In this document: piece after piece, positions 1-64,000 of the stretch | Position numbering within the stretch: the first letter of the stretch is position 1 | Layout: each line of letters starts with the position of its first letter | Assembly: GCA_043803205.1 (NCBI GenBank) | Contig: JAZDKG010000116.1 | Coordinates: 31,316-95,315, forward strand | DNA from: Planctomycetota bacterium | Lineage (GTDB): Bacteria; Planctomycetota; DG-23; JAZDKG01 | Reading direction: 5' to 3' | DNA: 64,000 bases | Notes under the pieces: generated by a model | Databases searched by the model: none | Told to the model about the DNA's origin: nothing | What the model saw: the letters and a program-made list of their open reading frames with translations, nothing else | Translations under genes and position numbers: made by a program

Positions 1-518
1 GGTCCGTGCGGGAGCACATCGCGTGGGATAACTTCATCGACGTGGAGACGCCCGAGGGGGAGCTCGATTGGGTGCGGAGGCTGTTCGAGGAAGACCCGGA
101 GACGCCTACATTCTGTTTCGCGCACCCGGTGCTCGCGTTTCGGGAAGCATATCCGGTATCTCGCGCGCCGGGCGGCGAGCCGGTCCCCGTCACGCCCACG
201 CCTTTGGCGGATCAGTTCTCGGCATGGCAGGCGCTTCGGGCCATCATCGAGCGCCAATCTTGCGTGAAGGCGGCGTTCTTTGGGCATGGGCACTGGCACG
301 ACTGTCTCATTGAGGACGGCACGCTGTACTGCCAGACGGCGGCGATGGTCGAGTACCCGTGCGAATTGAGGCTCGTCCTCGTCTACCCGAACCGGATCCA
401 GACGCAGGTACTGGGATTGTCAGGCACCGACTTCGCGAAGCGCTCGTACGTGGAAGAGTGGGGAAACACGTGGGTGGCGGGACGCCCGGAAGACCGGCAT
501 TATGCACACGCATGGTAG
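1..518 (+). CDS. Metallophosphoesterase-like protein, C-terminal part (5'-truncated by window edge)
   Basis: ORF runs from the window start in this frame. It carries a GHGHWHD motif typical of the calcineurin-like phosphoesterase C-terminal His cluster. High GC3. Confidence 0.4.
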   Translation, partial: SVREHIAWDNFIDVETPEGELDWVRRLFEEDPETPTFCFAHPVLAFREAYPVSRAPGGEPVPVTPTPLADQFSAWQALRAIIERQSCVKAAFFGHGHWHDCLIEDGTLYCQTAAMVEYPCELRLVLVYPNRIQTQVLGLSGTDFAKRSYVEEWGNTWVAGRPEDRHYAHAW

Positions 519-533
519 GCGCCACGATCTCGC

Positions 534-2852
534 TCAGCAGGACCCCGAAGCCAGCTTCATCCCCGACGGGAGACTCAGACGAGGCCTGCGCCCCGCGCGC
601 AGCGTGACGCGCGCTACCCCCAGAGGTGTCGGGATGGCCCCTTCGGCGAAAGCGAGATCGCCCAGATGCGGACGGAAGGATACAGTCCTCCAGCCCGGCT
701 CGACTGGCGTGACTCCCAGAACGTACGTCGGCAATAGATAACCCGGCCCGGCGCTCCAGGCGTGGCAGAGCGACCACATCTTGTCCGGGAGCCTGCCTGG
801 CGGGCTCACCGGGTCGAAGGCCTCCCAGCAGGCGACCGCCCCTCGATCCACCATCTCCCCCCAATACGAGCGCACCAGCCAGAGCATGTCGTCCACGGCC
901 CCAAGCGACCCAAGGGCCGCGCCGACGAAAAAGTTGAAGTACGGCGTCTTGGGCAGCCCCTGAACCCCCTCCGAACGGATGAAAGCGCGGATCTTCCGCG
1001 CGACGGACGCCGATGGCGCGCTATACAGAGCAAGGATCGCGTTCGCTCGGGTCGAGAAGGACCGCGGGCCGGCCCCCTTCCTGGAATCGCGATAGAGACC
1101 CCGTCGGCGGTCAAGGAACCAGCGGTTCACCGCCTCGCGGACGCGCGCCGCCTCCCGCCGGAAGGCCCGGGCGTCCGCCGCCCGCCCCAGCCAGCCCGCG
1201 AGATCCGCGACGGCGTCACAAGCGCCGGCAACAAGGGCGTGCAGGACGGGATTCTCGGCCGGGCGCTCTCCGCCGAACCAGTCGATAAAGAGGACATTGG
1301 ACTTCGTGAGCGCGAATTCGATGAGACCGCGCTTGTTCCTGTGCGCCAAGTAGTACTCGACGGCCCGGACCGCGGAGGAAAAGAGCTTGCGCCCCAGAGC
1401 CAGGTCCCCGCTGATAAGACAGTAGTTGCGCAGAGCCAGGACGTAGTGCGCGACGTAGTCCAGAAGCACGTTGCGGCCGTCCCACCGTGGACCGATGGGC
1501 GCGATGGCGCCGTCGCGGCGCTGCGTGGCGGCGAAGTTGCGCAGGCACTTGCGGGCTAGGCGCGTGTCGCCGAAGAGGGCGGCGGACGCGAGCCCCTCGA
1601 CGTGGACGTCCCCGGCGTAGAGACTCTGCTCCCGCCAGGGACAATCCTCGAAGTGATCGTGCATGCACAGCTCCGCAGTGTCGGCGCAGAGCTCGTAAAC
1701 CCGATCGAGCAGAGGATCGCTCGAGCGGAACGAACCCACCCGCCGGACCGGGTACGCAAGGAACTCGAAGGCGACTCGGGACACCTCGATGGGCCTCTTG
1801 AAGTCGGAGAACGTGAGGAACAGATACCGCGCGTGCCGACGGCCGAACGGGCGGATCTCGTTCACTCCCCGACGGGTAACATAGCTGTCGACGTAGGTCA
1901 CGTTGAGGCTCTCCCCGTAGCCGACGCGCACGCGCGCCCCGGCAGGCCCGATGAGATCGACCAGAAGTCTGCCGTTGACCAGTCGCCCGAAGTCCAGGAC
2001 AAGCGTCGGATCGCCGCCAGTTGCGATCGGGCGCACGATGCACTTCGGGAACGGCCCAACGATTGGAAGATTCCCTCCCAGGCCCGACGATGCGAATCCT
2101 GACGCTAGACTCTCCGCCCCGACAATCTCCCAGAACGGATCCCGCGAGCAGTCATACGTGTGTCCATAGCCGATCGCATAGGCGTTCCGCGGGAGCACGA
2201 CTCGCGACGCCATGAAGGGAATCTCGCGAGGCGTCAGCGCCACGCGCCGGTCAGACGAGGCGGACGAAAGCACGCTTGCCCGACGCCATCGGGAGTCGTC
2301 GAAGTCTGGCTTCTCCCAGCCTTGCGGGGCTTTCCGCAGGTCCACGACCTCTTTATACTCGCCGAGGTGCCAGCTTATCGAGGCCGTCTTTCGCCTGTAT
2401 TGCGGCGCTAAGAGACAGCGGACCGAGGAATCGGAGCCGATGACAAGGGGATCCCTCCCGCCTCTGGCGATCTCAAGGGCGAAGGTGAAACGCCCCGCGC
2501 CCCCTCGCTGGTGAAGGACGCCTCGCGGTTCCGGGCCATACGCGTAAACGAGCGCGGCGATGACGTTCTTCCCCCTGCGCAGGTGCTTCGCCACGTTATA
2601 CGTGTCGTAGTAGGCGACGTCCGGCGTCGAGGGGCTGGGCCCCGAGCCGATCTCGACGCCGTTGACGTAGAGACGGTAGATCGCGTTCGCGCTGGCGTGA
2701 AGCTCGGCGCGCTTCACTTCGTCGAGCCGCGAGAGCCAAAAGGCCCTGCGGAAGTACACGAAACAGTTGCTGGTCCGCCGATGTGCGGGATGCCAGATCC
2801 AGCAACCCGCGAGGGTTCTCCTTTCCTGCGCCACTGCGGATCTCTCACTCAT
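534..2852 (-). CDS. Alpha-L-rhamnosidase family (GH78-like) six-hairpin glycoside hydrolase
   Basis: Start trimmed to MSERS (ATGA overlap with upstream gene). The N-terminus has the GH78 pattern 'CWIWHP...FVYFRRAF...ANAIYRLYVNGVEIGSGP'. An internal 'EDCPWREQSLYAGD' resembles the GH78 'DCPxREkLGWtGD' motif. No signal peptide. Confidence 0.7.
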   Translation of the reverse strand: MSERSAVAQERRTLAGCWIWHPAHRRTSNCFVYFRRAFWLSRLDEVKRAELHASANAIYRLYVNGVEIGSGPSPSTPDVAYYDTYNVAKHLRRGKNVIAALVYAYGPEPRGVLHQRGGAGRFTFALEIARGGRDPLVIGSDSSVRCLLAPQYRRKTASISWHLGEYKEVVDLRKAPQGWEKPDFDDSRWRRASVLSSASSDRRVALTPREIPFMASRVVLPRNAYAIGYGHTYDCSRDPFWEIVGAESLASGFASSGLGGNLPIVGPFPKCIVRPIATGGDPTLVLDFGRLVNGRLLVDLIGPAGARVRVGYGESLNVTYVDSYVTRRGVNEIRPFGRRHARYLFLTFSDFKRPIEVSRVAFEFLAYPVRRVGSFRSSDPLLDRVYELCADTAELCMHDHFEDCPWREQSLYAGDVHVEGLASAALFGDTRLARKCLRNFAATQRRDGAIAPIGPRWDGRNVLLDYVAHYVLALRNYCLISGDLALGRKLFSSAVRAVEYYLAHRNKRGLIEFALTKSNVLFIDWFGGERPAENPVLHALVAGACDAVADLAGWLGRAADARAFRREAARVREAVNRWFLDRRRGLYRDSRKGAGPRSFSTRANAILALYSAPSASVARKIRAFIRSEGVQGLPKTPYFNFFVGAALGSLGAVDDMLWLVRSYWGEMVDRGAVACWEAFDPVSPPGRLPDKMWSLCHAWSAGPGYLLPTYVLGVTPVEPGWRTVSFRPHLGDLAFAEGAIPTPLGVARVTLRAGRRPRLSLPSGMKLASGSC

Positions 2853-3841
2853 GCGTACTCCTTGGAAACCTCCAGGAATGCGCGGATGTTCTCGGACGGC
2901 ACGTGACGGTGGGTCACGCCCGAGACCACGACGGGCGCGCCTCCCTCGGCGGCCTCGCGGAACGATCGGCGCACGTCGTCGGGGCCGCCGTTCAGCATCT
3001 CCAGCGCCTTCACGTGCCACCAGTACTCGAGTCCCGTCGCATTCATGTCCTCGATCGTGACGTTCGGGTCCTCGCCGCACTCGATGCAGTTGATTGGAAG
3101 GTCCCTCACGGCCAGCATCTGCTGCTCGGGATTCATCAGCTCGCTGTGGAGCATGATGGTCCGCGAGCCCGCGCGAACGCCGCGCTCCTCGAAGATGCGC
3201 CTCCAATACGGAAGGACAAACTCCGGCCACATCTTGGGTGAGATCATCCCCGCGAAGTCGTCGGCGATGTGCATCAACTCCTCTTTGGGATTCCCCCCGT
3301 ACCGCCGCCGCTCGCGCTGAAACGCGAGGTGAAACTCGGTGCCGAAATCGAGGAGCTTGTGCGCACAGTCCGGCGATTCATAGAGGTCGATGAAGAAGTC
3401 GTCGCCCCGCATGGTCCTCGCGAAGGTCACGGGGCCGAGGGTGATCCCGTCGTGGATGTGGGTTTTCGCGCCCGTGACCGCGCAGACCGCCTTATCGTAC
3501 GCCACGAGCGGCGTGAGACCGGGGTGCGCGAAGAAATCGCCCGTGGGCATGACGAGGCGCTCGACGTCCCGGGCGCGCGCGAGGCGCGTCATGGGATGAG
3601 GCCACCCGTCCTCAGGGTACTCGATGTGGACGTCGAGGAGCGCGAGCGACCACCAACCGTGCAGGGGAATGCGCGGTGGGACGCGCAGGCCATACTCCCG
3701 ATGGAAATAGGCGTCGGCCTTCCCGCATGCGTCGAACATGACGTCGGGATCGCTCAGGTAAGGCTTCAGCGTGATCCCGGCGACCTCCGTGATGGCCTCG
3801 TCGCTGATCCCCAGCCACGATCGCACCTTCTTCCCCGCCAA
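2849..3841 (-). CDS. Uroporphyrinogen decarboxylase (URO-D) family protein, paralog 1
   Basis: 330 aa TIM-barrel-like sequence. It shares its C-terminal ending ('...KEYA') and overall pattern with ORF 10190..11389. Family assignment is by recollection of URO-D/MtaA-like proteins. Confidence 0.45.
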   Translation of the reverse strand: MAGKKVRSWLGISDEAITEVAGITLKPYLSDPDVMFDACGKADAYFHREYGLRVPPRIPLHGWWSLALLDVHIEYPEDGWPHPMTRLARARDVERLVMPTGDFFAHPGLTPLVAYDKAVCAVTGAKTHIHDGITLGPVTFARTMRGDDFFIDLYESPDCAHKLLDFGTEFHLAFQRERRRYGGNPKEELMHIADDFAGMISPKMWPEFVLPYWRRIFEERGVRAGSRTIMLHSELMNPEQQMLAVRDLPINCIECGEDPNVTIEDMNATGLEYWWHVKALEMLNGGPDDVRRSFREAAEGGAPVVVSGVTHRHVPSENIRAFLEVSKEYA

Positions 3842-3930
3842 CGTCTCTCCTTCTCCGGTAGTTCACCGCCTCATGGGGACGCGCATCGCGGAGCCCTCGG
3901 CGGCGGCCTCATTGTGCGGACGAGGTGCGC

Positions 3931-5166
3931 TCACTTCAAGAGCACGGGATGAACCCACGCGACGTGGGTGGCGAACGGGGATGCGTCGGCAAGCAAGGCG
4001 ATCCCTCGCGCGCGGCCAAGAGGGACCCTGATCGCGCGCGAAAGGCTGGAAGCGGAAAGCGTGACCGTTCGGGCGACTCGGCCGCCCATGTCAAGGATGC
4101 GCGCCGTCCCCGATTCGTAGGAAGGCGGCGAATCGCCGAGGACAACTCGGAACACCACCTTCCCCGCTTGCGGGGGACGCGCAAGGATGCCGATGCGGAC
4201 GCTGAAGGCGCGATAAACGCCCGCCGGGATGCGGAAGAAAGCGTGTCCGTGTACCATCGCGAGACCATCTCGGAAGGTCGCGAGGTAAGATCGGCCGCCC
4301 CGCGACACCCGCAGACGCAGGGGGAGAAGCGCGCCGCTCTCGTGGATGCCGGCGTCTCGACGGGGCTCCCAGGGGTAGGGATCGAGCGTGAAGGCGTCGT
4401 CCGGCCGCCGCTCAGAGAGCGGCACTGCGCGCAGCCCCCTCAGCGCGGATTGCGCGATCGCTCCGCGCGCGACGCAGAAGCACGTGTGCCAAAGGGACGA
4501 CACGAGCCTCACCGCGGCGTGACAGGAAGGAGATAGAAGGCTCGGAAGAACCCCGCCTTTGCGCGCGCGGATCGCCTGCAGCGCGGGAACCACTGCGGCA
4601 AGGGCCAACTCGACGATCCGCTGGAGCTCCGCCTCCGCATGGAAGGCGATCTCCGGAACACAGGTCCCAAGGACGCGCGGCCGAAAGCGCGGCGGCCGCG
4701 GAACGGAGACGTCGTCCAGAGGGCGATGGATGTTGCGAAGACGCGCCGGCGGAGGAACGAGACGCAGCAGCAGGTAGTGATTCACCACGTGAGCCGGACC
4801 TGAACAGTCCTGGACGTAGTGCGCCAGCGACCCTCCGAAACGGGCTGACTCCACGGGGTCGTTCGCGCGAAGCGCGCGGACAAGTTCCCCGATCAGGTGC
4901 GAAAGCGCAAAGCGCGCCACGCGCCGGTCCCCGTGATGGGCGAAGGAGACGTCCGTGAACTGCGCGTCCGTGGGACCGTGGGGGAGTACGTGTCCGCCCG
5001 GAAGGGCCACATACCGTCGCCACTTCTCCGGCTCCGCAAAATACCGGTCGGGCATCGTGCAAAGCTCCGGAAGCTCATCTTCGACGGACCGCCAGAACGC
5101 GCGCTGGCGGGCGCCCAGCGCCTTGAGGGACCATCGCCCCATCTCAATGTGCATATGGCTGGGCAA
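3931..5166 (-). CDS. Hypothetical protein with His-rich putative metal-binding motifs
   Basis: 411 aa ORF in an operon position between neighbouring genes. 'HMH', 'HHGD' and 'HYVQDCSGPAHVVNHY' suggest a Zn-dependent hydrolase-like N-domain. No family assigned. Confidence 0.4.
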   Translation of the reverse strand: MPSHMHIEMGRWSLKALGARQRAFWRSVEDELPELCTMPDRYFAEPEKWRRYVALPGGHVLPHGPTDAQFTDVSFAHHGDRRVARFALSHLIGELVRALRANDPVESARFGGSLAHYVQDCSGPAHVVNHYLLLRLVPPPARLRNIHRPLDDVSVPRPPRFRPRVLGTCVPEIAFHAEAELQRIVELALAAVVPALQAIRARKGGVLPSLLSPSCHAAVRLVSSLWHTCFCVARGAIAQSALRGLRAVPLSERRPDDAFTLDPYPWEPRRDAGIHESGALLPLRLRVSRGGRSYLATFRDGLAMVHGHAFFRIPAGVYRAFSVRIGILARPPQAGKVVFRVVLGDSPPSYESGTARILDMGGRVARTVTLSASSLSRAIRVPLGRARGIALLADASPFATHVAWVHPVLLK

Positions 5167-5198
5167 GAAACGCTCCTTGGGTAAGACTGCCTGACAGG

Positions 5199-6737
5199 CT
5201 ACAGGCGGGTGTTCCCCATCCCGAGGAGGCGGATGTGCTTCTCGATGTGGGACGCGACCAGCTCGTGGTGTTCCGCCTCGTGCCTCAGGAGCGTGTCAAA
5301 CACCTCCTCACGCAGAGAGCCGCCCGAGGCGTCGTGCGGGTTGAGGACGGAACCATACGTGACATGGAGAAGCTGCCGCCCGTTCCTCTCGTCGAGGAAG
5401 CTCTCGAGCTCCCCGTCCGCTAGGACGTCAAGGGGAGGGAGGACAGATAGATCGGTGGAGAGATGATAGCTCGCGCGGTCGGTTTGGAAGCGCTCAAGCG
5501 CTAGGGCGTGAATCCGACGATAGAGGGAAGCGTTCCGCCGGGCCACGAGACGCAGCGCCTCCAGCCACGAAGTGCCCGCGGTCTTGACGTGCAACAGGTC
5601 TCCGGCGACGTCCCCAAGCAGGGGATAGATCGAAAACTTGTCGGAGCCCGAATGGATGGACAGCTTGTAGGGACCCAGCGCGCGTGCGATTGCCGCGTGC
5701 CCAATGAGCTCGCGCCGCAGGATTCGCAGGTCCCCCCGGTAGTCGGCGGCCTTCTCGAAGTCCCCCACCAAACGGGGAGCCAGACCCGTGAACGCGACTT
5801 CGCGACGCGCAAGCTCGGAAGCGATGAAGACATGGTCCGCTAACGACGTCGGCGTCTCCGTCTCGTCCACCGATACCTCAAAGTCGAAGGAACCGGGACG
5901 CAGCTCTTGGAGACGGTCATACATGCGTTCCGCGTGCTGGATGGCGCCCGTATACTTGACCGCGCTCCGCGCGAGGCCCTCCTCGGAAAATGAAATCGCC
6001 AGTCGCGCCTGCCCGATGTCGAACGTCCGCCCCAAGTAAAACCCCTTCAGGACCTCCGCGTCCTCCAAGAAGTCGAACCGCCGCCGCAGCTCCCCAGGCG
6101 GGACCGTGTCCGCGTCGTTGGCGACGTGATCCCCTGGGTCGATGGTAAACATCGTGAACCCCGCGTTCGCGCAGCGAACAAGGTCTTCCTCCGTCTTGAG
6201 ATGGTCGGCGTCCGCGCCGAACAACCCCGGGTACCCCGCCTGAAAAGCCCCCCAGACCGTGTCGTCCAGGACGTCCTCGGGGCTGCGCCCCGTGCGGGAC
6301 ATCTCCCGTGCCGACTGCTGCGCGAAGAGAGGAAGAACCGCAGTGGCGCCCGCGACGGCGGCATGGCCGGGCGTAGCCAGTCCCACGCGGTCCCCCATCC
6401 CGAAAGCGGGCGTCAGCCCCAGCGGACGAGGCCGCAGGTTCCCTAGTGCAAGCCGCAGCGCGGCGGCGTTCTCCCGGGTGGCGGGCGCCGCGAGAACCGT
6501 GACCGGCTTGCGCCCGACCGCCATCTCCCCTCCGGGTGTTCCGCGGAAAAGTCGCGTAATGCGCGCCCACCGAGGTCCGGTCCCGAGGAGGAAAAGCGTC
6601 CTCACCTTCCCGTCCCGACCGAGCACGAGCACCGTGCTCTCGCGGTACGCGACCGAGGCGTCATAGAGCTTCCAGCTTCGACCGAGAGAAGCGCGCAACG
6701 CGGCGACCATCCGGAGACTGCGCTGTCGAGGCGGCAC
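5199..6737 (-). CDS. UxaE-like (tagaturonate/fructuronate epimerase family) TIM-barrel sugar-metabolism protein, tentative
   Basis: 512 aa; no signal peptide. Overall resemblance to the UxaE/DUF family is recalled from memory and is low-certainty. Confidence 0.35.
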   Translation of the reverse strand: MPPRQRSLRMVAALRASLGRSWKLYDASVAYRESTVLVLGRDGKVRTLFLLGTGPRWARITRLFRGTPGGEMAVGRKPVTVLAAPATRENAAALRLALGNLRPRPLGLTPAFGMGDRVGLATPGHAAVAGATAVLPLFAQQSAREMSRTGRSPEDVLDDTVWGAFQAGYPGLFGADADHLKTEEDLVRCANAGFTMFTIDPGDHVANDADTVPPGELRRRFDFLEDAEVLKGFYLGRTFDIGQARLAISFSEEGLARSAVKYTGAIQHAERMYDRLQELRPGSFDFEVSVDETETPTSLADHVFIASELARREVAFTGLAPRLVGDFEKAADYRGDLRILRRELIGHAAIARALGPYKLSIHSGSDKFSIYPLLGDVAGDLLHVKTAGTSWLEALRLVARRNASLYRRIHALALERFQTDRASYHLSTDLSVLPPLDVLADGELESFLDERNGRQLLHVTYGSVLNPHDASGGSLREEVFDTLLRHEAEHHELVASHIEKHIRLLGMGNTRL

Positions 6738-6896
6738 GAGGCGTCCCTTTCAAGAAAACCGCGACGCAAGACCGCCTCATTCTACGGCATGAAAACGCCA
6801 ATACAATAACGGACGGGAAAAAGGCGGGAAAACCCCGCGCCGGAGGGATAAGATCACGCGCCGGACGAACGCCGGTCGAGAAAGGATGAGAGAACC

Positions 6897-8687
6897 TTGA
6901 GTCCATATCACAGCAGCTCGCGCCTGCGCCCGGTGCGCCTCTCCGAGGTCGCCGGCCGCGACGTCCTCGAAACTATCCAGGACATCTTTACGAGCCTGAG
7001 CGGATGCCCGATCGCCTTCTACGACGAGAGAGGCGAAGAGGTGCTGCCCGCCAGCAACCTCAGCGAGGCCATGATCGTCATCGAAAGGAGCGTGAAGGCC
7101 CTCCGCGAGATCGTTGGTGACCGCACCAAAGTGGAATGGCCTATCTCCGGTCGGATCGCGCTCACCCGAAGGACGTACGGATCGTTCCTCGTCGAGTACG
7201 AGGCGCCCATCATGTACCGCGACGCTCGGCTGGGCGCAGTCGCCGTCTACGGCCGCCCCGCAAGCGGCGCCATCATCGCCAAGCGCGAGGTCCTCGAGAT
7301 CGAGGGCAAGGACGAATTCGCCCGCGCGATCGAGAGCTCGACCGCGCTTCCGGCCCTCGGCGAGCCCGAGGCGACCACGGTCATCCCAAAACTGCTGTGG
7401 GCGCTTGAACGATTCATCGAATACGGAATCCAGACGCGCGACCTCCGCGACATCGTCGAGCGCAGCCTCAACCTCCACAAGGCAAGCCAGGCCCTGGTCT
7501 CGACCCTCGATCTCCAGGAAATGCTCAACCTCATCACCAAGCTCGTCACGGAAACCCTGCGCGTGCGGTCCTGCTCCCTGCGCCTCCTCGACGAATCAAG
7601 AAAGAACCTCCGGATCGGCGCCGTGCATAACCTGAGCGAGAGCTACCTGGGCAAGGGGGCCGTCCCGGTCGCCAATTCCCTCATCGATCAGCAGGCGCTC
7701 GCCGGAAGAGGCGTAGCGGTCTACGACGTCTCCAAGGACCCGCGGATCCTCTACCCCAGGGAGATGGCGGCCGAAGGCCTCGTCTCCCTCCTCTGCGCGC
7801 CGCTCCGCGTGAAGGAGCAGTCGATCGGCGTGCTCCGCGCCTACAGCGCGGAGCCTCGCGAGTTCACCGCCCTCGAAACCCGGATCTTCGAGGCCCTGGG
7901 GAACCAGGCCGCGGCGGCGATCGAGAACGCCCGTCTGCTCTCGGCCGCCAAGGAGAACGAGCGTCAGGAGCAGGAGCTCGCCTTCGCCGCCCGCGTCCAG
8001 AAGGGCCTCCTCCCCCAGGATCGCCCGCGCGTCGCCGGCTACGACTTCGGCGCCATCAACGTCCCCCACTCCCAGGTCGGCGGCGACTTCTACGACTTCG
8101 TTACCGTGCAGGACAATCACATGGGCCTCGTCATCGCCGACGGCTCGGGAAAAGGCGTGCCGGCCGCGCTCCTCATGGCCAGCACCTATGCCGCGCTCGA
8201 GGTCCAGATCCACACGACCTACCGGACGAAGGACATCATCGGCCGCCTGAACAAGTTCCTCTGCAAGCGCATCGCCACGACCGGGAGCTTCGTGACGCTT
8301 TTCTACGCCGCTCTCGACCTGCGCGCGCGACGCCTCACCTACACGACCGCCGGACACCCCGCCCCACTGCTCGCTCGCGGCGCAGCGATGAAGGAGCTGC
8401 CGGGGGAGGGACTGCTCCTCGGCGTCAACCCCGACGTCGAGTACGAGGAGCACCAGATAACCCTCCAAGGCGGCGATGTCCTGGTACTCTATACGGATGG
8501 CGTGGTGGATGCGGAAAACATCGAGGGCGCGCGCTTCGGCGAGGAGCGGCTGCGCGAGGTCCTGCGCGCCAACGTCTCCCTCGCCGCGCAGGAGCTCGCG
8601 GGCGCCATCTACGACGCCGTCAGACGCCACGCCGGCTCCGTCGACCTCACCGACGACTTCACGCTCACCGTGACCAAGGTGCTCTAA
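6897..8687 (+). CDS. GAF domain-containing PP2C/SpoIIE-family serine phosphatase (RsbU-like) with N-terminal sensory region
   Basis: A central GAF-like block is followed by a PP2C/SpoIIE domain ('GGDFYDF...', 'VIADGSGKGVPAAL', 'LVLYTDGVVDAEN'). The likely TTG start at 6897 is uncertain. Confidence 0.8.
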   Translation: MSPYHSSSRLRPVRLSEVAGRDVLETIQDIFTSLSGCPIAFYDERGEEVLPASNLSEAMIVIERSVKALREIVGDRTKVEWPISGRIALTRRTYGSFLVEYEAPIMYRDARLGAVAVYGRPASGAIIAKREVLEIEGKDEFARAIESSTALPALGEPEATTVIPKLLWALERFIEYGIQTRDLRDIVERSLNLHKASQALVSTLDLQEMLNLITKLVTETLRVRSCSLRLLDESRKNLRIGAVHNLSESYLGKGAVPVANSLIDQQALAGRGVAVYDVSKDPRILYPREMAAEGLVSLLCAPLRVKEQSIGVLRAYSAEPREFTALETRIFEALGNQAAAAIENARLLSAAKENERQEQELAFAARVQKGLLPQDRPRVAGYDFGAINVPHSQVGGDFYDFVTVQDNHMGLVIADGSGKGVPAALLMASTYAALEVQIHTTYRTKDIIGRLNKFLCKRIATTGSFVTLFYAALDLRARRLTYTTAGHPAPLLARGAAMKELPGEGLLLGVNPDVEYEEHQITLQGGDVLVLYTDGVVDAENIEGARFGEERLREVLRANVSLAAQELAGAIYDAVRRHAGSVDLTDDFTLTVTKVL

Positions 8688-8909
8688 GGGGCTCTAACAG
8701 AACCAGGCGCGAGTCGCGTTGCGAGCGCGACGGCGTCTGATGCAAGGCGCGACGAGGAGGCATATCAAGAGACCGATATGCCGACGAGGAGCAACGCAGC
8801 AGCAGATGTCGTCCCGCCGTAACCCGAAGGGACGCGACCATTCCCGCGCCATCATATCGCTCCTCCTTCTCGAAGCGTCGCGGCCGTGTCTGGTTCTGTT
8901 AGAGCCCCT
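8687..8909. repeat. IR-flanked structured intergenic element (20-bp perfect inverted repeat 'aggggctctaacagaaccag', ~183-bp spacer with nested hairpins)
   Basis: Arm 8687-8706 is the exact reverse complement of 8890-8909. Inside is the hairpin ggcatatc-N8-gatatgcc flanked by the direct repeat GACGAGGAG. The element lies between convergent gene ends. Confidence 0.6.
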
Positions 8910-8921
8910 AAGCGCGCCCGC

Positions 8922-9986
8922 TCAACCCCCCAGCCAATCCGGATCGAACCGGGCGAACGTGATCGTGTCGTACGGGGAGGACGCCCCGCACTCATAGAGA
9001 CAGCCAAGGGTCAAGTCGGGCAGGACCCCGAGACACGAATACGCGCTGGGACCGGGGTGGATCGTCCGCGCGACGGGCCACGTCCGCCCTCCGTCGGTGC
9101 TCAGACGCACCGTCATGTTGTCGCGCGTGAGGGCCGCCGGATTCGAGAAAAGGAGGGCATTCGGAGAGTGCTGCCGATAGTTGATGAGACTGGCCTGGCA
9201 CGTGGGCTCCGGGAGACTCCGCTCCAGGCGCGACGGCGACCACTTGAGACCGCCGTCGCGGCTCTCGGCGACGGCTCGGCAGCCCGCGCCGTGATAGCTC
9301 CGCATGTTGATGTGAAGCGTGCCGTCGGCAAGCTCGACGACCTGGCACTCGTCGGTCTTCTCGCCGAGCGTTCCCCCGATGGCCCACGTTGCGCCGTGGT
9401 CGTCGCTGTAGATGACATGGGAATGCAGGTGGTGTCCGGGTCCGGAATGATCGGAGTGGTCGCAGGGGACGATGAGCCGCCCCCTGCAGGCGCCGCTCTG
9501 GAGCTGAATGCCAACCCCAGGGCCGGTCGCATACCATCGCCAGTGGGGCTCCTTCACGGACGCGGTGATGTCCACGGGCTCCGACCACGTGACCCCGTCA
9601 TCCTCGCTCCGGGAGAGGAAGGCCCTGCGGGTAACCGCGCTCTCTTCCGCCTGGATGGTCGTCTGCGTGTCCGTGCCGAGATTCCACGTCAAGTGGAGCC
9701 AGATCACGCCTGTATCGACGTCGATCACCGGGCAGGGATTGCCGCAGGTGTTGCCGTTGTCTTTCCAGATGACCTCGGGGGCGGACCACGTCCTCCCATT
9801 GTCCCGGCTGCGACGCATGAGGAGATGGATCTCGCGACTGTCGTCAAGGCCTGTCACTCGACCCTCGCAGAACGCTAACACCGCCCCCCCGGACGTCGAT
9901 AGAAGCGCTGGAATGCGATAGGCGCCGTACCCCCCTCGTTTGCTGACAAACAATGGTACTTGTGTAAGCAAGGGCTCAACCTCCAC
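8922..9986 (-). CDS. BNR/Asp-box exo-alpha-sialidase-like glycoside hydrolase (GH33-like), no signal peptide
   Basis: N-terminal 'YRIPAL' (the sialidase RIP motif). Repeated Asp-boxes: SRDNGRTWS, SEDDGVTWS, SDDHGATWA, SRDGGLKWS, STDGGRTWP. Confidence 0.75.
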   Translation of the reverse strand: MEVEPLLTQVPLFVSKRGGYGAYRIPALLSTSGGAVLAFCEGRVTGLDDSREIHLLMRRSRDNGRTWSAPEVIWKDNGNTCGNPCPVIDVDTGVIWLHLTWNLGTDTQTTIQAEESAVTRRAFLSRSEDDGVTWSEPVDITASVKEPHWRWYATGPGVGIQLQSGACRGRLIVPCDHSDHSGPGHHLHSHVIYSDDHGATWAIGGTLGEKTDECQVVELADGTLHINMRSYHGAGCRAVAESRDGGLKWSPSRLERSLPEPTCQASLINYRQHSPNALLFSNPAALTRDNMTVRLSTDGGRTWPVARTIHPGPSAYSCLGVLPDLTLGCLYECGASSPYDTITFARFDPDWLGG

Positions 9987-10189
9987 TGAGACACGTAACC
10001 GCTCATGGCCTTAAGAGGCCGTCTTTAGATCATCCCCCGCTCCTGCGCGGCCTCAAACCGAGGCTGTCCATGCACGATAGAGTTTACCCCCTTGTCTCTT
10101 CCGCCAGGAAGGGGGACCGGCGCTGTCCGTGCGATACCTGCGGGATAGCAGGTGTTCAACCCAGCGTGGAGAAATCCGTATGGTCTCCC

Positions 10190-11389
10190 TCACGCATATT
10201 CCTTCCAGGCCTCCACCATACAGAGAACCTTTTTCCAGGGAACACCGGCGTAGATACCGGGGATGGGATGGAGGATAAACCCCCCGCCCGGGGACATCAG
10301 CTCCAGCGTTTCCCGGACGACTCGATGGATCTCTTCTGGAGACGCGTTCGCCAACATCACGTCGCAATTGATCCCCCCCATCAACGTCTTCACATCGCCC
10401 AGCTCTCGCTTGAGGCGGGCGAGATCCTCGCCGCCCTGAACGGGATCTATGTCTCGGAAGACGTCCACTTTCATCGTCCGGTAGATGTCCGCGAGTTGCG
10501 TCACTCCTTCGCTCTGCTGCTGGCTGAGAAGAGCGCCGGCTTGATGCACGATCTCGCCCTCCTCGTCCATGAGAGGCTTGAGGTACCTCTGGAAGTAATT
10601 CCGGCCCCAGAAATCCGGCGTGTCGTAGTAGCCGAACCGCGTAACCATATCGACGCCGATCTCCAGCACGCGGCCCAAGATGGCGATCTGCCAGTCCTGG
10701 ATGATCCGCAGGAACTCCGCGATGAATTCCGGATCGGACGCGAAGGTGCACATGGCTTCCTCCGCGTCCGTCAGCCAGAGCATCGCGGATCCGCAGTAGG
10801 TCCGCCGTGCGAGGAAAACGGCTTGGCGCTTCTGCGCCTCCCGCTTGGCGTAAAGAGCATCCTCTCTCCAGCTATCCAGAGCCATACCGGAAAGCGGTTG
10901 GAAGAGATAGCGCATCCTCTCCAGATCACCCGGGCACTTGATCAGGAACTCCACGCTACGGGAGGGGTTTACGTCCTCCAGCAGACCGACGCCGTCTATC
11001 AGATCGGCAAGGGGACCACGGGTGTTTCGGTTGATTTTGTGCCAGCTATACAGGTCCTCCGTCTCGCGGATCGCCTGGCGGAGGATGCCCGCTGGCGTCT
11101 CGTACTCCTTGTACAACACGCTCGCCCCCGTCACGCCATCCGCTTCTTTCCACTGGCGGACTCTCACGTCAGGGTGGAAGCTTGGATCCGGCAGCCAGAC
11201 CTCCACCATCGCATCGGTCCCGAGCGCCAGCAGATCGTCGGTTCGCTCGAACTGGTCCTGCCACCTTGCCACCGACGGGTCATAGGTGAGGTAGCTGGGG
11301 TGCACCTCCAGGTGCAGAGGCACATGGTCCGTCGGCTCGTGGGCACAGGCGGCCAAGATGCGCTCCCGGGATGTCATGGTGGTCTTCAT
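10190..11389 (-). CDS. Uroporphyrinogen decarboxylase (URO-D) family protein, paralog 2
   Basis: 399 aa. C-terminal '...WKEYA' parallels ORF 2849..3841, indicating paralogy. Confidence 0.45.
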   Translation of the reverse strand: MKTTMTSRERILAACAHEPTDHVPLHLEVHPSYLTYDPSVARWQDQFERTDDLLALGTDAMVEVWLPDPSFHPDVRVRQWKEADGVTGASVLYKEYETPAGILRQAIRETEDLYSWHKINRNTRGPLADLIDGVGLLEDVNPSRSVEFLIKCPGDLERMRYLFQPLSGMALDSWREDALYAKREAQKRQAVFLARRTYCGSAMLWLTDAEEAMCTFASDPEFIAEFLRIIQDWQIAILGRVLEIGVDMVTRFGYYDTPDFWGRNYFQRYLKPLMDEEGEIVHQAGALLSQQQSEGVTQLADIYRTMKVDVFRDIDPVQGGEDLARLKRELGDVKTLMGGINCDVMLANASPEEIHRVVRETLELMSPGGGFILHPIPGIYAGVPWKKVLCMVEAWKEYA

Positions 11390-11469
11390 CGGCAGAGTTG
11401 TCTTAACCGGATCATATTTCGGAGTCTGGTGCCGCGTCCTGCCTCTGGCGGCGCCGCGTCCCCCTCCCG

Positions 11470-11814
11470 CTACTTCGCCTTCACAACCTTGATCGCGTCG
11501 CCGTCCTTGACCTTGGCGAACTCATTCGGGTCGCCGTCCAGGGACCCGACGACGTTCACGGGGCTGTACGGCGTCTGCCCGAAGAAGATGCACAAGGCGT
11601 CTCCAGGCGGCCAGTACCCCAGAGCCCCCGAGGGGACCGAAGCCTGCGGATCCTCCTCGCCCGCCTTGACGGGTATGGAGAAGTAAACCTCCTTCCCCCA
11701 CCGGTTCGCCGTGGCCTCCACGGGGAGGATCGCGAGGATCTTCTTCGCGGTGCCGGACTCGTTCAGGGTGGCGGTCATGGAAACGGAGGAACTCTCGATT
11801 CGGATCTTCGCCAT
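11470..11814 (-). CDS. Cyclophilin-like fold protein (PF04126-like)
   Basis: Start trimmed to MAKIRIESS (ATG at 11812-11814). The pattern '...ALP...WGKEVYF...GALGYWPPGDALCIFFGQTPYSPVNVVG' matches the cyclophilin-like family consensus as I recall it. Confidence 0.55.
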   Translation of the reverse strand: MAKIRIESSSVSMTATLNESGTAKKILAILPVEATANRWGKEVYFSIPVKAGEEDPQASVPSGALGYWPPGDALCIFFGQTPYSPVNVVGSLDGDPNEFAKVKDGDAIKVVKAK

Positions 11815-11836
11815 GACGGGACCTTTCCGGAAAGCC

Positions 11837-13039
11837 TCACAGATAGTGGCCGAGCTTGGCGCGCTTAGTCTCGAGATACCGACGGTTCCACTCCGTGGGC
11901 TCGATGACCAGCGGCACCCGCTCCACGATCGACAGGCCATACCCCTCCAGGGCCACCATCTTCCGCGGGTTGTTCGTGAGAAGCCGCAGCTTGCGGATCC
12001 CGAGTTCCAGAAGCATCTGCGCCCCCAGACCGTAGTCGCGCTTGTCGGCCGGAAATCCCAGTTCCTCGTTCGCCTGGACCGTGTCGAGCCCCTTCTCCTG
12101 CTGCAGGAGATAGGCCTTGAGCTTGTTCTCCAGGCCGATCCCCCGGCCCTCCTGCCGCAGATAGAGCACCGCCCCCCGTCCTTCCTTCTCGATCATCTCG
12201 AGCGCCAGCCACAACTGCTGGCCGCAGTCGCACAGCGCGGACCCGAACACGTCCCCCGTGAGGCATTCGCTGTGCATGCGCACGAGTACCGGCTCCTCGA
12301 TGACGCGCGTACCCGCGTCGCCCTTCGTGAGAGCTAGATGCTGCGTCGCCTCGAAGGGCGAAGAGAATAGATGGAGGTCGAAGTCGCCGAAGTGCGTCTT
12401 CAGCGGCACCGACAGGTTCCTCCGGATGAGCTTCTCCGTGCCCAGCCGGTAGCGGATCAGCTCCGCGATCGTGACGATCGGGATGCCGTGGCTGCGCGCG
12501 AAAACCGCAAGGTCGCCCAGACGCGCCATCGTGCCGTCATCCTTCATGACCTCGCAGATGACGCCCGCCGGCCGGGTGCCCGCTATGCGCGCAAGGTCGA
12601 CGATCCCCTCGGTCTGGCCCGCGCGCATCAGCACACCCCCCGGGCTGGCGCGCAGGGGGAAGACGTGGCCGGGGCTGACCAGGTCCCCCGGACCCGCCCC
12701 CGGCCGGACCGCCGTGCGGATCGTGTGCGCGCGGTCGGCCGCGCTGATCCCGGTCGTCACACCGCACGCCGCCTCGACGGACACCGTGAAGGCCGTGCCG
12801 AACTTCGCCCGGTTGTCAGCCACCATCGGCGCAAGTCGCAGGGCGTCGCAGATCTCCGGGGCAAGAGACAGACAGATGAGTCCCCTTCCGAACTTCGCCA
12901 TGAAGTTGACCGCCTCCGGCGTGACCGCCTCTGCGAGCATGGCGAGGTCGCCCTCGTTCTCGCGGCTCTCGTCGTCGACGAGGATGATCATCTTCCCCGC
13001 CTTCAGAACCTCCAACGCGCTCTCGATCGAGGCGAACAC
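11837..13039 (-). CDS. ribBA: Bifunctional 3,4-dihydroxy-2-butanone-4-phosphate synthase / GTP cyclohydrolase II
   Basis: The N-terminal DHBP synthase half ('ILVDDESRENEGDL') and the C-terminal GTP cyclohydrolase II half ('CLTGDVFGSALCDCG', 'YLRQEGRGIGL') are both recognisable. Confidence 0.9.
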   Translation of the reverse strand: MFASIESALEVLKAGKMIILVDDESRENEGDLAMLAEAVTPEAVNFMAKFGRGLICLSLAPEICDALRLAPMVADNRAKFGTAFTVSVEAACGVTTGISAADRAHTIRTAVRPGAGPGDLVSPGHVFPLRASPGGVLMRAGQTEGIVDLARIAGTRPAGVICEVMKDDGTMARLGDLAVFARSHGIPIVTIAELIRYRLGTEKLIRRNLSVPLKTHFGDFDLHLFSSPFEATQHLALTKGDAGTRVIEEPVLVRMHSECLTGDVFGSALCDCGQQLWLALEMIEKEGRGAVLYLRQEGRGIGLENKLKAYLLQQEKGLDTVQANEELGFPADKRDYGLGAQMLLELGIRKLRLLTNNPRKMVALEGYGLSIVERVPLVIEPTEWNRRYLETKRAKLGHYL

Positions 13040-13052
13040 GGGCTGTCTCCTT

Positions 13053-13649
13053 TCAAGGACCTGCGTGGCCCTCCGTCTCCGGGATGCGGGCGTAATCCAT
13101 CTTCCTCCAGCCGGCCGCTAGGTAGTCGAGCGCGCTGGCGCACGTGGTGGCCGCCGTCCAGACGCAGACAATGAGGACGGCGTTGTGCGGGAGCTGGTCC
13201 GAAAACAGGATGACGAAGATCGTGACCACTTGGAAGAACGTCGTCGCCTTGCCGACGGCCGAGGGGTTGGGCTCGATCCGCCCCGTCGCGAAGCCTATGA
13301 CCCCGGACCCCAGCGCCAAAAACACGTCGCGCGCGATCACCACCACCGCTAACCACAGCGGCACGGCGATCCGCGGAGGAAGCACCACCTGCGGGCTGCT
13401 CAGGAGCAGGAACGCGCTGACCAGCAGAACCTTGTCCGCAAGAGGATCGAGAAACGCGCCCGCTCGCGTCTTCTGCCCGAACCGCCTCGCCAGCGCCCCG
13501 TCTAAGATGTCGCTCGCGCTGATGACGACCACCAGGCCCAGCAGAATCCCGAAGTGCTCCTCCATCTGGAAGACGAGCCCGATGAAGAACGGCACCAGGG
13601 CCAGGCGGAAAAGCGAGATCAGGTTCGGCCAGCTCAAGGAAGCGGTCAC
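13053..13649 (-). CDS. CDP-alcohol phosphatidyltransferase (PgsA-like)
   Basis: Carries the 'DILDGALARRFGQKTRAGAFLDPLADK' signature (D-G-x2-A-R-x8-G-x3-D-x3-D). Multiple TM segments. Confidence 0.8.
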   Translation of the reverse strand: MTASLSWPNLISLFRLALVPFFIGLVFQMEEHFGILLGLVVVISASDILDGALARRFGQKTRAGAFLDPLADKVLLVSAFLLLSSPQVVLPPRIAVPLWLAVVVIARDVFLALGSGVIGFATGRIEPNPSAVGKATTFFQVVTIFVILFSDQLPHNAVLIVCVWTAATTCASALDYLAAGWRKMDYARIPETEGHAGP

Positions 13650-13659
13650 GTCGCCGTCC

Positions 13660-14610
13660 TCACTTCGACACGCTTCGGTACCATTCGACGAAACGCGGGA
13701 TCCCCTCTTCGATGGGGATGCCCGGATTGTACCCTAAGAGGGCGCGCGCCTTCGAAACGTCCGCGCACGTGCGCCTCACGTCCCCGGGCTGCATCGGCAG
13801 GATCTTGCGCCGCGCGGGCTTGCCCAGCGCCTCCTCAAGAAGCTCGACAAGCCGCCCAAGCGTGGTGGTGCGCGATTCGCCGAGGTTGATGATCTCGAAA
13901 CGCAGCGGCGTATCGATCGCCGCCAAAAGCCCCTGCAGGATGTCCGTTACGAAGGTGTAGTCCCGCTCCGTCGACCCATCGCCGAAGAAAGGGATCTCCT
14001 GCCCCGTCTCGATGAGTCGCGTGAACGCGTGGATCGCCATGTCGGGGCGCTGTCGGGGCCCGTAGACCGTGAAGAAGCGCAGCGCCGTCACGGGAACCCC
14101 GTAGAGGCTGTGCCATGTCGCGCAGAGGAGTTCCCCGGCGACCTTGGTGGCGGCGTAGGGACTGACGGGGGAGTCCACCCGGTCGGCCTCCCGGAACGGA
14201 ACCTCGTTCGAGTTGCCGTAGACGCTCGAGGAGGAGGCGAAGACGAGCCGATCGACCTCGATCAAGCGCGCCAACTCCAGGATGTTCGCCGTCCCAAGAC
14301 AGTTGGTGCGGACGTAAAGCTGCGGGCTCGCAATCGACGGCCGCACCCCAGCTCGCGCAGCTAGGTGCACGATGATCCGGATCGACCGCCCACGCAGGGA
14401 GGCGTTCAGGAAATCCAGGTCGCAGATGTCCCCCTCGACCACGACGAGGCCGGGATGGTCGCGATGGCGCGCGAGATTCGCCCGCTTCACCCTCGGATCG
14501 TAGTAGTCGTTGAAGTCGTCGACGACGATCACCTCGTCGCCGCGCACTAGCAAAGCGTCCACCAGGTGGCTTCCGATGAAGCCCGCTCCGCCTGTGACCA
14601 GGACCGCCAA
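13660..14610 (-). CDS. NAD-dependent epimerase/dehydratase (SDR family, UDP-sugar 4-epimerase-like)
   Basis: N-terminal Rossmann motif 'VLVTGGAGFIGSHL'. Catalytic 'YAATK'. Confidence 0.8.
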   Translation of the reverse strand: MAVLVTGGAGFIGSHLVDALLVRGDEVIVVDDFNDYYDPRVKRANLARHRDHPGLVVVEGDICDLDFLNASLRGRSIRIIVHLAARAGVRPSIASPQLYVRTNCLGTANILELARLIEVDRLVFASSSSVYGNSNEVPFREADRVDSPVSPYAATKVAGELLCATWHSLYGVPVTALRFFTVYGPRQRPDMAIHAFTRLIETGQEIPFFGDGSTERDYTFVTDILQGLLAAIDTPLRFEIINLGESRTTTLGRLVELLEEALGKPARRKILPMQPGDVRRTCADVSKARALLGYNPGIPIEEGIPRFVEWYRSVSK

Positions 14611-14695
14611 GCCGATTCCTCCGTGGGCGCGAAAAAACGGGGTTCCGCAAGGAAATGATATCCCTGCCGAGACGAGCTTTCAAGCAAAGGGGACC

Positions 14696-17152
14696 TCACC
14701 GGCCCGAGACAGGGCAGCACGTGAAATCGTCGATCCAAGCGACGCCCTCGGACCGGTCGTCGTAGAACAGGAACTCGACCATGAGCTGCGCGGTATCGTC
14801 CTCGACGCGCGTGTCCACCGAGAGCTTCTGCCACTGGTCCCCCGTGGCCTTGCGGCCCCCGACCCCCCCCTGGTGACGCAGCCACCGCCCCTCGCGGTTG
14901 AAGGCGGTGAAGATGACGACGATGCTTCCCGCCTTCACGTCCGCCTGGTAGCTCACGCTCGCGCGATACGATTTCCCCGGCGTAACGTCGAACCGCTGGC
15001 GCAGCGACACGATCGACTTCGCCGCCGGCGCCTTGGTCAGACGGACGCTGGTCTTTCCGGAATGGCTCTTCGAGGCGTCCAGCATCACTCCCCCCGGATC
15101 CACCGTGTACTCCTCGGGAAGGTAATCGCCGCCCGCATTCCACCCGTCGGGAATGCCGTCTCCGTCGATCTCCGCCTCGAAGCTCGGATTCATGAGGACG
15201 TTCGCCCCCACCGCCTCCTCTCCCGGAATGGCGAGCTTCTCCGGATGGGACAGGATCTCCTTCATTTCCGGGATGGTCTTGTTATCGCCCGTGACGGCGG
15301 TCCGGTGGACCTTGAGCAAGCCAAGCTCCTCCATGAGTGCGAAGAAGCGCACAAAGGCGGCCTCTCGCAGCGCGTGGTCGCGTGGCGCGAAGTTGAGGAT
15401 GGCCAGATCTAGGCTCGCACGCGCGAGCTCCACCCGGCGGCGGACATTCGCGTCATCGGCGACCTTCGCCATGGCCGTCTCGAAAAGCGCGTCCATCTCC
15501 TCGATGGCCGACCACCTGAGTTTGGGCGCGAGGCTCCCGCTCTCGTGAACCCCCGGATACGCGGTGAACGTGGGACCGATCGTCTTCTCGTAGGAATCAA
15601 TTGATTCCACCTTGAGCGCGAACTCCGCCAACTCGCCGCCCGCGGCTCCGTAGTAGGTCGTGCAGAAGTCGCGGACGCCCGCCTGCCAATCGAACTCAGC
15701 GTCCCATAGCATCCGGCAGACGAGATAGGAGACGAGGGGCTGAAGGCCCAGCGGGACGGTGAAGTAACCCTGGGTCTCGGCGTTGCCGTAGGCGGGAAGG
15801 AGTTTGTCTCCGTCGAACGAGGCGTTGGAACGCCGGCTGGCGCCGGAACCGGCCTCGACGAACACCGTCCGGACGCCCTTGTCCCGGAAGATGCGGAAGT
15901 CTCCCGCCGTGGCGTGCATCTTCATGTGAGGCATGAGAATGTCGCTCTGGGTGTGATAGTACCAGATCCCGAGCATGGACGCGTTCGCCTGCCACTTGGA
16001 GAGCTGCCCCAGGAAATCGCGGTCCCGGTTCGGGTCGCACTCGTCGAACGCGTGGGCGCGGCAGTTGCTGATCGGACACCACACAACGCGCACCCTGGGA
16101 TGCATCGCGACCGAGGTCGGCGCAAACGTGATCCCATACGCCAGCGTCGAAATGATCGCCTGCGGATACTCCTTCGTCACGAGATCCGCAACCTTGTTGT
16201 CGAACTCCATGTAGGTCCCGGACAGTCCGACGCGCTCGTAAGAGGCGCGGCAGGCTTCGCACCGGCAGTAGTTGGCGTTGTCGGCGTGCCCCAGGCCTAC
16301 GAAGTGCGGGCCCGTGGTGCCGCGCAGCGAACGCTTGAGCACGTCCGCCATGTAAGCCACGAAACCGTCGTTCGTGAGACAGTACGCCCGTTCGTTGGGG
16401 TTCTCCTGACACGTGCGCTTCCCGTCGATCTCGGCATAGTACTCCGGGTGCTCCTCGTAGAGCGACTTCGGGATGTACGAGAACTGGTGCTCCGAGGAGT
16501 AGTTTCCGATCGTCGCCACCCGCGGATCGCTCATGAGCATCATCATCGACACCGTCCCCCCGTGCGCCTTGCACTCGTTGAGCCGGTTCCGAGCGGTCCA
16601 CGCCGCGTCCCAGTGCATGCACGGGTTCGTCGAGCGCCACGTGAACGCCGGCCTCTGACGGTCCCGGATCTCCGGCAGCGCTAGGTCCGACTGCTTGGGG
16701 ATCCTCATGCACCCGGGCGTGCACCACCGACATCCCAAGTGATCCTGAAGAAAACCATACATGCCGTTGATCGTCCCGCGCAGCGGGCCCCCCGCGATCA
16801 CAAGATGATTCCCCGCGGTGCGAATCTCATATTCGCCTTCGGCGAACCCGTCCGCTAACCCCGTAAGCCCCAGCGCCCCCAAGTGCGCGTTCTCCGCCCC
16901 AAGGATGATCTCGCACTCCCCCGCCGCCGAATCGTCGGTCACCACGGGGAAATCAGCCCCCGTCATCTCCTTGAGGACGCAGGCCAAGTCTTCCGCGACC
17001 GCGCGCGTGCTCACGTCCGCGCCCTCCGGCAGAACAATGCGGCACGCGCTCTGTCCCCCGGTCGCTAGGACCCGTTCGCCGGCGCGGACGGAGCAGGATA
17101 GAACAACGATAAGGGTCGCTAGACACACACCCAAGGGACAGAGACGTTTCAT
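14696..17152 (-). CDS. Secreted DUF4838-like glycoside-hydrolase-like protein with C-terminal CBM-like beta-sandwich
   Basis: Signal peptide (MKRLCPLGVCLATLIVVLSCSVRA). The ~550-aa N-terminal region resembles DUF4838/GH20b-like proteins from memory. The C-terminal ~150 aa looks like a galactose-binding-like domain. Confidence 0.45.
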   Translation of the reverse strand: MKRLCPLGVCLATLIVVLSCSVRAGERVLATGGQSACRIVLPEGADVSTRAVAEDLACVLKEMTGADFPVVTDDSAAGECEIILGAENAHLGALGLTGLADGFAEGEYEIRTAGNHLVIAGGPLRGTINGMYGFLQDHLGCRWCTPGCMRIPKQSDLALPEIRDRQRPAFTWRSTNPCMHWDAAWTARNRLNECKAHGGTVSMMMLMSDPRVATIGNYSSEHQFSYIPKSLYEEHPEYYAEIDGKRTCQENPNERAYCLTNDGFVAYMADVLKRSLRGTTGPHFVGLGHADNANYCRCEACRASYERVGLSGTYMEFDNKVADLVTKEYPQAIISTLAYGITFAPTSVAMHPRVRVVWCPISNCRAHAFDECDPNRDRDFLGQLSKWQANASMLGIWYYHTQSDILMPHMKMHATAGDFRIFRDKGVRTVFVEAGSGASRRSNASFDGDKLLPAYGNAETQGYFTVPLGLQPLVSYLVCRMLWDAEFDWQAGVRDFCTTYYGAAGGELAEFALKVESIDSYEKTIGPTFTAYPGVHESGSLAPKLRWSAIEEMDALFETAMAKVADDANVRRRVELARASLDLAILNFAPRDHALREAAFVRFFALMEELGLLKVHRTAVTGDNKTIPEMKEILSHPEKLAIPGEEAVGANVLMNPSFEAEIDGDGIPDGWNAGGDYLPEEYTVDPGGVMLDASKSHSGKTSVRLTKAPAAKSIVSLRQRFDVTPGKSYRASVSYQADVKAGSIVVIFTAFNREGRWLRHQGGVGGRKATGDQWQKLSVDTRVEDDTAQLMVEFLFYDDRSEGVAWIDDFTCCPVSGR

Positions 17153-17201
17153 CGTCGGGGACTCCCTTCGCTCATCACTTGGTTCTTGAAGCCGCAGCAG
17201 C

Positions 17202-18530
17202 CTACAGCGGAAGCTCGTTCCGGACGCTCCGCACCACGGGATAGATCCAGACGACCTCCCGGCGCGGCAAAACCATGGGGCTGTACGCCGGATTCGCGCT
17301 GGCTAGGATCACCCGGTCCTCCTGCGCCGACGCCAAGACCTTGCACGTGATTTCCCCGTCACGGATCTTGGCCACGACCTTCAGCCCCTCCGCTAAGGTC
17401 GTCCCGGGACTTACGATCACAATGTCCCCCGACCGCAGGTCGGGACTCATGGAGTCGCCCCGGATGCGCAGCCCAAACGCGTGGGGATCCGTGACGTCCG
17501 TGGGGGCTAGGACATACTCATCGGCGAAGCCCGCCGGATAGTCCCCATCCGTGAACTGCGCCGGGTCCCCCGCCGCCGTGTGGCTCAGGACCGGGATGAC
17601 CCGGAGGTCCACCTGCACCACGTTGCTCTTCTCCGCGGCCTGGATCGCCTCGCGCAGGCTCTGGATGCTGCGGGCGCGACGCGGATCCGCCGGCCCCGGC
17701 GCAAGAAGGTCTCCCTCCCTCTCAAGCAATTGCCCTGCGAGCCGCGCGACGACGGCGTCCGGGGAGCCTGCAAGCTCCGTTATGGCCTGCTTCGCGGCTG
17801 ACGCCGAAATCCGCCCCAGCGCCCGGACAGCGGCTTCCCGGACCCCGCCGTTCGAGTCGCCCTGCGCTAACCGAAGAAGTGGCTCGACGAACTCCGTCCG
17901 CGGACGCCGATGAGCCGACTCGACCGCCGCAAGACGCACCGTCCGGTCCGGGTCCGCGCAGGACCGCTCGAAAAGCTCGCGGGAGTTCTCCGCGGTGAGT
18001 TCCCCGACGGCTCGCGCCGCCTCTACCCGGACCAGCGGATGGGGATCGTCCTGGGCGGCCCGGATATCGTCCGCCGACCCGCTCCAGGATAGCCGCGCTA
18101 GAAGCGCACACGCAAGACGCCGCACGTCCCACGACGCGTGCTCGCGGAAGGGGCGCAGCCGTTGCGCCAACTGACGCTTCTCATCCGGGAGCGTCCACGC
18201 CGCGTTGAGTTCCGTCCCGATGATATCCAGAATCTGCCGCGCCCCCCGCAGGGTCTCGTCGTCCAACGGAAGCTGTTCGTGCAGAAACCGCTTGAAACGG
18301 TCCGGGATCCGCGAGAGGTCGGCGAGCGCCCCCAGTTCCCCCTCCGGAAGCTTGAGCGCCCGCTCCATTCGCGCGACCACGCCCGCGCTCGGGGGCCTCA
18401 CCTTCCCGCGCTCGACCATGTTGATATAGCTCCTCGTGACCCCGGCCAACCGCGCCAGCTCAAACTGCGTCAGCCCCCGTTCCCGTCGTCGTCGCCTGAG
18501 CTGGTCTCGAAACCGTTCGGTGGCAGCCAT
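17202..18530 (-). CDS. Transcriptional regulator: HTH_XRE + HEAT-repeat (PBS-lyase-like) + C-terminal S24 LexA/CI-like peptidase domain
   Basis: Start trimmed to MAATERF. HTH 'LTQFELARLAGVTRSYINMVERG'. Three to four HEAT repeats ('DPHPLVRVEAARAVGEL', 'DPDRTVRLAAVESA', 'GGVREAAVRALGRI'). S24 domain has 'GDSMSP' (Ser nucleophile) and 'KVVAKI' (Lys). Confidence 0.7.
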   Translation of the reverse strand: MAATERFRDQLRRRRRERGLTQFELARLAGVTRSYINMVERGKVRPPSAGVVARMERALKLPEGELGALADLSRIPDRFKRFLHEQLPLDDETLRGARQILDIIGTELNAAWTLPDEKRQLAQRLRPFREHASWDVRRLACALLARLSWSGSADDIRAAQDDPHPLVRVEAARAVGELTAENSRELFERSCADPDRTVRLAAVESAHRRPRTEFVEPLLRLAQGDSNGGVREAAVRALGRISASAAKQAITELAGSPDAVVARLAGQLLEREGDLLAPGPADPRRARSIQSLREAIQAAEKSNVVQVDLRVIPVLSHTAAGDPAQFTDGDYPAGFADEYVLAPTDVTDPHAFGLRIRGDSMSPDLRSGDIVIVSPGTTLAEGLKVVAKIRDGEITCKVLASAQEDRVILASANPAYSPMVLPRREVVWIYPVVRSVRNELPL

Positions 18531-18562
18531 GGATATCGCCTCCGGGAGAAAAACTGCGTCCG

Positions 18563-19855
18563 TCACTGCGCCGCGGGCTCGACCTTCTCGAGCGCCTCGG
18601 CAAACGCCTTCTGCGCAAGTTCCACCCACTGGGGGTTGTCGCACGGGATGACAGCGCTCACGCGCAGGCCCGGTTCAACCACGATGACCCGCGACGAAGC
18701 GTCCAGGAGACGCAGGGCGAGCCCCGCCGGGTCTTGACCGAGATCAGAGCCCGCCGAAACGACCGGAAAGCCGATGCCATTCGAGGTGAGCTCCCTGATG
18801 GCCTCCCCCTGACGAGGCGTGACGATCACGCAGTAGATCGGCTTCCCGACCTGGGAGCGCACGACGGCATCCAGGGGAGCGATATCCAGCCTCTTGGCCC
18901 CTGGCTCCATCCGCTCCCACACGATCACCACCACCGCCTTCTTGAACGCGCCAAGATAGACGGGAAAGCCGGTGGCCGACTCCAACCGCACCGGCTGCAG
19001 CTTGTCCCCCGGCTTGAGGGGCACCCCCGCGATCGCGCGCTGCATCTTCCGCACCCCCTCCGCCAGTTCCGCGGAAAACTCCTCCACTTTCGACCCCACG
19101 GGCGGCGCATAGAGGAAAGTCCCCTTCTCCACCTCGACGTTCATCTCGTAATTCTTGAAGTCCGCCTTCAGAAACATCCCCTGGCTGCGACGAAACACCT
19201 CCAGCCGATAGATGAGACCGTCGTCAGGCCCCATGTAGAACCAAATGCGCCCCGCCTGTCCGGCGAGGTATGTAAGGTCCGTGATCAGGGGGTTGTTCCC
19301 CAGGCGGCCCGCGCGTTCCATGAGAGGACCGGTGAGCTGCGCCTCAAAGGCCGTCGTCGCGCGGGAGCCGACCCTGTACTCGTTCACGAAAGACATCGCG
19401 TAGAAGGACCCCGCTAGCGTCGGAAGCGCCAGCAGCGAAACCTGGAGCACGGGGTTCTTCCCGACGGTGAACGGCAGAAACTCCTCCCCGAAGTACTCCC
19501 GGATCTCGTCAAGGTTCACCTTTCGCAGATACGTCGCCGCCCCCCCGCTCTCAACCACCTCGTAGAGCGTTGCCCCGTCGGACCGCACCAGATGCCTCTT
19601 TGCGCCCGACGGCTCCTCGACGATGGCGTCGGCGACCACCCGGAACCCATCCATGTACGTGACCTTCCCCGTCACGTTCACCTGCGCGGATTGCGCGTCC
19701 AGAAACATCCCCTCGTACTCGTACGAAAACGACGGAAGGTCGCCCGTCGTGCGAACGAAAGAATCAACGATGGCGTTGAACTTCTCGTCGGCGGACGACG
19801 TCCCCGCAAGAAGAGCAAAGGAGATGAAAAAGGCCAAACAGCAATGACGACTCAT
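18563..19855 (-). CDS. Secreted protein: N-terminal LolA-like/unknown domain + C-terminal TlpA/redoxin-like domain lacking CxxC
   Basis: Start trimmed to MSRHCC with signal peptide. The C-terminal ~130 aa follows the TlpA-like thioredoxin fold pattern, but the WCxPC position reads 'WERMEPGAK'. Confidence 0.4.
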   Translation of the reverse strand: MSRHCCLAFFISFALLAGTSSADEKFNAIVDSFVRTTGDLPSFSYEYEGMFLDAQSAQVNVTGKVTYMDGFRVVADAIVEEPSGAKRHLVRSDGATLYEVVESGGAATYLRKVNLDEIREYFGEEFLPFTVGKNPVLQVSLLALPTLAGSFYAMSFVNEYRVGSRATTAFEAQLTGPLMERAGRLGNNPLITDLTYLAGQAGRIWFYMGPDDGLIYRLEVFRRSQGMFLKADFKNYEMNVEVEKGTFLYAPPVGSKVEEFSAELAEGVRKMQRAIAGVPLKPGDKLQPVRLESATGFPVYLGAFKKAVVVIVWERMEPGAKRLDIAPLDAVVRSQVGKPIYCVIVTPRQGEAIRELTSNGIGFPVVSAGSDLGQDPAGLALRLLDASSRVIVVEPGLRVSAVIPCDNPQWVELAQKAFAEALEKVEPAAQ

Positions 19856-19985
19856 GACTCCGCTCCTCCTCAGGAACCCTCCCAACCGAATCTAACCCCT
19901 TTTGAACACAATGTCAAACATGGGCTTGACTTTTTCTTCCCGGACCTTTCCCCCTGCGGTGGGCGCCGGCCTCGGTCTGGGATGG

Positions 19986-20858
19986 TCAGATAGCGGCGGC
20001 AATGAGCCTGAAGGTGACCTTGGCGGCGACGACATTGCTCGGCAGCGAGAACTCGTGGGGCGATAACTCCACGATGTCGAAGCCGACGATCCTCGCCTTC
20101 TCCCCCAGGGCGCGAATGACCGACGTGATCTGCCGCCACGACAGGCCCCCCGGCTCAGGCGTCCCCACGGCGCCGCACAAGGACGGGTCCAGACCGTCAA
20201 GGTCGACCGTCACGTACACGTTCGGCGAAAGCCTCGAGAGCACTCTCGGTATCCAATCCGTCCGCCCTTCAAGGTCCCACGCGTAGAAAGGCTCAAGCCC
20301 CTCCTCCGCAACGAAGCGATGTTCCTCCTCGCTCACGCTGCGCACGCCGACCTGCACGACCGGGACAAGCTCGAGGCACCGTCGCGCGACGCACGCATGG
20401 GAGAATGGCGAGCCCTGATAGGAATCACGCAGATCGAGGTGTGCGTCGATCTGCAGCACCGACAGATCCCCGAACCGGCCCGCGAGCGCCCGGACGGCCC
20501 CCAGGGAGATCGAATGCTCCCCCCCCAGAAGCGCGGGGATCTTTCCGTCCTCGACGACCCCACGGACGGCCTGCTCCACCCGCGCGATCTCAAACTCCGG
20601 TCCCCGGACGTCGGTCTCCATCGGGGGCAGCGTCGCCACCCCGCAGGCAAGCGGCTCTCGCTCGAGCTCCCCGTCGTAAAGCTCCGTATTCTGGCTCGCC
20701 TCGATGATGGCCCGCGGCCCGCGCCGGGCGCCCCCGCCGAACGTCACTGTGGACTCATACGGCACCGGGAGGACCGCCACGCGCGCCGACTCGTAGTCGG
20801 CAAGCTCCGCCGCAAGCGCCCCGAAGTTGTCCGGGACATGCTCATACCTCGGGACCAC
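19986..20858 (-). CDS. speB: Agmatinase (arginase/ureohydrolase family)
   Basis: Has the ureohydrolase motifs 'GGEHSIS', 'DAHLDLRD' and 'SVDLDGLDP'. Confidence 0.8.
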   Translation of the reverse strand: MVPRYEHVPDNFGALAAELADYESARVAVLPVPYESTVTFGGGARRGPRAIIEASQNTELYDGELEREPLACGVATLPPMETDVRGPEFEIARVEQAVRGVVEDGKIPALLGGEHSISLGAVRALAGRFGDLSVLQIDAHLDLRDSYQGSPFSHACVARRCLELVPVVQVGVRSVSEEEHRFVAEEGLEPFYAWDLEGRTDWIPRVLSRLSPNVYVTVDLDGLDPSLCGAVGTPEPGGLSWRQITSVIRALGEKARIVGFDIVELSPHEFSLPSNVVAAKVTFRLIAAAI

Positions 20859-20912
20859 GGGAGACTCCCTTTCCAGAAGGCCTCCTTCGCAAGCTGCCTC
20901 CCCCCGGGGAGA

Positions 20913-22082
20913 TCACGCGCGCTTTCTCCCGCACGGCCAGGTCCCCTCGGATCGGGCTTGCCCGCGCCGGGCCTTCCCGGCCCCCTTCGCCCCTGAGATC
21001 CGCTTCGCGTGGCTCGCCAGTTGCTTGGTGAGGGCATCGAGACGAGCGTAAAGACGCCTGGGCCGTCGTTTCTTGCACGACGCTAGGACATACGCTCCCA
21101 AGAGCGGAAAGGCGATGGTGGCGTCGCAGTATACCACGGCGTAACGGCGCCTGGGACCCCGGGAGATCTTCCCCCAGGAGATCGCCTCCTGCGGTGTCGC
21201 CCCCGACAGCCCCCCCCACTGCGGCGAATCCGTGGTGATCTGGACGAAATAGTCGTGGCCCCCCTTATCGATCCCGAGGATCTGCGAAAGCATCGGCTGC
21301 GTCTGCATGTAGAAGTTCTTGGGGGAGCCCCCGCCGATCTCCAGCACCCCGTTCTTCGCCGCCGCGTTCACGATGGCCGCCGTCTCTATCACGTCCAGGT
21401 CGCAGTCCACCATGAGCGACCCGCCTCGAAGCTTCGCGGCGGCTAGGTTCATCCCGATCGACGAGTCCCCCGGGCTCGAGGTGAAGACCGGCACGTCATA
21501 TTCCGCCGCGGCGGCCAGCATCGAGAGTTGAGGCTTCGCCGTCTCCCGCAGAACCCTCTTCCCCAGCGCGTGGTGCACGCGCGCGCTTGAGACGGGCGCC
21601 TCACACGGGATGTCGGCGGCCGCCTCCTGAACGAAACGGTCCGTGCGCAGCAGGATCTCCTCCGTGATGAACACGTCGTAGATGCGCTCGATCCCCGCCT
21701 CCGCAAGCTCGTCGTCGTCTGCGTTCGCGTCGCCCTGACGGGGCGTAAGCTCTAAGGCGAAATGCAGGTCGTGGTACAGGTTGGCCCCCGTGGAGATCAC
21801 GAAATCGATGAACCCCCCCCGTATCAGATCCCGCACCACGCCCCCCATCCCCGCCGGGACCATCGCCCCGGAGAGCGTGAGCGCGATGGTGGCGTTTTCC
21901 TCTATCATCCGCTTGAGGATGGCGGCGGCCTCGGCTAAGCGCCCGCCGTTAAACGCCCCCGTGCGCGACCATCCGTCCATGAGATCAACGATGCCGATCC
22001 TCTTCCCCCGCGCAAACCCCATCGGCTCCACGGGAGGACCCGCCAAATACTGCTTCCGGAGGACGCTGCGCTTTCCGGGCAT
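20913..22082 (-). CDS. Deoxyhypusine synthase-like protein (probable homospermidine synthase-type)
   Basis: Start trimmed to MPGKRSV (ATG at 22080-22082), which removes a low-complexity N-extension. The DHS-family pattern includes 'GGSPKNF'. Sits between pdaD and speB. Confidence 0.65.
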   Translation of the reverse strand: MPGKRSVLRKQYLAGPPVEPMGFARGKRIGIVDLMDGWSRTGAFNGGRLAEAAAILKRMIEENATIALTLSGAMVPAGMGGVVRDLIRGGFIDFVISTGANLYHDLHFALELTPRQGDANADDDELAEAGIERIYDVFITEEILLRTDRFVQEAAADIPCEAPVSSARVHHALGKRVLRETAKPQLSMLAAAAEYDVPVFTSSPGDSSIGMNLAAAKLRGGSLMVDCDLDVIETAAIVNAAAKNGVLEIGGGSPKNFYMQTQPMLSQILGIDKGGHDYFVQITTDSPQWGGLSGATPQEAISWGKISRGPRRRYAVVYCDATIAFPLLGAYVLASCKKRRPRRLYARLDALTKQLASHAKRISGAKGAGKARRGQARSEGTWPCGRKRA

Positions 22083-22093
22083 GACTCTCTCGC

Positions 22094-22660
22094 TCACATC
22101 GTAATGAGGACGGCGGCCGCCACCACCGTCGTCCAGAGACCGTCCTTGTCGCACTCCGTGCTCTGCGTGATGTTGCGCGACGCGACGATCTCCCCGCTCA
22201 TCCGGTATACCTCGCGCCGCTCGTCGTAGTTCTTGTCGGGATCGAACGGGATACCCAGCGTCGTGGCCAGCATCGTCGCCGCGAGATCCTCCGCGTAGTC
22301 CCCCGCCTTCTTCTCCGTCTCCCCGAACGAATGGTGCTCGCTCAGGTACCCGTAGTGGCTGCGGTTCTTCGGCACCGCTAGTCCGATGCTCGCCGCCATG
22401 AGACGGTTGGGTTCGTTGGTGGCGGCCTCCGCCATCACGACGAACACGATCTGCCCCGGCCGGAGCTTCCGCAGCCCGATCGCCTTGGCGATCGCCTTGC
22501 ATGCCGGCGGAAAGATGCTCGAAACGCGCACAAGGTTGAACTTCTCAATCCCCGCGCTCCGCAGCGCCAGCTCGAACGACGCTAGCTTCTCCCTGTGCTT
22601 GCCCACGCCCTTCGTGAAAAAGATGTGCGTGGGCACGAAACTCTTCAGGGCGTCTTCCAT
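22094..22660 (-). CDS. pdaD: Pyruvoyl-dependent arginine decarboxylase
   Basis: 188 aa. '[12 protein letters not shown]' contains the Ser-Ser self-cleavage site typical of PdaD. Confidence 0.85.
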
Positions 22661-22862
22661 CGCGCTTGATCCTTTCCAGCCTCAGGCCGTCCGCCGACTT
22701 CAACGGTGCAGAATATAACAACGGCCCAAGAAGGTCTCCAGAAAAAAGCTCCAGGGGTTTCCACACGGACGCCGGCGCCCCAGTCGCAGCTGATCTCTTG
22801 CTCGAAGACGCCTCTTCCCGGACAATCCTCCCCGCGTTGACCTCTCTCAAGGATGGACGCGG

Positions 22863-23549
22863 ATGACGTATCGGGCGGTGCTCTTCGACCTCGACGGCAC
22901 GCTCCTGGATACCGTCGACGACCTTGCGGACTCCATGAACTGCGCCTTGGCGCGCCTGGGGTTCCCCGGGCACGACACCGCGGCCTACAAGCGCCTAGTG
23001 GGCGACGGCGTGGAGCACCTCGCCCGCGGCGCCCTCCCGGACGGTCGTCGCGACAAGAAAACCGTGGCGCAGTGCCTCGCCGCCATGCGCGACGAATACG
23101 GAAAACGCTGGGCGAACAAGACCCGCCCCTACGCCGGTATCCCCGAGCTCCTCGATGCCCTCACGTCGCGCGGCGTCCCGATGGCGGTCCTCTCCAACAA
23201 GCTCGATGATTTCACCAAAATCATCACCGCAAGCCTCCTCGGGAAGTGGCGCTTCTCGCACGCCGCCGGAGCCCGTCCGGGCGTCCGGCGCAAACCCGAC
23301 CCGACCGAGGCCCTCAGGATCGCGCGCGACATGGCCGTCCCCCCCGCCGACTTCCTCTACGTGGGCGACACCGGCACCGACATGAGAACCGCCAACGCCG
23401 CCGGGATGTTCCCCGTCGGAGCGCTCTGGGGCTTCCGCGACGCCCAGGAGCTCCTCGAGGGCGGCGCTAGGACCCTCATCGAAAAGCCCGTCGAGCTCCT
23501 CGGGCTCCTCGACCGCCCTCCCGCCCTCACTGAGAGCCTTAACCCTTGA
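22863..23549 (+). CDS. HAD-superfamily hydrolase (phosphoglycolate phosphatase-like)
   Basis: Motif I 'LFDLDGTLLDT', motif II 'LSNK' and motif IV 'VGDTGTDM'. Confidence 0.8.
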   Translation: MTYRAVLFDLDGTLLDTVDDLADSMNCALARLGFPGHDTAAYKRLVGDGVEHLARGALPDGRRDKKTVAQCLAAMRDEYGKRWANKTRPYAGIPELLDALTSRGVPMAVLSNKLDDFTKIITASLLGKWRFSHAAGARPGVRRKPDPTEALRIARDMAVPPADFLYVGDTGTDMRTANAAGMFPVGALWGFRDAQELLEGGARTLIEKPVELLGLLDRPPALTESLNP

Positions 23550-25098
23550 GAAGCTTATACTCGAAGCTGTCCACGAGGGCTAGCCACGACGCCTCGATGA
23601 TGTTCTCGCTTACCCCCACCGTCCCCCACACGTCCGTCTCGTCGCGCGACTCGATCGTGACGCGCACGCGCGCCGCCGTCGCCGCCCGCGGGTTCACCAC
23701 GCGTACCTTGTAGTCAAGGAGCCGCATGTCCTTGAGCTGGGGGTACACCCCCTCCAGCGCTAAGCGCAGCGCCCCGTCCAAGGCGTTCACCGGGCCGTCC
23801 CCCTCGGCCACCGTGTGGAACGTCCGCGAGCCGACCCCGAGCTTCAGCGTCGCCTCCGTCACCGGCATCTCCCCCCTCTGCTCGACAATGATGCGGTACC
23901 CGTGCAGCTTCCAGAAGCTGCGGTGCTTGCGCAGCATCTTCTTGACGAGGATCTCGAACGACGCCTCCGCGGCCTCGAAAAGGTATCCCTCGTTCTCGAG
24001 CTTCTGGACCTTCGCCAAGACCCGCCGCATGGTCTCCGGGTCGCGCGCGATGTCCGACTTCTCCATCTTCTGGAGGATGCTCGCCGACCCCGAAAGCTCC
24101 GAGAGCAAAATCCGCCGCGTGTTCCCGATCGTGTCGGGCGGGACGTGCTCGTACGTGCGCTCGTTCTTCTTCATCGCGTCGATGTGCATCCCCCCCTTGT
24201 GGCTGAACGCGCTCAGGCCCACGTAGGGCTGGCCGTGCGGGACGGCCAAGTTCGCCAGCGAATAGAAGTAGCGGGACAGCTCCGTGAGCTGCTTGAGGTT
24301 CGCCCTCGCGCTGCAGTCGCACCCGAGCTTGAGGACGAGGTTCGGGACAAGCGAGCAGAGGTCCGCGTTCCCGCAGCGCTCCCCCACTCCGTTCAGCGTC
24401 CCCTGCACGTGCCTCGCCCCGCGCTCGACCGCGGCCAGCGTGTTGGCCACCGCTAGGCCTGAATCGTTGTGCGTGTGGATCCCGATCACGGGACGATACA
24501 ACCGCGTCTCCCTGCGCACGCGCGAAACAGCCGCCGCGACCGCCGAGACCGTCGTCCCGCCGTTCGTGTCGCACAGCACCAGCGCGTCCGCGCCCGAATC
24601 CAGCGCCGCGCGCAGAGTCTTCATCGCGTACTTCGGGTTGTGCGCGTACCCGTCGAAGAAGTGCTCGGCGTCCAGGAAAACGGTCCTCCCCTCCTTCTTG
24701 AGGTGCCGCACGCTGTCCGAGATCATCGCGAGATTGTCCTTCGGACCCACCCGCAGTACGTCCCGGACGTGAAGGTCCCAGCTCTTCGCCACCACCGCGA
24801 CGGTGCCCGTGCCCGCCCCGAGGAGCGCGCGCAGGCCCGGGTCCTTGTCCGCGGCGTACTTCGCCCGCCGCGTCGACCCGAACGCGACAACCTGCGCGTG
24901 CGAGAGCGCAAGGTGCGCCGCCTCCCGGAAGTACGAAGCGTCCTTGGGATTGGACTGGGGGTATCCGCCCTCGATGTAGTCGATCCCGAACTCGTCGAGA
25001 CGCTGGGTCAGGGCGAGCTTGTCCTCGAGGCTCAGCGAAATCCCCTCCGCCTGACACCCGTCCCGCAGCGTCGTGTCGTAGATGACGATCTTCTTCAC
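23539..25098 (-). CDS. LeuA/CimA family: citramalate synthase or 2-isopropylmalate synthase
   Basis: Start set to GTG (VKKIVIYDTTLRDGCQ). The HMGL-like TIM barrel has 'HTHNDSGLAVANTL', and the C-terminal LeuA-dimer regulatory domain is present. The upstream part of the six-frame ORF is low-complexity. Confidence 0.8.
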   Translation of the reverse strand: MKKIVIYDTTLRDGCQAEGISLSLEDKLALTQRLDEFGIDYIEGGYPQSNPKDASYFREAAHLALSHAQVVAFGSTRRAKYAADKDPGLRALLGAGTGTVAVVAKSWDLHVRDVLRVGPKDNLAMISDSVRHLKKEGRTVFLDAEHFFDGYAHNPKYAMKTLRAALDSGADALVLCDTNGGTTVSAVAAAVSRVRRETRLYRPVIGIHTHNDSGLAVANTLAAVERGARHVQGTLNGVGERCGNADLCSLVPNLVLKLGCDCSARANLKQLTELSRYFYSLANLAVPHGQPYVGLSAFSHKGGMHIDAMKKNERTYEHVPPDTIGNTRRILLSELSGSASILQKMEKSDIARDPETMRRVLAKVQKLENEGYLFEAAEASFEILVKKMLRKHRSFWKLHGYRIIVEQRGEMPVTEATLKLGVGSRTFHTVAEGDGPVNALDGALRLALEGVYPQLKDMRLLDYKVRVVNPRAATAARVRVTIESRDETDVWGTVGVSENIIEASWLALVDSFEYKLLKG

Positions 25099-25248
25099 GT
25101 CTGCCCTTCTTCTGCCTCGTCCCCCTATCGTTGAACCGCCATTGTACCCTCCCACCCTCTCCGGGCAAGGCCGCTCCCGACCGCCCCCCTTAGGCTGCCC
25201 CTTCCCTGCGTTCGCGCCCCGCCGCCGCTCGCGCCGCCTTCTCACGAT

Positions 25249-25797
25249 CTACCTCGAAGGCATCGCGATGATCTCCGTCACGTTGGATCTGAGTACGTCG
25301 GCGTACCCGTACGTCTCAACCGCGATCGCCGTATCCGCCCCCCATCCGGTCCCCCCGATCGAGATCACGTGGGAGCCTGCTTGCAGCAAGCCCGTGTCCA
25401 CGCACATCGACGCCACCTGCATCGCGACCTTGAACCCCTGACTCAGCGTCCGCCAAGCATCCGCAATGTCCGGACGTTCCGAATCCAGGATGCGTACCAC
25501 CGGTGCGGCGGGCAGGAACTCCACGCCCATCTCCAGGCACTCACGCACAATCTCCGCGTCGGGGGGACGGTGCTTCTCCCACAGGTGCTTCTGGAAAGGC
25601 ACCGCGATGATCCGCGTCCCCGTCCCGGCGAAAGCGCGCGCCGCCTCAAGCGCCGTCTTCCCCGTCGTCGATGCGACCACCACCGCCTCCGCCTCGAGCT
25701 CACCCGCCCGCTCCCTCGCTGCCCGAACAGTCTCCCCAGTATGCACCGCCCCTCCCTTCTCAAAGTACAGTGTCTCTACTCTTCTCATTCTCCGCAC
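25249..25797 (-). CDS. Pyruvate kinase alpha/beta (PK_C-like) domain protein
   Basis: 182 aa. The 'LYFEKGGAVHTGETVRAARERAGELEAEAVVVASTTGKTALE' pattern matches stand-alone PK C-terminal-domain proteins as I recall them. Confidence 0.5.
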   Translation of the reverse strand: MRRMRRVETLYFEKGGAVHTGETVRAARERAGELEAEAVVVASTTGKTALEAARAFAGTGTRIIAVPFQKHLWEKHRPPDAEIVRECLEMGVEFLPAAPVVRILDSERPDIADAWRTLSQGFKVAMQVASMCVDTGLLQAGSHVISIGGTGWGADTAIAVETYGYADVLRSNVTEIIAMPSR

Positions 25798-25978
25798 TCC
25801 GACGGACGTTCTAACTTGGAAAAGGGCACATTCTACTTCTTGATCGCCTTGCCACGCTTCTTAGCCGCCCTCTTCCGCGTCCGCGGACGCCCCCGAAGGC
25901 GCAGGGTCGATTCAAGGCCCAGGCGGCTAGCGCTCGTGGCTGCCATGCTGGATATCCAGAGCGCACCCGCCTCCAAGC

Positions 25979-26692
25979 TCACGGCCGAAACGCTTCCATC
26001 TCCGCCTTCACCTCCTCGGCGGAGAGCGCCCGCGCGTAGATGCTCACGGATGCAATCGACCCGGCGTACGCCCGCACGTCCGCTTGCTCGCATCCCAGAC
26101 GCGTCGGCGCACGATAGAACTTGACCGGCCCCTTCTGAGGACTCTCGCCGCTTGGCTTGCCGTCGACGAAAAACCGGACCGCTTTCCCGTCCCACGATAC
26201 CGCCGCGTGCGACCATTTCCCCGCCGGCGCCGCCGACGCGCAGATCACCGTCTCATACTCGTACCCCTTCTCGGATGCCCCATCCACGTAGTAGTATCCG
26301 AAAGCTAGCTTCCCGTCCTTCCGCCGCCAGAGGTAGTAGTTCGACCGCTTGATCACGACGGAGCCGTCGTGGGCGCTATCTCCCTCGGCGGGTTTCACCC
26401 ACGCGCACAGCGTCCCCGTATCCGAAAGCGCGTAGGAGTCCTCGTTCCCCAGCGTCACGCAGTCGTTCACACCGTTGAAAACGAGGAAGCCGTCTGCCCA
26501 CGCGGGGTCCTGATCGTCTTCCTCGGCGCGCGCGCCCAGGAAGCTGGGCGTCTTGTCCGTAGCCTCCCGGACGCTCTGTCCGGCGCCCTCGCGAAGGAGC
26601 CAGCGACCGAGAAAGTCGCTCGGAGCCTCCGCCGCGCGGACGCACAGAGACACAAACACAATCGCCGCAACGAGAGAGATCCCTTTCTTCAT
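25979..26692 (-). CDS. Secreted LamG/concanavalin-A-like lectin domain protein
   Basis: Start trimmed to MKKGISLVAAIVFVSLC (signal peptide). The beta-sandwich-like sequence has a conserved 'LCAWVKP...' motif. Confidence 0.45.
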   Translation of the reverse strand: MKKGISLVAAIVFVSLCVRAAEAPSDFLGRWLLREGAGQSVREATDKTPSFLGARAEEDDQDPAWADGFLVFNGVNDCVTLGNEDSYALSDTGTLCAWVKPAEGDSAHDGSVVIKRSNYYLWRRKDGKLAFGYYYVDGASEKGYEYETVICASAAPAGKWSHAAVSWDGKAVRFFVDGKPSGESPQKGPVKFYRAPTRLGCEQADVRAYAGSIASVSIYARALSAEEVKAEMEAFRP

Positions 26693-26846
26693 GGTCTTCC
26701 TCCTCCAAAGAGTCCAATCGCAGAACAACCCCAATTGTAGAGACGCATCCCCGACGCGCAACCGCCGATATGCCGCCGCCCTTACCCTTTCGAGATACAC
26801 GCGGAAGCGGTAGAATTACAGTGCTCTTGCGGAGAAAGGACAACGC

Positions 26847-27965
26847 ATGCCCTGGTTGTGCAAAGCCAGACTGGCTCTGGGACTCGCTCTTCTCGCCGTC
26901 GTCGGCTGCGGCCCAGGCAGAACGGAGGGCGCCGGCCAAGGGGAACCCGCCCCGACGGTCTCCTGGAGTGAAGTCGTCGACGCGGTTGCCAACACGCTCA
27001 TGACCTCTTTCGATGCGCAGACCTCCACATTCGAGGGAGCCCGAGGCGAGCGGGTGCCGCCGACCCCCGACATGGTGCTCTTCCTCCTCGACCGCTTCGT
27101 CTCCACCCGCGACGAGAACTTCGCGCGGATCGCTCGAGCGGCCGCGGCCGACGTCCTCAAGAACCGCCAGACCCTCGCCCAAGACGCCCACGGGAAGGCG
27201 CGACTCCTCCTCCTCGCCTTCGCCCTCGCCCGCGTTCTTCCGAACCCGCAGTACAACGAAGTCGCACATGAGCTCGCTCAGACCCTCATGAACGATCTGG
27301 AGGACCCGCCTGCCAAGGCGCCCTCAGCATGGGCGCTCTTCGAAGCGGCCGGCTCCCTGGGGGACGCACGTTACGCGTCGGCGGCCAAACAAGCCCTGCT
27401 CGATGCGCCCGACGTCGAAAGCGCCGACCTCGCTAACGCCCTCATCTCCGCCTACGAATACACCGGAGACCTCGGCTTCCGAAGCCGGGCCGGCGAGGTC
27501 TTCGCGGCGGTCGCCTCGACGGCAGCCGCCGACCCGGACGGGCTTGCGAAGGCCGGTCAGATGGCGCAGGCCGCCATGCGCCTCTACTACCTCACGGACG
27601 AGAGCCGCTTCAAGGAGGCCGCTGGACAGTGGCTCGCCCCCTTCGCGGAAAACTACCGGACCTTCGCCGCACACGCGGGCGCCTACGCCCTGGGGGCAAG
27701 CTGGCGCGAGAACTATCCCCTCAAGTGCGTGCTGATCGGACGGGAAGACGACCCCCGCCGGCGCGATCTCCACGACGCCCTTCTCAAACTCCCCGTCGTC
27801 AGGCGCGTCGTCATTCCCGTCGATCCCGCAAAGGAGCCCCAGGAGCTGCGCCGCCTGGGGTACCCCGACACCGGCAAGCCCACGGCCTTCCTCTGCACGG
27901 ACAAGACCTGCGCGCCTGTGAAGGACGTCGAAGCGCTGCAGCGGGTCTTCCCGAAGCTGTGGTAG
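26847..27965 (+). CDS. Lipoprotein resembling the C-terminal six-hairpin region of YyaL/DUF255 thioredoxin-domain proteins (thioredoxin domain absent)
   Basis: Lipobox 'LLAVVGC'. Ala-rich alpha/alpha repeats. The C-terminal 'AFLCTDKTCAPV' resembles the YyaL family C-terminus. Confidence 0.4.
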   Translation: MPWLCKARLALGLALLAVVGCGPGRTEGAGQGEPAPTVSWSEVVDAVANTLMTSFDAQTSTFEGARGERVPPTPDMVLFLLDRFVSTRDENFARIARAAAADVLKNRQTLAQDAHGKARLLLLAFALARVLPNPQYNEVAHELAQTLMNDLEDPPAKAPSAWALFEAAGSLGDARYASAAKQALLDAPDVESADLANALISAYEYTGDLGFRSRAGEVFAAVASTAAADPDGLAKAGQMAQAAMRLYYLTDESRFKEAAGQWLAPFAENYRTFAAHAGAYALGASWRENYPLKCVLIGREDDPRRRDLHDALLKLPVVRRVVIPVDPAKEPQELRRLGYPDTGKPTAFLCTDKTCAPVKDVEALQRVFPKLW

Positions 27966-28041
27966 CGGAGCCCCTGCGGTTGACCGCCGCGATCGGGTCC
28001 GTAGAATGCTTGTTAGACGCCATGAGCGGAGCTGACACTAC

Positions 28042-28968
28042 ATGACGGACAGTGACGTGATCGGCACCATCCATCTCGCGGACAATCTCGCTGTCCTCCG
28101 GGATCTCCCCGCGGCCTCCGTGGACCTCATATACATCGATCCCCCCTTCAACACCGGGAAAGTCCAGCAGCGAACGCAGCTGAAGACGGTCCGGTCGGAA
28201 TCGGGAGATCGGGTGGGATTCCAGGGTCGGCGCTACGAGAGTATCGTCCTGGGGACCAAGCGCTTCAGCGACCTCTTCGACGACTACCTGGCGTTTCTGG
28301 AGCCGAGGCTCATCGCGGCGCACCGCGTCCTTTCTCCGGACGGGAGCCTGTACTTCCACGTTGACTACCGCGAAGTTCATTACTGCAAGGTCCTTCTTGA
28401 CAACATATTCGGGAGAGAGTGCTTCCTCAACGAGATCATCTGGGCTTACGACTACGGCGGTCGTCCAAGAAACAAGTGGCCGCCCAAGCACGACAACATC
28501 CTCCTCTACGCGAAGGATCCATCGAACTACGTCTTCAACTACGACGAGATCGAGCGCATACCCTACATGGCTCCCGGCCTTGTAGGTCCGCAAAAGGCCG
28601 CCCGCGGGAAGCTTCCGACGGACACGTGGTGGCACACCATCGTCCCCACCAACGGTGCAGAGAAAACCGGCTATCCGACCCAGAAGCCGCTGGGGATACT
28701 CAGGCGCATCATTCAGGCATCCTCCCGTCCCGGCGGCCTCGTCCTCGACTTCTTTGCCGGGAGCGGAACCACCGGGGCCGCCGCCCTCCAACTCGGACGG
28801 CGCTTTCTCCTTGTTGACAATAGTCACGAAGCCTTGGAAGTGATGGCTCGCCGCTTTGACGGCGCCGATGGCATTCGCTGGATCGGCTTCGACCCTGCTC
28901 CGTTTCAGAGCAGCTGCAAGCAGGGCAGCCTGCTGAGATGTCGTCGCGAGCGGCGATTCGCAAGCTGA
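28042..28968 (+). CDS. Site-specific DNA methyltransferase, beta-class (N6-adenine or N4-cytosine), orphan
   Basis: 'IYIDPPFNTG' (motif IV, DPPF) is N-terminal to 'LDFFAGSGTTGAAA' (motif I, FxGxG). No adjacent endonuclease ORF. Codons are visibly less GC3-biased than in neighbours. Confidence 0.85.
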   Translation: MTDSDVIGTIHLADNLAVLRDLPAASVDLIYIDPPFNTGKVQQRTQLKTVRSESGDRVGFQGRRYESIVLGTKRFSDLFDDYLAFLEPRLIAAHRVLSPDGSLYFHVDYREVHYCKVLLDNIFGRECFLNEIIWAYDYGGRPRNKWPPKHDNILLYAKDPSNYVFNYDEIERIPYMAPGLVGPQKAARGKLPTDTWWHTIVPTNGAEKTGYPTQKPLGILRRIIQASSRPGGLVLDFFAGSGTTGAAALQLGRRFLLVDNSHEALEVMARRFDGADGIRWIGFDPAPFQSSCKQGSLLRCRRERRFAS

Positions 28969-29063
28969 CCGCTGACAAGACCGTGTAGCTGTGGGCGCCT
29001 CGCGCCGCAGCGGATGACCGAGCCATTCGAGGGATCCCCATTCCCGCATCCGGGAGCCGAAGA

Positions 29064-29759
29064 ATGAAACTTTCCGTCGTGATGCCCGTCTACAACGAGC
29101 GCAACACCGTGGAGGAGATCGTCCGCCGCGTCTTGCGCGCACCCGTGGAGTGCGAGAAGCACCTCATCATCGTGGACGATGCCTCCACCGACGGCACGCG
29201 CGAGATCCTGGAGAGAATCGGGCGGGAGGAGAGCGAGACCGTCAAGGTCTTCCGCCTCGACCGCAACCAGGGCAAGGGCGCCGCGCTGCGCGAAGGCTTC
29301 AAGCACGTCACGGGCGACGTCGTCATCATCCAGGACGCGGACCTCGAATACGACCCGGCGGAATACCCCGCGATGATCGCCCCCATCCTCGACGGCCGCG
29401 CCGACGTCGTCTACGGCTCGCGCTTCCTCGGCGGACCCCACCGCGTCCTCCTCTTCTGGCACTACGTCGGAAATAAATTTCTCACGACCTGCGCCAACGC
29501 CCTCTACAACGTGAACCTCTCCGACATGGAGACCTGCTACAAGGCCTTCCGCCGCGAGGTGATCGCGGCCCTCCCCCTCCGCTCCAATGGCTTCTCCATC
29601 GAGCCCGAGATCACCGCCAAGGTCTGCAAGGGACACTACCGCCTCTACGAAATCCCCATCAGCTACAGCGGCAGAACCTACGCCGAAGGAAAAAAGATCA
29701 CCTGGCGCGACGGCCTCGCCGCCCTCGGCGCGCTCTTGCGATACAGGTTCTGCGACTGA
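29064..29759 (+). CDS. Family 2 glycosyltransferase (polyprenyl-phosphate sugar transferase-like)
   Basis: 'LSVVMPVYNE', 'IIVDDASTDGT' and 'IQDADLEYDP' (DxD) match the GT2 pattern. Confidence 0.85.
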   Translation: MKLSVVMPVYNERNTVEEIVRRVLRAPVECEKHLIIVDDASTDGTREILERIGREESETVKVFRLDRNQGKGAALREGFKHVTGDVVIIQDADLEYDPAEYPAMIAPILDGRADVVYGSRFLGGPHRVLLFWHYVGNKFLTTCANALYNVNLSDMETCYKAFRREVIAALPLRSNGFSIEPEITAKVCKGHYRLYEIPISYSGRTYAEGKKITWRDGLAALGALLRYRFCD

Positions 29760-29777
29760 TGCCGGGATTCGCACCCC

Positions 29778-31661
29778 TCAGGGCTGCGACGAGGGACGGC
29801 TCTCCACAGAAAGCGCATCCATCTCCTTGAGCATCTCCGCGAGGTCATACCGGGCGTAGGGCTCGTCGCAGGCAGGCGTGCGCGCCCCCGCGTCCGCAAC
29901 ATAGAACACGAGGTCCTGCGGGACGAAGAGAACGCTGTGGAGGTTGCTCTCCATGGCGACCGGCCGCTTCATGATCGCCAGCGCCGCCTCGGTGTCGATC
30001 CGCCCATAGTTCTCCCTCACGCGTGATACGAGCGCGCGGTACCGAGACCCCGCCGAGAGGACGACGCAATCCTCGATCGCCTCCGGCAGAAGCGGATGGC
30101 TCTCCCCTGTCTCGACAAACTCGATCTCTTCCGGGACCGCGCGGACGCCGACCGCCGACGCGTCTTTCCCGTCCGAAAAAACATAGTAGTACTCGCACGT
30201 CCGAGGCGACTCCGCGAAGAGCGCCTTCGCCTCCTCTAAGGTCGTGCACCGTTCCAGAGCGCTCCGCACGAGGAACCCCATCGGGACGCCCGCCCATTTC
30301 CCCTGCCCGCCTCCCCCCATCTCCCCGATGGCGATCTTCTGGGCGTTCATCCCCGACACGCTCCCGACAAACCCCGCGTAGGACACGTTCGCAAAGGGGA
30401 TTGCCCCGTCCTTGCGCGTGACGATCACAACCGCCGACCGCTGAAGACCGATCCGGGTCATGTAATCGAGGATCCGCCCGTGGTACAGCTTCCCGTCCAC
30501 CGTGGCCCTGCCCGCTAAGGCGAACCCGGAGCAGTGAAAGAACTCCGGAAATACGCTCGCTAAAAGGACCTCCTCCCCGGGAAGGCCTGCCCCTTCCGCA
30601 AGTGCCTGTAGCTCCTCGACATACGCCTGGTCGATGTGAGGGGACAGCTCCTTCCAGACCCGCCGGATGTCGCTCAGAAACCAGCTCTTCCGCTCGACCG
30701 AATAATAGAGCCCCACGACGAACAACGTCGATTCGACCGTGCGCCCCACCTCGTCGGCAAGGAGCGTCCCGTGCGCGCGTCCGACCGCGCTAGGCGTCCC
30801 TTGAAGAAGAAGGACGCGCCTCCCGTCGCGCACGCGGAGCACGGAGTTCTCGCAGCGCGTCACGCTGTCGGCGGGAGGGCTGTAGAAGCTGTCCGTCCAG
30901 AGAATCTCCGCTGCGCGCGAAAGCGCCCGCGCGACAAATGCTTCGAACTCCTCCCGCCCGACGCGAACGACCGCGGTCTCCCCCGTGACCTCGCCGATCT
31001 TGGGGCTCGCCCCGGGCGCTAAATCGATCGTGACCCGGACCTCCTCGTCGCCGTCGGACCATCGCACCCCAGCCAATCGATCGCCGATGATGCGCAAGAC
31101 AAATCGCCCGCGCGCGCGTTTGGGATCCGAAACAAGCCTTCTCTCCGGAGGCTCGCCGGGCTCCTCCCTCAGTCCCAGGAGCGTCGCCAACAAGAGCGCC
31201 GGTGCCTGCGACGTCCCCGTCCGGACAACGTTGCACGCTGCGTCAAGAGCCGGCACGCGCGACGCGATCGATCCGATGAGAGCGCTCGCGTTCATCGCCT
31301 CGCAAGGCGCCGACGAGTCGGAGGCTAACATCACCTTCTTCGCGGGAACGACGATTGCCGTCTCCTCCGCCGCGCGCACGAGTCGGGCGGAGAATTCGTT
31401 GACCGATAGATCGACGGAATAGGTCGCGTCGTCCGCATACGCGAACTCGATGCGCGTCGTCCCGGCCGGCTTCCCCGTGGTCTCGACCCGGATGGCCAAA
31501 GTGTATGGGCCCTTCTCGCCCCGAAGCGCCGCCAAGAGCCCGTCAAGGGACTTTCCGAGCGTCTCCCACGCGGGAGGGCTCTCCTCACCTGCAAAAGAGA
31601 GGACGGGTATGAGGATGACCGTTGTCCAAACGATCAGAGCCGTTCGCCGGTGAACCAGCAT
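29778..31661 (-). CDS. Secreted protein with C-terminal C45-family (acyl-CoA:6-APA acyltransferase-like) Ntn-hydrolase domain
   Basis: Signal peptide. The ~320-aa N-domain is of unknown family. The C-domain has 'FFHCSGFA' (candidate N-terminal nucleophile Cys) and a downstream pattern typical of C45/choloylglycine-hydrolase-like Ntn hydrolases. Confidence 0.5.
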   Translation of the reverse strand: MLVHRRTALIVWTTVILIPVLSFAGEESPPAWETLGKSLDGLLAALRGEKGPYTLAIRVETTGKPAGTTRIEFAYADDATYSVDLSVNEFSARLVRAAEETAIVVPAKKVMLASDSSAPCEAMNASALIGSIASRVPALDAACNVVRTGTSQAPALLLATLLGLREEPGEPPERRLVSDPKRARGRFVLRIIGDRLAGVRWSDGDEEVRVTIDLAPGASPKIGEVTGETAVVRVGREEFEAFVARALSRAAEILWTDSFYSPPADSVTRCENSVLRVRDGRRVLLLQGTPSAVGRAHGTLLADEVGRTVESTLFVVGLYYSVERKSWFLSDIRRVWKELSPHIDQAYVEELQALAEGAGLPGEEVLLASVFPEFFHCSGFALAGRATVDGKLYHGRILDYMTRIGLQRSAVVIVTRKDGAIPFANVSYAGFVGSVSGMNAQKIAIGEMGGGGQGKWAGVPMGFLVRSALERCTTLEEAKALFAESPRTCEYYYVFSDGKDASAVGVRAVPEEIEFVETGESHPLLPEAIEDCVVLSAGSRYRALVSRVRENYGRIDTEAALAIMKRPVAMESNLHSVLFVPQDLVFYVADAGARTPACDEPYARYDLAEMLKEMDALSVESRPSSQP

Positions 31662-31844
31662 GTCGTCTACTCCTTGCTAACCCGACTGACGCGCATTATT
31701 GCACAGATGATCGTCCCTGACGAGAGACAACTCCCCCGGGCCGCGCTTCGCGCTTGATTCCTGGCGTGGAATCTGCTAAAAGTCGTGGCTCTCAGTCCCA
31801 GGTGCGGACGTGTCGGCGCCATTCCGGAAAACCCGGGGGTTCTC

Positions 31845-33446
31845 ATGAGGCCTTCCAGTCGCATGCTCGCCAGCGGCAACGAGGCGGTCGCCCTCGCCGC
31901 TAGGGATGCTGGCTTCGCCCTCGGCGCCGGATACCCGGGCACGCCCTCCACCGAGATCCTCGAAACCTTCTCCGACCTCGGCGGCAAAGCCCAGTGGGCC
32001 CCCAACGAGAAGGTGGCTTTCGAGGTGGCCCTCGGCGCGGCGTACACCGGGGCACGCGCCCTCGTCACGATGAAGCACGTCGGGCTCAACGTCGCCGCCG
32101 ACCCCCTCTTCACTGCGGCCTACACGGGGGTGAGCGGCGCCCTCGTGGTCGTCTCGGCCGACGACCCCGGCATGGCCTCCAGCCAAAATGAGCAGGACAA
32201 CCGCCACTACGCCGTGGCCGCCGGCATCCCGATGCTCGAGCCGTCAAGCTCCGCGGAGGCCTACGACTTCCTCATCGCCGCCACGGAACTCTCGGAGCGC
32301 TGGAGACTCCCCGTCCTCCTGCGCCTTACGACCCGCGTCTGCCACTCGAAAACCGTCCTCACGGAGAGACGCGGTCTCGCCGCCCCTCGCACGCCCCGCT
32401 TCACCAGGGCTGTCCGCGGCCGCGTGATGATCCCGGCCTACGCTCGGCCGGCGCATCAGCGGCTCCGGGAGAAGCTGGCGGACCTCGCCGCCTGGGGCGA
32501 AGCGTCCAACCTCCACCGCGAGATCCAGGGAGATCGCTCGCTGGGCATCGTCACCTCCGGGGTGGCGTTCATGCACGCCCGCGAGGCCGCCCCCGGCGCG
32601 TCCTTCTTCAAGGTCGCACTCACCTATCCCCTCCCGCTCCAGCGCATCGCCCGCTTCGCCCAAGGCGTCGAGCGGTGCCTCGTCGTGGAGGAGGGCGACC
32701 CCTATCTCGTCGAGGCCCTGCGCGCAGGCGGCATCGCCGTCGAGGGAAAGCCCGAAATGTACCGCTTCGGCGAGCTCGACGTCGAGCGCGTTCGAAGGAT
32801 CATCGCCCGCGACGAAACCCCCGAACGCCCCGCCACCCCCGGCAAGCCCCCACAGCTCTGTCCCGGTTGTCCCCACCGCGCCGTCTTCGAGACGCTCTCG
32901 AGCCTCCGCTGCATCGTCGCCGGCGACATCGGCTGTTACACGCTGGGCGTGCTCCCCCCCTTCGAGGCGATGGACTCCTGCGTCTGCATGGGCGCAAGCA
33001 TCGGCGTGGGGCTCGGCCTTCGTCACGTCCTCGCCCCGGAGGAGGCCCGCCGCGTCGTCAGCGTCATCGGCGACAGCACCTTCATCCACAGCGGCATCAC
33101 CGGCCTCGTCGAAATGATCTACAATCCCCCCCCCACCGGACACGTCGTCATCATCCTCGACAACGGCACCACCGCCATGACGGGCTTGCAGGAGCACCCC
33201 GGCACCGGCCGCACCCTCGACCATCGGCCCACGGGTCGCGTCGTCGTGGAAGAGCTCGCAAAGTCGCTCGGCGTCAAGCGCGTCCACGTCACCGACCCCA
33301 CCCGCGACCGCCACGCCTTCGAGACGCTCCTCAAGGAAACCCTCGCCTCGGGCGAGACCGCCGTGATCGTCGCCCGCAGACCCTGTCTACTCGCCAGCAA
33401 ACGGATACGCGAACATGAGCGCGCAATCACAGAACCCGCCTCCTGA
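31845..33446 (+). CDS. iorA: Indolepyruvate:ferredoxin oxidoreductase alpha subunit (2-oxoacid:ferredoxin oxidoreductase family)
   Basis: N-terminal 'LLMxGNEAVALAA...GYPGTPSTEI' and the TPP-domain start 'QLCPGCPHRAVF'. Start chosen at MRPSS; an ATG 60 nt upstream is possible. Confidence 0.75.
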   Translation: MRPSSRMLASGNEAVALAARDAGFALGAGYPGTPSTEILETFSDLGGKAQWAPNEKVAFEVALGAAYTGARALVTMKHVGLNVAADPLFTAAYTGVSGALVVVSADDPGMASSQNEQDNRHYAVAAGIPMLEPSSSAEAYDFLIAATELSERWRLPVLLRLTTRVCHSKTVLTERRGLAAPRTPRFTRAVRGRVMIPAYARPAHQRLREKLADLAAWGEASNLHREIQGDRSLGIVTSGVAFMHAREAAPGASFFKVALTYPLPLQRIARFAQGVERCLVVEEGDPYLVEALRAGGIAVEGKPEMYRFGELDVERVRRIIARDETPERPATPGKPPQLCPGCPHRAVFETLSSLRCIVAGDIGCYTLGVLPPFEAMDSCVCMGASIGVGLGLRHVLAPEEARRVVSVIGDSTFIHSGITGLVEMIYNPPPTGHVVIILDNGTTAMTGLQEHPGTGRTLDHRPTGRVVVEELAKSLGVKRVHVTDPTRDRHAFETLLKETLASGETAVIVARRPCLLASKRIREHERAITEPAS

Positions 33447-33947
33447 GTTGATCAACGTCGTCATCGCCGGACTCGGAGGACAGGGGGTGCTGAAGGCCTC
33501 CGACATCCTCGCCGAGGCGGCCTTCCACGCCGGCTATGACGTGAAAAAAAGCGAGCTGCACGGAATGAGCCAGCGCGGCGGCTCCGTCGCAAGCGACGTC
33601 CGCTTCGGAGAGGAAGTCCTCAGCCCCATGGTGCCGACCGGAGAGGCCGATTACCTCGTGCTCCTCTCCCCCGATGAAGCCGAGCCCAACCGTCATCGCC
33701 TGCGCCCGGGCGGCCTCCTCATCGCCGACGCCGTCGACGAAAAGACCCTGCCCAACCGCCGCAGCCTCAACGTCGCGCTCCTCGGGGCGCTCAGCACCCA
33801 CCTCCCCATCGCCGAAGAGCACTGGCTCGCGGCGATCCGGACCAACCTCCCCGAAAAACTGCACGCCGACAACGAGCGAGCCTTCGCCCTGGGACGCGAA
33901 CACGAGAGCAAACGCCCCAACAAGACCTCTGGTGGAGAGGGAGTGCC

Positions 33948-33951
<4 letters not shown>
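33415..33951 (+). CDS. iorB: Indolepyruvate oxidoreductase beta subunit
   Basis: '[23 protein letters not shown]' followed by '[10 protein letters not shown]'. Confidence 0.8.
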
Positions 33952-35279
<1,328 letters not shown>

Positions 35280-35298
35280 ATGAGAAAGAGGAGACGCC

Positions 35299-35739
35299 AT
35301 GAAGATCCGCCAGCTCTCCGTGTTTCTCGAGAATAAGCCTGGACGCCTGAGCGCCCCCTGTCAGGCGCTCGCCGCCGCCGGCATCAACATCCTGACCCTG
35401 TCGCTCGCTGACACGCAGCAGTTCGGCATCCTTCGACTCATCCTCCCCGACTGGAAGAAAGCCAAGTCCATCCTCGAAGCCGCCGGCTGCGTGGTCAAGG
35501 TCACGGAGGTGGTCGCGATCGAGGTCGAGGATCGTCCCGGCGGGCTCGCGGCGGTGCTCGCCGTGCTCGAGACCGCGAAGATCAACGTCGAATACATGTA
35601 CGCCTTCACCTTCAAGCGCGCCGACAAGGCCGTCCTCGTCTTCCGCTTCGAGGACCCGGAGAAAGCCGTCGCCGCGCTCCGTTCCAAGGGCATCAACCCC
35701 ATCCAGGACGTCGAGCTCTTCCAGACCGATAGACGCTGA
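35299..35739 (+). CDS. ACT domain protein (tandem ACT)
   Basis: Two ACT-like halves ('LSVFLENKPGRL', 'IEVEDRPGGLAAVL'), typical of the partner of PaaK-like ligases. Confidence 0.75.
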   Translation: MKIRQLSVFLENKPGRLSAPCQALAAAGINILTLSLADTQQFGILRLILPDWKKAKSILEAAGCVVKVTEVVAIEVEDRPGGLAAVLAVLETAKINVEYMYAFTFKRADKAVLVFRFEDPEKAVAALRSKGINPIQDVELFQTDRR

Positions 35740-35776
35740 CGCCCCACGCCCAGCCGGATGGCTTCGGGGAGAGACC

Positions 35777-37105
35777 GTGCACGAGTTCCCCTTCGAAAAC
35801 CGCATCTGGGACCCCGCCGAGACGATCTCACGTCACGAGCTCGCATCGCTCCAGACGAAACGTCTCCGCGAGACCGTAGCGCGAGTCGCGAACGTCCCCT
35901 TCTACCGGGCGGCGTTCGAAAAACTCAACGTCACGCCCGACAGCATCAGGAGCGCCGGCGACGTGAGACGCCTCCCCTTCACAACGAAGGAGGACCTCCG
36001 GCGGCACTACCCCCTCGGCTTCCTCGTCGTGCCCCGCCAGGAGATCGCCCGCATCCACGCCTCCTCGGGCACGACCGGCAAGCCCACCATCGTCGCCTAC
36101 ACCCCCCGCGACCTCGACCTCTGGGCGAACCTGTGCGCCCGCTTCCTCGTGTCGGGCGGCCTCCGTCCCGAGCACACGGTGCACATCGCCTTCGGCTACG
36201 GGCTTTTCACCGGCGGCTTCGGCCTCCACTACGGCGTCGAGAAGGTCGGCGCCGCGGTCGTGCCCGCCTCCAGCGGCAATACCCCCCGCCACGTCATGCT
36301 GATCCAGGACCTCGGTGCGCAGGTCCTCGTCTGCACCCCAAGCTACGCCCTTAGCATCGCCGAGGTCGCCCGCGAACAGGGAATCGATCCCCGCTCCCTT
36401 CCCCTGCGCTACGCCCACCTCGGCGCCGAGCCCTGGACGCGGGACATGCGCCTCAAGATCGAGGAGACCCTCGACCTCCTCGCCTTCAACAACTACGGCC
36501 TCTCCGAGATCATCGGCCCCGGCGTGAGCGGCGAGTGCCCCCTCCGCATAGGCATGCACATCCAGGAGGACCACTTCCTCGTCGAGTGCCTCGACCCCGT
36601 CACCCTCGATCCCGTCCCCCCGGGAGACCGCGGCGAGCTCGTCCTCACCACGCTCACAAAAGAGGCCATGCCCCTACTCCGCTACCGCACCAGGGACATC
36701 CTCGCCCTCGATGACTCCCCCTGCCCCTGTGGCCGCGTCGGCGTGCGCATGGGCCGCGTCCTCGGACGCAGCGACGACATGCTCATCATCCGCGGCGTCA
36801 ACGTCTTCCCGTCCCAGATCGAGGAGGCCCTCCTGCGCGTCGAAGGCACCGCGCCCCACTACCAGATCGAGGTCGATCGCCCCGGAACGCTCGACATCGT
36901 CACCGTGCGCGTCGAGGTGCGCGCGCAGGACCTCTCCGACAGGATGAGCCGAATGCAGGCCCTTCGCGACCGGATCGACCGCGAGATCCAGTCCGTCACC
37001 GGGCTCCGCGCCAACGTCGAGCTGGTCGAGCCCCAGACGATCGAGCGCTCGATGGGAAAAGCCAAGCGCGTCATCGACCGCAGGCGCGAAAAGGGGCTCA
37101 TCTAG
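35777..37105 (+). CDS. paaK: Phenylacetate-CoA ligase family, second paralog
   Basis: GTG start. '[16 protein letters not shown]' and '[12 protein letters not shown]'. Confidence 0.85.
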   Translation: MHEFPFENRIWDPAETISRHELASLQTKRLRETVARVANVPFYRAAFEKLNVTPDSIRSAGDVRRLPFTTKEDLRRHYPLGFLVVPRQEIARIHASSGTTGKPTIVAYTPRDLDLWANLCARFLVSGGLRPEHTVHIAFGYGLFTGGFGLHYGVEKVGAAVVPASSGNTPRHVMLIQDLGAQVLVCTPSYALSIAEVAREQGIDPRSLPLRYAHLGAEPWTRDMRLKIEETLDLLAFNNYGLSEIIGPGVSGECPLRIGMHIQEDHFLVECLDPVTLDPVPPGDRGELVLTTLTKEAMPLLRYRTRDILALDDSPCPCGRVGVRMGRVLGRSDDMLIIRGVNVFPSQIEEALLRVEGTAPHYQIEVDRPGTLDIVTVRVEVRAQDLSDRMSRMQALRDRIDREIQSVTGLRANVELVEPQTIERSMGKAKRVIDRRREKGLI

Positions 37106-37131
37106 AACATCCCCCGCCCCGCTGAAACCGC

Positions 37132-38010
37132 CTAAGCGGATACTCCGAGAAGCGCCGAAGCGTTCCCCCCTGAGATCATGCGGAAAAGCTCCGAGTCCTC
37201 CCCCGCGATTTCGCGCAGATAACTCACTTGACGCTCCAGCCTCCCGAACGGATCGTCCGACGCCAATACCAGACGATCCCCCGGCGCGTTCTCGATCATC
37301 CGCCGCATCGGTTCCTCATGGCAGTCTGAAAGGTCGATCCAGACGTTCCGACTTGCCCTCGCCGCCGCCGCCGCCTCCCGCGAGTGCTCCTCCCCCGCCA
37401 AATCCCTCACCCCCGCGTGTCCCAGGATGACGCGCGTCCCGGGAAACCGCGCCGCCAAACGCGCGATGCGCCTCACCTCCGTCCCCGGCCCGTACGACGA
37501 ATGGAACCACACCGGAACGTCGATCTCGGCCGCCCATTCCATCACGCGGGACATCACCGCGTCGTCCGCGGCAAACACGTGAACCAGCGGATGGAGCTTC
37601 ACGCACCTGAAACCCAGTTCGCGGACCGCCGCGGCCGCCGAGAGGCAGTCCTCCTCGCCCCTCCACGGATTCACCCACCAGCAGCCGATGAGCCGCTCGG
37701 GATATCTGCGCACGGCGGCGAGAACGTCCTCGTGGTCCACAAGGCCCCGCCGGCGTTCTTCGATCTCCGGCGTGACGCGCCCCCCCTCGATGCATTCCCG
37801 AACCGCCTCCATCAGCTTCCGTTGCCCCGCGACCTCCTCCTCGTCGGATACCTGTGGCTCGTTCTTCATGCCGCTCGGCGCGATCACCGCGCGGTCCACG
37901 CCCAAACGATCCATCTCGGCTATGATCTCCTCCGCCGTCCGCGTCCCGTTCGCTCGCGTATACCCGACGTGACGGTGCTCATCGATCATCATCGTCGTCT
38001 CTTCCCTCAA
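37132..38010 (-). CDS. Amidohydrolase-2 family metal-dependent TIM-barrel hydrolase
   Basis: 'IDEHRHVG' N-terminal metal-ligand pattern, 'ILGHAG' and 'VLASDDPF'. Confidence 0.6.
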   Translation of the reverse strand: MREETTMMIDEHRHVGYTRANGTRTAEEIIAEMDRLGVDRAVIAPSGMKNEPQVSDEEEVAGQRKLMEAVRECIEGGRVTPEIEERRRGLVDHEDVLAAVRRYPERLIGCWWVNPWRGEEDCLSAAAAVRELGFRCVKLHPLVHVFAADDAVMSRVMEWAAEIDVPVWFHSSYGPGTEVRRIARLAARFPGTRVILGHAGVRDLAGEEHSREAAAAARASRNVWIDLSDCHEEPMRRMIENAPGDRLVLASDDPFGRLERQVSYLREIAGEDSELFRMISGGNASALLGVSA

Positions 38011-38084
38011 CCGGCATCCCTATGCAACGCCCGCCTACCCCAAGCTTACGGATTTTCCCCCGCGGATTATCCCCCAAACTCAGC

Positions 38085-38276
38085 AGAACCCATCTCAAAA
38101 ATGCTGCTGGTCGCGTCGCGCAGTGCTTGCGAGCAGATCAAGGAGCGAGCAGGCAGGTCCGCCAGTGGCGGATCAACGACGAGCGACAACGAGATGCGAT
38201 GCAACCACTCGCGACCCGAAGGGTTGGGGCGGCGAGGCGCCCCCAACGCGGCCAACACCATTTTTGAGATGGGTTC
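38085..38276. repeat. Inverted-repeat pair (17-18 nt) enclosing ~156 bp in the non-coding leader upstream of tRNA-Arg
   Basis: 'gaacccatctcaaaaatg' (38085-38102) is the exact reverse complement of 'catttttgagatgggttc' (38259-38276). The first copy is itself the loop of a local cagcag/ctgctg hairpin. A further hairpin gttgggg-N11-ccccaac lies inside. Confidence 0.55.
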
Positions 38277-38350
38277 TAGACTTCACGACGCTTTGTCGCC
38301 GCTGGCGCGTCCTTCCGCGAAGCCTGCGCCGCGCCGCCCGGGAACGCGCC

Positions 38351-38379
38351 TTGACTCGGCGACTGTCCCATGCTACTAT
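38351..38379 (+). promoter_or_regulatory. Candidate sigma70-type promoter for tRNA-Arg (TTGACT-N17-TACTAT)
   Basis: -35 TTGACT at 38351-38356, a 17-nt spacer, and -10 TACTAT at 38374-38379, about 20 nt upstream of the tRNA 5' end. Confidence 0.45.
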
Positions 38380-38398
38380 TTTCCCGGGAGTGTTTCGC

Positions 38399-38475
38399 GT
38401 CCCCGTAGCTCAGTTGGATAGAGCGCAAGATTCCGGATCTTGAGGCCACAGGTTCGAGCCCTGTCGGGGATGCCA
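38399..38475 (+). tRNA. tRNA-Arg (anticodon CCG)
   Basis: Cloverleaf derived by hand: D-arm GCTC-AGTTGGATA-GAGC, anticodon stem CAAGA/TCTTG with loop TTCCGGA (anticodon CCG), T-arm ACAGG-TTCGAGC-CCTGT, encoded CCA end. Confidence 0.85.
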
Positions 38476-38482
38476 GAACTGA

Positions 38483-38510
38483 GGGGCCCGCTTCATGCGG
38501 GCCCTTTTTT
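38483..38510 (+). terminator. Rho-independent terminator after tRNA-Arg
   Basis: Stem GGGCCCGC / GCGGGCCC with loop TTCAT, followed by TTTTTT. Confidence 0.65.
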
Positions 38511-38522
38511 CCGCCGACGAAG

Positions 38523-39650
38523 ATGACTCACGCATCCAAAAAGATCGGACACGCGCAGATCCCCCGCAGGCGATGCAGCCGCAAGGTCACCGTGGGCGCC
38601 GTGCCCATCGGCGGCGGCTCACCGGTCTCGGTCCAGTCCATGACCAATACCCACACGCGCGACGTGGACGCCACCGTAAAGCAGATCCGCCGCCTCGAGG
38701 CCTGCGGCTGCCAGATCGTCCGGATCGCCGTCGCAACCAGGGAGGACGCCCGCGCCCTGGGCCAGATCAAACGGGAGGTCCGTATCCCGATCGTGGCCGA
38801 CGTCCACTTCGATCCTGCCCTTGCGGTGGCGGCGATCGAGCATGGGGCCGACAAGGTGAGGGTGAACCCCGGCAACATGCGCAATCGCGCAAAGCTCGCC
38901 CGGCTTGCGGCGACCGCCCGAGAGAGAAAGATCCCCATCCGCATCGGCGTGAACTCCGGAAGCATCCGGACTCGCGCGCGCGGCGCAAGGGTCGATGAGT
39001 CCGCCAAGACCGTCGAGCTCATGGTAGAAGGGGCGCTGGCCGGCGCTTCCTTCTTCGAGAAACACGGCTGCCCCGACCTCGTGCTCTCTCTCAAGAGCTC
39101 GAGCGTCGTCGACACGGTCGAGGCATACCGCGCCGTCGCGAAGCTCACCGACTACCCGCTTCATCTCGGCGTCACCGCCGCCGGGCCGGCCGAGATCGGC
39201 CTCGTTCGCAACGCCGTCGGGATCGGGACGCTGCTCCTGGCGGGCATCGGCGATACGATCCGCGTCTCCCTCACCGGTCCCCCTGAGGACGAGGTCCGCG
39301 CCGGACTCGAGATCCTCCGCTCCGTAGGGCTCCGCAAGGACGGGATCTGCATCCTCAGTTGTCCCACGTGCTCGCGCTGCGAGATCGATCTCGCCGCCGT
39401 GGTCGACGAGGTGCGCGCGAGACTCCCCCGGACGCGTCGGCCCCTCACCGTGGCGGTGATGGGCTGCGTCGTGAACGGCCCCGGCGAGGCCCGCGAGGCC
39501 GACGTCGGTATCGTCGCCGGCAAGTCGGACGGCTTCCTCTTCCGCGCCGACCGCCAGCCCCTCCGCGTCCCGCGAGCGAAGCTCGTCGACCGGCTCGCCC
39601 AGGCCGTGGAGGAGCTCCTCGCCTCGCCCCCTGACGGCAAACGCGCTTGA
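38523..39650 (+). CDS. ispG: 4-hydroxy-3-methylbut-2-en-1-yl diphosphate synthase
   Basis: 'VGAVPIGGGSPVSVQSMTNT'. The C-terminal 4Fe-4S cysteine triad is 'CPTCSRCE...GCVVNGPGE'. Confidence 0.9.
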   Translation: MTHASKKIGHAQIPRRRCSRKVTVGAVPIGGGSPVSVQSMTNTHTRDVDATVKQIRRLEACGCQIVRIAVATREDARALGQIKREVRIPIVADVHFDPALAVAAIEHGADKVRVNPGNMRNRAKLARLAATARERKIPIRIGVNSGSIRTRARGARVDESAKTVELMVEGALAGASFFEKHGCPDLVLSLKSSSVVDTVEAYRAVAKLTDYPLHLGVTAAGPAEIGLVRNAVGIGTLLLAGIGDTIRVSLTGPPEDEVRAGLEILRSVGLRKDGICILSCPTCSRCEIDLAAVVDEVRARLPRTRRPLTVAVMGCVVNGPGEAREADVGIVAGKSDGFLFRADRQPLRVPRAKLVDRLAQAVEELLASPPDGKRA

Positions 39651-40864
39651 ACGGCTCCCGCGCGTCCGTAAAATCGCTTGTTCCGCAGCCCTTTCGGGAC
39701 CCCGGGGAAAAGCGTTTGGCAACGACGGTCGCAATCCTTGGCGCGACGGGATCCGTGGGACGGCAGGCGATCGATGTCCTCGCCGCCATGCCCGGCCGCT
39801 TCCAAGTCGTGGCCCTCAGCGCCTGGTCCAACTGGGAGGGCCTGCTCGCCGCCGCGCGCACGGTCGGAACAAAGGCCCTGGCCCTCGTCAAGGAATGTCC
39901 CGGCTCGATCGAGACCCCCGCCGGCACGCGCCTCTTCACCGGCGAGACCGCAGTCTCCCGAATGCTCGAGGAGACGGCCCCCGAGTTCGTCTTCGTGGCC
40001 ATCGCCGGAGCGGCCGGACTGCCGGCGACCCTTTCCGCGATCTCCGTCGCCCGCCGCGTCGCCCTCGCCAACAAGGAATCCCTCGTCATCGCCGGTGACC
40101 TCGTCACGACCCAGGCCGCAAAGCGCGGAACCGAGCTCATCCCCGTCGATAGCGAACACTCCGGCATCTTCCAGATCCTCGACGGACGCTCCCCGCAAGA
40201 GGTCCGCCACGTTTACCTCACCGCCAGCGGCGGCCCCTTCCTCGGCTATCCCCCGGAACGCCTCGAGCACGTCTCCCCTCAGGAGGCCCTCACCCACCCG
40301 ACTTGGCGCATGGGAGAAAAAATCTCCATCGACTCCGCAACGCTCATGAACAAGGCCCTCGAGGTCCTCGAGGCACGCTGCCTCTTCAACCTCCAGGCCC
40401 ACCAGATCAAGGTCCTCATCCATCCCGAATCGATCATGCATTCCATGGTCGAGTTCGTCGACGGCTCCGTCATCGCCCAGCTCGCCGTCCCAGACATGCG
40501 CCTGCCGATCCGTTACGCCCTCACCTACCCCGAGCGCCAGCGCCACGAAGCGACGAAACTGGATCTCTCCCGCATGGCTGCGCTCCATTTCCGCCAGCCC
40601 GACCCCGGAGAGTTCCCGGCCCTCGACCTCGGGTTCGAAGTGGCCAAGACCGGCGGGACGAGCGCCGCCGTCCTCAACGCCGCCAACGAGATCGCCGTCG
40701 CGCACTTCCTCAAGGGCGCAATCCGCTTCCCCCGCATCGTCGAGCTCACCCGCGCCGTCCTCGACAAACACCGCAGCGGCCCCGTCACCGACCTCGAGAC
40801 CCTCTTTGAAGCCGACCGCTGGGCGCGAAAGGAGGCGACCAACTGGCTATCCTGCAAAGCCTAG
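39647..40864 (+). CDS. dxr: 1-deoxy-D-xylulose 5-phosphate reductoisomerase
   Basis: 'ILGATGSVGRQAIDV' and 'DSEHSGIFQ'. The true start may be a TTG near 39716, because the N-terminal 24 aa are atypical. Confidence 0.9.
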   Translation: MNGSRASVKSLVPQPFRDPGEKRLATTVAILGATGSVGRQAIDVLAAMPGRFQVVALSAWSNWEGLLAAARTVGTKALALVKECPGSIETPAGTRLFTGETAVSRMLEETAPEFVFVAIAGAAGLPATLSAISVARRVALANKESLVIAGDLVTTQAAKRGTELIPVDSEHSGIFQILDGRSPQEVRHVYLTASGGPFLGYPPERLEHVSPQEALTHPTWRMGEKISIDSATLMNKALEVLEARCLFNLQAHQIKVLIHPESIMHSMVEFVDGSVIAQLAVPDMRLPIRYALTYPERQRHEATKLDLSRMAALHFRQPDPGEFPALDLGFEVAKTGGTSAAVLNAANEIAVAHFLKGAIRFPRIVELTRAVLDKHRSGPVTDLETLFEADRWARKEATNWLSCKA

Positions 40865-40869
40865 GTTAT

Positions 40870-42717
40870 GTGCTCATGATCGCCGTGGGACTGGGCCTGG
40901 CGATCCTCATTCATGAGCTCGGACACTTCCTCGTCGCCAAGCGCGCCGGCGTCCGCGTCGAGCGCTTCTCCATCGGCTTCGGCCCTCCCCTCTGGAAAAC
41001 CCAAAAAGGCGAAACCGAATACCGCCTAAGCCTTATCCTGGCAGGAGGATACGTCAAACTCGCCGGAGAGGGCCCCTCCGAGGCAAAGTCGGACGACCCC
41101 CGCATCTTCCTCAACCAGCCTCCAGGCGTGCGCGCCGTCGTCTTCGTCGCAGGCGTGGCAATGAACGTGCTCTTGGGGCTCGTCCTCTTCGTCGCTGTCT
41201 TTAGCGCAGGATACCCCTTCATCCTCCCCGAGGCCGGCTGGATCGCCCCCGGCAGCCCCGCCGAAAAGGCCGGCCTGCGCGAGGGCGACCTAATCGTCGA
41301 GATCGATGGCCGACGCGACCTCGATTACGAGGATGTCAAGATCGCCCAGATCTTCTCGAAGCCGGGCAAGTCCGTCACGATGACGATCGCGCGACCGGGG
41401 ACGCCCGACCCCTTGCGCCTCGGACTCGTCCCGGTCAAAGGACCGGGGGACGACTTCCCCAGATGGGGAGTCGAGCCCGCCCTCTCCCGCACCGTCGATT
41501 ATGTGAATCCCGAAAGCCCCATGGCCGCGCGCGGCCTCGTGCGGCCGGGAGACAAGATCCTCGCCATCGACGGGAAGCCTGTCGCCTCCTGGCAGGCGGT
41601 CTTGGATGTGATGCGGCAGCGCCCCGGCGCCGAGATCCCCCTTGAGGTGGAGCGCAAGGGACACCCCATCGAAACCTCGCTCATCGTGGACATCTTCCGC
41701 GATCAGGACCTCGGGATCGAATTCCAGGGCGGCATGATTGTGACGGACGTCTCGCCCGATTGGCCGGCCGAGCAAGCCGACCTTCGCCCCGGAGACGTCA
41801 TCCTCGCCATCGACGGAAAAGACGTGCACAGTTGGAAGGAGCTCCGCAGCGCCCTCAACGCGGGCGAAGGCCGGCCCGTGACCGTCACGGTCCAGCGCGG
41901 CCCCGACGGGACGCAGCCCTCGGACTTCAAAATCACTCCGGTCGAGAACCCCCCTGCCCCCGCTGCCGAGGTGCCGGACTATCTCCCGCGTTACGTCTTC
42001 GGCATCCGGGGCACCTTTGCCAACGTCGTCGCCGCGGTGCGCGACGGCTCCTCCGCGTGGAAGGCGGGTCTGCGCCCCGGCGACGAGCTCACCGCGATCA
42101 GCATTCGCGAGAAGGACGCCGCCAGCTCCCGCCGGTCGTTCACGACCTTCTCTCCGGACGATGAGATCCAACTGGACACCGCCCTCAACCGAGGCGCCGG
42201 CGTCGAGCTCGAATGGCGGCGCGAAGGGGCCCCTATGTCGGGGACGCTCGTAAGCCAGGACTTCAAAACCCTCGCGAAGATCGACATCCTCCCCCGCTTC
42301 AAGGAGTTCCGTAGGCCCGTCAAGGGCTTCGGCCCCATGAGGCTGGCGATCCGCAAAAGCTATCAGACCGTCGCCAGCATCCTCGGGGCCGCCCGCTCGA
42401 TCGCCCGCGGCACCCTCAACGCCAAGAAAGCCTTCGCCGGCCCCGTCGGCGTGCTCACGATGTCCTACAAGGTCGCCCAGCAGGGACTGCTGCAGTTCCT
42501 CTACTGGCTCGCCCTCATCAATATGAACCTCGCCTTCGTCAACCTCCTCCCCATCCCCATCCTCGACGGGGGACATCTCCTCTTCGTCGCGATCGAAAAG
42601 GCCCGCGGAAAACGCCTCAACGAGAAAGCCATGGAGGTCGCCCAGTTCGTGGGACTGGCGATCCTCATCGCGATCCTTCTCTTCACGCTCTACGCCGATT
42701 TCACTCGCAGCGTCTAA
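40870..42717 (+). CDS. rseP: RIP site-2 metalloprotease RseP-like with multiple PDZ domains
   Basis: 'HELGHFLVAK' (HExxH) in TM1. Several PDZ-like segments. C-terminal 'LLPIPILDGGHL'. Confidence 0.85.
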   Translation: MLMIAVGLGLAILIHELGHFLVAKRAGVRVERFSIGFGPPLWKTQKGETEYRLSLILAGGYVKLAGEGPSEAKSDDPRIFLNQPPGVRAVVFVAGVAMNVLLGLVLFVAVFSAGYPFILPEAGWIAPGSPAEKAGLREGDLIVEIDGRRDLDYEDVKIAQIFSKPGKSVTMTIARPGTPDPLRLGLVPVKGPGDDFPRWGVEPALSRTVDYVNPESPMAARGLVRPGDKILAIDGKPVASWQAVLDVMRQRPGAEIPLEVERKGHPIETSLIVDIFRDQDLGIEFQGGMIVTDVSPDWPAEQADLRPGDVILAIDGKDVHSWKELRSALNAGEGRPVTVTVQRGPDGTQPSDFKITPVENPPAPAAEVPDYLPRYVFGIRGTFANVVAAVRDGSSAWKAGLRPGDELTAISIREKDAASSRRSFTTFSPDDEIQLDTALNRGAGVELEWRREGAPMSGTLVSQDFKTLAKIDILPRFKEFRRPVKGFGPMRLAIRKSYQTVASILGAARSIARGTLNAKKAFAGPVGVLTMSYKVAQQGLLQFLYWLALINMNLAFVNLLPIPILDGGHLLFVAIEKARGKRLNEKAMEVAQFVGLAILIAILLFTLYADFTRSV

Positions 42718-43868
42718 CGGGCTTCGCCGTCCCAGCGTTCGGCAAGCGCCCGCTCCATCCGACGCAGCTCCTCCAGCTCCCCCCCTTCCAAAAGAAGCGC
42801 CCCCGCCTCCGGGCCCCCCGCCAAGTGCGCCTTCTCCAGAACCGCGTCGCCGAGCGCTCGAACCCCCGCCCCCGTCAGCGCGCATGTGAGGACGCCGACC
42901 TCCCCCGACGCGACCGTCGGCGTCTCCCCCCCCTCCAAGAGATCCATCTTGTTGAGCGCCGCCACCACGGGCCCTCGCGCCAGCTTCTTCACGCGCTCCA
43001 GTACCGCAATCTCCGGACGACGGGCGTCCAGCACCACCACGACCACGTCCGCGTTGCGCGCCGCCTCAAGCGCCCTCTCCACCCCCTCGCTCTCCACCTC
43101 GTCCCCCGCCTCGCGGATCCCCGCCGTATCGAACACCGTCACGGGCCACCCCGCTAATGCCATCGATACCTCCACGGTATCCCTCGTCGTGCCCGGCGCT
43201 GCATCCACAAGCAGACGCTCCTCCCCTAAGAGAACGTTCACGAGGCTCGACTTGCCGACGTTCGCCGGCCCCACGACCGCAAGACGCCGCGGACGAAAAA
43301 GCGCCTCCGCCCGCTCCGCCTCCCGGATCGTCCGCTCGATAAGACCGAGCGCGGAAGCCCCCTCCGCGCCGGCAAGCGCGCGGATCTCGCCCATCCGTCT
43401 CTCGCCGGCTCCCGCGAAGGCCTCCATCGCCGCGCGCATCGCCGTCTGCGTGCCCGCCCTCGTCAACATCCGCAGCGCGTGTCTTTGGCAAAGGGTCAGC
43501 GAGCAGTAACGCTCCATGAACGCCTCGTGATCGAGCGCTGTTGCGCCCAGCTCCGTGAGGTAGCGCCCGACCTCGCGCGAAGCGACCGCGCCCCCGTGGC
43601 AGTTGACCTCCGCGCAGGGGCCTCGATAGAAGGCGTTCCCCTCCGGGAACGGCGCCACCACTACTTCGTCCAGGACCTCCCCGTCCCTCTCGATGAACCC
43701 ATAGACCAGGCGCCCGGCCTCCAGGCGCCCCTTCTCCTTCCGCGCCGGGCGAAAAGCCCGCGAGAGAACTTCGAAGGCCCTCGCGCCCGCGATCGAGATC
43801 ACCGCGATCCCCCCGGCGCCCTCCGCGGTCTCAAACGCCCACGCGCTGTCCCCGGTGGCTCTAGACAC
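42714..43868 (-). CDS. MnmE/TrmE-like tRNA-modification GTPase, C-terminally short (no CIGK)
   Basis: N-domain 'GGIAVISIAG...CHGG'. G-domain 'VVGPANVGKSS', 'GTTRD', 'DTAGIRE' and 'NKMDL'. The ORF ends without the C-terminal C(I/L)GK tetrapeptide. Confidence 0.6.
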   Translation of the reverse strand: MSRATGDSAWAFETAEGAGGIAVISIAGARAFEVLSRAFRPARKEKGRLEAGRLVYGFIERDGEVLDEVVVAPFPEGNAFYRGPCAEVNCHGGAVASREVGRYLTELGATALDHEAFMERYCSLTLCQRHALRMLTRAGTQTAMRAAMEAFAGAGERRMGEIRALAGAEGASALGLIERTIREAERAEALFRPRRLAVVGPANVGKSSLVNVLLGEERLLVDAAPGTTRDTVEVSMALAGWPVTVFDTAGIREAGDEVESEGVERALEAARNADVVVVVLDARRPEIAVLERVKKLARGPVVAALNKMDLLEGGETPTVASGEVGVLTCALTGAGVRALGDAVLEKAHLAGGPEAGALLLEGGELEELRRMERALAERWDGEAR

Positions 43869-44628
43869 GACGACGCCTCTGCTTGCCGCCCCCCGCTAAC
43901 GCCGCCTGGAGTCCTCGAAACAGCAAGAATTCGTCGACAGTCCGGATGCGCGCGACGTGCGGCGCGATTGCCGAGGCCCCTCCGCCCGTGGCATAGACCT
44001 CGGGTTCTCCGCCCATCTCGGCGGCAAGTTCCTCCAAGATCCCCGACACCGCGCCCACAACCCCCTGAAACACCCCGATCCGGATCGCCTCCCTCGTGTT
44101 CTTGCCGATGCCCGCCACCGCGGGCAGAACCTCCACGTCGGGCAGCGCCGCCGTCTCCCGCGCTAGCGCCTCCGCGCACAGCCCAAACCCCGGAAAGATA
44201 ACGCCTCCCAAAAACACCCCCCGCGCGTTCACGCAGTTGAACGTGATCGCGCTTCCAAATCCGACGACGATGAGCGCCCGGCCCTTCCCGCGCAGGTCCG
44301 ACCATGCCCCGAGCGACTCCAGGAGCCGGTCCGTCCCGACGGCGCCGCGCTCCTCCACGTCGCTGCGTATGGGGATGCGAAGGTCCCTCCCGGCGACCCT
44401 GACCTCCGCGCGGCTCCCCTCGCGAAGGATCTCCTCGAGGATTTCGAGCGCCCTCGGAACGACGCTCGAGACGGCGATCGTCCCTTCCCTTCCCGCCAAG
44501 CACCCAAGGATCTTTCCCCGGTGCTCACGCATCCGCGCGGTCGGAAAAGACGCTAAGCGCCGCAGGCCCCGCCCCCGGGCTCGCACGATCTTGGTGGCCG
44601 AGTTCCCGATGTCGATGAGAAGTGCCAT
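43861..44628 (-). CDS. coaX: Type III pantothenate kinase
   Basis: 'LLIDIGNSATK' and the CoaX-like ASKHA fold pattern. Confidence 0.85.
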   Translation of the reverse strand: MALLIDIGNSATKIVRARGRGLRRLASFPTARMREHRGKILGCLAGREGTIAVSSVVPRALEILEEILREGSRAEVRVAGRDLRIPIRSDVEERGAVGTDRLLESLGAWSDLRGKGRALIVVGFGSAITFNCVNARGVFLGGVIFPGFGLCAEALARETAALPDVEVLPAVAGIGKNTREAIRIGVFQGVVGAVSGILEELAAEMGGEPEVYATGGGASAIAPHVARIRTVDEFLLFRGLQAALAGGGKQRRRRV

Positions 44629-44634
44629 CGCCGC

Positions 44635-45642
44635 CTAGAGATCCTCCTCGTCGTCCTTCCCGAGCATCGCGAAGATCGCGCGCCGCAGCTCCTCGAGGCC
44701 TCTCCCCGTGACCGCGCTGATCCCGATCACGCCGCTCCCGACCGCTTCGGACAGCTGCGCCAGTGCCGAATCGTCCGGCACGAGGTCCATCTTGTTCGCC
44801 ACGACGATCTCGGGCTTCTGCGCTAGCTCCGGGTTGTACTCCACAAGCTCCTTCCGGAGCGTGCGATAGCTCCCCTCCGCCGTCCGGTCCTCCTCGATGG
44901 GGGCGATATCCACGAGGTGCAGGAGAACCCGCGTGCGCTCCACGTGACGCAGAAACTGGTGCCCGAGCCCCACCCCCTTGTGGGCCCCTTCCACGAGGCC
45001 GGGGATGTCCACGAGCACGCACCGCCGAAAGCCCGGCCCCTCCACGATCCCCAAGACCGGCGCCAGCGTCGTGAACGCGTAGCTCGCGATCTTCGGATGG
45101 GCGGCCGACAGACGACTGATAAGCGTCGACTTCCCCGCGTTTGGCATCCCCACGATCCCGACGTCCGCCACCAGCTTGAGCTCCAAGAAGATCCGCCGCT
45201 CCTGCCCCTCCTCGCCGCGCGTGAACTCCCGCGGCGTCTGGTGGGTGGCGGAGGCGAAGTGACGGTTCCCCTTGCCCCCCCGCCCTCCCCGGGCCACCAC
45301 GACCCGGTCCCCGTCCTCCTTGAAGTCCTTGAGCGCGATTCCCGTCCCCTCGTCCCGGATGATGGTGCCGACCGGCACCCTCAGGATCACGTCGCTTCCG
45401 TTCTTCCCGTGCCGGTCCCCGCGCTGGCCCGGTCCTCCGTTCCCCGCTGCGTACACCGCCTTCGACGGAATGTCCATGAGCGTCTCGCACGACCGGTCCG
45501 CGACAAGGATGACGCTGCCGCCGTTTCCTCCGTCGCCCCCCGAAGGCCCGCCCCGCGGCACAAACTTCTCCCGCCGGAACGCGACGCACCCGTCGCCGCC
45601 GCGTCCCCCCCGGACGGTAACGGTGGCTTCATCAATAAACAC
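44635..45642 (-). CDS. obg: GTPase Obg
   Basis: Gly-rich Obg fold 'RGGRGGDGCVAFRREKFVPRGGPSGGDGGNGG' followed by a G-domain. Confidence 0.9.
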   Translation of the reverse strand: MFIDEATVTVRGGRGGDGCVAFRREKFVPRGGPSGGDGGNGGSVILVADRSCETLMDIPSKAVYAAGNGGPGQRGDRHGKNGSDVILRVPVGTIIRDEGTGIALKDFKEDGDRVVVARGGRGGKGNRHFASATHQTPREFTRGEEGQERRIFLELKLVADVGIVGMPNAGKSTLISRLSAAHPKIASYAFTTLAPVLGIVEGPGFRRCVLVDIPGLVEGAHKGVGLGHQFLRHVERTRVLLHLVDIAPIEEDRTAEGSYRTLRKELVEYNPELAQKPEIVVANKMDLVPDDSALAQLSEAVGSGVIGISAVTGRGLEELRRAIFAMLGKDDEEDL

Positions 45643-45719
45643 GTAAAAAGTCCAGAAAAGGAACAGGGAGGCTTACGAGAGCCTCCCACGCTGTGCCTGG
45701 CGGAATACCGGTCGGCGGG

Positions 45720-45965
45720 TCAACCTTGCTCGACGATATGGAGCTTTCGTCCGGCGCCGAAGCGGACCACCCCCGCGCGCAGGGCGAAGAGCGTGTTATC
45801 CGTCCCCATTCCCACGTTGTAGCCGGGCTTCATCACCGTCCCCCGCTGTCGGACCAGGATCTCCCCGGCCTTGACCATCTGTCCGCCAAAACGCTTCACG
45901 CCCAGACGCTGCGCGTTCGAATCGCGCCCGTTCCTCGACGCGCCTTGTCCCTTCTTATGTGCCAT
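45720..45965 (-). CDS. rpmA: 50S ribosomal protein L27
   Basis: The N-terminal '[28 protein letters not shown]' is a near-canonical L27 N-terminus. Confidence 0.95.
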
Positions 45966-45983
45966 GGCTCATGTCCTTTCGAG

Positions 45984-46298
45984 TCACGACCGAACGATCT
46001 CGTCGATCCGCACCACCGTGAACTTCTGGCGGTGTCCCTTCTTGGTGCGAGAGTCCTTGCGGCGCTTGTACTTGAAGACTACGAGCTTCTCGCCCTTGGC
46101 TTCACCCGCCACCGTCCCCCGCACCTTCACGTTCGCGACGACGGGCGTGCCGACCTGCACCTCCTCGTCGTCCGCGAGAAGCAGGACCTCTCCAAGGTCC
46201 AACGACACGCCCTCGGGAAGCTCCCGATGCGCTAGATTGACAACGTCCCCCGGACGCACGATGTGCTGGTGGGACCCGTCGCGGATGACGGCGTACAT
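45984..46298 (-). CDS. rplU: 50S ribosomal protein L21
   Basis: 'MYAVIRDGSHQHIVRPGDVV...' is canonical L21. Start chosen at the second Met of the MRM sequence. Confidence 0.9.
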   Translation of the reverse strand: MYAVIRDGSHQHIVRPGDVVNLAHRELPEGVSLDLGEVLLLADDEEVQVGTPVVANVKVRGTVAGEAKGEKLVVFKYKRRKDSRTKKGHRQKFTVVRIDEIVRS

Positions 46299-46378
46299 GC
46301 GCAAACTCTCCTTCGACCGACTCCCGGCCGGGCCTGTGCTCCCGACCGGAGCGCTAAGCCCGACCTAGACCCGTCATT

Positions 46379-47868
46379 CTATTCCACGGTCTCAATCGCG
46401 TCAAACAGAAAATCACTCGCCCCCTCGATCCGGATCGAACAGTTGAAACGCTCCTCGATCTCCGCAAGCTCTTTCCGGAAATGGTTTTGCAGGTAGTCCG
46501 CCGCCTCCGGATGAAGCCTCCCCGTGACGGCCCCCCCCTGTGCTTGCGCCGCCGCCGCCCGCAGCTTGCGAAGGGCCGAGACCGCGACCGTCTCCCGCGT
46601 CCGCCGTGTCCCCCGTCCCCGACACGTCGGACACTCCTCCACCAGCGCCCTCTCGACGCTCGGGCGCATCCGCTGCCGTGTCATCTCCACGATGCAGAAC
46701 TTGCTCAGGTGCGATAGGTCCGTCCGCGCCCGGTCCCGCCTCAGCGCCTGCCCTAACACCTGCTCCACCCCCCGCCTGTGCGCCATCTTCTTCATGTCCA
46801 CGAAATCAATGATGATCACCCCGCCCAGATCTCGCAGCCGCAACTGTCGGGCCGCCTCCGCCGCCGCCGCCAAATTGAGCTGGTACGCCGTCTCCTCCGG
46901 ATCCTTCCCAACCCGGAACGTCCCCGAGTTCACGTCGATCGCCACCACCGCCTCCGTCTGGTCGATCACGATCGAGCCCCCCTTCGACAGCGGCACCGAC
47001 CGCTTGTAGATCGTCTCGATCTGCTCCTCGATGTTGTAGTAGCGCGCAAACGGCTGTTCCCCCTGGTAGAGCTTGACCAGCGAGCAGTACCGTGGCATCA
47101 CGATCTTCATGAAGTCGATGATGCGCTGCCGCACGTCCTCGCCTTCCGCAATCACCGCCTCCATGTCCGCGCTGAAAACGTCCCGCACAACCCGGATGAC
47201 GAAGTCGCTCTCCTGGTAGATCGCCGACGGCACGGGCGCCTTGTGCGCCCGGTTTTGAATCGTCTCCCATAGCCGCGCGAGGTACCGCAGATCCTTCTCT
47301 AGGTCCCGCTTCGGCCGGCCGATCGCCGCCGTCCGCGCAATGACGCCGACGTCCTTCGGCGGCTTGAGCTCATGCACCACCTTCCGCAGCGCTAGCCGCG
47401 CCTCCTCGTCCTCGATCTTCCTCGACACCCCCATCACCGCTAGGCCCGGCATCAGCACCAGACACCGCCCCGGAAGGCTCAGATACGTCGTCAGCGCCGC
47501 CCCTTTCCGGGCCACGCCCACCTTCGTCACTTGGACGAGGAGATCCACCCCCTTCCGCAGAACCTTCTGGATCGGGGGCCTCTTCGCCCCCCGCGGACCC
47601 CGCTCCCGGACCTCCTTGCGCAGCTCCGGGGGAAAGAGCGACGGCACCACGTCGCTGACGTGCAGGAACCCGTTCTTCTCCGCCCCGAAATCCACGAAGG
47701 CCGCCTGCAAGCTCGGCTCAACGCTCGTCACCCGCCCCGGTAGATGTTCCCGACGATCTGCTCGTCGGCCTTCCGCTCTACGTACAGCTCCTCGAGAATC
47801 CCATCCTCCAGAACCGCGATCCGCAGTTCATCCGGCAGACTGGTGTTGATCAGCATCTCCCGTTTCAT
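46379..47868 (-). CDS. rng: Ribonuclease G/E family (Rng), interrupted by an apparent -1 frameshift at ~47730
   Basis: N-terminal S1 part 'MKREMLINTSLPDELRIAVLEDG...GNIYRGG*' lies in frame A (47728..47868). The continuation 'VTSVEPSLQAAFVDFG...' lies in frame B (46379..47731). One missing G in a GGG run would join them. Confidence 0.7.
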
Positions 47869-48557
47869 CGGTTGGCCTGTCTCCTTCGGACTCTTGCTTG
47901 ACGCCCTCGCGCGCGCTTGGCTTGCCCGGCGATCCCTCGGGACGCCGCGCACACTACCTCCCGCGAGATCCCCACATCCGCGGCATCGCCCGCATACTTC
48001 ACCGCCCGCAGGATCTCCTCCGGACGGACCGACCCCGTCGTCTCGAACGCCACCTGCGCCTCCAAAGTGTCCCCAGCCAGCTTCATGCTCTGCACAAAAC
48101 GCCGGACGTCCACAAGCTTCCCTCCCTCTCTCCGCTCCACCACCGCCTCCCCCGACGCTAAGAACGCCTCCACCGACACCGACGCGGCGGCCTCAAGCGA
48201 GGGAAACCGGAAACAATACCTGACCGCTTCGATCCTCGCCTTCTCATGAGGCGGACTGAACGCCGCCTCCGTGATCCGCACCCCAAGCGGAAGCTCGCTG
48301 TTCAGTTCCGCGACAAGAGAATCCAGATCCGTCGGCGCACACAAATCGATCTCGCACACCTCGCGCCAGCTCTCCACCCCGACCGGACGCGCCGAGGGAA
48401 ACGAGAACCGCGGTCGCGGATTATACCCCTCGCTCATGCTCAGCGGCAGCCCCGCCCGTCTCGCCGCGCGCTCAAAGTTTCGCAGGAAATCGAGCTGCGA
48501 AAGGAACCGCGCCGGTCCTTCGACGGTGAAAAACAAGCGCACGCGCAGCCGCAGCAT
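47865..48557 (-). CDS. TIGR03936/DUF2344 family radical-SAM-associated protein
   Basis: Start trimmed to 'MLRLRVRLFFTVEGPARFLSQLDFLRNFERAARRAGLPL', matching the family N-terminus as recalled. Its stop abuts the rng start. Confidence 0.65.
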   Translation of the reverse strand: MLRLRVRLFFTVEGPARFLSQLDFLRNFERAARRAGLPLSMSEGYNPRPRFSFPSARPVGVESWREVCEIDLCAPTDLDSLVAELNSELPLGVRITEAAFSPPHEKARIEAVRYCFRFPSLEAAASVSVEAFLASGEAVVERREGGKLVDVRRFVQSMKLAGDTLEAQVAFETTGSVRPEEILRAVKYAGDAADVGISREVVCAASRGIAGQAKRARGRQARVRRRQANR

Positions 48558-48680
48558 ACAAACTTCCTCAACGCCCGCCCCTTCGCACGCGACCAGCCAC
48601 CCAGAGCATACCACCGCGCCGACGGAGCCGTCAAGTCCCGCCCCGCGACGGATGCTCGGAAAATTCGCGTCAGGAAAGGA

Positions 48681-50654
48681 TCACTCGACCGGAGGCTCAA
48701 CGCCCTGGGAAGTCCCTGCGCCCGCGGGCCGGGAAGTCGCTACCCCCGCGGGCAGACTCTCCTCCGGCGGTGACAAGCGTTGAATGGGACTCAAGTGCGC
48801 CGCCTCGTGACGGCGGTGCGCTAGGTACACCGCGTTCGAATCGTCGGGCGTCCGCTCGATCAGCACCGTGAGGAAGATCATGAGGTTGCGCTGGTCCTTG
48901 CTCACGCTCTTGTTCTTGAAGAGCCACCCCAGGAGCGGCAGATCCCCGAAAAACGGGATCTTGTCCTGGGACTCGCTTTCGGTCTGCTGGATGAGGCCGC
49001 CCAGCACCAGCGTCTCACCGTGACGGACGATGACCTTCGTGACCAGCGTTCGGCTGGCTACCTGCGGCAGATCGATGCTCTCCTCCCCGGAGGTGAACGT
49101 CTCAAACCCGGCGATGTTCTGCCCCGCCCGGCCCACCAGCGAATTGTCCTCCGGTATCAGCGTGAGCACGACCTCGTCTGTCCCCCTCACCACGTGCGGC
49201 GTGATGAACAATTGAAACCCCGTATCCACCGGCGAGTTCGCCGCCTCCCGAATCCCCCGCTGAATCCCCCCGCCCTGCGAGCTGGCGCTGAACGTCTCCG
49301 CGAACCGGACCGTCTCCCCGACGAAAACCGTCGCTTCCTCGTTGTCGATCGTCACGATGCGCGGCGCCTGCAGGATCGTGGTCGACTCGTCGCGCTTCAG
49401 CAGACTCAGCATCGCCGACATCGACGTGAAATCGATCCTTCCAAACACGTAACCCCCGGTGGAAGGAATCGGAGGGACGGCAGGCGTCACTGCGCCCGTC
49501 GCCGGGTCGAAGACGGTCTTGGGAGGACCATCGTCGATGATGCTCAGAGCGTCCTCGAAGCCGCCTCTCCCCACCGTGAACGGGAGCCGGGTGGCCACCG
49601 ACGAGCCCTGGGCCGTGACGGTCCAGCCGTTCGCCCAATCGACGCCCACGTTGGAGAAATCGGTCAGGTTCGTCGTGACGAACTTCATGTCCACGAAGAC
49701 CTGCGGCGGCGGAGTGTCGACCATGGAGATGATCCGCGCGATCTCCTCCAGCCGCGGTTTGATGTCCGTTACAATAAGCGAGTTGCTCGACGGCTCATAC
49801 TCCACCCGCCCCACCCCGCTCAGAGCGTTGGCCACGCTGTTCAGAAGCGTGAAACTCGCCCCCCTGGACGAGCTACCCCCGGTGCCTCCTCCCGACCGTA
49901 CCGTCGCCCGCTGCCCCGCCGGCGCCCCGGCCCCTGAGTACGCCCCCGTGGTCGCCTGCTCCTCCGGACCTCCGACCGCGAACTCGCTCTTAATCAACGG
50001 ACGGTAAATGTCCGGGGGCTGGACGTAGTGCAGCTCGAAAACCCGCGTGGCGACCTGGTCCCTCAGGTCCTCGGTCGTGACCACGCGTACGATCCCGCTG
50101 TCCTCCTCCACAAGCTCATACCCCGCGCTCCGCACAATGACCTCGAGCGCCTGCTGCCACGGCACGTTCCGCAGTTGCACGTTGACGTTCCCCGTGACCT
50201 TCGGCGAAACGATCACGTTCGTCCCGCTCTGCTTGGAAAGCTGCGATAGCACCAGCGGAAGCGACGCGTTCGTGTAGCTCACGCTCATTAGCGGCACCGG
50301 GCTGACCCGGTACGCCCGCTCCCCTTCCCGCTTCACCCGCGCCCCCACCTGCTTGCCGACGATCGAAAGCGCCTCCTCCGGCAGCACGTCCACTAAACGC
50401 AGCGTCACGGGCCGATCGATCCCCTCCTCCAGGGCGATTGCCAGGTCTCCCTCCTCCGCGATGTACGCTAAGGCCTCATCCAGGGGCACGTTGAGAAAGT
50501 CGAACGACAGCGTCCCCGACGGCCGGTTGCGGGATGTCCCCCGGAGTTCGCCAGCCGGAACGCCGGGCGCGCCCTCCGCCGCCGCAAGCGTCGCACACGC
50601 TAGAAGGGCCGCGAATAGGCAGATCGAAAAGCGCTTCCTATGCTCGGTCAACAT
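48681..50654 (-). CDS. Secretin (PilQ/GspD family), copy 2
   Basis: Start trimmed to a signal peptide (MLTEHRKRFSICLFAALLACATLAAA). Secretin N-domains. Secretin C-terminal domain '...FGDLPLLGWLFKNKSVSKDQRNLMIFLTVLI'. Confidence 0.8.
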   Translation of the reverse strand: MLTEHRKRFSICLFAALLACATLAAAEGAPGVPAGELRGTSRNRPSGTLSFDFLNVPLDEALAYIAEEGDLAIALEEGIDRPVTLRLVDVLPEEALSIVGKQVGARVKREGERAYRVSPVPLMSVSYTNASLPLVLSQLSKQSGTNVIVSPKVTGNVNVQLRNVPWQQALEVIVRSAGYELVEEDSGIVRVVTTEDLRDQVATRVFELHYVQPPDIYRPLIKSEFAVGGPEEQATTGAYSGAGAPAGQRATVRSGGGTGGSSSRGASFTLLNSVANALSGVGRVEYEPSSNSLIVTDIKPRLEEIARIISMVDTPPPQVFVDMKFVTTNLTDFSNVGVDWANGWTVTAQGSSVATRLPFTVGRGGFEDALSIIDDGPPKTVFDPATGAVTPAVPPIPSTGGYVFGRIDFTSMSAMLSLLKRDESTTILQAPRIVTIDNEEATVFVGETVRFAETFSASSQGGGIQRGIREAANSPVDTGFQLFITPHVVRGTDEVVLTLIPEDNSLVGRAGQNIAGFETFTSGEESIDLPQVASRTLVTKVIVRHGETLVLGGLIQQTESESQDKIPFFGDLPLLGWLFKNKSVSKDQRNLMIFLTVLIERTPDDSNAVYLAHRRHEAAHLSPIQRLSPPEESLPAGVATSRPAGAGTSQGVEPPVE

Positions 50655-50685
50655 GGCGGGATGGACCTCCCCATATTCCACACGG

Positions 50686-52692
50686 TTACATCGCCTTCGC
50701 CGACCCTTCGACGGGCGCATCGGCCGGACTTTCCTCAGGGCTCGCCTGGCTCGAGCCGTCCTCGGGAGGCTGCTCTCGAAAAAGCTTCTCCACGTCCGAG
50801 ACGGTTCCGGCCTCATACTGGCGGTGAACGGTATAGACCCGTTCCACGTCGTTCCGATCGCGCACGATCACGCACGTGATGAACATCACCAGGTTGCTCT
50901 TGTTCTTCTGACTCTCCCGGCTCTTGAAAAGCCACCCGACGAGCGGCAGGTCCCCGAGAAGGGGCAGCTTGCGTATCGTGTCGCTCTGACGCTCGTCCAT
51001 CAGACCACCCAAGACCGCCGTGTACCCGCTTCGGATCCTGAGCTTCGTCACCAATGTGCGCGACGACACCCGCGGAAGCTGGATGGTGCTCTGCCCCGTC
51101 GAGAAGTCGTCAAACCCCGGGATCGTGGTCCCGGTCCCCGTGAGCGCCTCGTCCTCCGGGATCAGCTCGATGATCACGTCGTCCGTCCCCCGGACGATGT
51201 GTGGCACTACCAGGAGCTGGAAACCCGTCTCAACGGGCGAGTTGTCCGCCTCGCGGATCCCCACCTCCACGCCCCCCGCCTGGTTGCTGGTCGAGAACGT
51301 CTCCGCATACCGGACCGACCGCCCCACGAAGATCGTCGCTTCGGAGTTGTCGAGCGTCAGGATTTTCGGAGCCTGCATGATCACGCTGTTCACGTCCTGC
51401 TTCAGGAACGTCATGATCATCAGGAACTGATTGAACCGGAGGTTCCCGAAGGTGTAGGAGTTGTCCGCCGTGATGAACGACCCCGCCGGCGTAACCTGCC
51501 CCGTCACGGGGTCGAACTTGACGGACGGCGGTCCGTTCTTCACGAGGCTGACCGCGTCTTGCCAGCCTCCCCCCCGGGCAAACGGCAGCAGCGTCGCGAA
51601 GCTGCCGCCGTTGATGTCCATGCTGAACCCGAGGTTCGGGTTCCCGTTGATGTTCTGGTAGTCCGTCCCGAAATCGAGAAGATCGTTGTTCGACGTCAAT
51701 ACGAACTTCACGTCAATGAACACCTGCGCCGGACGGACGTCCACCAGCCGGATGACCTCCGTGACCTTGTCCAGTCGAGGCGAGATGTCCGTCACCACGA
51801 GCGAGTTGCTGAATACGTCATACTCGACCCGGCCCACTGGAGAGAGCACCCCCGTGACGGCGTTCAAGAGCGGAAACTGCGCGCGGTTGCCGCGCTGCAC
51901 TGTGGCCCCTTTGGCTCCGCCCGTCCCACTGAAGGCTCGGATGCTGTTCTCGTCCTCCGGCCCCCCCTTAGCGAATTCGGTGTCGATCTTGGGACGATAC
52001 GTCGCCGGCGGCTGCACGTAATGAAGCTGATACACCCGCGTCTGCCGCTGCTCCCGCAGTGTCTCCGTCGTAACGACCCGCAGGATGTCGTCCCCCTCCT
52101 CCACGATCTGGTACCCGGCGGTCCGCACGACGTTGTCCAGCGCGTCCCGCCACGTCACGTCGTCCACCCGCAGGGACACCGTCCCTTGGATCTCCTCCCC
52201 GATCACGACGTTCCCGTTCGCAAGCCTGGTGATCTGCTTTATCACCGTCCGCACGTCGGCGTTGTCGAACTGCAGGCTCACCCTCGGCAGCTTCACCAGC
52301 CGATACGTCTTGAGCCCTTCCCGCCGCAGCGACGCCCCCAGCGCGCGCCCCAGCTTCCGAAGCGCCTCATCCGAAGTGTCCGCTAAGAACCGAATCGTGA
52401 GCGCCTCGTCGGTCCCCTCCGACAGAACCACGTTGCATCCCCCGACGTGCGCGATGTAATCGGCCACCTGCTGCGCGCGAACGTTGTTGAACTCCACCGA
52501 GAACCGTCCCGATGCGCTCGGCCCCCCCAGCTCCACCACGCCCTCGCGGACCCCCGTCGTTCGCCTCCCGAAGTGGCGTACGCCGGGGGACTCGCCGTAC
52601 GCCCCCGCCGTAACGACCGCGCTCGCCGCAATCAGAACCCACGCGCAGGCAACCCGACGCCCCGCAAAGAAAACCCTGCCGTCACTCCACAT
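50686..52692 (-). CDS. Secretin (PilQ/GspD family), copy 1
   Basis: Start trimmed to a signal peptide (MWSDGRVFFAGRRVACAWVLIAASAVVTAGAYG). Paralogous to the neighbouring secretin across its full length: '...LGDLPLVGWLFKSRESQKNKSNLVMFITCVIV'. Confidence 0.8.
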   Translation of the reverse strand: MWSDGRVFFAGRRVACAWVLIAASAVVTAGAYGESPGVRHFGRRTTGVREGVVELGGPSASGRFSVEFNNVRAQQVADYIAHVGGCNVVLSEGTDEALTIRFLADTSDEALRKLGRALGASLRREGLKTYRLVKLPRVSLQFDNADVRTVIKQITRLANGNVVIGEEIQGTVSLRVDDVTWRDALDNVVRTAGYQIVEEGDDILRVVTTETLREQRQTRVYQLHYVQPPATYRPKIDTEFAKGGPEDENSIRAFSGTGGAKGATVQRGNRAQFPLLNAVTGVLSPVGRVEYDVFSNSLVVTDISPRLDKVTEVIRLVDVRPAQVFIDVKFVLTSNNDLLDFGTDYQNINGNPNLGFSMDINGGSFATLLPFARGGGWQDAVSLVKNGPPSVKFDPVTGQVTPAGSFITADNSYTFGNLRFNQFLMIMTFLKQDVNSVIMQAPKILTLDNSEATIFVGRSVRYAETFSTSNQAGGVEVGIREADNSPVETGFQLLVVPHIVRGTDDVIIELIPEDEALTGTGTTIPGFDDFSTGQSTIQLPRVSSRTLVTKLRIRSGYTAVLGGLMDERQSDTIRKLPLLGDLPLVGWLFKSRESQKNKSNLVMFITCVIVRDRNDVERVYTVHRQYEAGTVSDVEKLFREQPPEDGSSQASPEESPADAPVEGSAKAM

Positions 52693-53722
52693 ACTTCTCA
52701 AAGGTCTCCCCCTTGAACTCCATGGTGATTTTGCCGGGGGCAATCCCTACGATCTTCACGTCGTCGATCGTCGCACCCACCGTGAGGTCCTTGTCGTTGA
52801 CGATCACGAAAGACTTCTGAGGCGACCAAGCGATCCCCGCGATCACGAACTGCTTCTTCGAAAACTCCAGCCGTACCTCCGCCTTCTGCCGGTACAGGTC
52901 CGCCTGCGTCTTCAGCGCCGCGACCTCCTGTCTCTTCTGCGAGTCCGGCGCCGCCAAGAGCGCCTCGCGACCCACGGAAAAAACCTTCTCCAGGTCCCCG
53001 GCAAGCTTTATCACGTTCTCATAGTCCCCCGCCTGAAATGCCGCCGTGACCGCAGAGTGAAGCCCCGTGATCTGCTCATACAGGATATTGAGCTTCGCCT
53101 CCGCAATGAGCTTCTCCACCGAGGCCGCCCCCGACTCGATCGCCAAGAGCTTCGTCTTCAGCGTCGGCGCGGTGATGTCCTCCTTGCGCGCCATGATCTT
53201 CATGAGCTCCTCGTCGTGCAGCCGGATCGCCTGCTGGTAATCCTGCGCCGCGATGCACGCCTTGATCTGGTTGAATAGCTCCTGTGCCCTGTCCACCAAC
53301 TGCTGCTGCTCCTCGACGCTCAGCTGCCTCGCCTTCCCCATCGTCACCTTAGTCGCCTTCTTCCCGGTCGTCTCCGGACCCTCCGCTGCACCATGCGGCT
53401 TGCTCGGCCCCGCGAATGGGTCCCGCCGACCAGCCATCTCAAAAACAAACGCCGGCTCCGAAAGCAGTGCCTCCACGCTGAAAGCCCTCGCCTCCCGCGG
53501 ACGCACCTTGATCGACTCCTTCTCCACAACCGGCGGTTCCACCGCCTCGCCCCCGGCTTCCTCCACCGGAGCGGCTTCCCCCTCGCCGGCGGGCGCCGTC
53601 GCAGCGCCCCCCTCCATCGACTTCTCCTGGGCCGCGACCCGCGGCCCTTGCGCGATCACCAAGGTGAGCAGAAAGATGACGAGCAGTCCTCCCCGCAGGA
53701 CCCTGGACCACCTCCGCGACAT
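52682..53722 (-). CDS. Pilus-assembly protein (PilP-like position): TM anchor, acidic/coiled-coil region, C-terminal beta-domain
   Basis: Start trimmed to MSRRWSRVLRGGLLVIFLLTLVIA. Located between the pilO-like gene and the secretins. The C-terminal 'FVIAGIAWSP...FVIVNDKDLTVG' is PilP-like. Confidence 0.4.
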   Translation of the reverse strand: MSRRWSRVLRGGLLVIFLLTLVIAQGPRVAAQEKSMEGGAATAPAGEGEAAPVEEAGGEAVEPPVVEKESIKVRPREARAFSVEALLSEPAFVFEMAGRRDPFAGPSKPHGAAEGPETTGKKATKVTMGKARQLSVEEQQQLVDRAQELFNQIKACIAAQDYQQAIRLHDEELMKIMARKEDITAPTLKTKLLAIESGAASVEKLIAEAKLNILYEQITGLHSAVTAAFQAGDYENVIKLAGDLEKVFSVGREALLAAPDSQKRQEVAALKTQADLYRQKAEVRLEFSKKQFVIAGIAWSPQKSFVIVNDKDLTVGATIDDVKIVGIAPGKITMEFKGETFEKYVE

Positions 53723-53761
53723 CGTCTTTTCTGGAGCGCACATGTTCCGCTTCTCTCCGGT

Positions 53762-54358
53762 CTACTTGGCCTTGGTCTTGTTGGAACCTTCGGCGGACTT
53801 CATGGAGTAGGCGTCCACCTGGACGATGCAGTCGTTCACGAGAGAGTCCTCGGCGGTCTGCCGGACGGTGAATGTCGGGATGGAGAACAGCCTCATGTAG
53901 TCGTCCATGAACCCGTGATACTCGAACTGGTTGATAAAGCTCGTGAATTGCTCGCACGTCCCCGTCAGCTTCACTTCCCAGGAATGTACCTCGTAGTCCT
54001 TCTTGACCTCCGGCCCGCGCCCCACGCCGCGCTTCTCCTTCTCCTTGTAACTCTCCACCACAAGCCCCGTCGTGTCCTGCGCGTGCCCGATGAAATCAAT
54101 GACCCCAAAATCCTCCTTCCCGTCCGTTACCATCTTGGCTAGGATCGCGTCGTTCCGGGTCAGCTTCGCAAGCTCCTCCTGCATCCCCGGAATCTGCCGG
54201 ATGTCCTTCAGAAGGTCGTCGTTCTTGCGACGCAGCATCTCGATCTCGCTTTGCACCGTCTTCGTCTGGTCATACTTATCGATGAGAAAAAAGATCTCGA
54301 CGCCCAGCACGACCAAAAATACGATCACGGTCCAGATCAGCTTTGTGCGTTCTTCCAT
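53762..54358 (-). CDS. PilO-like type IV pilus assembly protein
   Basis: Single N-terminal TM, coiled-coil, then a ~100-aa ferredoxin-like domain. Position is consistent with pilO. Confidence 0.5.
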   Translation of the reverse strand: MEERTKLIWTVIVFLVVLGVEIFFLIDKYDQTKTVQSEIEMLRRKNDDLLKDIRQIPGMQEELAKLTRNDAILAKMVTDGKEDFGVIDFIGHAQDTTGLVVESYKEKEKRGVGRGPEVKKDYEVHSWEVKLTGTCEQFTSFINQFEYHGFMDDYMRLFSIPTFTVRQTAEDSLVNDCIVQVDAYSMKSAEGSNKTKAK

Positions 54359-54373
54359 GGGTCTCTCTTACCT

Positions 54374-55093
54374 CTATGTCGCCTTTTCCCCCGCGCTCCG
54401 GATCGGCTTCTTCTCCGGCTTCGCCGGCGCCGGAGGCTTGAAGAACAGCGTGATGTTAACCGCCCAACCCTCGCGTTTCTCCTTGCTCCCCTCCGGCGTT
54501 ACGACCTCATACTCCACGCGCTTTCCCCCGTCGTGCCCCAACGCAACGAAATCCGCCGCAAACTCCCGACTCCGCTCGATCGCGTTGTTCTCCGACGCCC
54601 GCTCCCCTAAAAGAACTCGAAAGAAATCGCTGACGTATCTCGGGTCCCCGGAAGCACTTACACATTCCAGGATGAGCTTCCCCGCCCCCGCCAGCTCGTC
54701 CCCCCTTACCCCGCGCACCGCCTCGGGCCCACGCACCATGATCCGCTTCAGCCACACGTGCGAAGGCACAAGGTCAATGAGCTGATCGATCTTCTTCGAC
54801 CACACCACCCGATCCTGCCACACCTCCTTCACCGTCTCCTCCCGCTTGCCCAGTCGCGCGATCTCCCGACCGAGCCTTTGATACTCCTGCACCTTCTGCT
54901 CGTTCGACTTCACCTCCTCCGCCAGCGAATCCCTCTTGAAACCCGCGATCTTGTACACCGTGAAGTGGTACACCCCCCAGAATACCAGCATCACCGTCAC
55001 GATGATGGTCCCCACCAGCGTCGTCATCAGGCGCGGCTTCGGCGTGCCCTCGGCGACCTTGTACTCTTCGGGCAGAAGGTTGATATCGAGCAT
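54374..55093 (-). CDS. pilN: PilN-like type IV pilus assembly protein
   Basis: Start trimmed to 'MLDINLLPEEY' (INLLP motif), then a TM and a coiled-coil. Overlaps the pilM stop (ATGA). Confidence 0.6.
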   Translation of the reverse strand: MLDINLLPEEYKVAEGTPKPRLMTTLVGTIIVTVMLVFWGVYHFTVYKIAGFKRDSLAEEVKSNEQKVQEYQRLGREIARLGKREETVKEVWQDRVVWSKKIDQLIDLVPSHVWLKRIMVRGPEAVRGVRGDELAGAGKLILECVSASGDPRYVSDFFRVLLGERASENNAIERSREFAADFVALGHDGGKRVEYEVVTPEGSKEKREGWAVNITLFFKPPAPAKPEKKPIRSAGEKAT

Positions 55094-56106
55094 CAGCGTA
55101 CTCCCAAGACCCTCGAGGCGAGACCCACACTGATCGCGAACTGGCCGGCGTCCCTCGTCAGCTTCTCGCCCGCCTGACCGCCCACGCGGTTCTCCAGAAC
55201 CTCGACGGGATTCCATAGACTCGTCGGCTTCCCAAGGGCGGCGGCGAAACTCTCGTCGAGCCCCGGCAACAACGCCCCGCCGCCGGACAGGTATATGTTA
55301 CTGACCACCTTCTCGCTCTCGTTCTCAAAAAAATCGAACGAGAGCGCGATCTCGTTCGCTAGGTCGTCAATGGCGGGCTGCACCGCCTCCCGCATCTCCG
55401 TTACCTTCTCCCCAGGCTCCCGCTTAAGCTGGTCCACCTCATACGGGTTCACGGAAAGCTTCCGCGCTATGTTCTCGCTGAAGTCGTTCCCCGCCACATA
55501 CACCTCCCGGGCAAAATGCACCACCCCCTTCTCTACGATCGTGATGCTCGTCTTGTTCGATCCCACGTCCACTAACGCCGTCACCTTCTCCGGATCCTGT
55601 CCGTGCGACGACATGAAGAACGCATTCCCTAATGCGAACGCGTCCACGTCGATCATCGCCGGCACCAGCCCCACCTCCCGCAGAAGCGCATACTGCTCGT
55701 CGATCAGCGTCTTCTTCACCGCCACCAGAAGCACCTTCACCTCGTTCGTGGCGGGGATCTCCGCAACCTTCGCGCAGTCCAACTGCACCTCGTCTACCCC
55801 GAACGGGATGTACTTGTCCGCCTCAAACCGGATCGCGCTCTTCAGCTCCTCCGGGCTCATCTTCTGCATCGGCACAAAACGAACGATGACGTTCCTCCCG
55901 GATACGGCGCTCACCACCGAGTGCCCGCGGAAGTAGTTCTCATGCACCACCCGGCGCAGGACGTCAAACCGGTCCGCCTCCTCCGGGATCTCCGCATAGG
56001 CGAAACCCGTGAGAACTAGCCTCGGTCCCGACGCCACAACCTCCAGCGCCTTGATGCTGTGAGACCCAATATCCAGAGCAAGCATCTTCTTGGACTTGCC
56101 TATCAT
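55093..56106 (-). CDS. pilM: PilM type IV pilus assembly ATPase-like (actin-like) protein
   Basis: 'LALDIGSHSIKALE' and the PilM/FtsA-like fold pattern throughout. Confidence 0.8.
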   Translation of the reverse strand: MIGKSKKMLALDIGSHSIKALEVVASGPRLVLTGFAYAEIPEEADRFDVLRRVVHENYFRGHSVVSAVSGRNVIVRFVPMQKMSPEELKSAIRFEADKYIPFGVDEVQLDCAKVAEIPATNEVKVLLVAVKKTLIDEQYALLREVGLVPAMIDVDAFALGNAFFMSSHGQDPEKVTALVDVGSNKTSITIVEKGVVHFAREVYVAGNDFSENIARKLSVNPYEVDQLKREPGEKVTEMREAVQPAIDDLANEIALSFDFFENESEKVVSNIYLSGGGALLPGLDESFAAALGKPTSLWNPVEVLENRVGGQAGEKLTRDAGQFAISVGLASRVLGVR

Positions 56107-56477
56107 CGGTTCTCCTTCAGCCCGCCCTCCGTAACCTCACCGAAAAGCCCTTCAGCGACGGCCCAGCCCGTCGACTCTTCCGACCCCGGGCGGCGCGAAA
56201 GGACCTCTTCATCGAGGTCCGACATCCCGCCGGACCTCGGCCCGAAGGGCCGAAGCCACGCGCGACCATTCAATCCATCGTAAAAATCCGTCTGCATCTT
56301 GAGACGGGAACAAAGGAAAAAAACCCACCCCGCCGCGACTCCCCCCCGTACCATGGACACTCTCCGCCACTGCTCACGACGGCTTCGGGGCCGAAAAACG
56401 ACCTAACCTTTTCCTAATAACGGGCTTGGGGAAAAACAACCCCACCCCCTACGTCGCGCCCCCGAGAAAAGGCGCGC

Positions 56478-58220
56478 CTAGAAGACCCCCGGGAGAATCC
56501 GTTCCGCTTTTTCCTTTAGATAATTCGATATCTCCGCGGCGGTCTTGAATTCCAGCGTCTGTCGCGCGGCTTCCCCCGCTTCCGCCAGCGTGACCGATCG
56601 GATGAGCTTCTTGATCTCCAGTATCACCCCCGGCGCCACGCTGAACTCCCGCAGTCCCATTCCCAAAAGCAGGATCGTAAACAGCGGATCCCCGCTCATC
56701 TCCCCGCACATCGCAACCGGAATGTTGCCCCGCTTCCCCGCTTCGATCACCGCCTGCACCAGCCGCAGGACCGCCGGATCCGTCGGGTTAAACAGCGACG
56801 CCACCCGCTCGTTCACACGGTCCACCGCTAACGTGTACTGAATTAGGTCGTTCGTCCCGATGCTGAAAAAATCACACTCCGCCGTGAAAAAGTCCGCCGC
56901 CACCGCCACCGAGGGCACCTCGACCATGATCCCTACCTTGATGTCCTCCTTGAAAGACGCCCCCTTCTGTCGCAGTTCGTCCTTGACCTCCTCCAGGATG
57001 CCCTTCGCCCGACGGACCTCCGACACGCTCGAGATCATCGGGAGCAGGATTTGAATATCCCCGAACGCGCTCGCACGCAAAATCGCCCGCAGCTGCACCT
57101 TGAACTGATCGACGTGCTGAAAGGAAAGCCGGATCGACCGCAGGCCCAGAAACGGGTTCCGCTCCTTCTGACTCCTGCTTTCTCGGAAGAACTTGTCCGC
57201 TCCTAGGTCCACCGTCCGAATCGTCAGCCGCCTCCCCCCAAGGTGCTTGATCGCCTGCAGGTACGCCTCAAAGTGGTCCTCCTCCGAAGGCTCCGTGGCC
57301 CGATTGAGGTAGAGAAACTCCGTGCGGTACAGGCCGATCCCCTCCGCCCCGTTCCGCACCCCCAACTCCACCTCCTGCGGAAATTCGATGTTCGCTAGAA
57401 TCCTCACCTCGCAGTTGTCCAGCGTCACCGCGGGCAGCGTCTGAAACTTCTTCAGATCCGCCTCGAGCTGGAGAAAGTTGTCCCGCAGCCCCTCGTACTT
57501 GTGAACCGTCGCCTCGTCCGGGTTCACGATCACGATGCCGTGGGTCCCGTCCAGGATCACCGTGTCCCCCATCGCGACGTCGCCCGTGACCGTCTCCAGC
57601 CCCACCACCGCCGGGATCCCAAGCGCCCGAGCGACAATGGCCGTATGACTGGTCCTGCCCCCCGCGTCCGTCGCGAACGCTAGCACCTTCTTCCGGTCCA
57701 GCATCGCCGTCTCGTCCGTGGTCAGGTCCCTGGCCACGAGGATCATCGGCTCCCGGCGCGACCGGTAGTGCATCCGGTGCTCTTCCCCTCGCAGCGCCCG
57801 CAGAAGTCGGTTCTCGATGTCCGTCAGATCCCGCACCCGGTCCGCAAGGTACGCGTCCTCGATCTTGCTGAACCGCTTCATGTACTTGCGGATGATGCGG
57901 CTTACCGCGTACTCGGCGGTGAAATTCTTCTCCGTGATGAGCTGACGCACCTCCAGGAGCAGCTTCTTGTCCTCTAACATCCGCAGGTGCGCCTGGAAGA
58001 TCCCGCTGTACTCCTCCCCGATCGTCTCCCGGACCTGGTCCGCCCGAAGCTGCACCTCTTGGTGCGCCCGCTCGACCGCCTGCTCGAACCTCGAAAGCTC
58101 CTGCTCCAGCTCGTCCCGCGCAAAGAACCGCCGCATGATCGGCTGCTCGTCGCTCTCCAGCACGAACGCCTTCCCCATCACCACCCCGGGAGAGACCCCG
58201 ATGCCTTTCTTGATCTCCAT
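56478..58220 (-). CDS. ptsI: Phosphoenolpyruvate-protein phosphotransferase (PTS enzyme I)
   Basis: 'GGRTSHTAIVARALGIPAVVG' (phospho-His) and the C-terminal PEP-utilising TIM barrel 'CGEM'. Confidence 0.9.
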   Translation of the reverse strand: MEIKKGIGVSPGVVMGKAFVLESDEQPIMRRFFARDELEQELSRFEQAVERAHQEVQLRADQVRETIGEEYSGIFQAHLRMLEDKKLLLEVRQLITEKNFTAEYAVSRIIRKYMKRFSKIEDAYLADRVRDLTDIENRLLRALRGEEHRMHYRSRREPMILVARDLTTDETAMLDRKKVLAFATDAGGRTSHTAIVARALGIPAVVGLETVTGDVAMGDTVILDGTHGIVIVNPDEATVHKYEGLRDNFLQLEADLKKFQTLPAVTLDNCEVRILANIEFPQEVELGVRNGAEGIGLYRTEFLYLNRATEPSEEDHFEAYLQAIKHLGGRRLTIRTVDLGADKFFRESRSQKERNPFLGLRSIRLSFQHVDQFKVQLRAILRASAFGDIQILLPMISSVSEVRRAKGILEEVKDELRQKGASFKEDIKVGIMVEVPSVAVAADFFTAECDFFSIGTNDLIQYTLAVDRVNERVASLFNPTDPAVLRLVQAVIEAGKRGNIPVAMCGEMSGDPLFTILLLGMGLREFSVAPGVILEIKKLIRSVTLAEAGEAARQTLEFKTAAEISNYLKEKAERILPGVF

Positions 58221-58238
58221 GAGCGCCTTCCGCTCTCT

Positions 58239-58520
58239 CTATTCCTCGTCGAACTTGCTCTCGACGAGCCTCTCGATCGCGTCCAGGGCTTCGCTCGCGT
58301 CCGGCCCCGCCGCCTTGAACATCAGCACCGTCTCCGCCGGCGCCGCTAAGGTCATCACGTCCAGGAAACTCTTCCCGTCCACCTCCCGCTCATCCCGGAC
58401 GATACGGATGTTGCTCTGGAACTTGTTCGCCAAATCCACCAGCAGCCGGATCGGCCGCAGGTGCAGCCCCAGCTTGTTCCGGATCACGATCTCTCTCAGT
58501 GTTTCCGCTGTTCCGCGCAT
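58239..58520 (-). CDS. ptsH: Phosphocarrier protein HPr
   Basis: 'NKLGLHLRP' (His15 region) and 'GKSFLDVMTL' (Ser46 region). Confidence 0.85.
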   Translation of the reverse strand: MRGTAETLREIVIRNKLGLHLRPIRLLVDLANKFQSNIRIVRDEREVDGKSFLDVMTLAAPAETVLMFKAAGPDASEALDAIERLVESKFDEE

Positions 58521-58551
58521 CGCCCACGACCATGAAAAAAAGTCCGCAGGA

Positions 58552-59025
58552 TCAGGAAAAAAGCTTCTCGTCCGCTTCCTGGAGGATGTCGTTCAGCTCC
58601 TCCAGACTCTTGGCGTTCTTCATGAACCGACAGAAGTGGTCGTCCCGGACGAGACACGAGATCTGCTCCAGCGCCTTCAGGTGCTCCGCCGGCTTGTTCG
58701 GCGGCGACAGCACCAGAAAGAACACGTGCACCGGCTCCCCGTCGATCGCCTTGAACTCCACCCCCTTCGACGACCGCCCCACCATCCCCACAAGCTTGTT
58801 CGTCGCCTCGGTCTTCGTGTGCGGGATCGCCACCCCCATCCCGATCCCCGTGCTCCCCAGTTCCTCCCGCTTCATCAGCGCGTCCACCACCGAGACGACG
58901 CCCCCCGACCCGAGCGCCCCAGCCTCCACGAGCGCCCGCACCAGCTCCTCGATCGCCTCCTGCTTCCCGGCGCTCGCCAACTCATACCGGGTGGCCGCCC
59001 GCACCAAAAAGTCCAGCAACTTCAT
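58552..59025 (-). CDS. ptsN: PTS EIIA-Ntr-type (fructose/mannitol EIIA-2 family) protein
   Basis: 'GMGVAIPHTK' active-site His region. 157 aa. Confidence 0.8.
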   Translation of the reverse strand: MKLLDFLVRAATRYELASAGKQEAIEELVRALVEAGALGSGGVVSVVDALMKREELGSTGIGMGVAIPHTKTEATNKLVGMVGRSSKGVEFKAIDGEPVHVFFLVLSPPNKPAEHLKALEQISCLVRDDHFCRFMKNAKSLEELNDILQEADEKLFS

Positions 59026-59083
59026 GCTCTCCTCCGTGGGTCTTGGCTACCCTCAATCCGCCCCGCCTTCGCGGGACGGGGGA

Positions 59084-59383
59084 TTATCGGCCCCTCTTAT
59101 CCTGGAGCTTGTCCTTGAACCGCGTCAACTGGTGCTCCGCCTTGTCGATCAAGAGATCCACCGCCGCGTGAAGGTCCGCGGCCGATGCCTCCGCCACGAG
59201 CGTGCTCCCCCGGACCACCCCGATGACGATCTCCGCGGACCTGGGCTCCGTGTGCCCGTCAAGAATCACCTTGATCCATTGGATCCTCCCGAAATACTTC
59301 TCCAGCTTCCCGACCTTCTGGGCCGCATACTCCCTTAGGTCGTCCGCTAGCTCTCCGTGTCGGCCAGTGATGCTGATCTTCAC
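59084..59383 (-). CDS. hpf: Ribosome hibernation promoting factor (short HPF/RaiA)
   Basis: 'MKISITGRHGELADDLREYAAQKVGKLEKYF' is the canonical sigma-54 modulation protein / HPF N-terminus. Confidence 0.85.
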   Translation of the reverse strand: MKISITGRHGELADDLREYAAQKVGKLEKYFGRIQWIKVILDGHTEPRSAEIVIGVVRGSTLVAEASAADLHAAVDLLIDKAEHQLTRFKDKLQDKRGR

Positions 59384-59623
59384 CCGAGCGTCTCCTTTTC
59401 CAACCGGCTTCTCGGCAATTACGGGGGCCGACCTCTCCGCGGATCCCCGCTCCTCACCGGGTCGCTCCGCCCAAGGCCGATCATAGAATAGGTAAGGGCG
59501 ATGAATCTGTCAACGCCAATCCCCTTCGCGCGCCATCCCTCCCCTCCTCCGATCCGTCTTGCAGTTGCTTCCACCCCCTCGGCGCGGTATCATGCCCCTA
59601 CTCGGCGCTTCCGGGGAACGCAA

Positions 59624-61045
59624 ATGGAAAAAACCATCGGCCCCTACCAGATCATCCAGGAGCTCGGCAAGGGCGGAATGGGCACCGTCTACCACGCCCA
59701 GCACGTCGACACCGGCGTCGAGGTCGCCCTCAAGGTCCTTCCCCCGGCCCTCTCCCGCGAAAGCCACTTCGTCCTGCGCTTCCGACGCGAAATCAACACC
59801 CTGAGACAGCTCGACCATCCCAACATCGTCCGCATCAGCGACACCGGACACGACGGCGAGCTCTACTACTACGCCATGGAGTTCGTCCTCGGCAGCTCCC
59901 TCGAAGAGATGATCACCTCCCAGGGCCGCTTCGAGGATCCCCACGAGGCCATCGCCATCCTCCGCAAGGTCGCCCGCGCCCTCGAGTTCGCCCACGCCAA
60001 GGGCATCATCCACCGCGACATCAAGCCCGCCAACATCCTGCTCGACCTCCAGGGAAACGTCAAACTCACCGACTTCGGCATCGCCAAGGCCCTCGAGGCC
60101 ACCCGCATGACCGTCACCGGCTCCGTCATGGGCACCGCCGAATACATGGCCCCCGAACAGGCCGAGGGACACTCCATCGACAAACGCACCGATGTCTACT
60201 CCCTCGGCGTCGTCTTCTACCGCATGGTCACCGGTCGGCTCCCCTTCACGGGCAGCACCTCCATCGAGATCATGAAACAGCTTCGCTTCAACATCCCTGA
60301 GTCCCCCAAGGCCCTCAACCCCACCATCACCAACAACCTCTCCGAGCTCATCCTCAAGATGCTTTCCAAGGAACCCAAGGATCGCTTCGAATCCATGGAG
60401 GCCCTCGTCCGACGGCTCGACCAGGTGGAAGAACAGATGCGCCGGGCTCGGGACTCCGCCGGGGCTAGACCCCGCACCGTCGCTGGCGCCAAGGCCCCCA
60501 AACCCTCCGCGCCCGAGGAGCCCCTCCCCGTGGCGAAGGTCGCCGCCTACGCCGTCGCCCTCGTCGCCATCGCCCTCGTCGTCTACTGGTGGTACGCCAA
60601 ACGCTCCCGCGCCGAATCGCCCGAAATCCTCCACGCGCGTGCGATCGAGCTCGCGGATGCGGGCGACTACTCGCAGGCGATCCAGCTCTTCTCGGACCTC
60701 CTGGACCACCCCAAGACCCCCCCCGACCTCCGCGAATCCGCCGCCGCCCGCCTGCGCGAGTGCGAAACCAGGGAGATCGAAAAGGAGAGGCGCCTGGAAA
60801 CCAAGCGCGTCGCCGCCGCCCGGCAAGAGGCCGCCCAGAGCGCCGAAAACCTCGCCGCCGGGATTTCGTACTACCGCGGCCTCGCGCTCCTGGGCGAGGG
60901 AAAACCCCAGGACGCGCGCTCGATCTTCGCCGCGATCGCCCTCCTCTATCCCGATACAAGCTGGGGCAAGAGCGCCGACGAGCGCCTGCGCATGATCGAC
61001 CTCGGCGTGCACGGCCCCCCCCAGTCCCAGCCCACTTCCCCCTGA
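59624..61045 (+). CDS. Serine/threonine protein kinase with C-terminal TM helix and TPR-like/Ala-rich extracytoplasmic region
   Basis: Start trimmed to MEKTIGPYQI, with 'gggga' RBS-like upstream. 'GKGGMGTVYHA', 'HRDIKPANILLD', 'DFGIAKA' and 'GTAEYMAPE'. Hydrophobic 'AAYAVALVAIALVVYWWY' at ~aa 305. Confidence 0.85.
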   Translation: MEKTIGPYQIIQELGKGGMGTVYHAQHVDTGVEVALKVLPPALSRESHFVLRFRREINTLRQLDHPNIVRISDTGHDGELYYYAMEFVLGSSLEEMITSQGRFEDPHEAIAILRKVARALEFAHAKGIIHRDIKPANILLDLQGNVKLTDFGIAKALEATRMTVTGSVMGTAEYMAPEQAEGHSIDKRTDVYSLGVVFYRMVTGRLPFTGSTSIEIMKQLRFNIPESPKALNPTITNNLSELILKMLSKEPKDRFESMEALVRRLDQVEEQMRRARDSAGARPRTVAGAKAPKPSAPEEPLPVAKVAAYAVALVAIALVVYWWYAKRSRAESPEILHARAIELADAGDYSQAIQLFSDLLDHPKTPPDLRESAAARLRECETREIEKERRLETKRVAAARQEAAQSAENLAAGISYYRGLALLGEGKPQDARSIFAAIALLYPDTSWGKSADERLRMIDLGVHGPPQSQPTSP

Positions 61046-61109
61046 CAGCATCACGCCTTTCGCAGGGCCTGGGCCTCCAGCATGCCTGCTCCCCCTCAGA
61101 CCTCAGGCC

Positions 61110-61772
61110 TCACCCCCTCGTCGGCAAGGCCGCGAACGGATTCGACCGCGCCTCTTCCCCCACCAACGTCGGCTCCCCGTGTCCGGGGTAGACGATCGTC
61201 TCCCCCGGCAGCGAGAAAAGCTTCTCCCGCACGGAGCGCACCAGAACGTCCATGTTCCCCCCGGGAAAATCCGTGCGGCCCACGCCCATCTGAAAAAGCG
61301 CGTCGCCCGAGAAGACGACCGGCGCTCCCCCGCTCTCCTGCGCGCTGAAATAGAGCGAGATCCCCCCGGTCGTGTGCCCCGGCGTCTCCAGCACCTCCCC
61401 CTTCGCCCCCCCCACCGTCACCTCGTCCCCCTCCCGCAGCGCCCGGTCCGCCGCCGGACTCTTCACCCGCCGCAGAAACAGCGCGCTTAAGTTCCGAATC
61501 GCGCTGGAGAGCATCGGCCCGTCCCCTTCGCCGATCACAAGCTCAGCCTCCGGGAACGCCTTCTTGATCGCCTCGTTCGCCCCGATGTGATCCACGTGCC
61601 CGTGCGTGTTGAGGACCGTCTCGACCTCGAGCTCCCGCCGCGCGATCTCCCCCAAGATCCTCTCCCCCTCGGCCCCAGGATCGATCACGAGCGCCTTACG
61701 CGAGCCCTTGGCGCGGACAAGGTAAGAGCACGTCAGAAATTCCCCCACCACCATCCTTACCACCTCGATCAT
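61110..61772 (-). CDS. MBL-fold metallo-hydrolase (hydroxyacylglutathione-hydrolase-like)
   Basis: 'THGHVDHIG' (HxHxDH) and downstream His/Asp ligands. Confidence 0.8.
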   Translation of the reverse strand: MIEVVRMVVGEFLTCSYLVRAKGSRKALVIDPGAEGERILGEIARRELEVETVLNTHGHVDHIGANEAIKKAFPEAELVIGEGDGPMLSSAIRNLSALFLRRVKSPAADRALREGDEVTVGGAKGEVLETPGHTTGGISLYFSAQESGGAPVVFSGDALFQMGVGRTDFPGGNMDVLVRSVREKLFSLPGETIVYPGHGEPTLVGEEARSNPFAALPTRG

Positions 61773-61776
61773 CCCG

Positions 61777-62967
61777 TCACCTCTGCGCCTGCGACAGGTA
61801 CTTCCGGATGATCCCCTGGATCTCCCATTCCTTCTCGTCCCCCGCCAAGCCCACGATCCGCCTCTCGCGCAGCGCGCTTTCGACCGTGTCCGATGCGTGC
61901 GCCCCGTTCTGCATCAGGTTCCGCCCGAAGTCGCTGCGCACCGTCCCTTCCGCGGCCTCGTCCGGGTTCGTTGAGCCCAGGATCCTCCGGATCTTGTCGA
62001 TCGCGTTTTCCCCCTGGTAGAGGAGCGCGAGACTCGTCGCCTTCCCCGGCGCGCTCCCTTCCCCCGCCCGGCACTCGCTCGGAGCCACGCCCGTCATGTA
62101 CGATACGATCTTCAGAAACTCGCATTCGGCGTTCGCGTCCTTGAGCTCGTCCGCGATCTTCTCGAACGTCTCCTCGTCGACCGGAAAGTCGAACGCCCCC
62201 TCCAGCGCCCCTCGCAGGTGCGCCATCACGTTCTTCCTGAGCCTCTCCACGAACTGCTGCCGCAGCGGCTCGTAGAACCGCCGCGCCTGCGCCACCGACA
62301 TCTTGAGAACCTTCGCCCCCACGATGTACAGCCCCGTCCGCGAGAAACGGTCGATGATGTTCCCGGGCCGACTCGAGGACCGCACGAAATTGTCCGGCTT
62401 GATGATCACGAGCGTCGTCTCCGGCTTCACCCCCTCCGGATACCGGATCACGCGCTCCAGCGCCCCCCCGTCCCGCGCCGCGTACCTCTCAAAGAGGGCG
62501 AGCTGCTTGTACAGCGTCTCGCTGTTCGTCGTCGTGAGCACCGCCGGCTCAAAGTAGATTATCTCCCCCGTCTCCAGCTCGACCATGTCCCCGAACGTGC
62601 CCCGCACCGTGTCCCCCGTGGGGCCCGTCCTCGACGCGAGCGACCCGATCACGCTGTCCTTCAGCGACCGCAGCGCGTCCGTCCCCTCGAACAACAGCAG
62701 CATCATCCGGTTGGTGATACCGAGGACGCTCGACGGCCTCAGGTGCTCGTTGATGTACTTCACGAGCACCCCCTTGATCTTCGGCTCGATCTCCTGCTCC
62801 TCCACCGAGCGCACATACTCGTCCACGAACGCGTCGCTCGGCGCGTACATGTGCGCCCCGACCAGCCGCAGCGTCGGCAGCGCCAACATCCTCCCGATGA
62901 TCCCGCCCGTCCGACTCTTCATCAGGCTGTAGGGCGTGATAAGCGCGTAGGCCAGCTCTTTAGCCAT
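61777..62967 (-). CDS. Tandem nucleoside-diphosphate-kinase-domain protein (degenerate N-terminal NDK-like half + catalytic C-terminal NDK half with insertion)
   Basis: C-terminal half has 'TLVIIKPDNF' (NDK IKPD), 'GTVRSDFG' and 'NGAHASDTVESALRE' (NDK catalytic His motif NxxHxSD). N-terminal half has 'YALITPYSL...GGIIGRML...GTDALRSLKD...GTFG', which looks NDK-like but has no His motif. Start chosen at MAKELAYA. Confidence 0.55.
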   Translation of the reverse strand: MAKELAYALITPYSLMKSRTGGIIGRMLALPTLRLVGAHMYAPSDAFVDEYVRSVEEQEIEPKIKGVLVKYINEHLRPSSVLGITNRMMLLLFEGTDALRSLKDSVIGSLASRTGPTGDTVRGTFGDMVELETGEIIYFEPAVLTTTNSETLYKQLALFERYAARDGGALERVIRYPEGVKPETTLVIIKPDNFVRSSSRPGNIIDRFSRTGLYIVGAKVLKMSVAQARRFYEPLRQQFVERLRKNVMAHLRGALEGAFDFPVDEETFEKIADELKDANAECEFLKIVSYMTGVAPSECRAGEGSAPGKATSLALLYQGENAIDKIRRILGSTNPDEAAEGTVRSDFGRNLMQNGAHASDTVESALRERRIVGLAGDEKEWEIQGIIRKYLSQAQR

Positions 62968-64000
62968 GGTCTGCTCCCCTGACCTCGAGGTTCTCTTCAT
63001 CCGCGTCGGCCCCCGCCGGCGCCTCCCGTCGTCCCGCAGTCGCGCCGCCGCGCAGCGTCACGTTTCCCTTGCCCACGATCTTCTCGACCTCCCCCAGGAA
63101 ACCCTCGTCCGCCCGCACCCGCAGCGCGTCCGCCACCCGGTACAGCGACGTCCGTCCCCCTCCCTCGTTGAAAAGAAGCAGCACCCGGCTCTTCCCCGGG
63201 TGCTTGCGCATGACGGCCCCCAGGTTCGCCAGCGTCTCCTCCCCGTGCGCCTCGCACCGCAGCGTGACCTCCACCGTCCCCGCAAGCTCCCTCGGCGCGT
63301 CCTCTAAGGTCACGATCCGCGACACCCGGATGCTCGGCTCCTGTCGCGCGAGATCCGCCCTCCCCGCCAAGAACACGATCCTGTGCGGGTCCACAAGCTC
63401 CCCCCACTTCTGCAGCTCCGAGGGAAACAGGACCGCCGAGCACGTCCCCGACAGATCCTCGAACGTGATCACGGCCATCCGCTCCCCGGCCTGCCTCCCG
63501 TTCCTCAGCGCCTTGAACCGCACGGACTCGATCCATCCCCCCACGACCACCTCGCTGTTGCTCGCAAGCTCCCCCAGCTCCGCGACGCTGTGCGTGGAGA
63601 AGGCGCGCAGCGTCTCCTCATACCGCGCCAAGGGATGGCTCGAAAGGTAGACCCCCACCGTCTCCTTCTCGTAGGCGAGCTTCTGGTTCTCAGGCCACTC
63701 GGGGACCTCCGCTAGACGATCGTCCTCGGGAACGCCTAACCCCTGTTCCTCCAGCGCGTCGAAGAGGCTCGTCTGCCCCTTGCGCCGATCGCTCTGACGC
63801 GAGCTCCCCCCCGCGATCGCCTTGTCGATCGCCGCCGCCAAGGCCGCTCGAGGCCCCCCCACCGAATCGAACGCCCCGCTCTTGATCAGCGTCTCGATCG
63901 CCGCCCGGTTGACCGCGTGAAGGTCCACGTTCTCGCAAAAGTGAAAGAGCGACCGGAATTCCCCCACCCTCTCGCGCGCGCCCACGATCGCCTCGATCGC
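62960..64000 (-). CDS. dnaE: DNA polymerase III alpha subunit, C-terminal portion (5' part lies beyond the window end)
   Basis: 'FCENVDLHAVNRAAIETLIKSGAFDS' (HhH region), 'GQTSLFD', and the OB-fold region 'GVYLSSHPL...VVGGWIESVRFKAL'. Reading frame is open to the window edge. Confidence 0.8.
   Translation of the reverse strand, partial: AIEAIVGARERVGEFRSLFHFCENVDLHAVNRAAIETLIKSGAFDSVGGPRAALAAAIDKAIAGGSSRQSDRRKGQTSLFDALEEQGLGVPEDDRLAEVPEWPENQKLAYEKETVGVYLSSHPLARYEETLRAFSTHSVAELGELASNSEVVVGGWIESVRFKALRNGRQAGERMAVITFEDLSGTCSAVLFPSELQKWGELVDPHRIVFLAGRADLARQEPSIRVSRIVTLEDAPRELAGTVEVTLRCEAHGEETLANLGAVMRKHPGKSRVLLLFNEGGGRTSLYRVADALRVRADEGFLGEVEKIVGKGNVTLRGGATAGRREAPAGADADEENLEVRGADHG

Follow-up and report, generated by a model that had tools for sequence, protein, structure and literature searches.

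Introduction

Repressors that carry a Peptidase S24 domain are the textbook example of control through self-cleavage; to our knowledge, almost all of those known obey a single input, RecA*. LexA joins a winged-helix DNA-binding head to its autoprotease across a hinge of a few residues and acts on DNA-repair genes. The CI-type repressors, including lambda CI, 434 CI, PrtR and SetR, combine an HTH_3 domain with S24 in about 200-240 aa, possess no repeat module, and usually reside on prophages, ICEs or bacteriocin loci. IrvR of Streptococcus mutans and PrlP of S. suis are stress-responsive, LexA-like proteins of Firmicutes that pair an XRE helix-turn-helix (HTH) with S24 through a segment of about 40-50 aa, which has no recognised fold and no HEAT repeats. 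IrvR, which controls a surface protein, cleaves itself independently of RecA and requires its inter-domain region (aa 81-122) for both dimerisation and autocleavage (PMC7101444); PrlP undergoes self-cleavage during acid, oxidative, osmotic and heat stress (PMC12273997). Proteins with HEAT repeats of the PBS-lyase type (MTH187, alphaRep scaffolds, NblB, CpcE/F) function as independent binders or as subunits of lyases, and none of them is fused to an HTH or S24 domain.

Here we describe a regulator from an uncultured Planctomycetota bacterium, encoded in a 64-kb stretch of DNA (hereafter the window), in which HEAT repeats lie between an XRE HTH and an S24 domain. Domain types and order are those of the CI-type repressors, as is the distance of about 40 residues from predicted cleavage site to catalytic Ser, but the protein is 442 aa long and carries the HEAT module that they lack. 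It resembles LexA in its S24 autoprotease, with a Ser-Lys dyad (Ser360 and Lys397) spaced by 37 residues as in LexA, a predicted Ala-Gly site within the motif (V/T)AAG(E/D)P, and probable autoregulation through a palindrome that overlaps the promoter. It differs in binding DNA through an XRE HTH, in placing about 243 aa, including five HEAT repeats, between head and protease, and in its apparent target, a secreted-protein gene. Residues 133-276 resemble the PBS-lyase-type HEAT proteins in sequence and fold. By analogy, the nearest precedents in function for a module that takes an input between HTH and S24 would be IrvR and PrlP, although no specific relationship to them is detectable beyond the superfamily.

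Results

The regulator gene (Table 1) runs from ATG to TAG, encoding 442 aa plus stop, with a GGAGG ribosome-binding site 8 nt 5' of the ATG. The protein, P0001, is named 'S24 family peptidase' at NCBI, where its source is a Planctomycetota MAG. All three domains (HTH_XRE, HEAT_2 and Peptidase_S24) score far over their Pfam cut-offs, bearing out the architecture that an earlier note had read from the DNA; its remark that no described regulator has this combination also holds, since database and literature searches returned neither a paper nor a named family for HTH_XRE + HEAT + S24. The N-terminus matches HTH_3 and HTH_31, with no LexA_DNA_bind match listed by Pfam, while PADLOC and NCBIfam naming yielded only generic HTH, HEAT and LexA-like matches, all sub-threshold.

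Table 1. Positions of the regulator, its parts and its neighbouring elements in the window
Feature	Position	Strand	Evidence
HTH_XRE-HEAT-Peptidase_S24 regulator gene	17202..18530	-	Open ORF; Pfam domains; 100% match to P0001
XRE-type helix-turn-helix, residues 7-69	18324..18512	-	HTH_31 2.5e-14; HTH_3 2.3e-13
Clade-specific helical linker, residues 70-132	18135..18323	-	Invariant alignment columns; helices in AF2 model
HEAT solenoid (PBS-lyase/alphaRep-type), residues 133-276, five ~31-aa repeats	17703..18134	-	HEAT_2; alphaRep PDB matches; pLDDT; repeat register
Hinge, residues 277-312 (36 aa): Pro-rich segment and pre-cleavage helix	17595..17702	-	Family alignment; hhalign
Peptidase S24 domain, residues 313-442	17205..17594	-	PF00717; UmuD/LexA/CI PDB matches
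Predicted self-cleavage site Ala320-Gly321, HTAA/GDP (cf. LexA RVAA/GEP)	17568..17573	-	Invariant in 15/15 family members
Predicted catalytic Ser360 (GDSM)	17451..17453	-	Aligned to UmuD GDSM Ser60; invariant
Predicted catalytic Lys397 (GEITCK)	17340..17342	-	Aligned to UmuD 'GEFTVK' Lys97; invariant
Operon partner, 430-aa secreted protein; signal peptide MSRHCCLAFFISFALLAGTSSA, then DE	18563..19855	-	Directly upstream of regulator in 5/5 loci
Downstream DUF4838 + CBM_4_9 secreted protein	14696..17152	-	Pfam (DUF4838 4.9e-55)
Sigma-70-type promoter, TTGACA-17 nt-TAGATT	19889..19917	-	Conserved in all five loci
Candidate operator 1, inverted repeat GTCAA-N8-TTGAC ending in -35 box	19913..19930	-	GTCRA/GTTGA...TTGAC in 5/5 loci
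Candidate operator 2, 17-bp pseudo-palindrome TTnGACA-N3-TGTCnAA over -35 box and spacer	19902..19918	-	4/5 loci; absent in L003

Two stretches match HEAT_2 (PF13646; 6e-19, 68.5 bits, cut-off 27.7), and the Pfam HEAT model also matches (1.8e-11). An AF2 model built on a 5-sequence alignment places 10 helices across residues 115-276, with pLDDT of 85-95 over the HEAT region, the top PDB matches of which are alphaRep/HEAT proteins by Foldseek (TM-score ~0.8 to alphaRep chains, normalised to target length); alphaRep is also recovered by sequence. The module is smaller than the ~250 aa first supposed, comprising about 145 aa in five repeats, flanked by a 60-aa linker and the hinge. The linker has no Pfam match and its helices have low pLDDT, but its motif NAAWxLPDEK (109-118) is invariant in all five orthologues known. 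Confidence also falls beyond the repeats, with pLDDT below 50 for residues 274-379 and poor modelling of S24 and inter-domain packing. The HEAT module lies wholly on the DNA-binding side of the predicted cut. An AlkD-like role in DNA binding is unsupported, since the orthologues carry a net charge of about 0 here (-4 to +5). Mean pairwise identity among the five orthologues is 66% for the HTH and 72% for S24; that of the HEAT region is 46%, yet the module is always kept, with one repeat missing in P0002.

Peptidase_S24 (PF00717) covers residues 313-429 (8.3e-19, 67.8 bits against a gathering cut-off of 23.3). Among NCBIfam models, the LexA equivalog TIGR00498 fits the C-terminal half (residues 268-426) best; it matches that half only and scores 43.6 bits against a cut-off of 110.95; on this score and the type of its head, the protein would not be LexA proper. 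The predicted cleavage site falls inside the stretch that matches TIGR00498 and, by its motif, is presumably equivalent to A84-G85 of LexA. Ser360 was recognised in the earlier note as half of an intact dyad, correctly, but its partner is not the Lys of KVVAKI (K388) named there; alignment to UmuD places it at K397, which we take to be the equivalent of LexA K156. A320, G321, S360 and K397 are invariant in 15 sequences whose identity to the window protein is 34-64%, a pattern hard to explain without catalytic constraint. Judged by sequence, the domain belongs with the self-cleaving S24 family, having both its Ser/Lys dyad and a predicted Ala-Gly scissile bond. LexA-like proteins that do not cleave exist, some cyanobacterial LexA among them, and S24 might here serve for dimerisation only, in a stable XRE repressor or activator controlled by a ligand or protein bound to HEAT; given the invariance of cleavage site and dyad, we regard this as highly improbable.

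The HTH-HEAT-S24 architecture is rare. Among about 15 billion proteins we found five, 51-64% identical and all metagenomic, and it is absent from the scanned GTDB representative genomes. A sixth was not recovered by a word-indexed search of 5.8 billion proteins with both the protein and a family profile, by two genome-contig scans and one metagenome-contig scan, or among the matches listed by an exhaustive HMM search of 1.84 billion representatives, the top of which was flooded by giant HEAT proteins. On the sequence evidence the five are the branch with HEAT repeats within a small and as yet uncharacterised XRE-S24 family, which has the motifs 'TAAGDP...FTDGDYPxGFA...GDSM...VVAK...TCK...WxYPVV'. 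The non-HEAT relatives (P0010-P0015, P0041, P0072, P0100, P0115, P0116 and P0177-P0179; the L008 locus is from a Planctomycetota MAG) share these motifs, the HTH and the S24 core, but have different gene neighbours, and their helical hinges of about 30 to 170 aa match neither HEAT nor any other Pfam model. The pre-cleavage helix, LxxLRxAIxAxExSN, is common to the long-hinge members as well. The idea that their long hinges are degenerate HEAT repeats was rejected because hhalign ties only this helix, out of the whole middle region, to the relatives.

The conserved partner of the regulator is the secreted protein encoded directly upstream, 30-50% identical among loci and separated from the regulator in the window by 32 nt (33 in the earlier note). 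That note had called it TlpA-like and lacking CxxC; the second part is right, but Pfam and NCBIfam gave no match at E-values up to 5-10. Its N-terminus matches a LolA-like profile weakly (E 0.031), its C-terminus a Trx-fold glutathione peroxidase more weakly still (E about 0.7-1.1), and its AF2 model, at a pLDDT of 45, was of too low confidence and was not used for fold search. Downstream, the note's DUF4838 assignment holds, with CBM_4_9 in addition, and the gene follows after the 49 nt given there; neither promoter nor terminator was detected in this gap, and the gene is possibly co-transcribed with the regulator in the window. The module does not include it as a conserved member, however, since it occurs downstream in only two of the five loci (the window and L004); BKACE takes its place in two others and an unrelated 496-aa gene in the last. 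The proposal of a dedicated glycan signalling module is unsupported for this reason.

Beyond the cassette lie leuA, HAD, agmatinase, epimerase, ribBA and a deoxyhypusine synthase-like gene, in a region that is syntenic in L001/L002. Among the neighbours we saw no phage genes, which, with the chromosomal synteny (LeuA, HAD), argues for a resident regulator, in contrast to the mobile settings usual for CI-type repressors. These housekeeping, syntenic flanks make a prophage CI repressor barely credible. The same holds for an artefact in which separate HTH, HEAT and S24 genes were wrongly joined by assembly or gene calling: all data come from metagenome assemblies, and there is an assembly gap near the L003 cassette, but the ORF is uninterrupted, with the same domain order and junctions, in five independent assemblies (NCBI, JGI, ENA).

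The cassette promoter is the only promoter-like site in 16900..20100 (scan, 10/12). Two candidate operators overlap its -35 box, neither of them well conserved across all five loci. Candidate operator 1 has no other perfect match in the window; its left arm is degenerate in L001-L003, and TTGAC is also the plain -35 consensus. Across the window a single operator-like site was found, at the regulator's own operon. A Cheo-box/LexA-box in the promoter spacer was considered and set aside: CGAAC-N4-GTTAG is present in L001 and, with one mismatch (CGTAC), in L002, but the remaining three loci do not conserve it. Separately, non-HEAT relatives (L005, L006/L007) also have the motif AAAAGTCAAG upstream, at varying distances from their promoters; the L006 copy might instead serve a divergent tRNA-Gln promoter as its -35 box, and L008 lacks the motif.

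These results bear on whether the protein is a classical SOS-type regulator, cleaved under RecA* stimulation after DNA damage, with HEAT as a rigid spacer or extra dimerisation element that senses nothing. The LexA-like dyad and (T/V)AAG(D/E)P motif would fit such a role, as would the TIGR00498 match, and hinge length varies continuously in the family, from about 30 to about 240 aa, around the same S24 core, which suggests that the hinge is a tolerant spacer; the loss of a repeat in P0002 points the same way. Set against this, the apparent target is not a DNA-repair gene, no further operator-like sites and no SOS genes were detected in the window, all five orthologues retain both HEAT and the NAAWxLPDEK linker, and LexA-like proteins that act independently of RecA exist (PMC7101444). 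We consider the SOS role unlikely.

Discussion

We think it rather probable that the regulator is a cytoplasmic, self-cleaving and autoregulated repressor of the LexA/CI type, controlling a two-gene cassette, with HEAT as an interaction or oligomerisation element in its hinge. It would be a variation on a known type of S24 repressor, in which a HEAT solenoid of 145 aa and a clade-specific linker took the place of the short hinge between XRE HTH and S24, a combination that appears to be new to the literature and to family databases. As the second gene of the cassette, after the 430-aa secreted protein, it would be expressed from one strong sigma-70-type promoter with its -35 box in palindromes, to which an oligomer of the regulator would bind, repressing its own operon. 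An inducing signal would enable the Ser360/Lys397 dyad to cut Ala320-Gly321, parting the HTH-HEAT fragment from the S24 dimerisation domain and so derepressing the cassette. The HTH-HEAT fragment would end in ...TAA, like the ...VAA of the LexA ClpXP degron, and may be removed in the same way. The solenoid itself would most likely offer a surface for protein-protein interaction or self-association that sets operator geometry, access to the cleavage site, or both.

Gating of RecA-independent autoproteolysis by HEAT, as the earlier note suggested, is plausible by analogy with IrvR. A stronger form of this idea, in which HEAT is a dedicated sensor that binds a cytoplasmic protein or metabolite reporting envelope or secretion status (such as accumulating partner precursor) and thereby gates cleavage without RecA, we hold to be unlikely. 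As a cytoplasmic protein, the regulator would hardly sense the secreted partner itself directly.

The practical weight of these observations is limited by their basis in five metagenomic sequences from an uncultured Planctomycetota lineage, and by a regulated gene without known function. Nevertheless, a natural solenoid between a DNA-binding head and a scissile bond would show how new inputs are wired into a self-cleavage switch, extending the hint given by the short inter-domain segment of IrvR. HEAT/alphaRep scaffolds are engineerable binders, and the arrangement would therefore offer a modular design of DNA-binding head, programmable binder and autoprotease. If HEAT does act as a sensor, S24 repressors would gain a new class of input, and the cassette would amount to a self-contained switch for envelope homeostasis in Planctomycetota.

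Domain architecture and catalytic residues

The regulator combines an XRE helix-turn-helix (HTH), a HEAT-repeat solenoid and an S24 peptidase domain in a single protein, a three-part architecture that is real and far above chance, the Pfam matches (see table), PDB sequence matches and structural model all bearing out the reading first made from the sequence. In a search against PDB sequences, XRE HTH proteins match residues 2-70, alphaRep/HEAT scaffolds ~130-280 and UmuD/LexA/CI ~350-435. An AlphaFold2 model, for which the input was a five-sequence alignment, renders the HTH with confidence, along with ten helices across 115-276 (pLDDT 85-95), and alphaRep proteins rank top when it is compared with the PDB using Foldseek (target-normalised TM-score ~0.8). 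The order along the chain is HTH, helical linker, HEAT, hinge, Ala-Gly site and S24 core. The HEAT register comprises five units of ~31 aa, starting near residues 133, 162, 193, 225 and 256, with a helical linker of 60 aa before them, in which the motif NAAWxLPDEK is invariant, and a 36-aa hinge after them; the repeats cover ~145 aa and not the ~250 aa proposed in the earlier note, the remainder being linker and hinge. Nucleic-acid binding by the HEAT region, which has a net charge of ~0, found no support.

Features of the regulator, its partner and their surroundings (window coordinates unless a locus or residues are named)
Feature	Position	Strand	Details
Regulator ORF	17202..18530	-	442 codons plus stop; ATG at 18530
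HTH_31	residues 7-69		Pfam E 2.5e-14
HTH_3	within N-terminal HTH		Pfam E 2.3e-13
HEAT_2	two stretches		Pfam E 6e-19; 68.5 bits, cut-off 27.7
HEAT			Pfam E 1.8e-11
Peptidase_S24	residues 313-429		Pfam E 8.3e-19
Partner	18563..19855	-	430 aa from ATG; AGGAGGAG RBS; clear signal peptide
Partner, other loci	L001 6718-8004; L002 4300-5589; L004 512-1795; L003 489-1921
DUF4838 gene	14696..17152	-	818-aa secreted protein; DUF4838 E 4.9e-55
Promoter	TTGACA 19917..19912, 17 nt, TAGATT 19894..19889	-	sigma-70-like
Candidate operator 1	19930..19913	-	GTCAA-N8-TTGAC; inverted repeat sharing -35 box
Candidate operator 2	19918..19902	-	TTnGACA-N3-TGTCnAA; 17-bp pseudo-palindrome sharing -35 box
Motif (A)AAAAGTCAAG	19921..19933	-
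Motif (A)AAAAGTCAAG, other loci	L005 5900-5910; L006 5501-5511; L007 6-16

The S24 Ser/Lys dyad is intact, as the earlier note held, but its general-base lysine is not that of KVVAKI (K388), which aligns with the LexA 'VVVARI' position. In the HMMER alignment to UmuD, Ser360 (GDSM) falls on UmuD Ser60 and K397 (GEITCK) on Lys97 ('GEFTVK'), a position equivalent to Lys156 of LexA in 'EVTVK' (P0A7C2 numbering); 37 residues separate Ser360 from K397, as in LexA. A LexA-type scissile bond is present at HTAA/GDP (Ala320-Gly321), compared with RVAA/GEP in LexA. A320, G321, S360 and K397 do not vary across a family alignment of 15 sequences, the members of which are 34-64% identical to the window protein, and loss of cleavage by the S24 domain is very improbable.

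Distribution and family placement

NCBI has an identical protein, encoded on a 107-kb contig and bearing no name beyond 'MAG: S24 family peptidase [Planctomycetota bacterium]'. The same architecture was found in only four further proteins (P0002-P0005) in a database of 5.8 billion clusters, all from JGI or ENA metagenomes and sharing 51-60% identity with the window protein by BLASTP (52-64% in alignment). When 1.84 billion 50%-identity representatives were searched exhaustively with a profile, P0005 was the one full-length match; giant HEAT proteins and XRE-S24 proteins without HEAT came behind it. Clade-specific peptide patterns found no HEAT-bearing copy in genome_contigs (185,579 GTDB species representatives), nor was there one among the matches listed for family-level patterns, the best of these being a short-hinge relative in the Planctomycetota MAG HKST-UBA84; a JGI metagenome scan found no HEAT-bearing copy. 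As far as databases show, the architecture is confined to five metagenomic sequences, only one of which carries a taxonomic label (Planctomycetota MAG). The combination is not named by any Pfam, NCBIfam or PADLOC model and literature searches returned nothing relevant, in agreement with the earlier note, and the architecture appears to be undescribed.

Among the five HEAT-bearing proteins, mean pairwise identity is 66% in the HTH and 72% in S24, and 46-47% in each of the linker, HEAT and hinge regions. HEAT_2 is retained in all five, the fifth repeat being missing from P0002. Plain RecA-dependent cleavage, with the HEAT repeats as a passive spacer, is an unlikely account of the protein. The window ATG, which has GGAGG 8 nt 5' of it, agrees with the start of P0005. 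Start codons of the other three are probably mis-called: the called starts of P0002 (L004 1903-3102) and P0004 (L002 5685-6944) are an internal Met (MTQ...) within HTH helix 2, while P0003 has a 17-aa N-terminal extension overlapping the partner gene.

XRE-S24 matches without HEAT share highly specific motifs with the regulator: HLERTPxDVR, C-terminal to the HTH, and, in the C-terminal half, IPxIS(R/H)TAAGDPxxFTDGDYPxGFAxEYV, AFALRIxGDSMxP, VVAK, TCK and WxYPVVxSIRxE. Their hinges are ~30 aa in P0072, P0115 and P0116, and ~130-170 aa, helical and without a Pfam match in P0010, P0012-P0015 and P0177-P0179. Given these shared motifs and variable, non-HEAT hinges, the regulator is placed in a small XRE-S24 family, itself uncharacterised, as the branch that bears HEAT repeats; the hinge is an evolutionary hot-spot of this family. 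Kinship of the HEAT region with the long helical hinges was ruled out by profile-profile comparison, which related only the pre-cleavage helix (LxxLRxAIxAxExSN), and that weakly (E 5.6e-4, probability 30%).

Gene neighbourhood

In all five HEAT-bearing loci (the window and L001-L004), a homologue of the secreted partner immediately precedes the regulator. Gene calls recover it in L001, L002 and L004 (35-50% identity to the window copy) and tblastn in L003, where gene callers missed it because a scaffold gap breaks the gene; this run of N (1655-1870) has the same ~55-nt sequence on both sides, a duplication that is an assembly artefact. The partner is as rare as the regulator, and the orphan family that it represents, of ~430-aa secreted proteins, is known only beside the HTH-HEAT-S24 gene. 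It has no Pfam or NCBIfam match even at permissive thresholds, and its invariant motifs include IWFYxGxDDGLxY and PGLxVxAVxPCxNxxW. A four-sequence profile gives weak hints of LolA for residues 211-270 (E 0.031) and of a thioredoxin-fold glutathione peroxidase for 289-344 (E ~0.7), leaving the earlier 'TlpA-like' label unproven. The AlphaFold2 model (pLDDT 45) is too poor for use; its secondary structure, ~11 N-terminal beta-strands followed by a beta/alpha C-terminus, is compatible with these hints.

The partner stop codon lies 32 nt from the regulator ATG, not 33 as first reported, and the 49-nt gap from the regulator stop to the next gene stands. That next gene varies: DUF4838 with CBM_4_9 in the window (the C-terminal CBM_4_9-like domain scoring 25.0 bits, slightly under the 25.9 cut-off), DUF4838 in the closest relative, L004, BKACE in L001 and L002, and an unrelated 496-aa protein in L003. 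Since DUF4838 genes are found close to family relatives in L004 and L005 as well, they look plentiful in the lineage and not specifically linked. The earlier interpretation is borne out in part: the envelope or glycan signalling module that it suggested rests on an unconserved downstream neighbour, the conserved partner being the upstream secreted protein.

The leuA and HAD hydrolase flanks are syntenic between the window and L001/L002, and the rest of the neighbourhood consists of housekeeping genes (agmatinase, deoxyhypusine-synthase-like, epimerase, ribBA). Among these flanking genes none of phage type was seen, nor is there a second S24 gene within the 64-kb window; the context is chromosomal and non-phage. 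Just upstream of the cassette, the partner and regulator pair behind one promoter, lies a polyamine/homospermidine-type tandem (19986..22502, minus strand) of agmatinase/arginase-family (3.6e-64) and deoxyhypusine-synthase-family (1e-81) genes; in the deoxyhypusine-synthase-family gene, the longest ORF includes an N-terminal extension of ~170 aa, rich in Arg/Gly, ahead of the Pfam match, and translation probably starts further downstream. Nearly every 2-kb bin of 1..64000 has a negative GC skew (cumulative -4.4) and most long ORFs within the first 32 kb are on the minus strand, consistent with one replichore and a strong strand bias. GC content stays at 61-69% across the window and shows no island-like dip where the cassette lies.

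Non-HEAT relatives occupy different neighbourhoods, often adjoining lipoproteins, TPR proteins and other secreted proteins. In L006 (5614-8910), L005 (6001-9602) and L008 (4083-9708), the genes that flank them encode small unknown proteins, a TPR protein of 622 aa, an LppM-like protein, lipoproteins and a repeat protein of 977 aa whose signal peptide is of lipoprotein type. The whole XRE-S24 family may control envelope or secreted proteins, or these neighbours may reflect the mere commonness of such genes in Planctomycetota.

Promoter and candidate operators

A block 5' of the partner is common to all five loci amid unalignable surroundings: an A-rich stretch, AA(A/G/C)GT(C/T)(A/G)A, TTTGACAT, a 17-nt spacer and TA(G/T)ATT. 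TTGACA-17-TAGATT is the sole sigma-70-like site in 16900..20100 (0.1 expected). Of the two candidate operators, the first is perfect in the window and L004, its left arm being degenerate in L001 and L003 (GTCGA) and L002 (GTTGA); the second occurs in four of five loci and is missing from L003. Neither has a second perfect or near-perfect match within the 64-kb window. Promoter and palindromes together form the pattern expected of an autoregulated repressor operon, the operator assignment being tentative because TTGAC is also the -35 consensus and five sequences are too few to define an operator.

Operons of HEAT and non-HEAT family members alike have the motif (A)AAAAGTCAAG upstream of them, at variable distance from predicted promoters; the L008 relative has no such motif upstream. 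The 8-mer AAAGTCRA has only 4 occurrences in the 64-kb window, against 2 expected. The motif may represent an operator half-site used by the family or an UP-like element, or it may supply the -35 box to a divergent promoter; the last option concerns L006, where tRNA-Gln is encoded on the minus strand.

Discussion

We interpret the regulator, from its sequence features, as a self-cleaving repressor of the S24 kind whose hinge module is novel. By analogy with LexA and CI, the S24 domain would dimerise, the dimer would bind a palindrome overlapping the promoter and repress it, and self-cleavage would part the DNA-binding fragment from the dimerisation domain, causing derepression. The HEAT module would stay on the DNA-binding half after the cut. 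The post-cleavage terminus of the regulator, ...SHTAA, resembles the ...RVAA terminus by which ClpXP recognises the N-terminal fragment of LexA; the ...SHTAA end would offer a clearance route for the 35-kDa HTH-HEAT fragment.

The closest experimental precedent for the inter-domain module is IrvR of S. mutans, an XRE-S24 protein that controls a surface lectin and cleaves without RecA, and in which the region between HTH and S24 (aa 81-122) is needed for dimerisation and autocleavage (PMC7101444). In S. suis, PrlP cleaves itself in response to several stresses (PMC12273997). By analogy, the HEAT solenoid would most likely provide self-association or partner binding, setting operator geometry, cleavage competence, or both; that it acts as a sensor or gate of cleavage, as the earlier note supposed, is a little less probable even than the passive spacer. 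The regulator would be a neat natural example of the insertion of a modular input into the LexA/CI switch, for which a small-scale precedent has been published.

Follow-up and report, generated by a model that had tools for sequence, protein, structure and literature searches.

The gene at positions 61777–62967 of the window, the 64,000-nucleotide stretch of Planctomycetota DNA analyzed here, probably encodes its lineage's nucleoside-diphosphate kinase (NDK), a derived, two-domain version of the enzyme that would still work as an NDP kinase and form a pseudo-dimer within one chain. Canonical NDKs have single-domain subunits of about 140–150 residues that form homo-tetramers or homo-hexamers, and the bacterial enzymes serve as a standard example of a small, single-domain enzyme that has to assemble into homo-oligomers to be active. 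The product of this gene has 396 residues (43.9 kDa by translation), and a degenerate NDK-like domain precedes the domain that carries the catalytic motifs. The features of the locus are the following.

62960–63985, minus strand: 3′ part of dnaE (DNA polymerase III alpha; HhH and OB domains), identified by Pfam HHH_6, the OB fold and NCBIfam PRK05673
61777–62967, minus strand: two-domain NDK gene, identified by open reading frame and translation; ATG at 62967–62965, TGA at 61779–61777
62440–62967, minus strand: N-terminal pseudo-NDK domain, residues 1–176, identified by profile, PDB and fold searches and by conservation
61852–62424, minus strand: C-terminal catalytic NDK domain, residues 182–372, identified by Pfam, phmmer and hhalign
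62128–62256, minus strand: insertion 1 in the C-domain, residues ~238–280 (~43 residues), seen as an hhalign gap against canonical NDK
62038–62085, minus strand: insertion 2, residues ~295–310 (~16 residues), between α2 and β3, from an hhalign gap, conservation and secondary structure
61897–61899, minus strand: CAC codon of His357, the predicted phospho-histidine, from PDB alignments and hhalign
61780–61851, minus strand: C-terminal tail, residues 373–396, from AF2 secondary structure and the alignment
61110–61772, minus strand: gene for an MBL-fold hydrolase of 220 residues, YcbL/glyoxalase-II-like (Pfam Lactamase_B, 105 bits)

A homology search found the protein to be identical to a database entry (P0001) labeled 'MAG: nucleoside-diphosphate kinase [Planctomycetota bacterium]', and more than 120 full-length homologs were found and aligned. 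Position 62967 was taken as the start because all homologs begin there, at M-x-x-E-L-A/T-Y, and because AGGGGAG lies upstream of this ATG; a longer reading frame from the ATG at 63000 was rejected on the same two grounds. The original prediction placed the gene at the correct coordinates and left its strand unstated. No open reading frame occupies this interval on the plus strand; the gene runs on the minus strand.

The C-terminal domain matches the Pfam NDK profile (PF00334) with 101.1 bits (cutoff 27, E = 5.8e-29). The match is to one domain in two stretches, with residues ~183–243 aligned to profile positions 1–66 and residues 311–371 to positions 68–128. Comparison with canonical NDKs by hhalign gives Prob 99.8% and E = 3e-29, and phmmer matches NDKs in the PDB at E = 3e-19, with 36% identity to S. 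aureus NDK. All three motif groups listed in the original prediction are present, namely IKPD (residues 189–192), GTVRSDFG (341–348) and N-x-x-H-x-SD in the form of NGAHASD (354–360), with His357 as the histidine. The active-site residues of NME1 have their equivalents in K190 (K12), Y232 (Y52), F284 (F60/61), R327 (R88), T333 (T94), R344 (R105), N354 (N115), H357 (H118), S359 (S120), and E368 (E129), where the alignment of F284 to the F60/F61 pair is uncertain by one residue. These ten canonical residues are all present and are 92–98% conserved among 161 family members, and His occupies position 357 in 157 of these. From these residues we infer that the two-domain protein has NDP kinase activity. 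A complete set of motifs is no guarantee of activity, because most of the tandem or divergent group II NDKs of eukaryotes show no measurable NDP kinase activity even if they autophosphorylate, and because NDK activity normally requires a multimer (PMC7024210). At the equivalog level of NCBIfam, all six NDK models score below their cutoffs, the best being NF001908 with 100.3 bits against 155.

The insertion of ~50 residues that had been noted in the C-terminal half was roughly right in size, but there are two insertions rather than one. Insertion 1 lengthens the nucleotide-clamping αA/α2 hairpin, which in the AF2 model consists of helices 225–242, 244–255, and 265–292. It is modeled as helical with pLDDT values of 86–93 and is found in all aligned homologs, with lower conservation (0.46). 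Within insertion 2, Pro307-Gly308 is conserved. The tail closes with a helix (residues 382–395) in which Y390-L391 is conserved, and its overall conservation is the lowest in the protein (0.37). Compared with canonical Ndk (PF00334, EC 2.7.4.6; E. coli 2hur, S. aureus 3q83), the planctomycete protein thus has 396 residues instead of ~140, an additional and apparently dead NDK domain at its N terminus, and insertions of 43 and 16 residues in and after the αA/α2 hairpin of the C-domain. It falls outside the description of NDKs as single-domain proteins of ~140–150 residues, and its oligomeric state is probably altered relative to the canonical enzyme.

The N-terminal 176 residues are NDK-derived, as seen by profile-profile comparison, by a profile search of the PDB, and by a fold search with a model of the domain. 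Profile methods were needed because BLASTP of the N-terminal half directly against the C-terminal half gave weak matches only (E = 0.013). By hhalign, the N-domain profile matches the C-domain profile with Prob 95% (E ~ 1e-8) and canonical NDKs with Prob 89% (E = 3e-7), and all 23 PDB matches of the N-domain profile are NDKs (best E = 1e-4). The secondary structure, β-α-β-β-α-β plus the αA/α2 hairpin, is that of the NDK fold. When the domain was modeled alone (AF2, pLDDT 83), the top 50 Foldseek matches were all NDKs, with TMt values of 0.57–0.73. The two PF00334 hits by which the original prediction was to be confirmed were not obtained; Pfam reports one NDK domain only in the window protein, and residues 1–176 alone have no Pfam match at E ≤ 10. 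A single Pfam domain together with an N-terminal half from an unrelated family had been named as the outcome that would overturn the prediction. The first of these was found and the second was not: assignment of the N-terminal half to an unrelated family was rejected, since neither Pfam nor NCBIfam matches it to anything else at E ≤ 10. In one relative (P0135), the N-domain by itself passes the Pfam NDK threshold, with 30.7 bits (cutoff 27).

The catalytic residues of this domain are lost. The position of the catalytic Lys is occupied by Thr11, and none of the 161 members has Lys there. FEPAV stands where NDKs have HGSD, with the catalytic Asn and His gone, and the absence of the catalytic His motif from the N-terminal half had been correctly anticipated. 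Across the 161 members, the equivalents of K12, N115, and H118 score as lost, and the position equivalent to the His holds Y, H, or F, with no conserved His. Equivalents of R88 and T94 are also missing by hhalign, whereas those of Y52 and R105 are kept as Y51 and R122. The domain nevertheless has a mean conservation of 0.60 in the 161 family members and conserved motifs of its own (ITPYS, KSRTGG, GDTVRGT(Y/F)GD, FEPAV, and DGG), which are under strong purifying selection. Near-invariant residues are P12, K17, R19, G21, R26, R122, and F139-E140-P141-A142. The junction of α2 and β3 contains an insertion (residues 76–87) with conserved R77, N86, and R87, and the Kpn-loop equivalent (residues 112–124) is of low model confidence and variable length. 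With its fold retained, its catalytic residues lost, and selection maintained, the N-domain is a pseudo-NDK domain, predicted from its sequence to be dead as a kinase and yet strongly conserved. A degenerate NDK-like domain followed by a catalytic one, as originally proposed, is what profiles, structure, and family-wide conservation agree upon.

In the pseudo-dimer that we favor, the C-domain would act by the standard ping-pong mechanism, the γ-phosphate of an NTP being passed to His357 and from there to any (d)NDP, and the ~43-residue helical insertion would enlarge the nucleotide-clamping hairpin of this domain. Ordinary NDKs pair two identical subunits. Here, the N-domain would be a dead copy of the NDK fold, arisen probably by internal duplication, that packs rigidly on the catalytic domain and makes the single chain a built-in pseudo-dimer. 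The dead domain would then stabilize or position the catalytic domain, and it may also bind a regulator or partner protein. An origin by duplication is weakly suggested, because the match of the N-domain to the C-domain (1e-8) barely beats its match to canonical NDKs (3e-7) and the depths of the profiles differ. The motif S-R-x-G-x-I-I-x-R recurs in both domains, as does an insertion at the α2/β3 junction, and these hint in the same direction.

It is possible, though we think it distinctly less probable than a structural role, that the N-domain binds a ligand allosterically or has become newly catalytic, with its former active-site cleft remade by newly conserved residues to accept a nucleotide, phosphorylated metabolite, or phospho-acceptor, so that it regulates or extends the kinase. 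The most conserved parts of the domain are three segments that line the active site in NDKs, with ITPYS at the position of IKPD, GDTVRGTxGD at that of TIRGDFG, and FEPAV at that of HGSD, and the equivalents of Y52 and R105 are retained as Y51 and R122. Invariant charged residues (K17, R19, R26, D119, D127, and E140) are hard to ascribe to fold stability alone. However, the residues that hold phosphate in NDKs (K12, R88, T94, N115, and H118) are gone, and confidence in the Kpn-loop equivalent is low and its length varies. An interface formed by these segments with the catalytic domain could also produce the same pattern of conservation.

The two-domain NDK is a fixed and widespread architecture within Planctomycetota and is standard in anammox bacteria and their relatives. 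The search for homologous tandem-NDK proteins recommended with the original prediction found the architecture in at least 592 GTDB species, including all anammox genera, and both domains are encoded in 80 of the 80 GTDB loci examined. The statement that tandem NDKs are unusual in bacteria thus holds for bacteria generally but not inside this phylum. The longer matches of odd length contain no additional Pfam domain. The search for a second, canonical ndk covered this window and the 80 loci and found none. A whole bacterial lineage, to which the anammox bacteria with their environmental and industrial importance belong, departs from the textbook single-domain NDK, in that the homo-oligomer of single domains appears to be replaced by a dead and a live domain fused covalently, with an enlarged nucleotide clamp.

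The database label of the family is already plain 'nucleoside-diphosphate kinase / ndk', a name that hides a conserved domain of 176 residues that Pfam does not recognize in most members. Literature searches for bacterial tandem NDKs, anammox NDKs, and an NDK-dnaE operon returned nothing relevant, and the literature searched holds no example of a bacterial NDK with a pseudoenzyme domain fused to an active paralogue. We found no paper that describes the two-domain layout of this gene, which is already annotated as an NDK. As in other pseudoenzyme domains fused to an active paralogue, the fold is kept and the catalytic residues are lost while purifying selection persists, a comparison that describes a class and not a family. 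Pyrobaculum aerophilum NDK (1xqi, 182 residues) also carries lineage-specific insertions, but this archaeal protein is a single domain with no pseudo-domain.

The gene lies, as had been noted, directly downstream of dnaE and upstream of an MBL hydrolase. The TAA stop of dnaE (62962–62960), a gene that continues beyond the edge of the window, overlaps the NDK start codon (ATGGCTAA) with an overlap of 8 nt, and at this locus the NDK gene is predicted to be translationally coupled to dnaE. The MBL hydrolase gene begins 4 nt past the NDK stop. A scan of the dnaE-NDK-MBL region found no promoter-like site, and a terminator scan gave four terminator-like matches, all within coding sequence and none between the three genes. 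The MBL hydrolase gene is a conserved operon partner of the NDK gene: it lies directly downstream on the same strand in 60 of the 72 related loci with enough flank, and these loci span about 45–60% protein identity. Linkage to dnaE is less general, as 33 of 70 related loci have dnaE immediately upstream and the others, Brocadia among them, lack this linkage. Coupling to dnaE here and the MBL gene across the family point to co-expression with the replicase, for dNTP supply, and to a putative functional link with the hydrolase. The MBL pairing and the frequent dnaE coupling suggest ties, open to testing, with replication or the turnover of phospho-His.

This gene neighborhood, with the MBL gene so often downstream and the putative coupling to dnaE in the window, is also what would be expected if the main job of the protein were that of a phospho-His relay, protein kinase, or replisome accessory acting with the MBL hydrolase and DnaE and not that of bulk NTP synthesis; the hydrolase could, for example, have the phospho-enzyme or a nucleotide by-product as its substrate. 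Non-canonical roles are known for group II NDKs of eukaryotes, and dedicated phospho-His phosphatases regulate NDKs elsewhere, namely SixA in E. coli (PMC12934123) and the C-terminal domain of MutT1 in mycobacteria (PMC11784022). We consider such a role doubtful, since all residues for ordinary NDP kinase chemistry are conserved, interaction cannot be read from gene order alone, and the dnaE linkage is missing in about half of the loci. In addition, the closest solved relatives of the MBL protein (7ev5 and 2xf4 are the closest PDB entries) are thiolesterases of the YcbL/glyoxalase-II type, a housekeeping class for which we know of no action on phospho-His. A reading that combines these elements, in which the N-domain is a rebuilt site for ligand sensing or partner docking in a Planctomycetota-specific module for (d)NTP supply or phospho-His with the MBL hydrolase and often DnaE, and resembles NME7 by convergence, seems to us similarly improbable. 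In the boldest version of a sensing module, the tandem NDKs of bacteria and of eukaryotes would have a common ancestry.

The resemblance to NME7 noted in the original prediction is real, in that both proteins carry two tandem NDK-fold domains on a single chain by profile, fold, and model evidence. NME7, or FAP67 in Chlamydomonas, is a group II NDK bound inside ciliary doublet microtubules, whereas the planctomycete protein is bacterial, has no axonemal context, and is the product of a gene that shares an operon with dnaE and the MBL hydrolase gene. NME7 also has an N-terminal DM10 domain; the planctomycete protein has no DM10 match in Pfam, and β1 of its NDK fold starts at residue 4. The first NDK domain of NME7 is active (autophosphorylating) and the second degenerate (PMC7024210), the reverse of the order seen here, where the first is apparently dead and the second intact. 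We take the likeness to be convergence. Shared ancestry with NME7/FAP67, by transfer between eukaryotes and Planctomycetota or from a common tandem-NDK ancestor instead of an independent duplication, is very unlikely: by sequence, single-domain NDKs of bacteria and archaea match the catalytic domain better (E = 3e-19, with 36% identity to S. aureus NDK) than NME7-type chains do (E = 1.6e-11, 17–23% identity), the missing DM10 and reversed order are accompanied by lineage-specific insertions, and convergence is expected to give the same packing if fused folds reproduce the universal dimer geometry of NDKs. The family offers a natural system in bacteria in which to ask why NME7 and other tandem NDKs retain a dead domain, how oligomerization constrains NDK activity, and how pseudoenzyme domains gain conserved surfaces.

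That the two-domain reading frame is an artefact, with pieces fused in assembly or by a frameshift or with the start placed too far upstream, might be supposed from the single Pfam domain and the many short database entries, but this is refuted by the same full-length protein in 80 of 80 independent genomes, by strong conservation of the N-domain at the protein level, by the fragmentary nature of the short entries, and by mass spectrometry of a 44-kDa product in Kuenenia. The existence of stand-alone N-domain proteins was likewise rejected, as the 95 short matches among the 150 representatives listed are mostly truncated or frameshifted pieces. The two-domain NDK is expressed in Kuenenia: 'ndk' of Kuenenia stuttgartiensis (Q1PZI4; UniProt evidence level PE=4) was detected by proteomics as a protein of 44,070 Da with ~58% coverage (supplement of PMC8027424). 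This mass agrees with that of the 396-residue Kuenenia orthologs, which is 44.1–44.3 kDa.

The NDK gene of the window encodes a tandem protein in which an N-terminal NDK domain that has lost its catalytic residues (about residues 1–176) precedes a C-terminal one that retains them (about residues 182–372). The best explanation, which we hold to be likely, is that this protein serves as the NDP kinase of its lineage, one chain pairing a live NDK domain with a dead one as an internal pseudo-dimer that has an enlarged nucleotide clamp. The original prediction of two tandem NDK-like domains, only the second catalytic, holds in its essentials. The protein belongs to the NDK superfamily and is neither a canonical Ndk equivalog nor a member of the NME7 family. 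Literature searches turned up no description of a tandem NDK or a pseudo-NDK from bacteria.

The ORF predicted at 61777–62967 is present, encodes 396 residues, and lies on the minus strand; a plus-strand reading of this interval is ruled out by its many stops. Two start codons are available, ATG 63000 (407 aa) and ATG 62967 (396 aa). We take the latter as the start and set the 407-aa ORF aside because the homologs in the alignment all begin M-x-x-E-L-(A/T)-Y and because AGGGGAG lies upstream of ATG 62967. The neighbors are those originally named, dnaE upstream and an MBL hydrolase downstream.

Genes adjoining the NDK gene
Upstream of the NDK gene, minus strand: 3′ end of dnaE (DNA polymerase III alpha by NCBIfam), including its HhH and OB domains
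61777–62967, minus strand: two-domain NDK, 396 aa
61110–61772, minus strand: MBL-fold hydrolase, 220 aa, beginning 4 nt past the NDK stop codon

The TAA stop codon of dnaE (62962–62960) overlaps the NDK start codon (ATGGCTAA). A consensus scan of 60900–64000 found no promoter-like sites, and its four terminator-like matches all fall within coding sequence, none between the dnaE, NDK, and MBL genes. All three appear to belong to a single transcription unit.

The assignment of the C-terminal half as a complete NDK domain is borne out by a Pfam NDK match of 101 bits (cutoff 27), a single domain in two stretches (aa ~183–243 on profile positions 1–66 and aa 311–371 on 68–128), and by phmmer against the PDB, which matches NDKs exclusively, also in two pieces (best E 3e-19). 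Alignment of a 40-sequence family profile with four canonical NDKs by hhalign (Prob 99.8%, E 3e-29) confirms an insertion, predicted as one block of ~50 aa, and divides it into two gaps, of about 43 residues between αA and α2 (aa 238–280) and of about 16 residues between α2 and β3 (aa 295–310). The equivalents of NME1 Lys12, Tyr52, Phe60/61, Arg88, Thr94, Arg105, Asn115, His118, Ser120, and Glu129 are, by alignment, Lys190, Tyr232, Phe284, Arg327, Thr333, Arg344, Asn354, His357, Ser359, and Glu368. These ten are 92–98% conserved among 161 non-identical full-length family members, with His at position 357 in 157. In the AlphaFold2 model of the full protein (pLDDT 88.1, pTM 0.88), the first insertion is a confident helical arm (helices 225–242, 244–255, and 265–292) that, as modeled, lengthens the hairpin serving as the nucleotide-base clamp of ordinary NDKs.

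The N-terminal half is, by profile and structure methods, clearly an NDK-derived, catalytically dead domain. Two Pfam NDK matches had been expected, and here there is one, residues 1–181 alone having no Pfam match even at E ≤ 10; in some relatives Pfam NDK does match the N-domain directly, above the cutoff in the relative P0135 (30.7 bits). BLASTP of the two halves gives weak in-register matches (E 0.013), and hhalign matches the N-profile to the C-profile over its full length (Prob 95%, E about 1e-8) and to canonical NDKs (Prob 88.7%, E 3e-7). All 23 hmmsearch matches of the N-profile in the PDB are NDKs (best E 1e-4, N-domain 4–125 against NDK 2–107). Modeled alone (pLDDT 83, pTM 0.82), the domain retrieves NDKs as all of the top 50 Foldseek matches (E about 1e-4, TMt 0.57–0.73), and its modeled secondary structure follows the NDK order β1, α0, α1, β2, αA, α2, β3, α3, loop, β4, α4.

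The catalytic His motif is missing from this half, as predicted. The N-x-x-H-G-S-D strand has become x-x-x-(Y/H/F)-F-E-P-A-V, with Tyr in 113, His in 30, and Phe in 11 of 161 members. Thr11 replaces Lys12, no member having Lys there; Arg88 and Thr94 lack conserved equivalents; and of the NME1 active-site equivalents only Tyr52 (Tyr51) and Arg105 (Arg122) are kept. Residue 138 (window about 62554–62556) aligns nearest the catalytic His and is His in the 30 members with the form KHFEPAV; four members have N-x-x-H in the N-domain, and none of the His138 members has the catalytic Lys. This His may have survived from the ancestral motif. Despite the lost residues, the N-domain is strongly constrained: its mean conservation is 0.60, compared with 0.71–0.74 for the catalytic core and 0.37–0.46 for the insertions and tail, and Pro12, Lys17, Arg19, Gly21, Arg26, Arg122, and Phe139-Glu140-Pro141-Ala142 are near-invariant. 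The conserved motifs ITPYS, GDTVRGTxGD, and FEPAV fall where an NDK has the three segments lining its active site. That placement fits a rebuilt pocket and an interface with the catalytic domain equally well.

The high pTM of the full model (0.88) argues for a defined interdomain arrangement. In Foldseek, the model matches axonemal NME7-type chains (7ung_5, 8iyj_5, 9cpc_4V, 8g2z_1M, and others) at TMq 0.48–0.57 and E about 1e-11 over about 380 alignment columns, compared with a TMq of only about 0.30–0.33 for single-domain NDKs. The predicted packing is therefore like that found in the eukaryotic tandem NDK. In sequence, by contrast, the catalytic domain stands nearer to bacterial/archaeal NDKs (E 3e-19, 36% identity) than to NME7-type chains (E 1.6e-11, 17–23%), and a Pfam scan of the protein shows no DM10 domain. 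The domain order is also reversed: NME7, in which autophosphorylation is confined to the first domain (PMC7024210), has an active domain followed by a dead one, whereas the planctomycete protein has the dead domain first. We read the likeness as convergence, the fusion of two NDK folds probably recreating the general NDK dimer. Common to both domains are the motif S-R-x-G-x-I-I-x-R and, at the α2/β3 junction, an insertion, a weak hint that they may derive from internal duplication.

Far from being a one-off, the two-domain NDK forms a family; it is expressed and widespread, and its operon is conserved. NCBI lists the exact protein under the name 'MAG: nucleoside-diphosphate kinase [Planctomycetota bacterium]', and the homolog search yielded >120 full-length homologs (389–415 aa, 52–74% identity) from Brocadiia, Brocadiales, and other Planctomycetota MAGs. 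A scan with patterns specific to the N-domain, covering a single genome for each GTDB species, places it in at least 592 species, including Brocadia (with the complete Ca. B. pituitae genome), Kuenenia, Scalindua, Jettenia, and many Phycisphaerae/Planctomycetota MAGs. The protein is encoded with both domains at each of the 80 loci retrieved. Searched exhaustively by HMM with the N-profile, 1.84 billion representatives gave only 415 clusters at E ≤ 1e-3, whose full-length members cluster at about 385–396 aa. Short database entries were rejected as separate proteins, being fragments, truncated or frameshifted, and odd-length entries contain no extra domain. In the listed part of the PMC8027424 supplement, the K. 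stuttgartiensis 'ndk' (Q1PZI4) was detected by proteomics at about 58% coverage, and its mass of 44,070 Da matches the 396-aa Kuenenia orthologs (44.1–44.3 kDa); it is the only NDK named among the entries listed there, which is not proof of a sole NDK. Seven loci (L011, L052, L065, L066, L072, L073, and L077) come from MAGs labeled 'Anaerolineales' or 'Thermodesulfobacteriota', which points either to bins that are mislabeled or contaminated or to transfer between lineages (horizontal transfer).

In 60 of the 72 loci whose flank is long enough, the MBL gene immediately follows the NDK gene on the same strand, at a median alignment gap of about 28 nt; in 33 of 70, dnaE immediately precedes the NDK gene. 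In Brocadia-type loci (L013, L014, L015, L019, L022, L023, L026, and others), dnaE is nonadjacent or >500 nt upstream and the MBL gene is still adjacent, so that the NDK-MBL pair is what is conserved at the core, linkage to dnaE being secondary. The conservation of the pair suggests that the two genes are co-regulated or linked in function. Among solved structures, the MBL protein is most closely related to YcbL/glyoxalase-II-type enzymes (7ev5, 2xf4). Phospho-His phosphatases regulate NDK in other bacteria (PMC12934123, PMC11784022), and a similar role for the MBL enzyme would be speculative. The hydrolase (61110–61772, minus strand) also has a faint, sub-threshold Pfam match to the anti-Pycsar cyclic-nucleotide phosphodiesterase family Apyc1 (E 0.053; 13 bits, where the cutoff is 50), which probably reflects no more than the common MBL fold.

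A nitrogen-PTS-type cluster, with no sugar permease evident nearby, occupies 56478–59383 on the minus strand.

Genes beyond the MBL hydrolase
59501–61045, plus strand: Ser/Thr protein kinase, 514 aa, one hydrophobic segment predicted, TPR region at the C terminus
59084–59383, minus strand: ribosome hibernation factor HPF, PTS-type cluster
58552–59025, minus strand: EIIA-2/PtsN-like protein, PTS-type cluster
58239–58520, minus strand: HPr, PTS-type cluster
56478–58220, minus strand: enzyme I PtsI, PTS-type cluster

The Ser/Thr kinase gene sits between this cluster and the MBL-ndk-dnaE operon, on the strand opposite to both.
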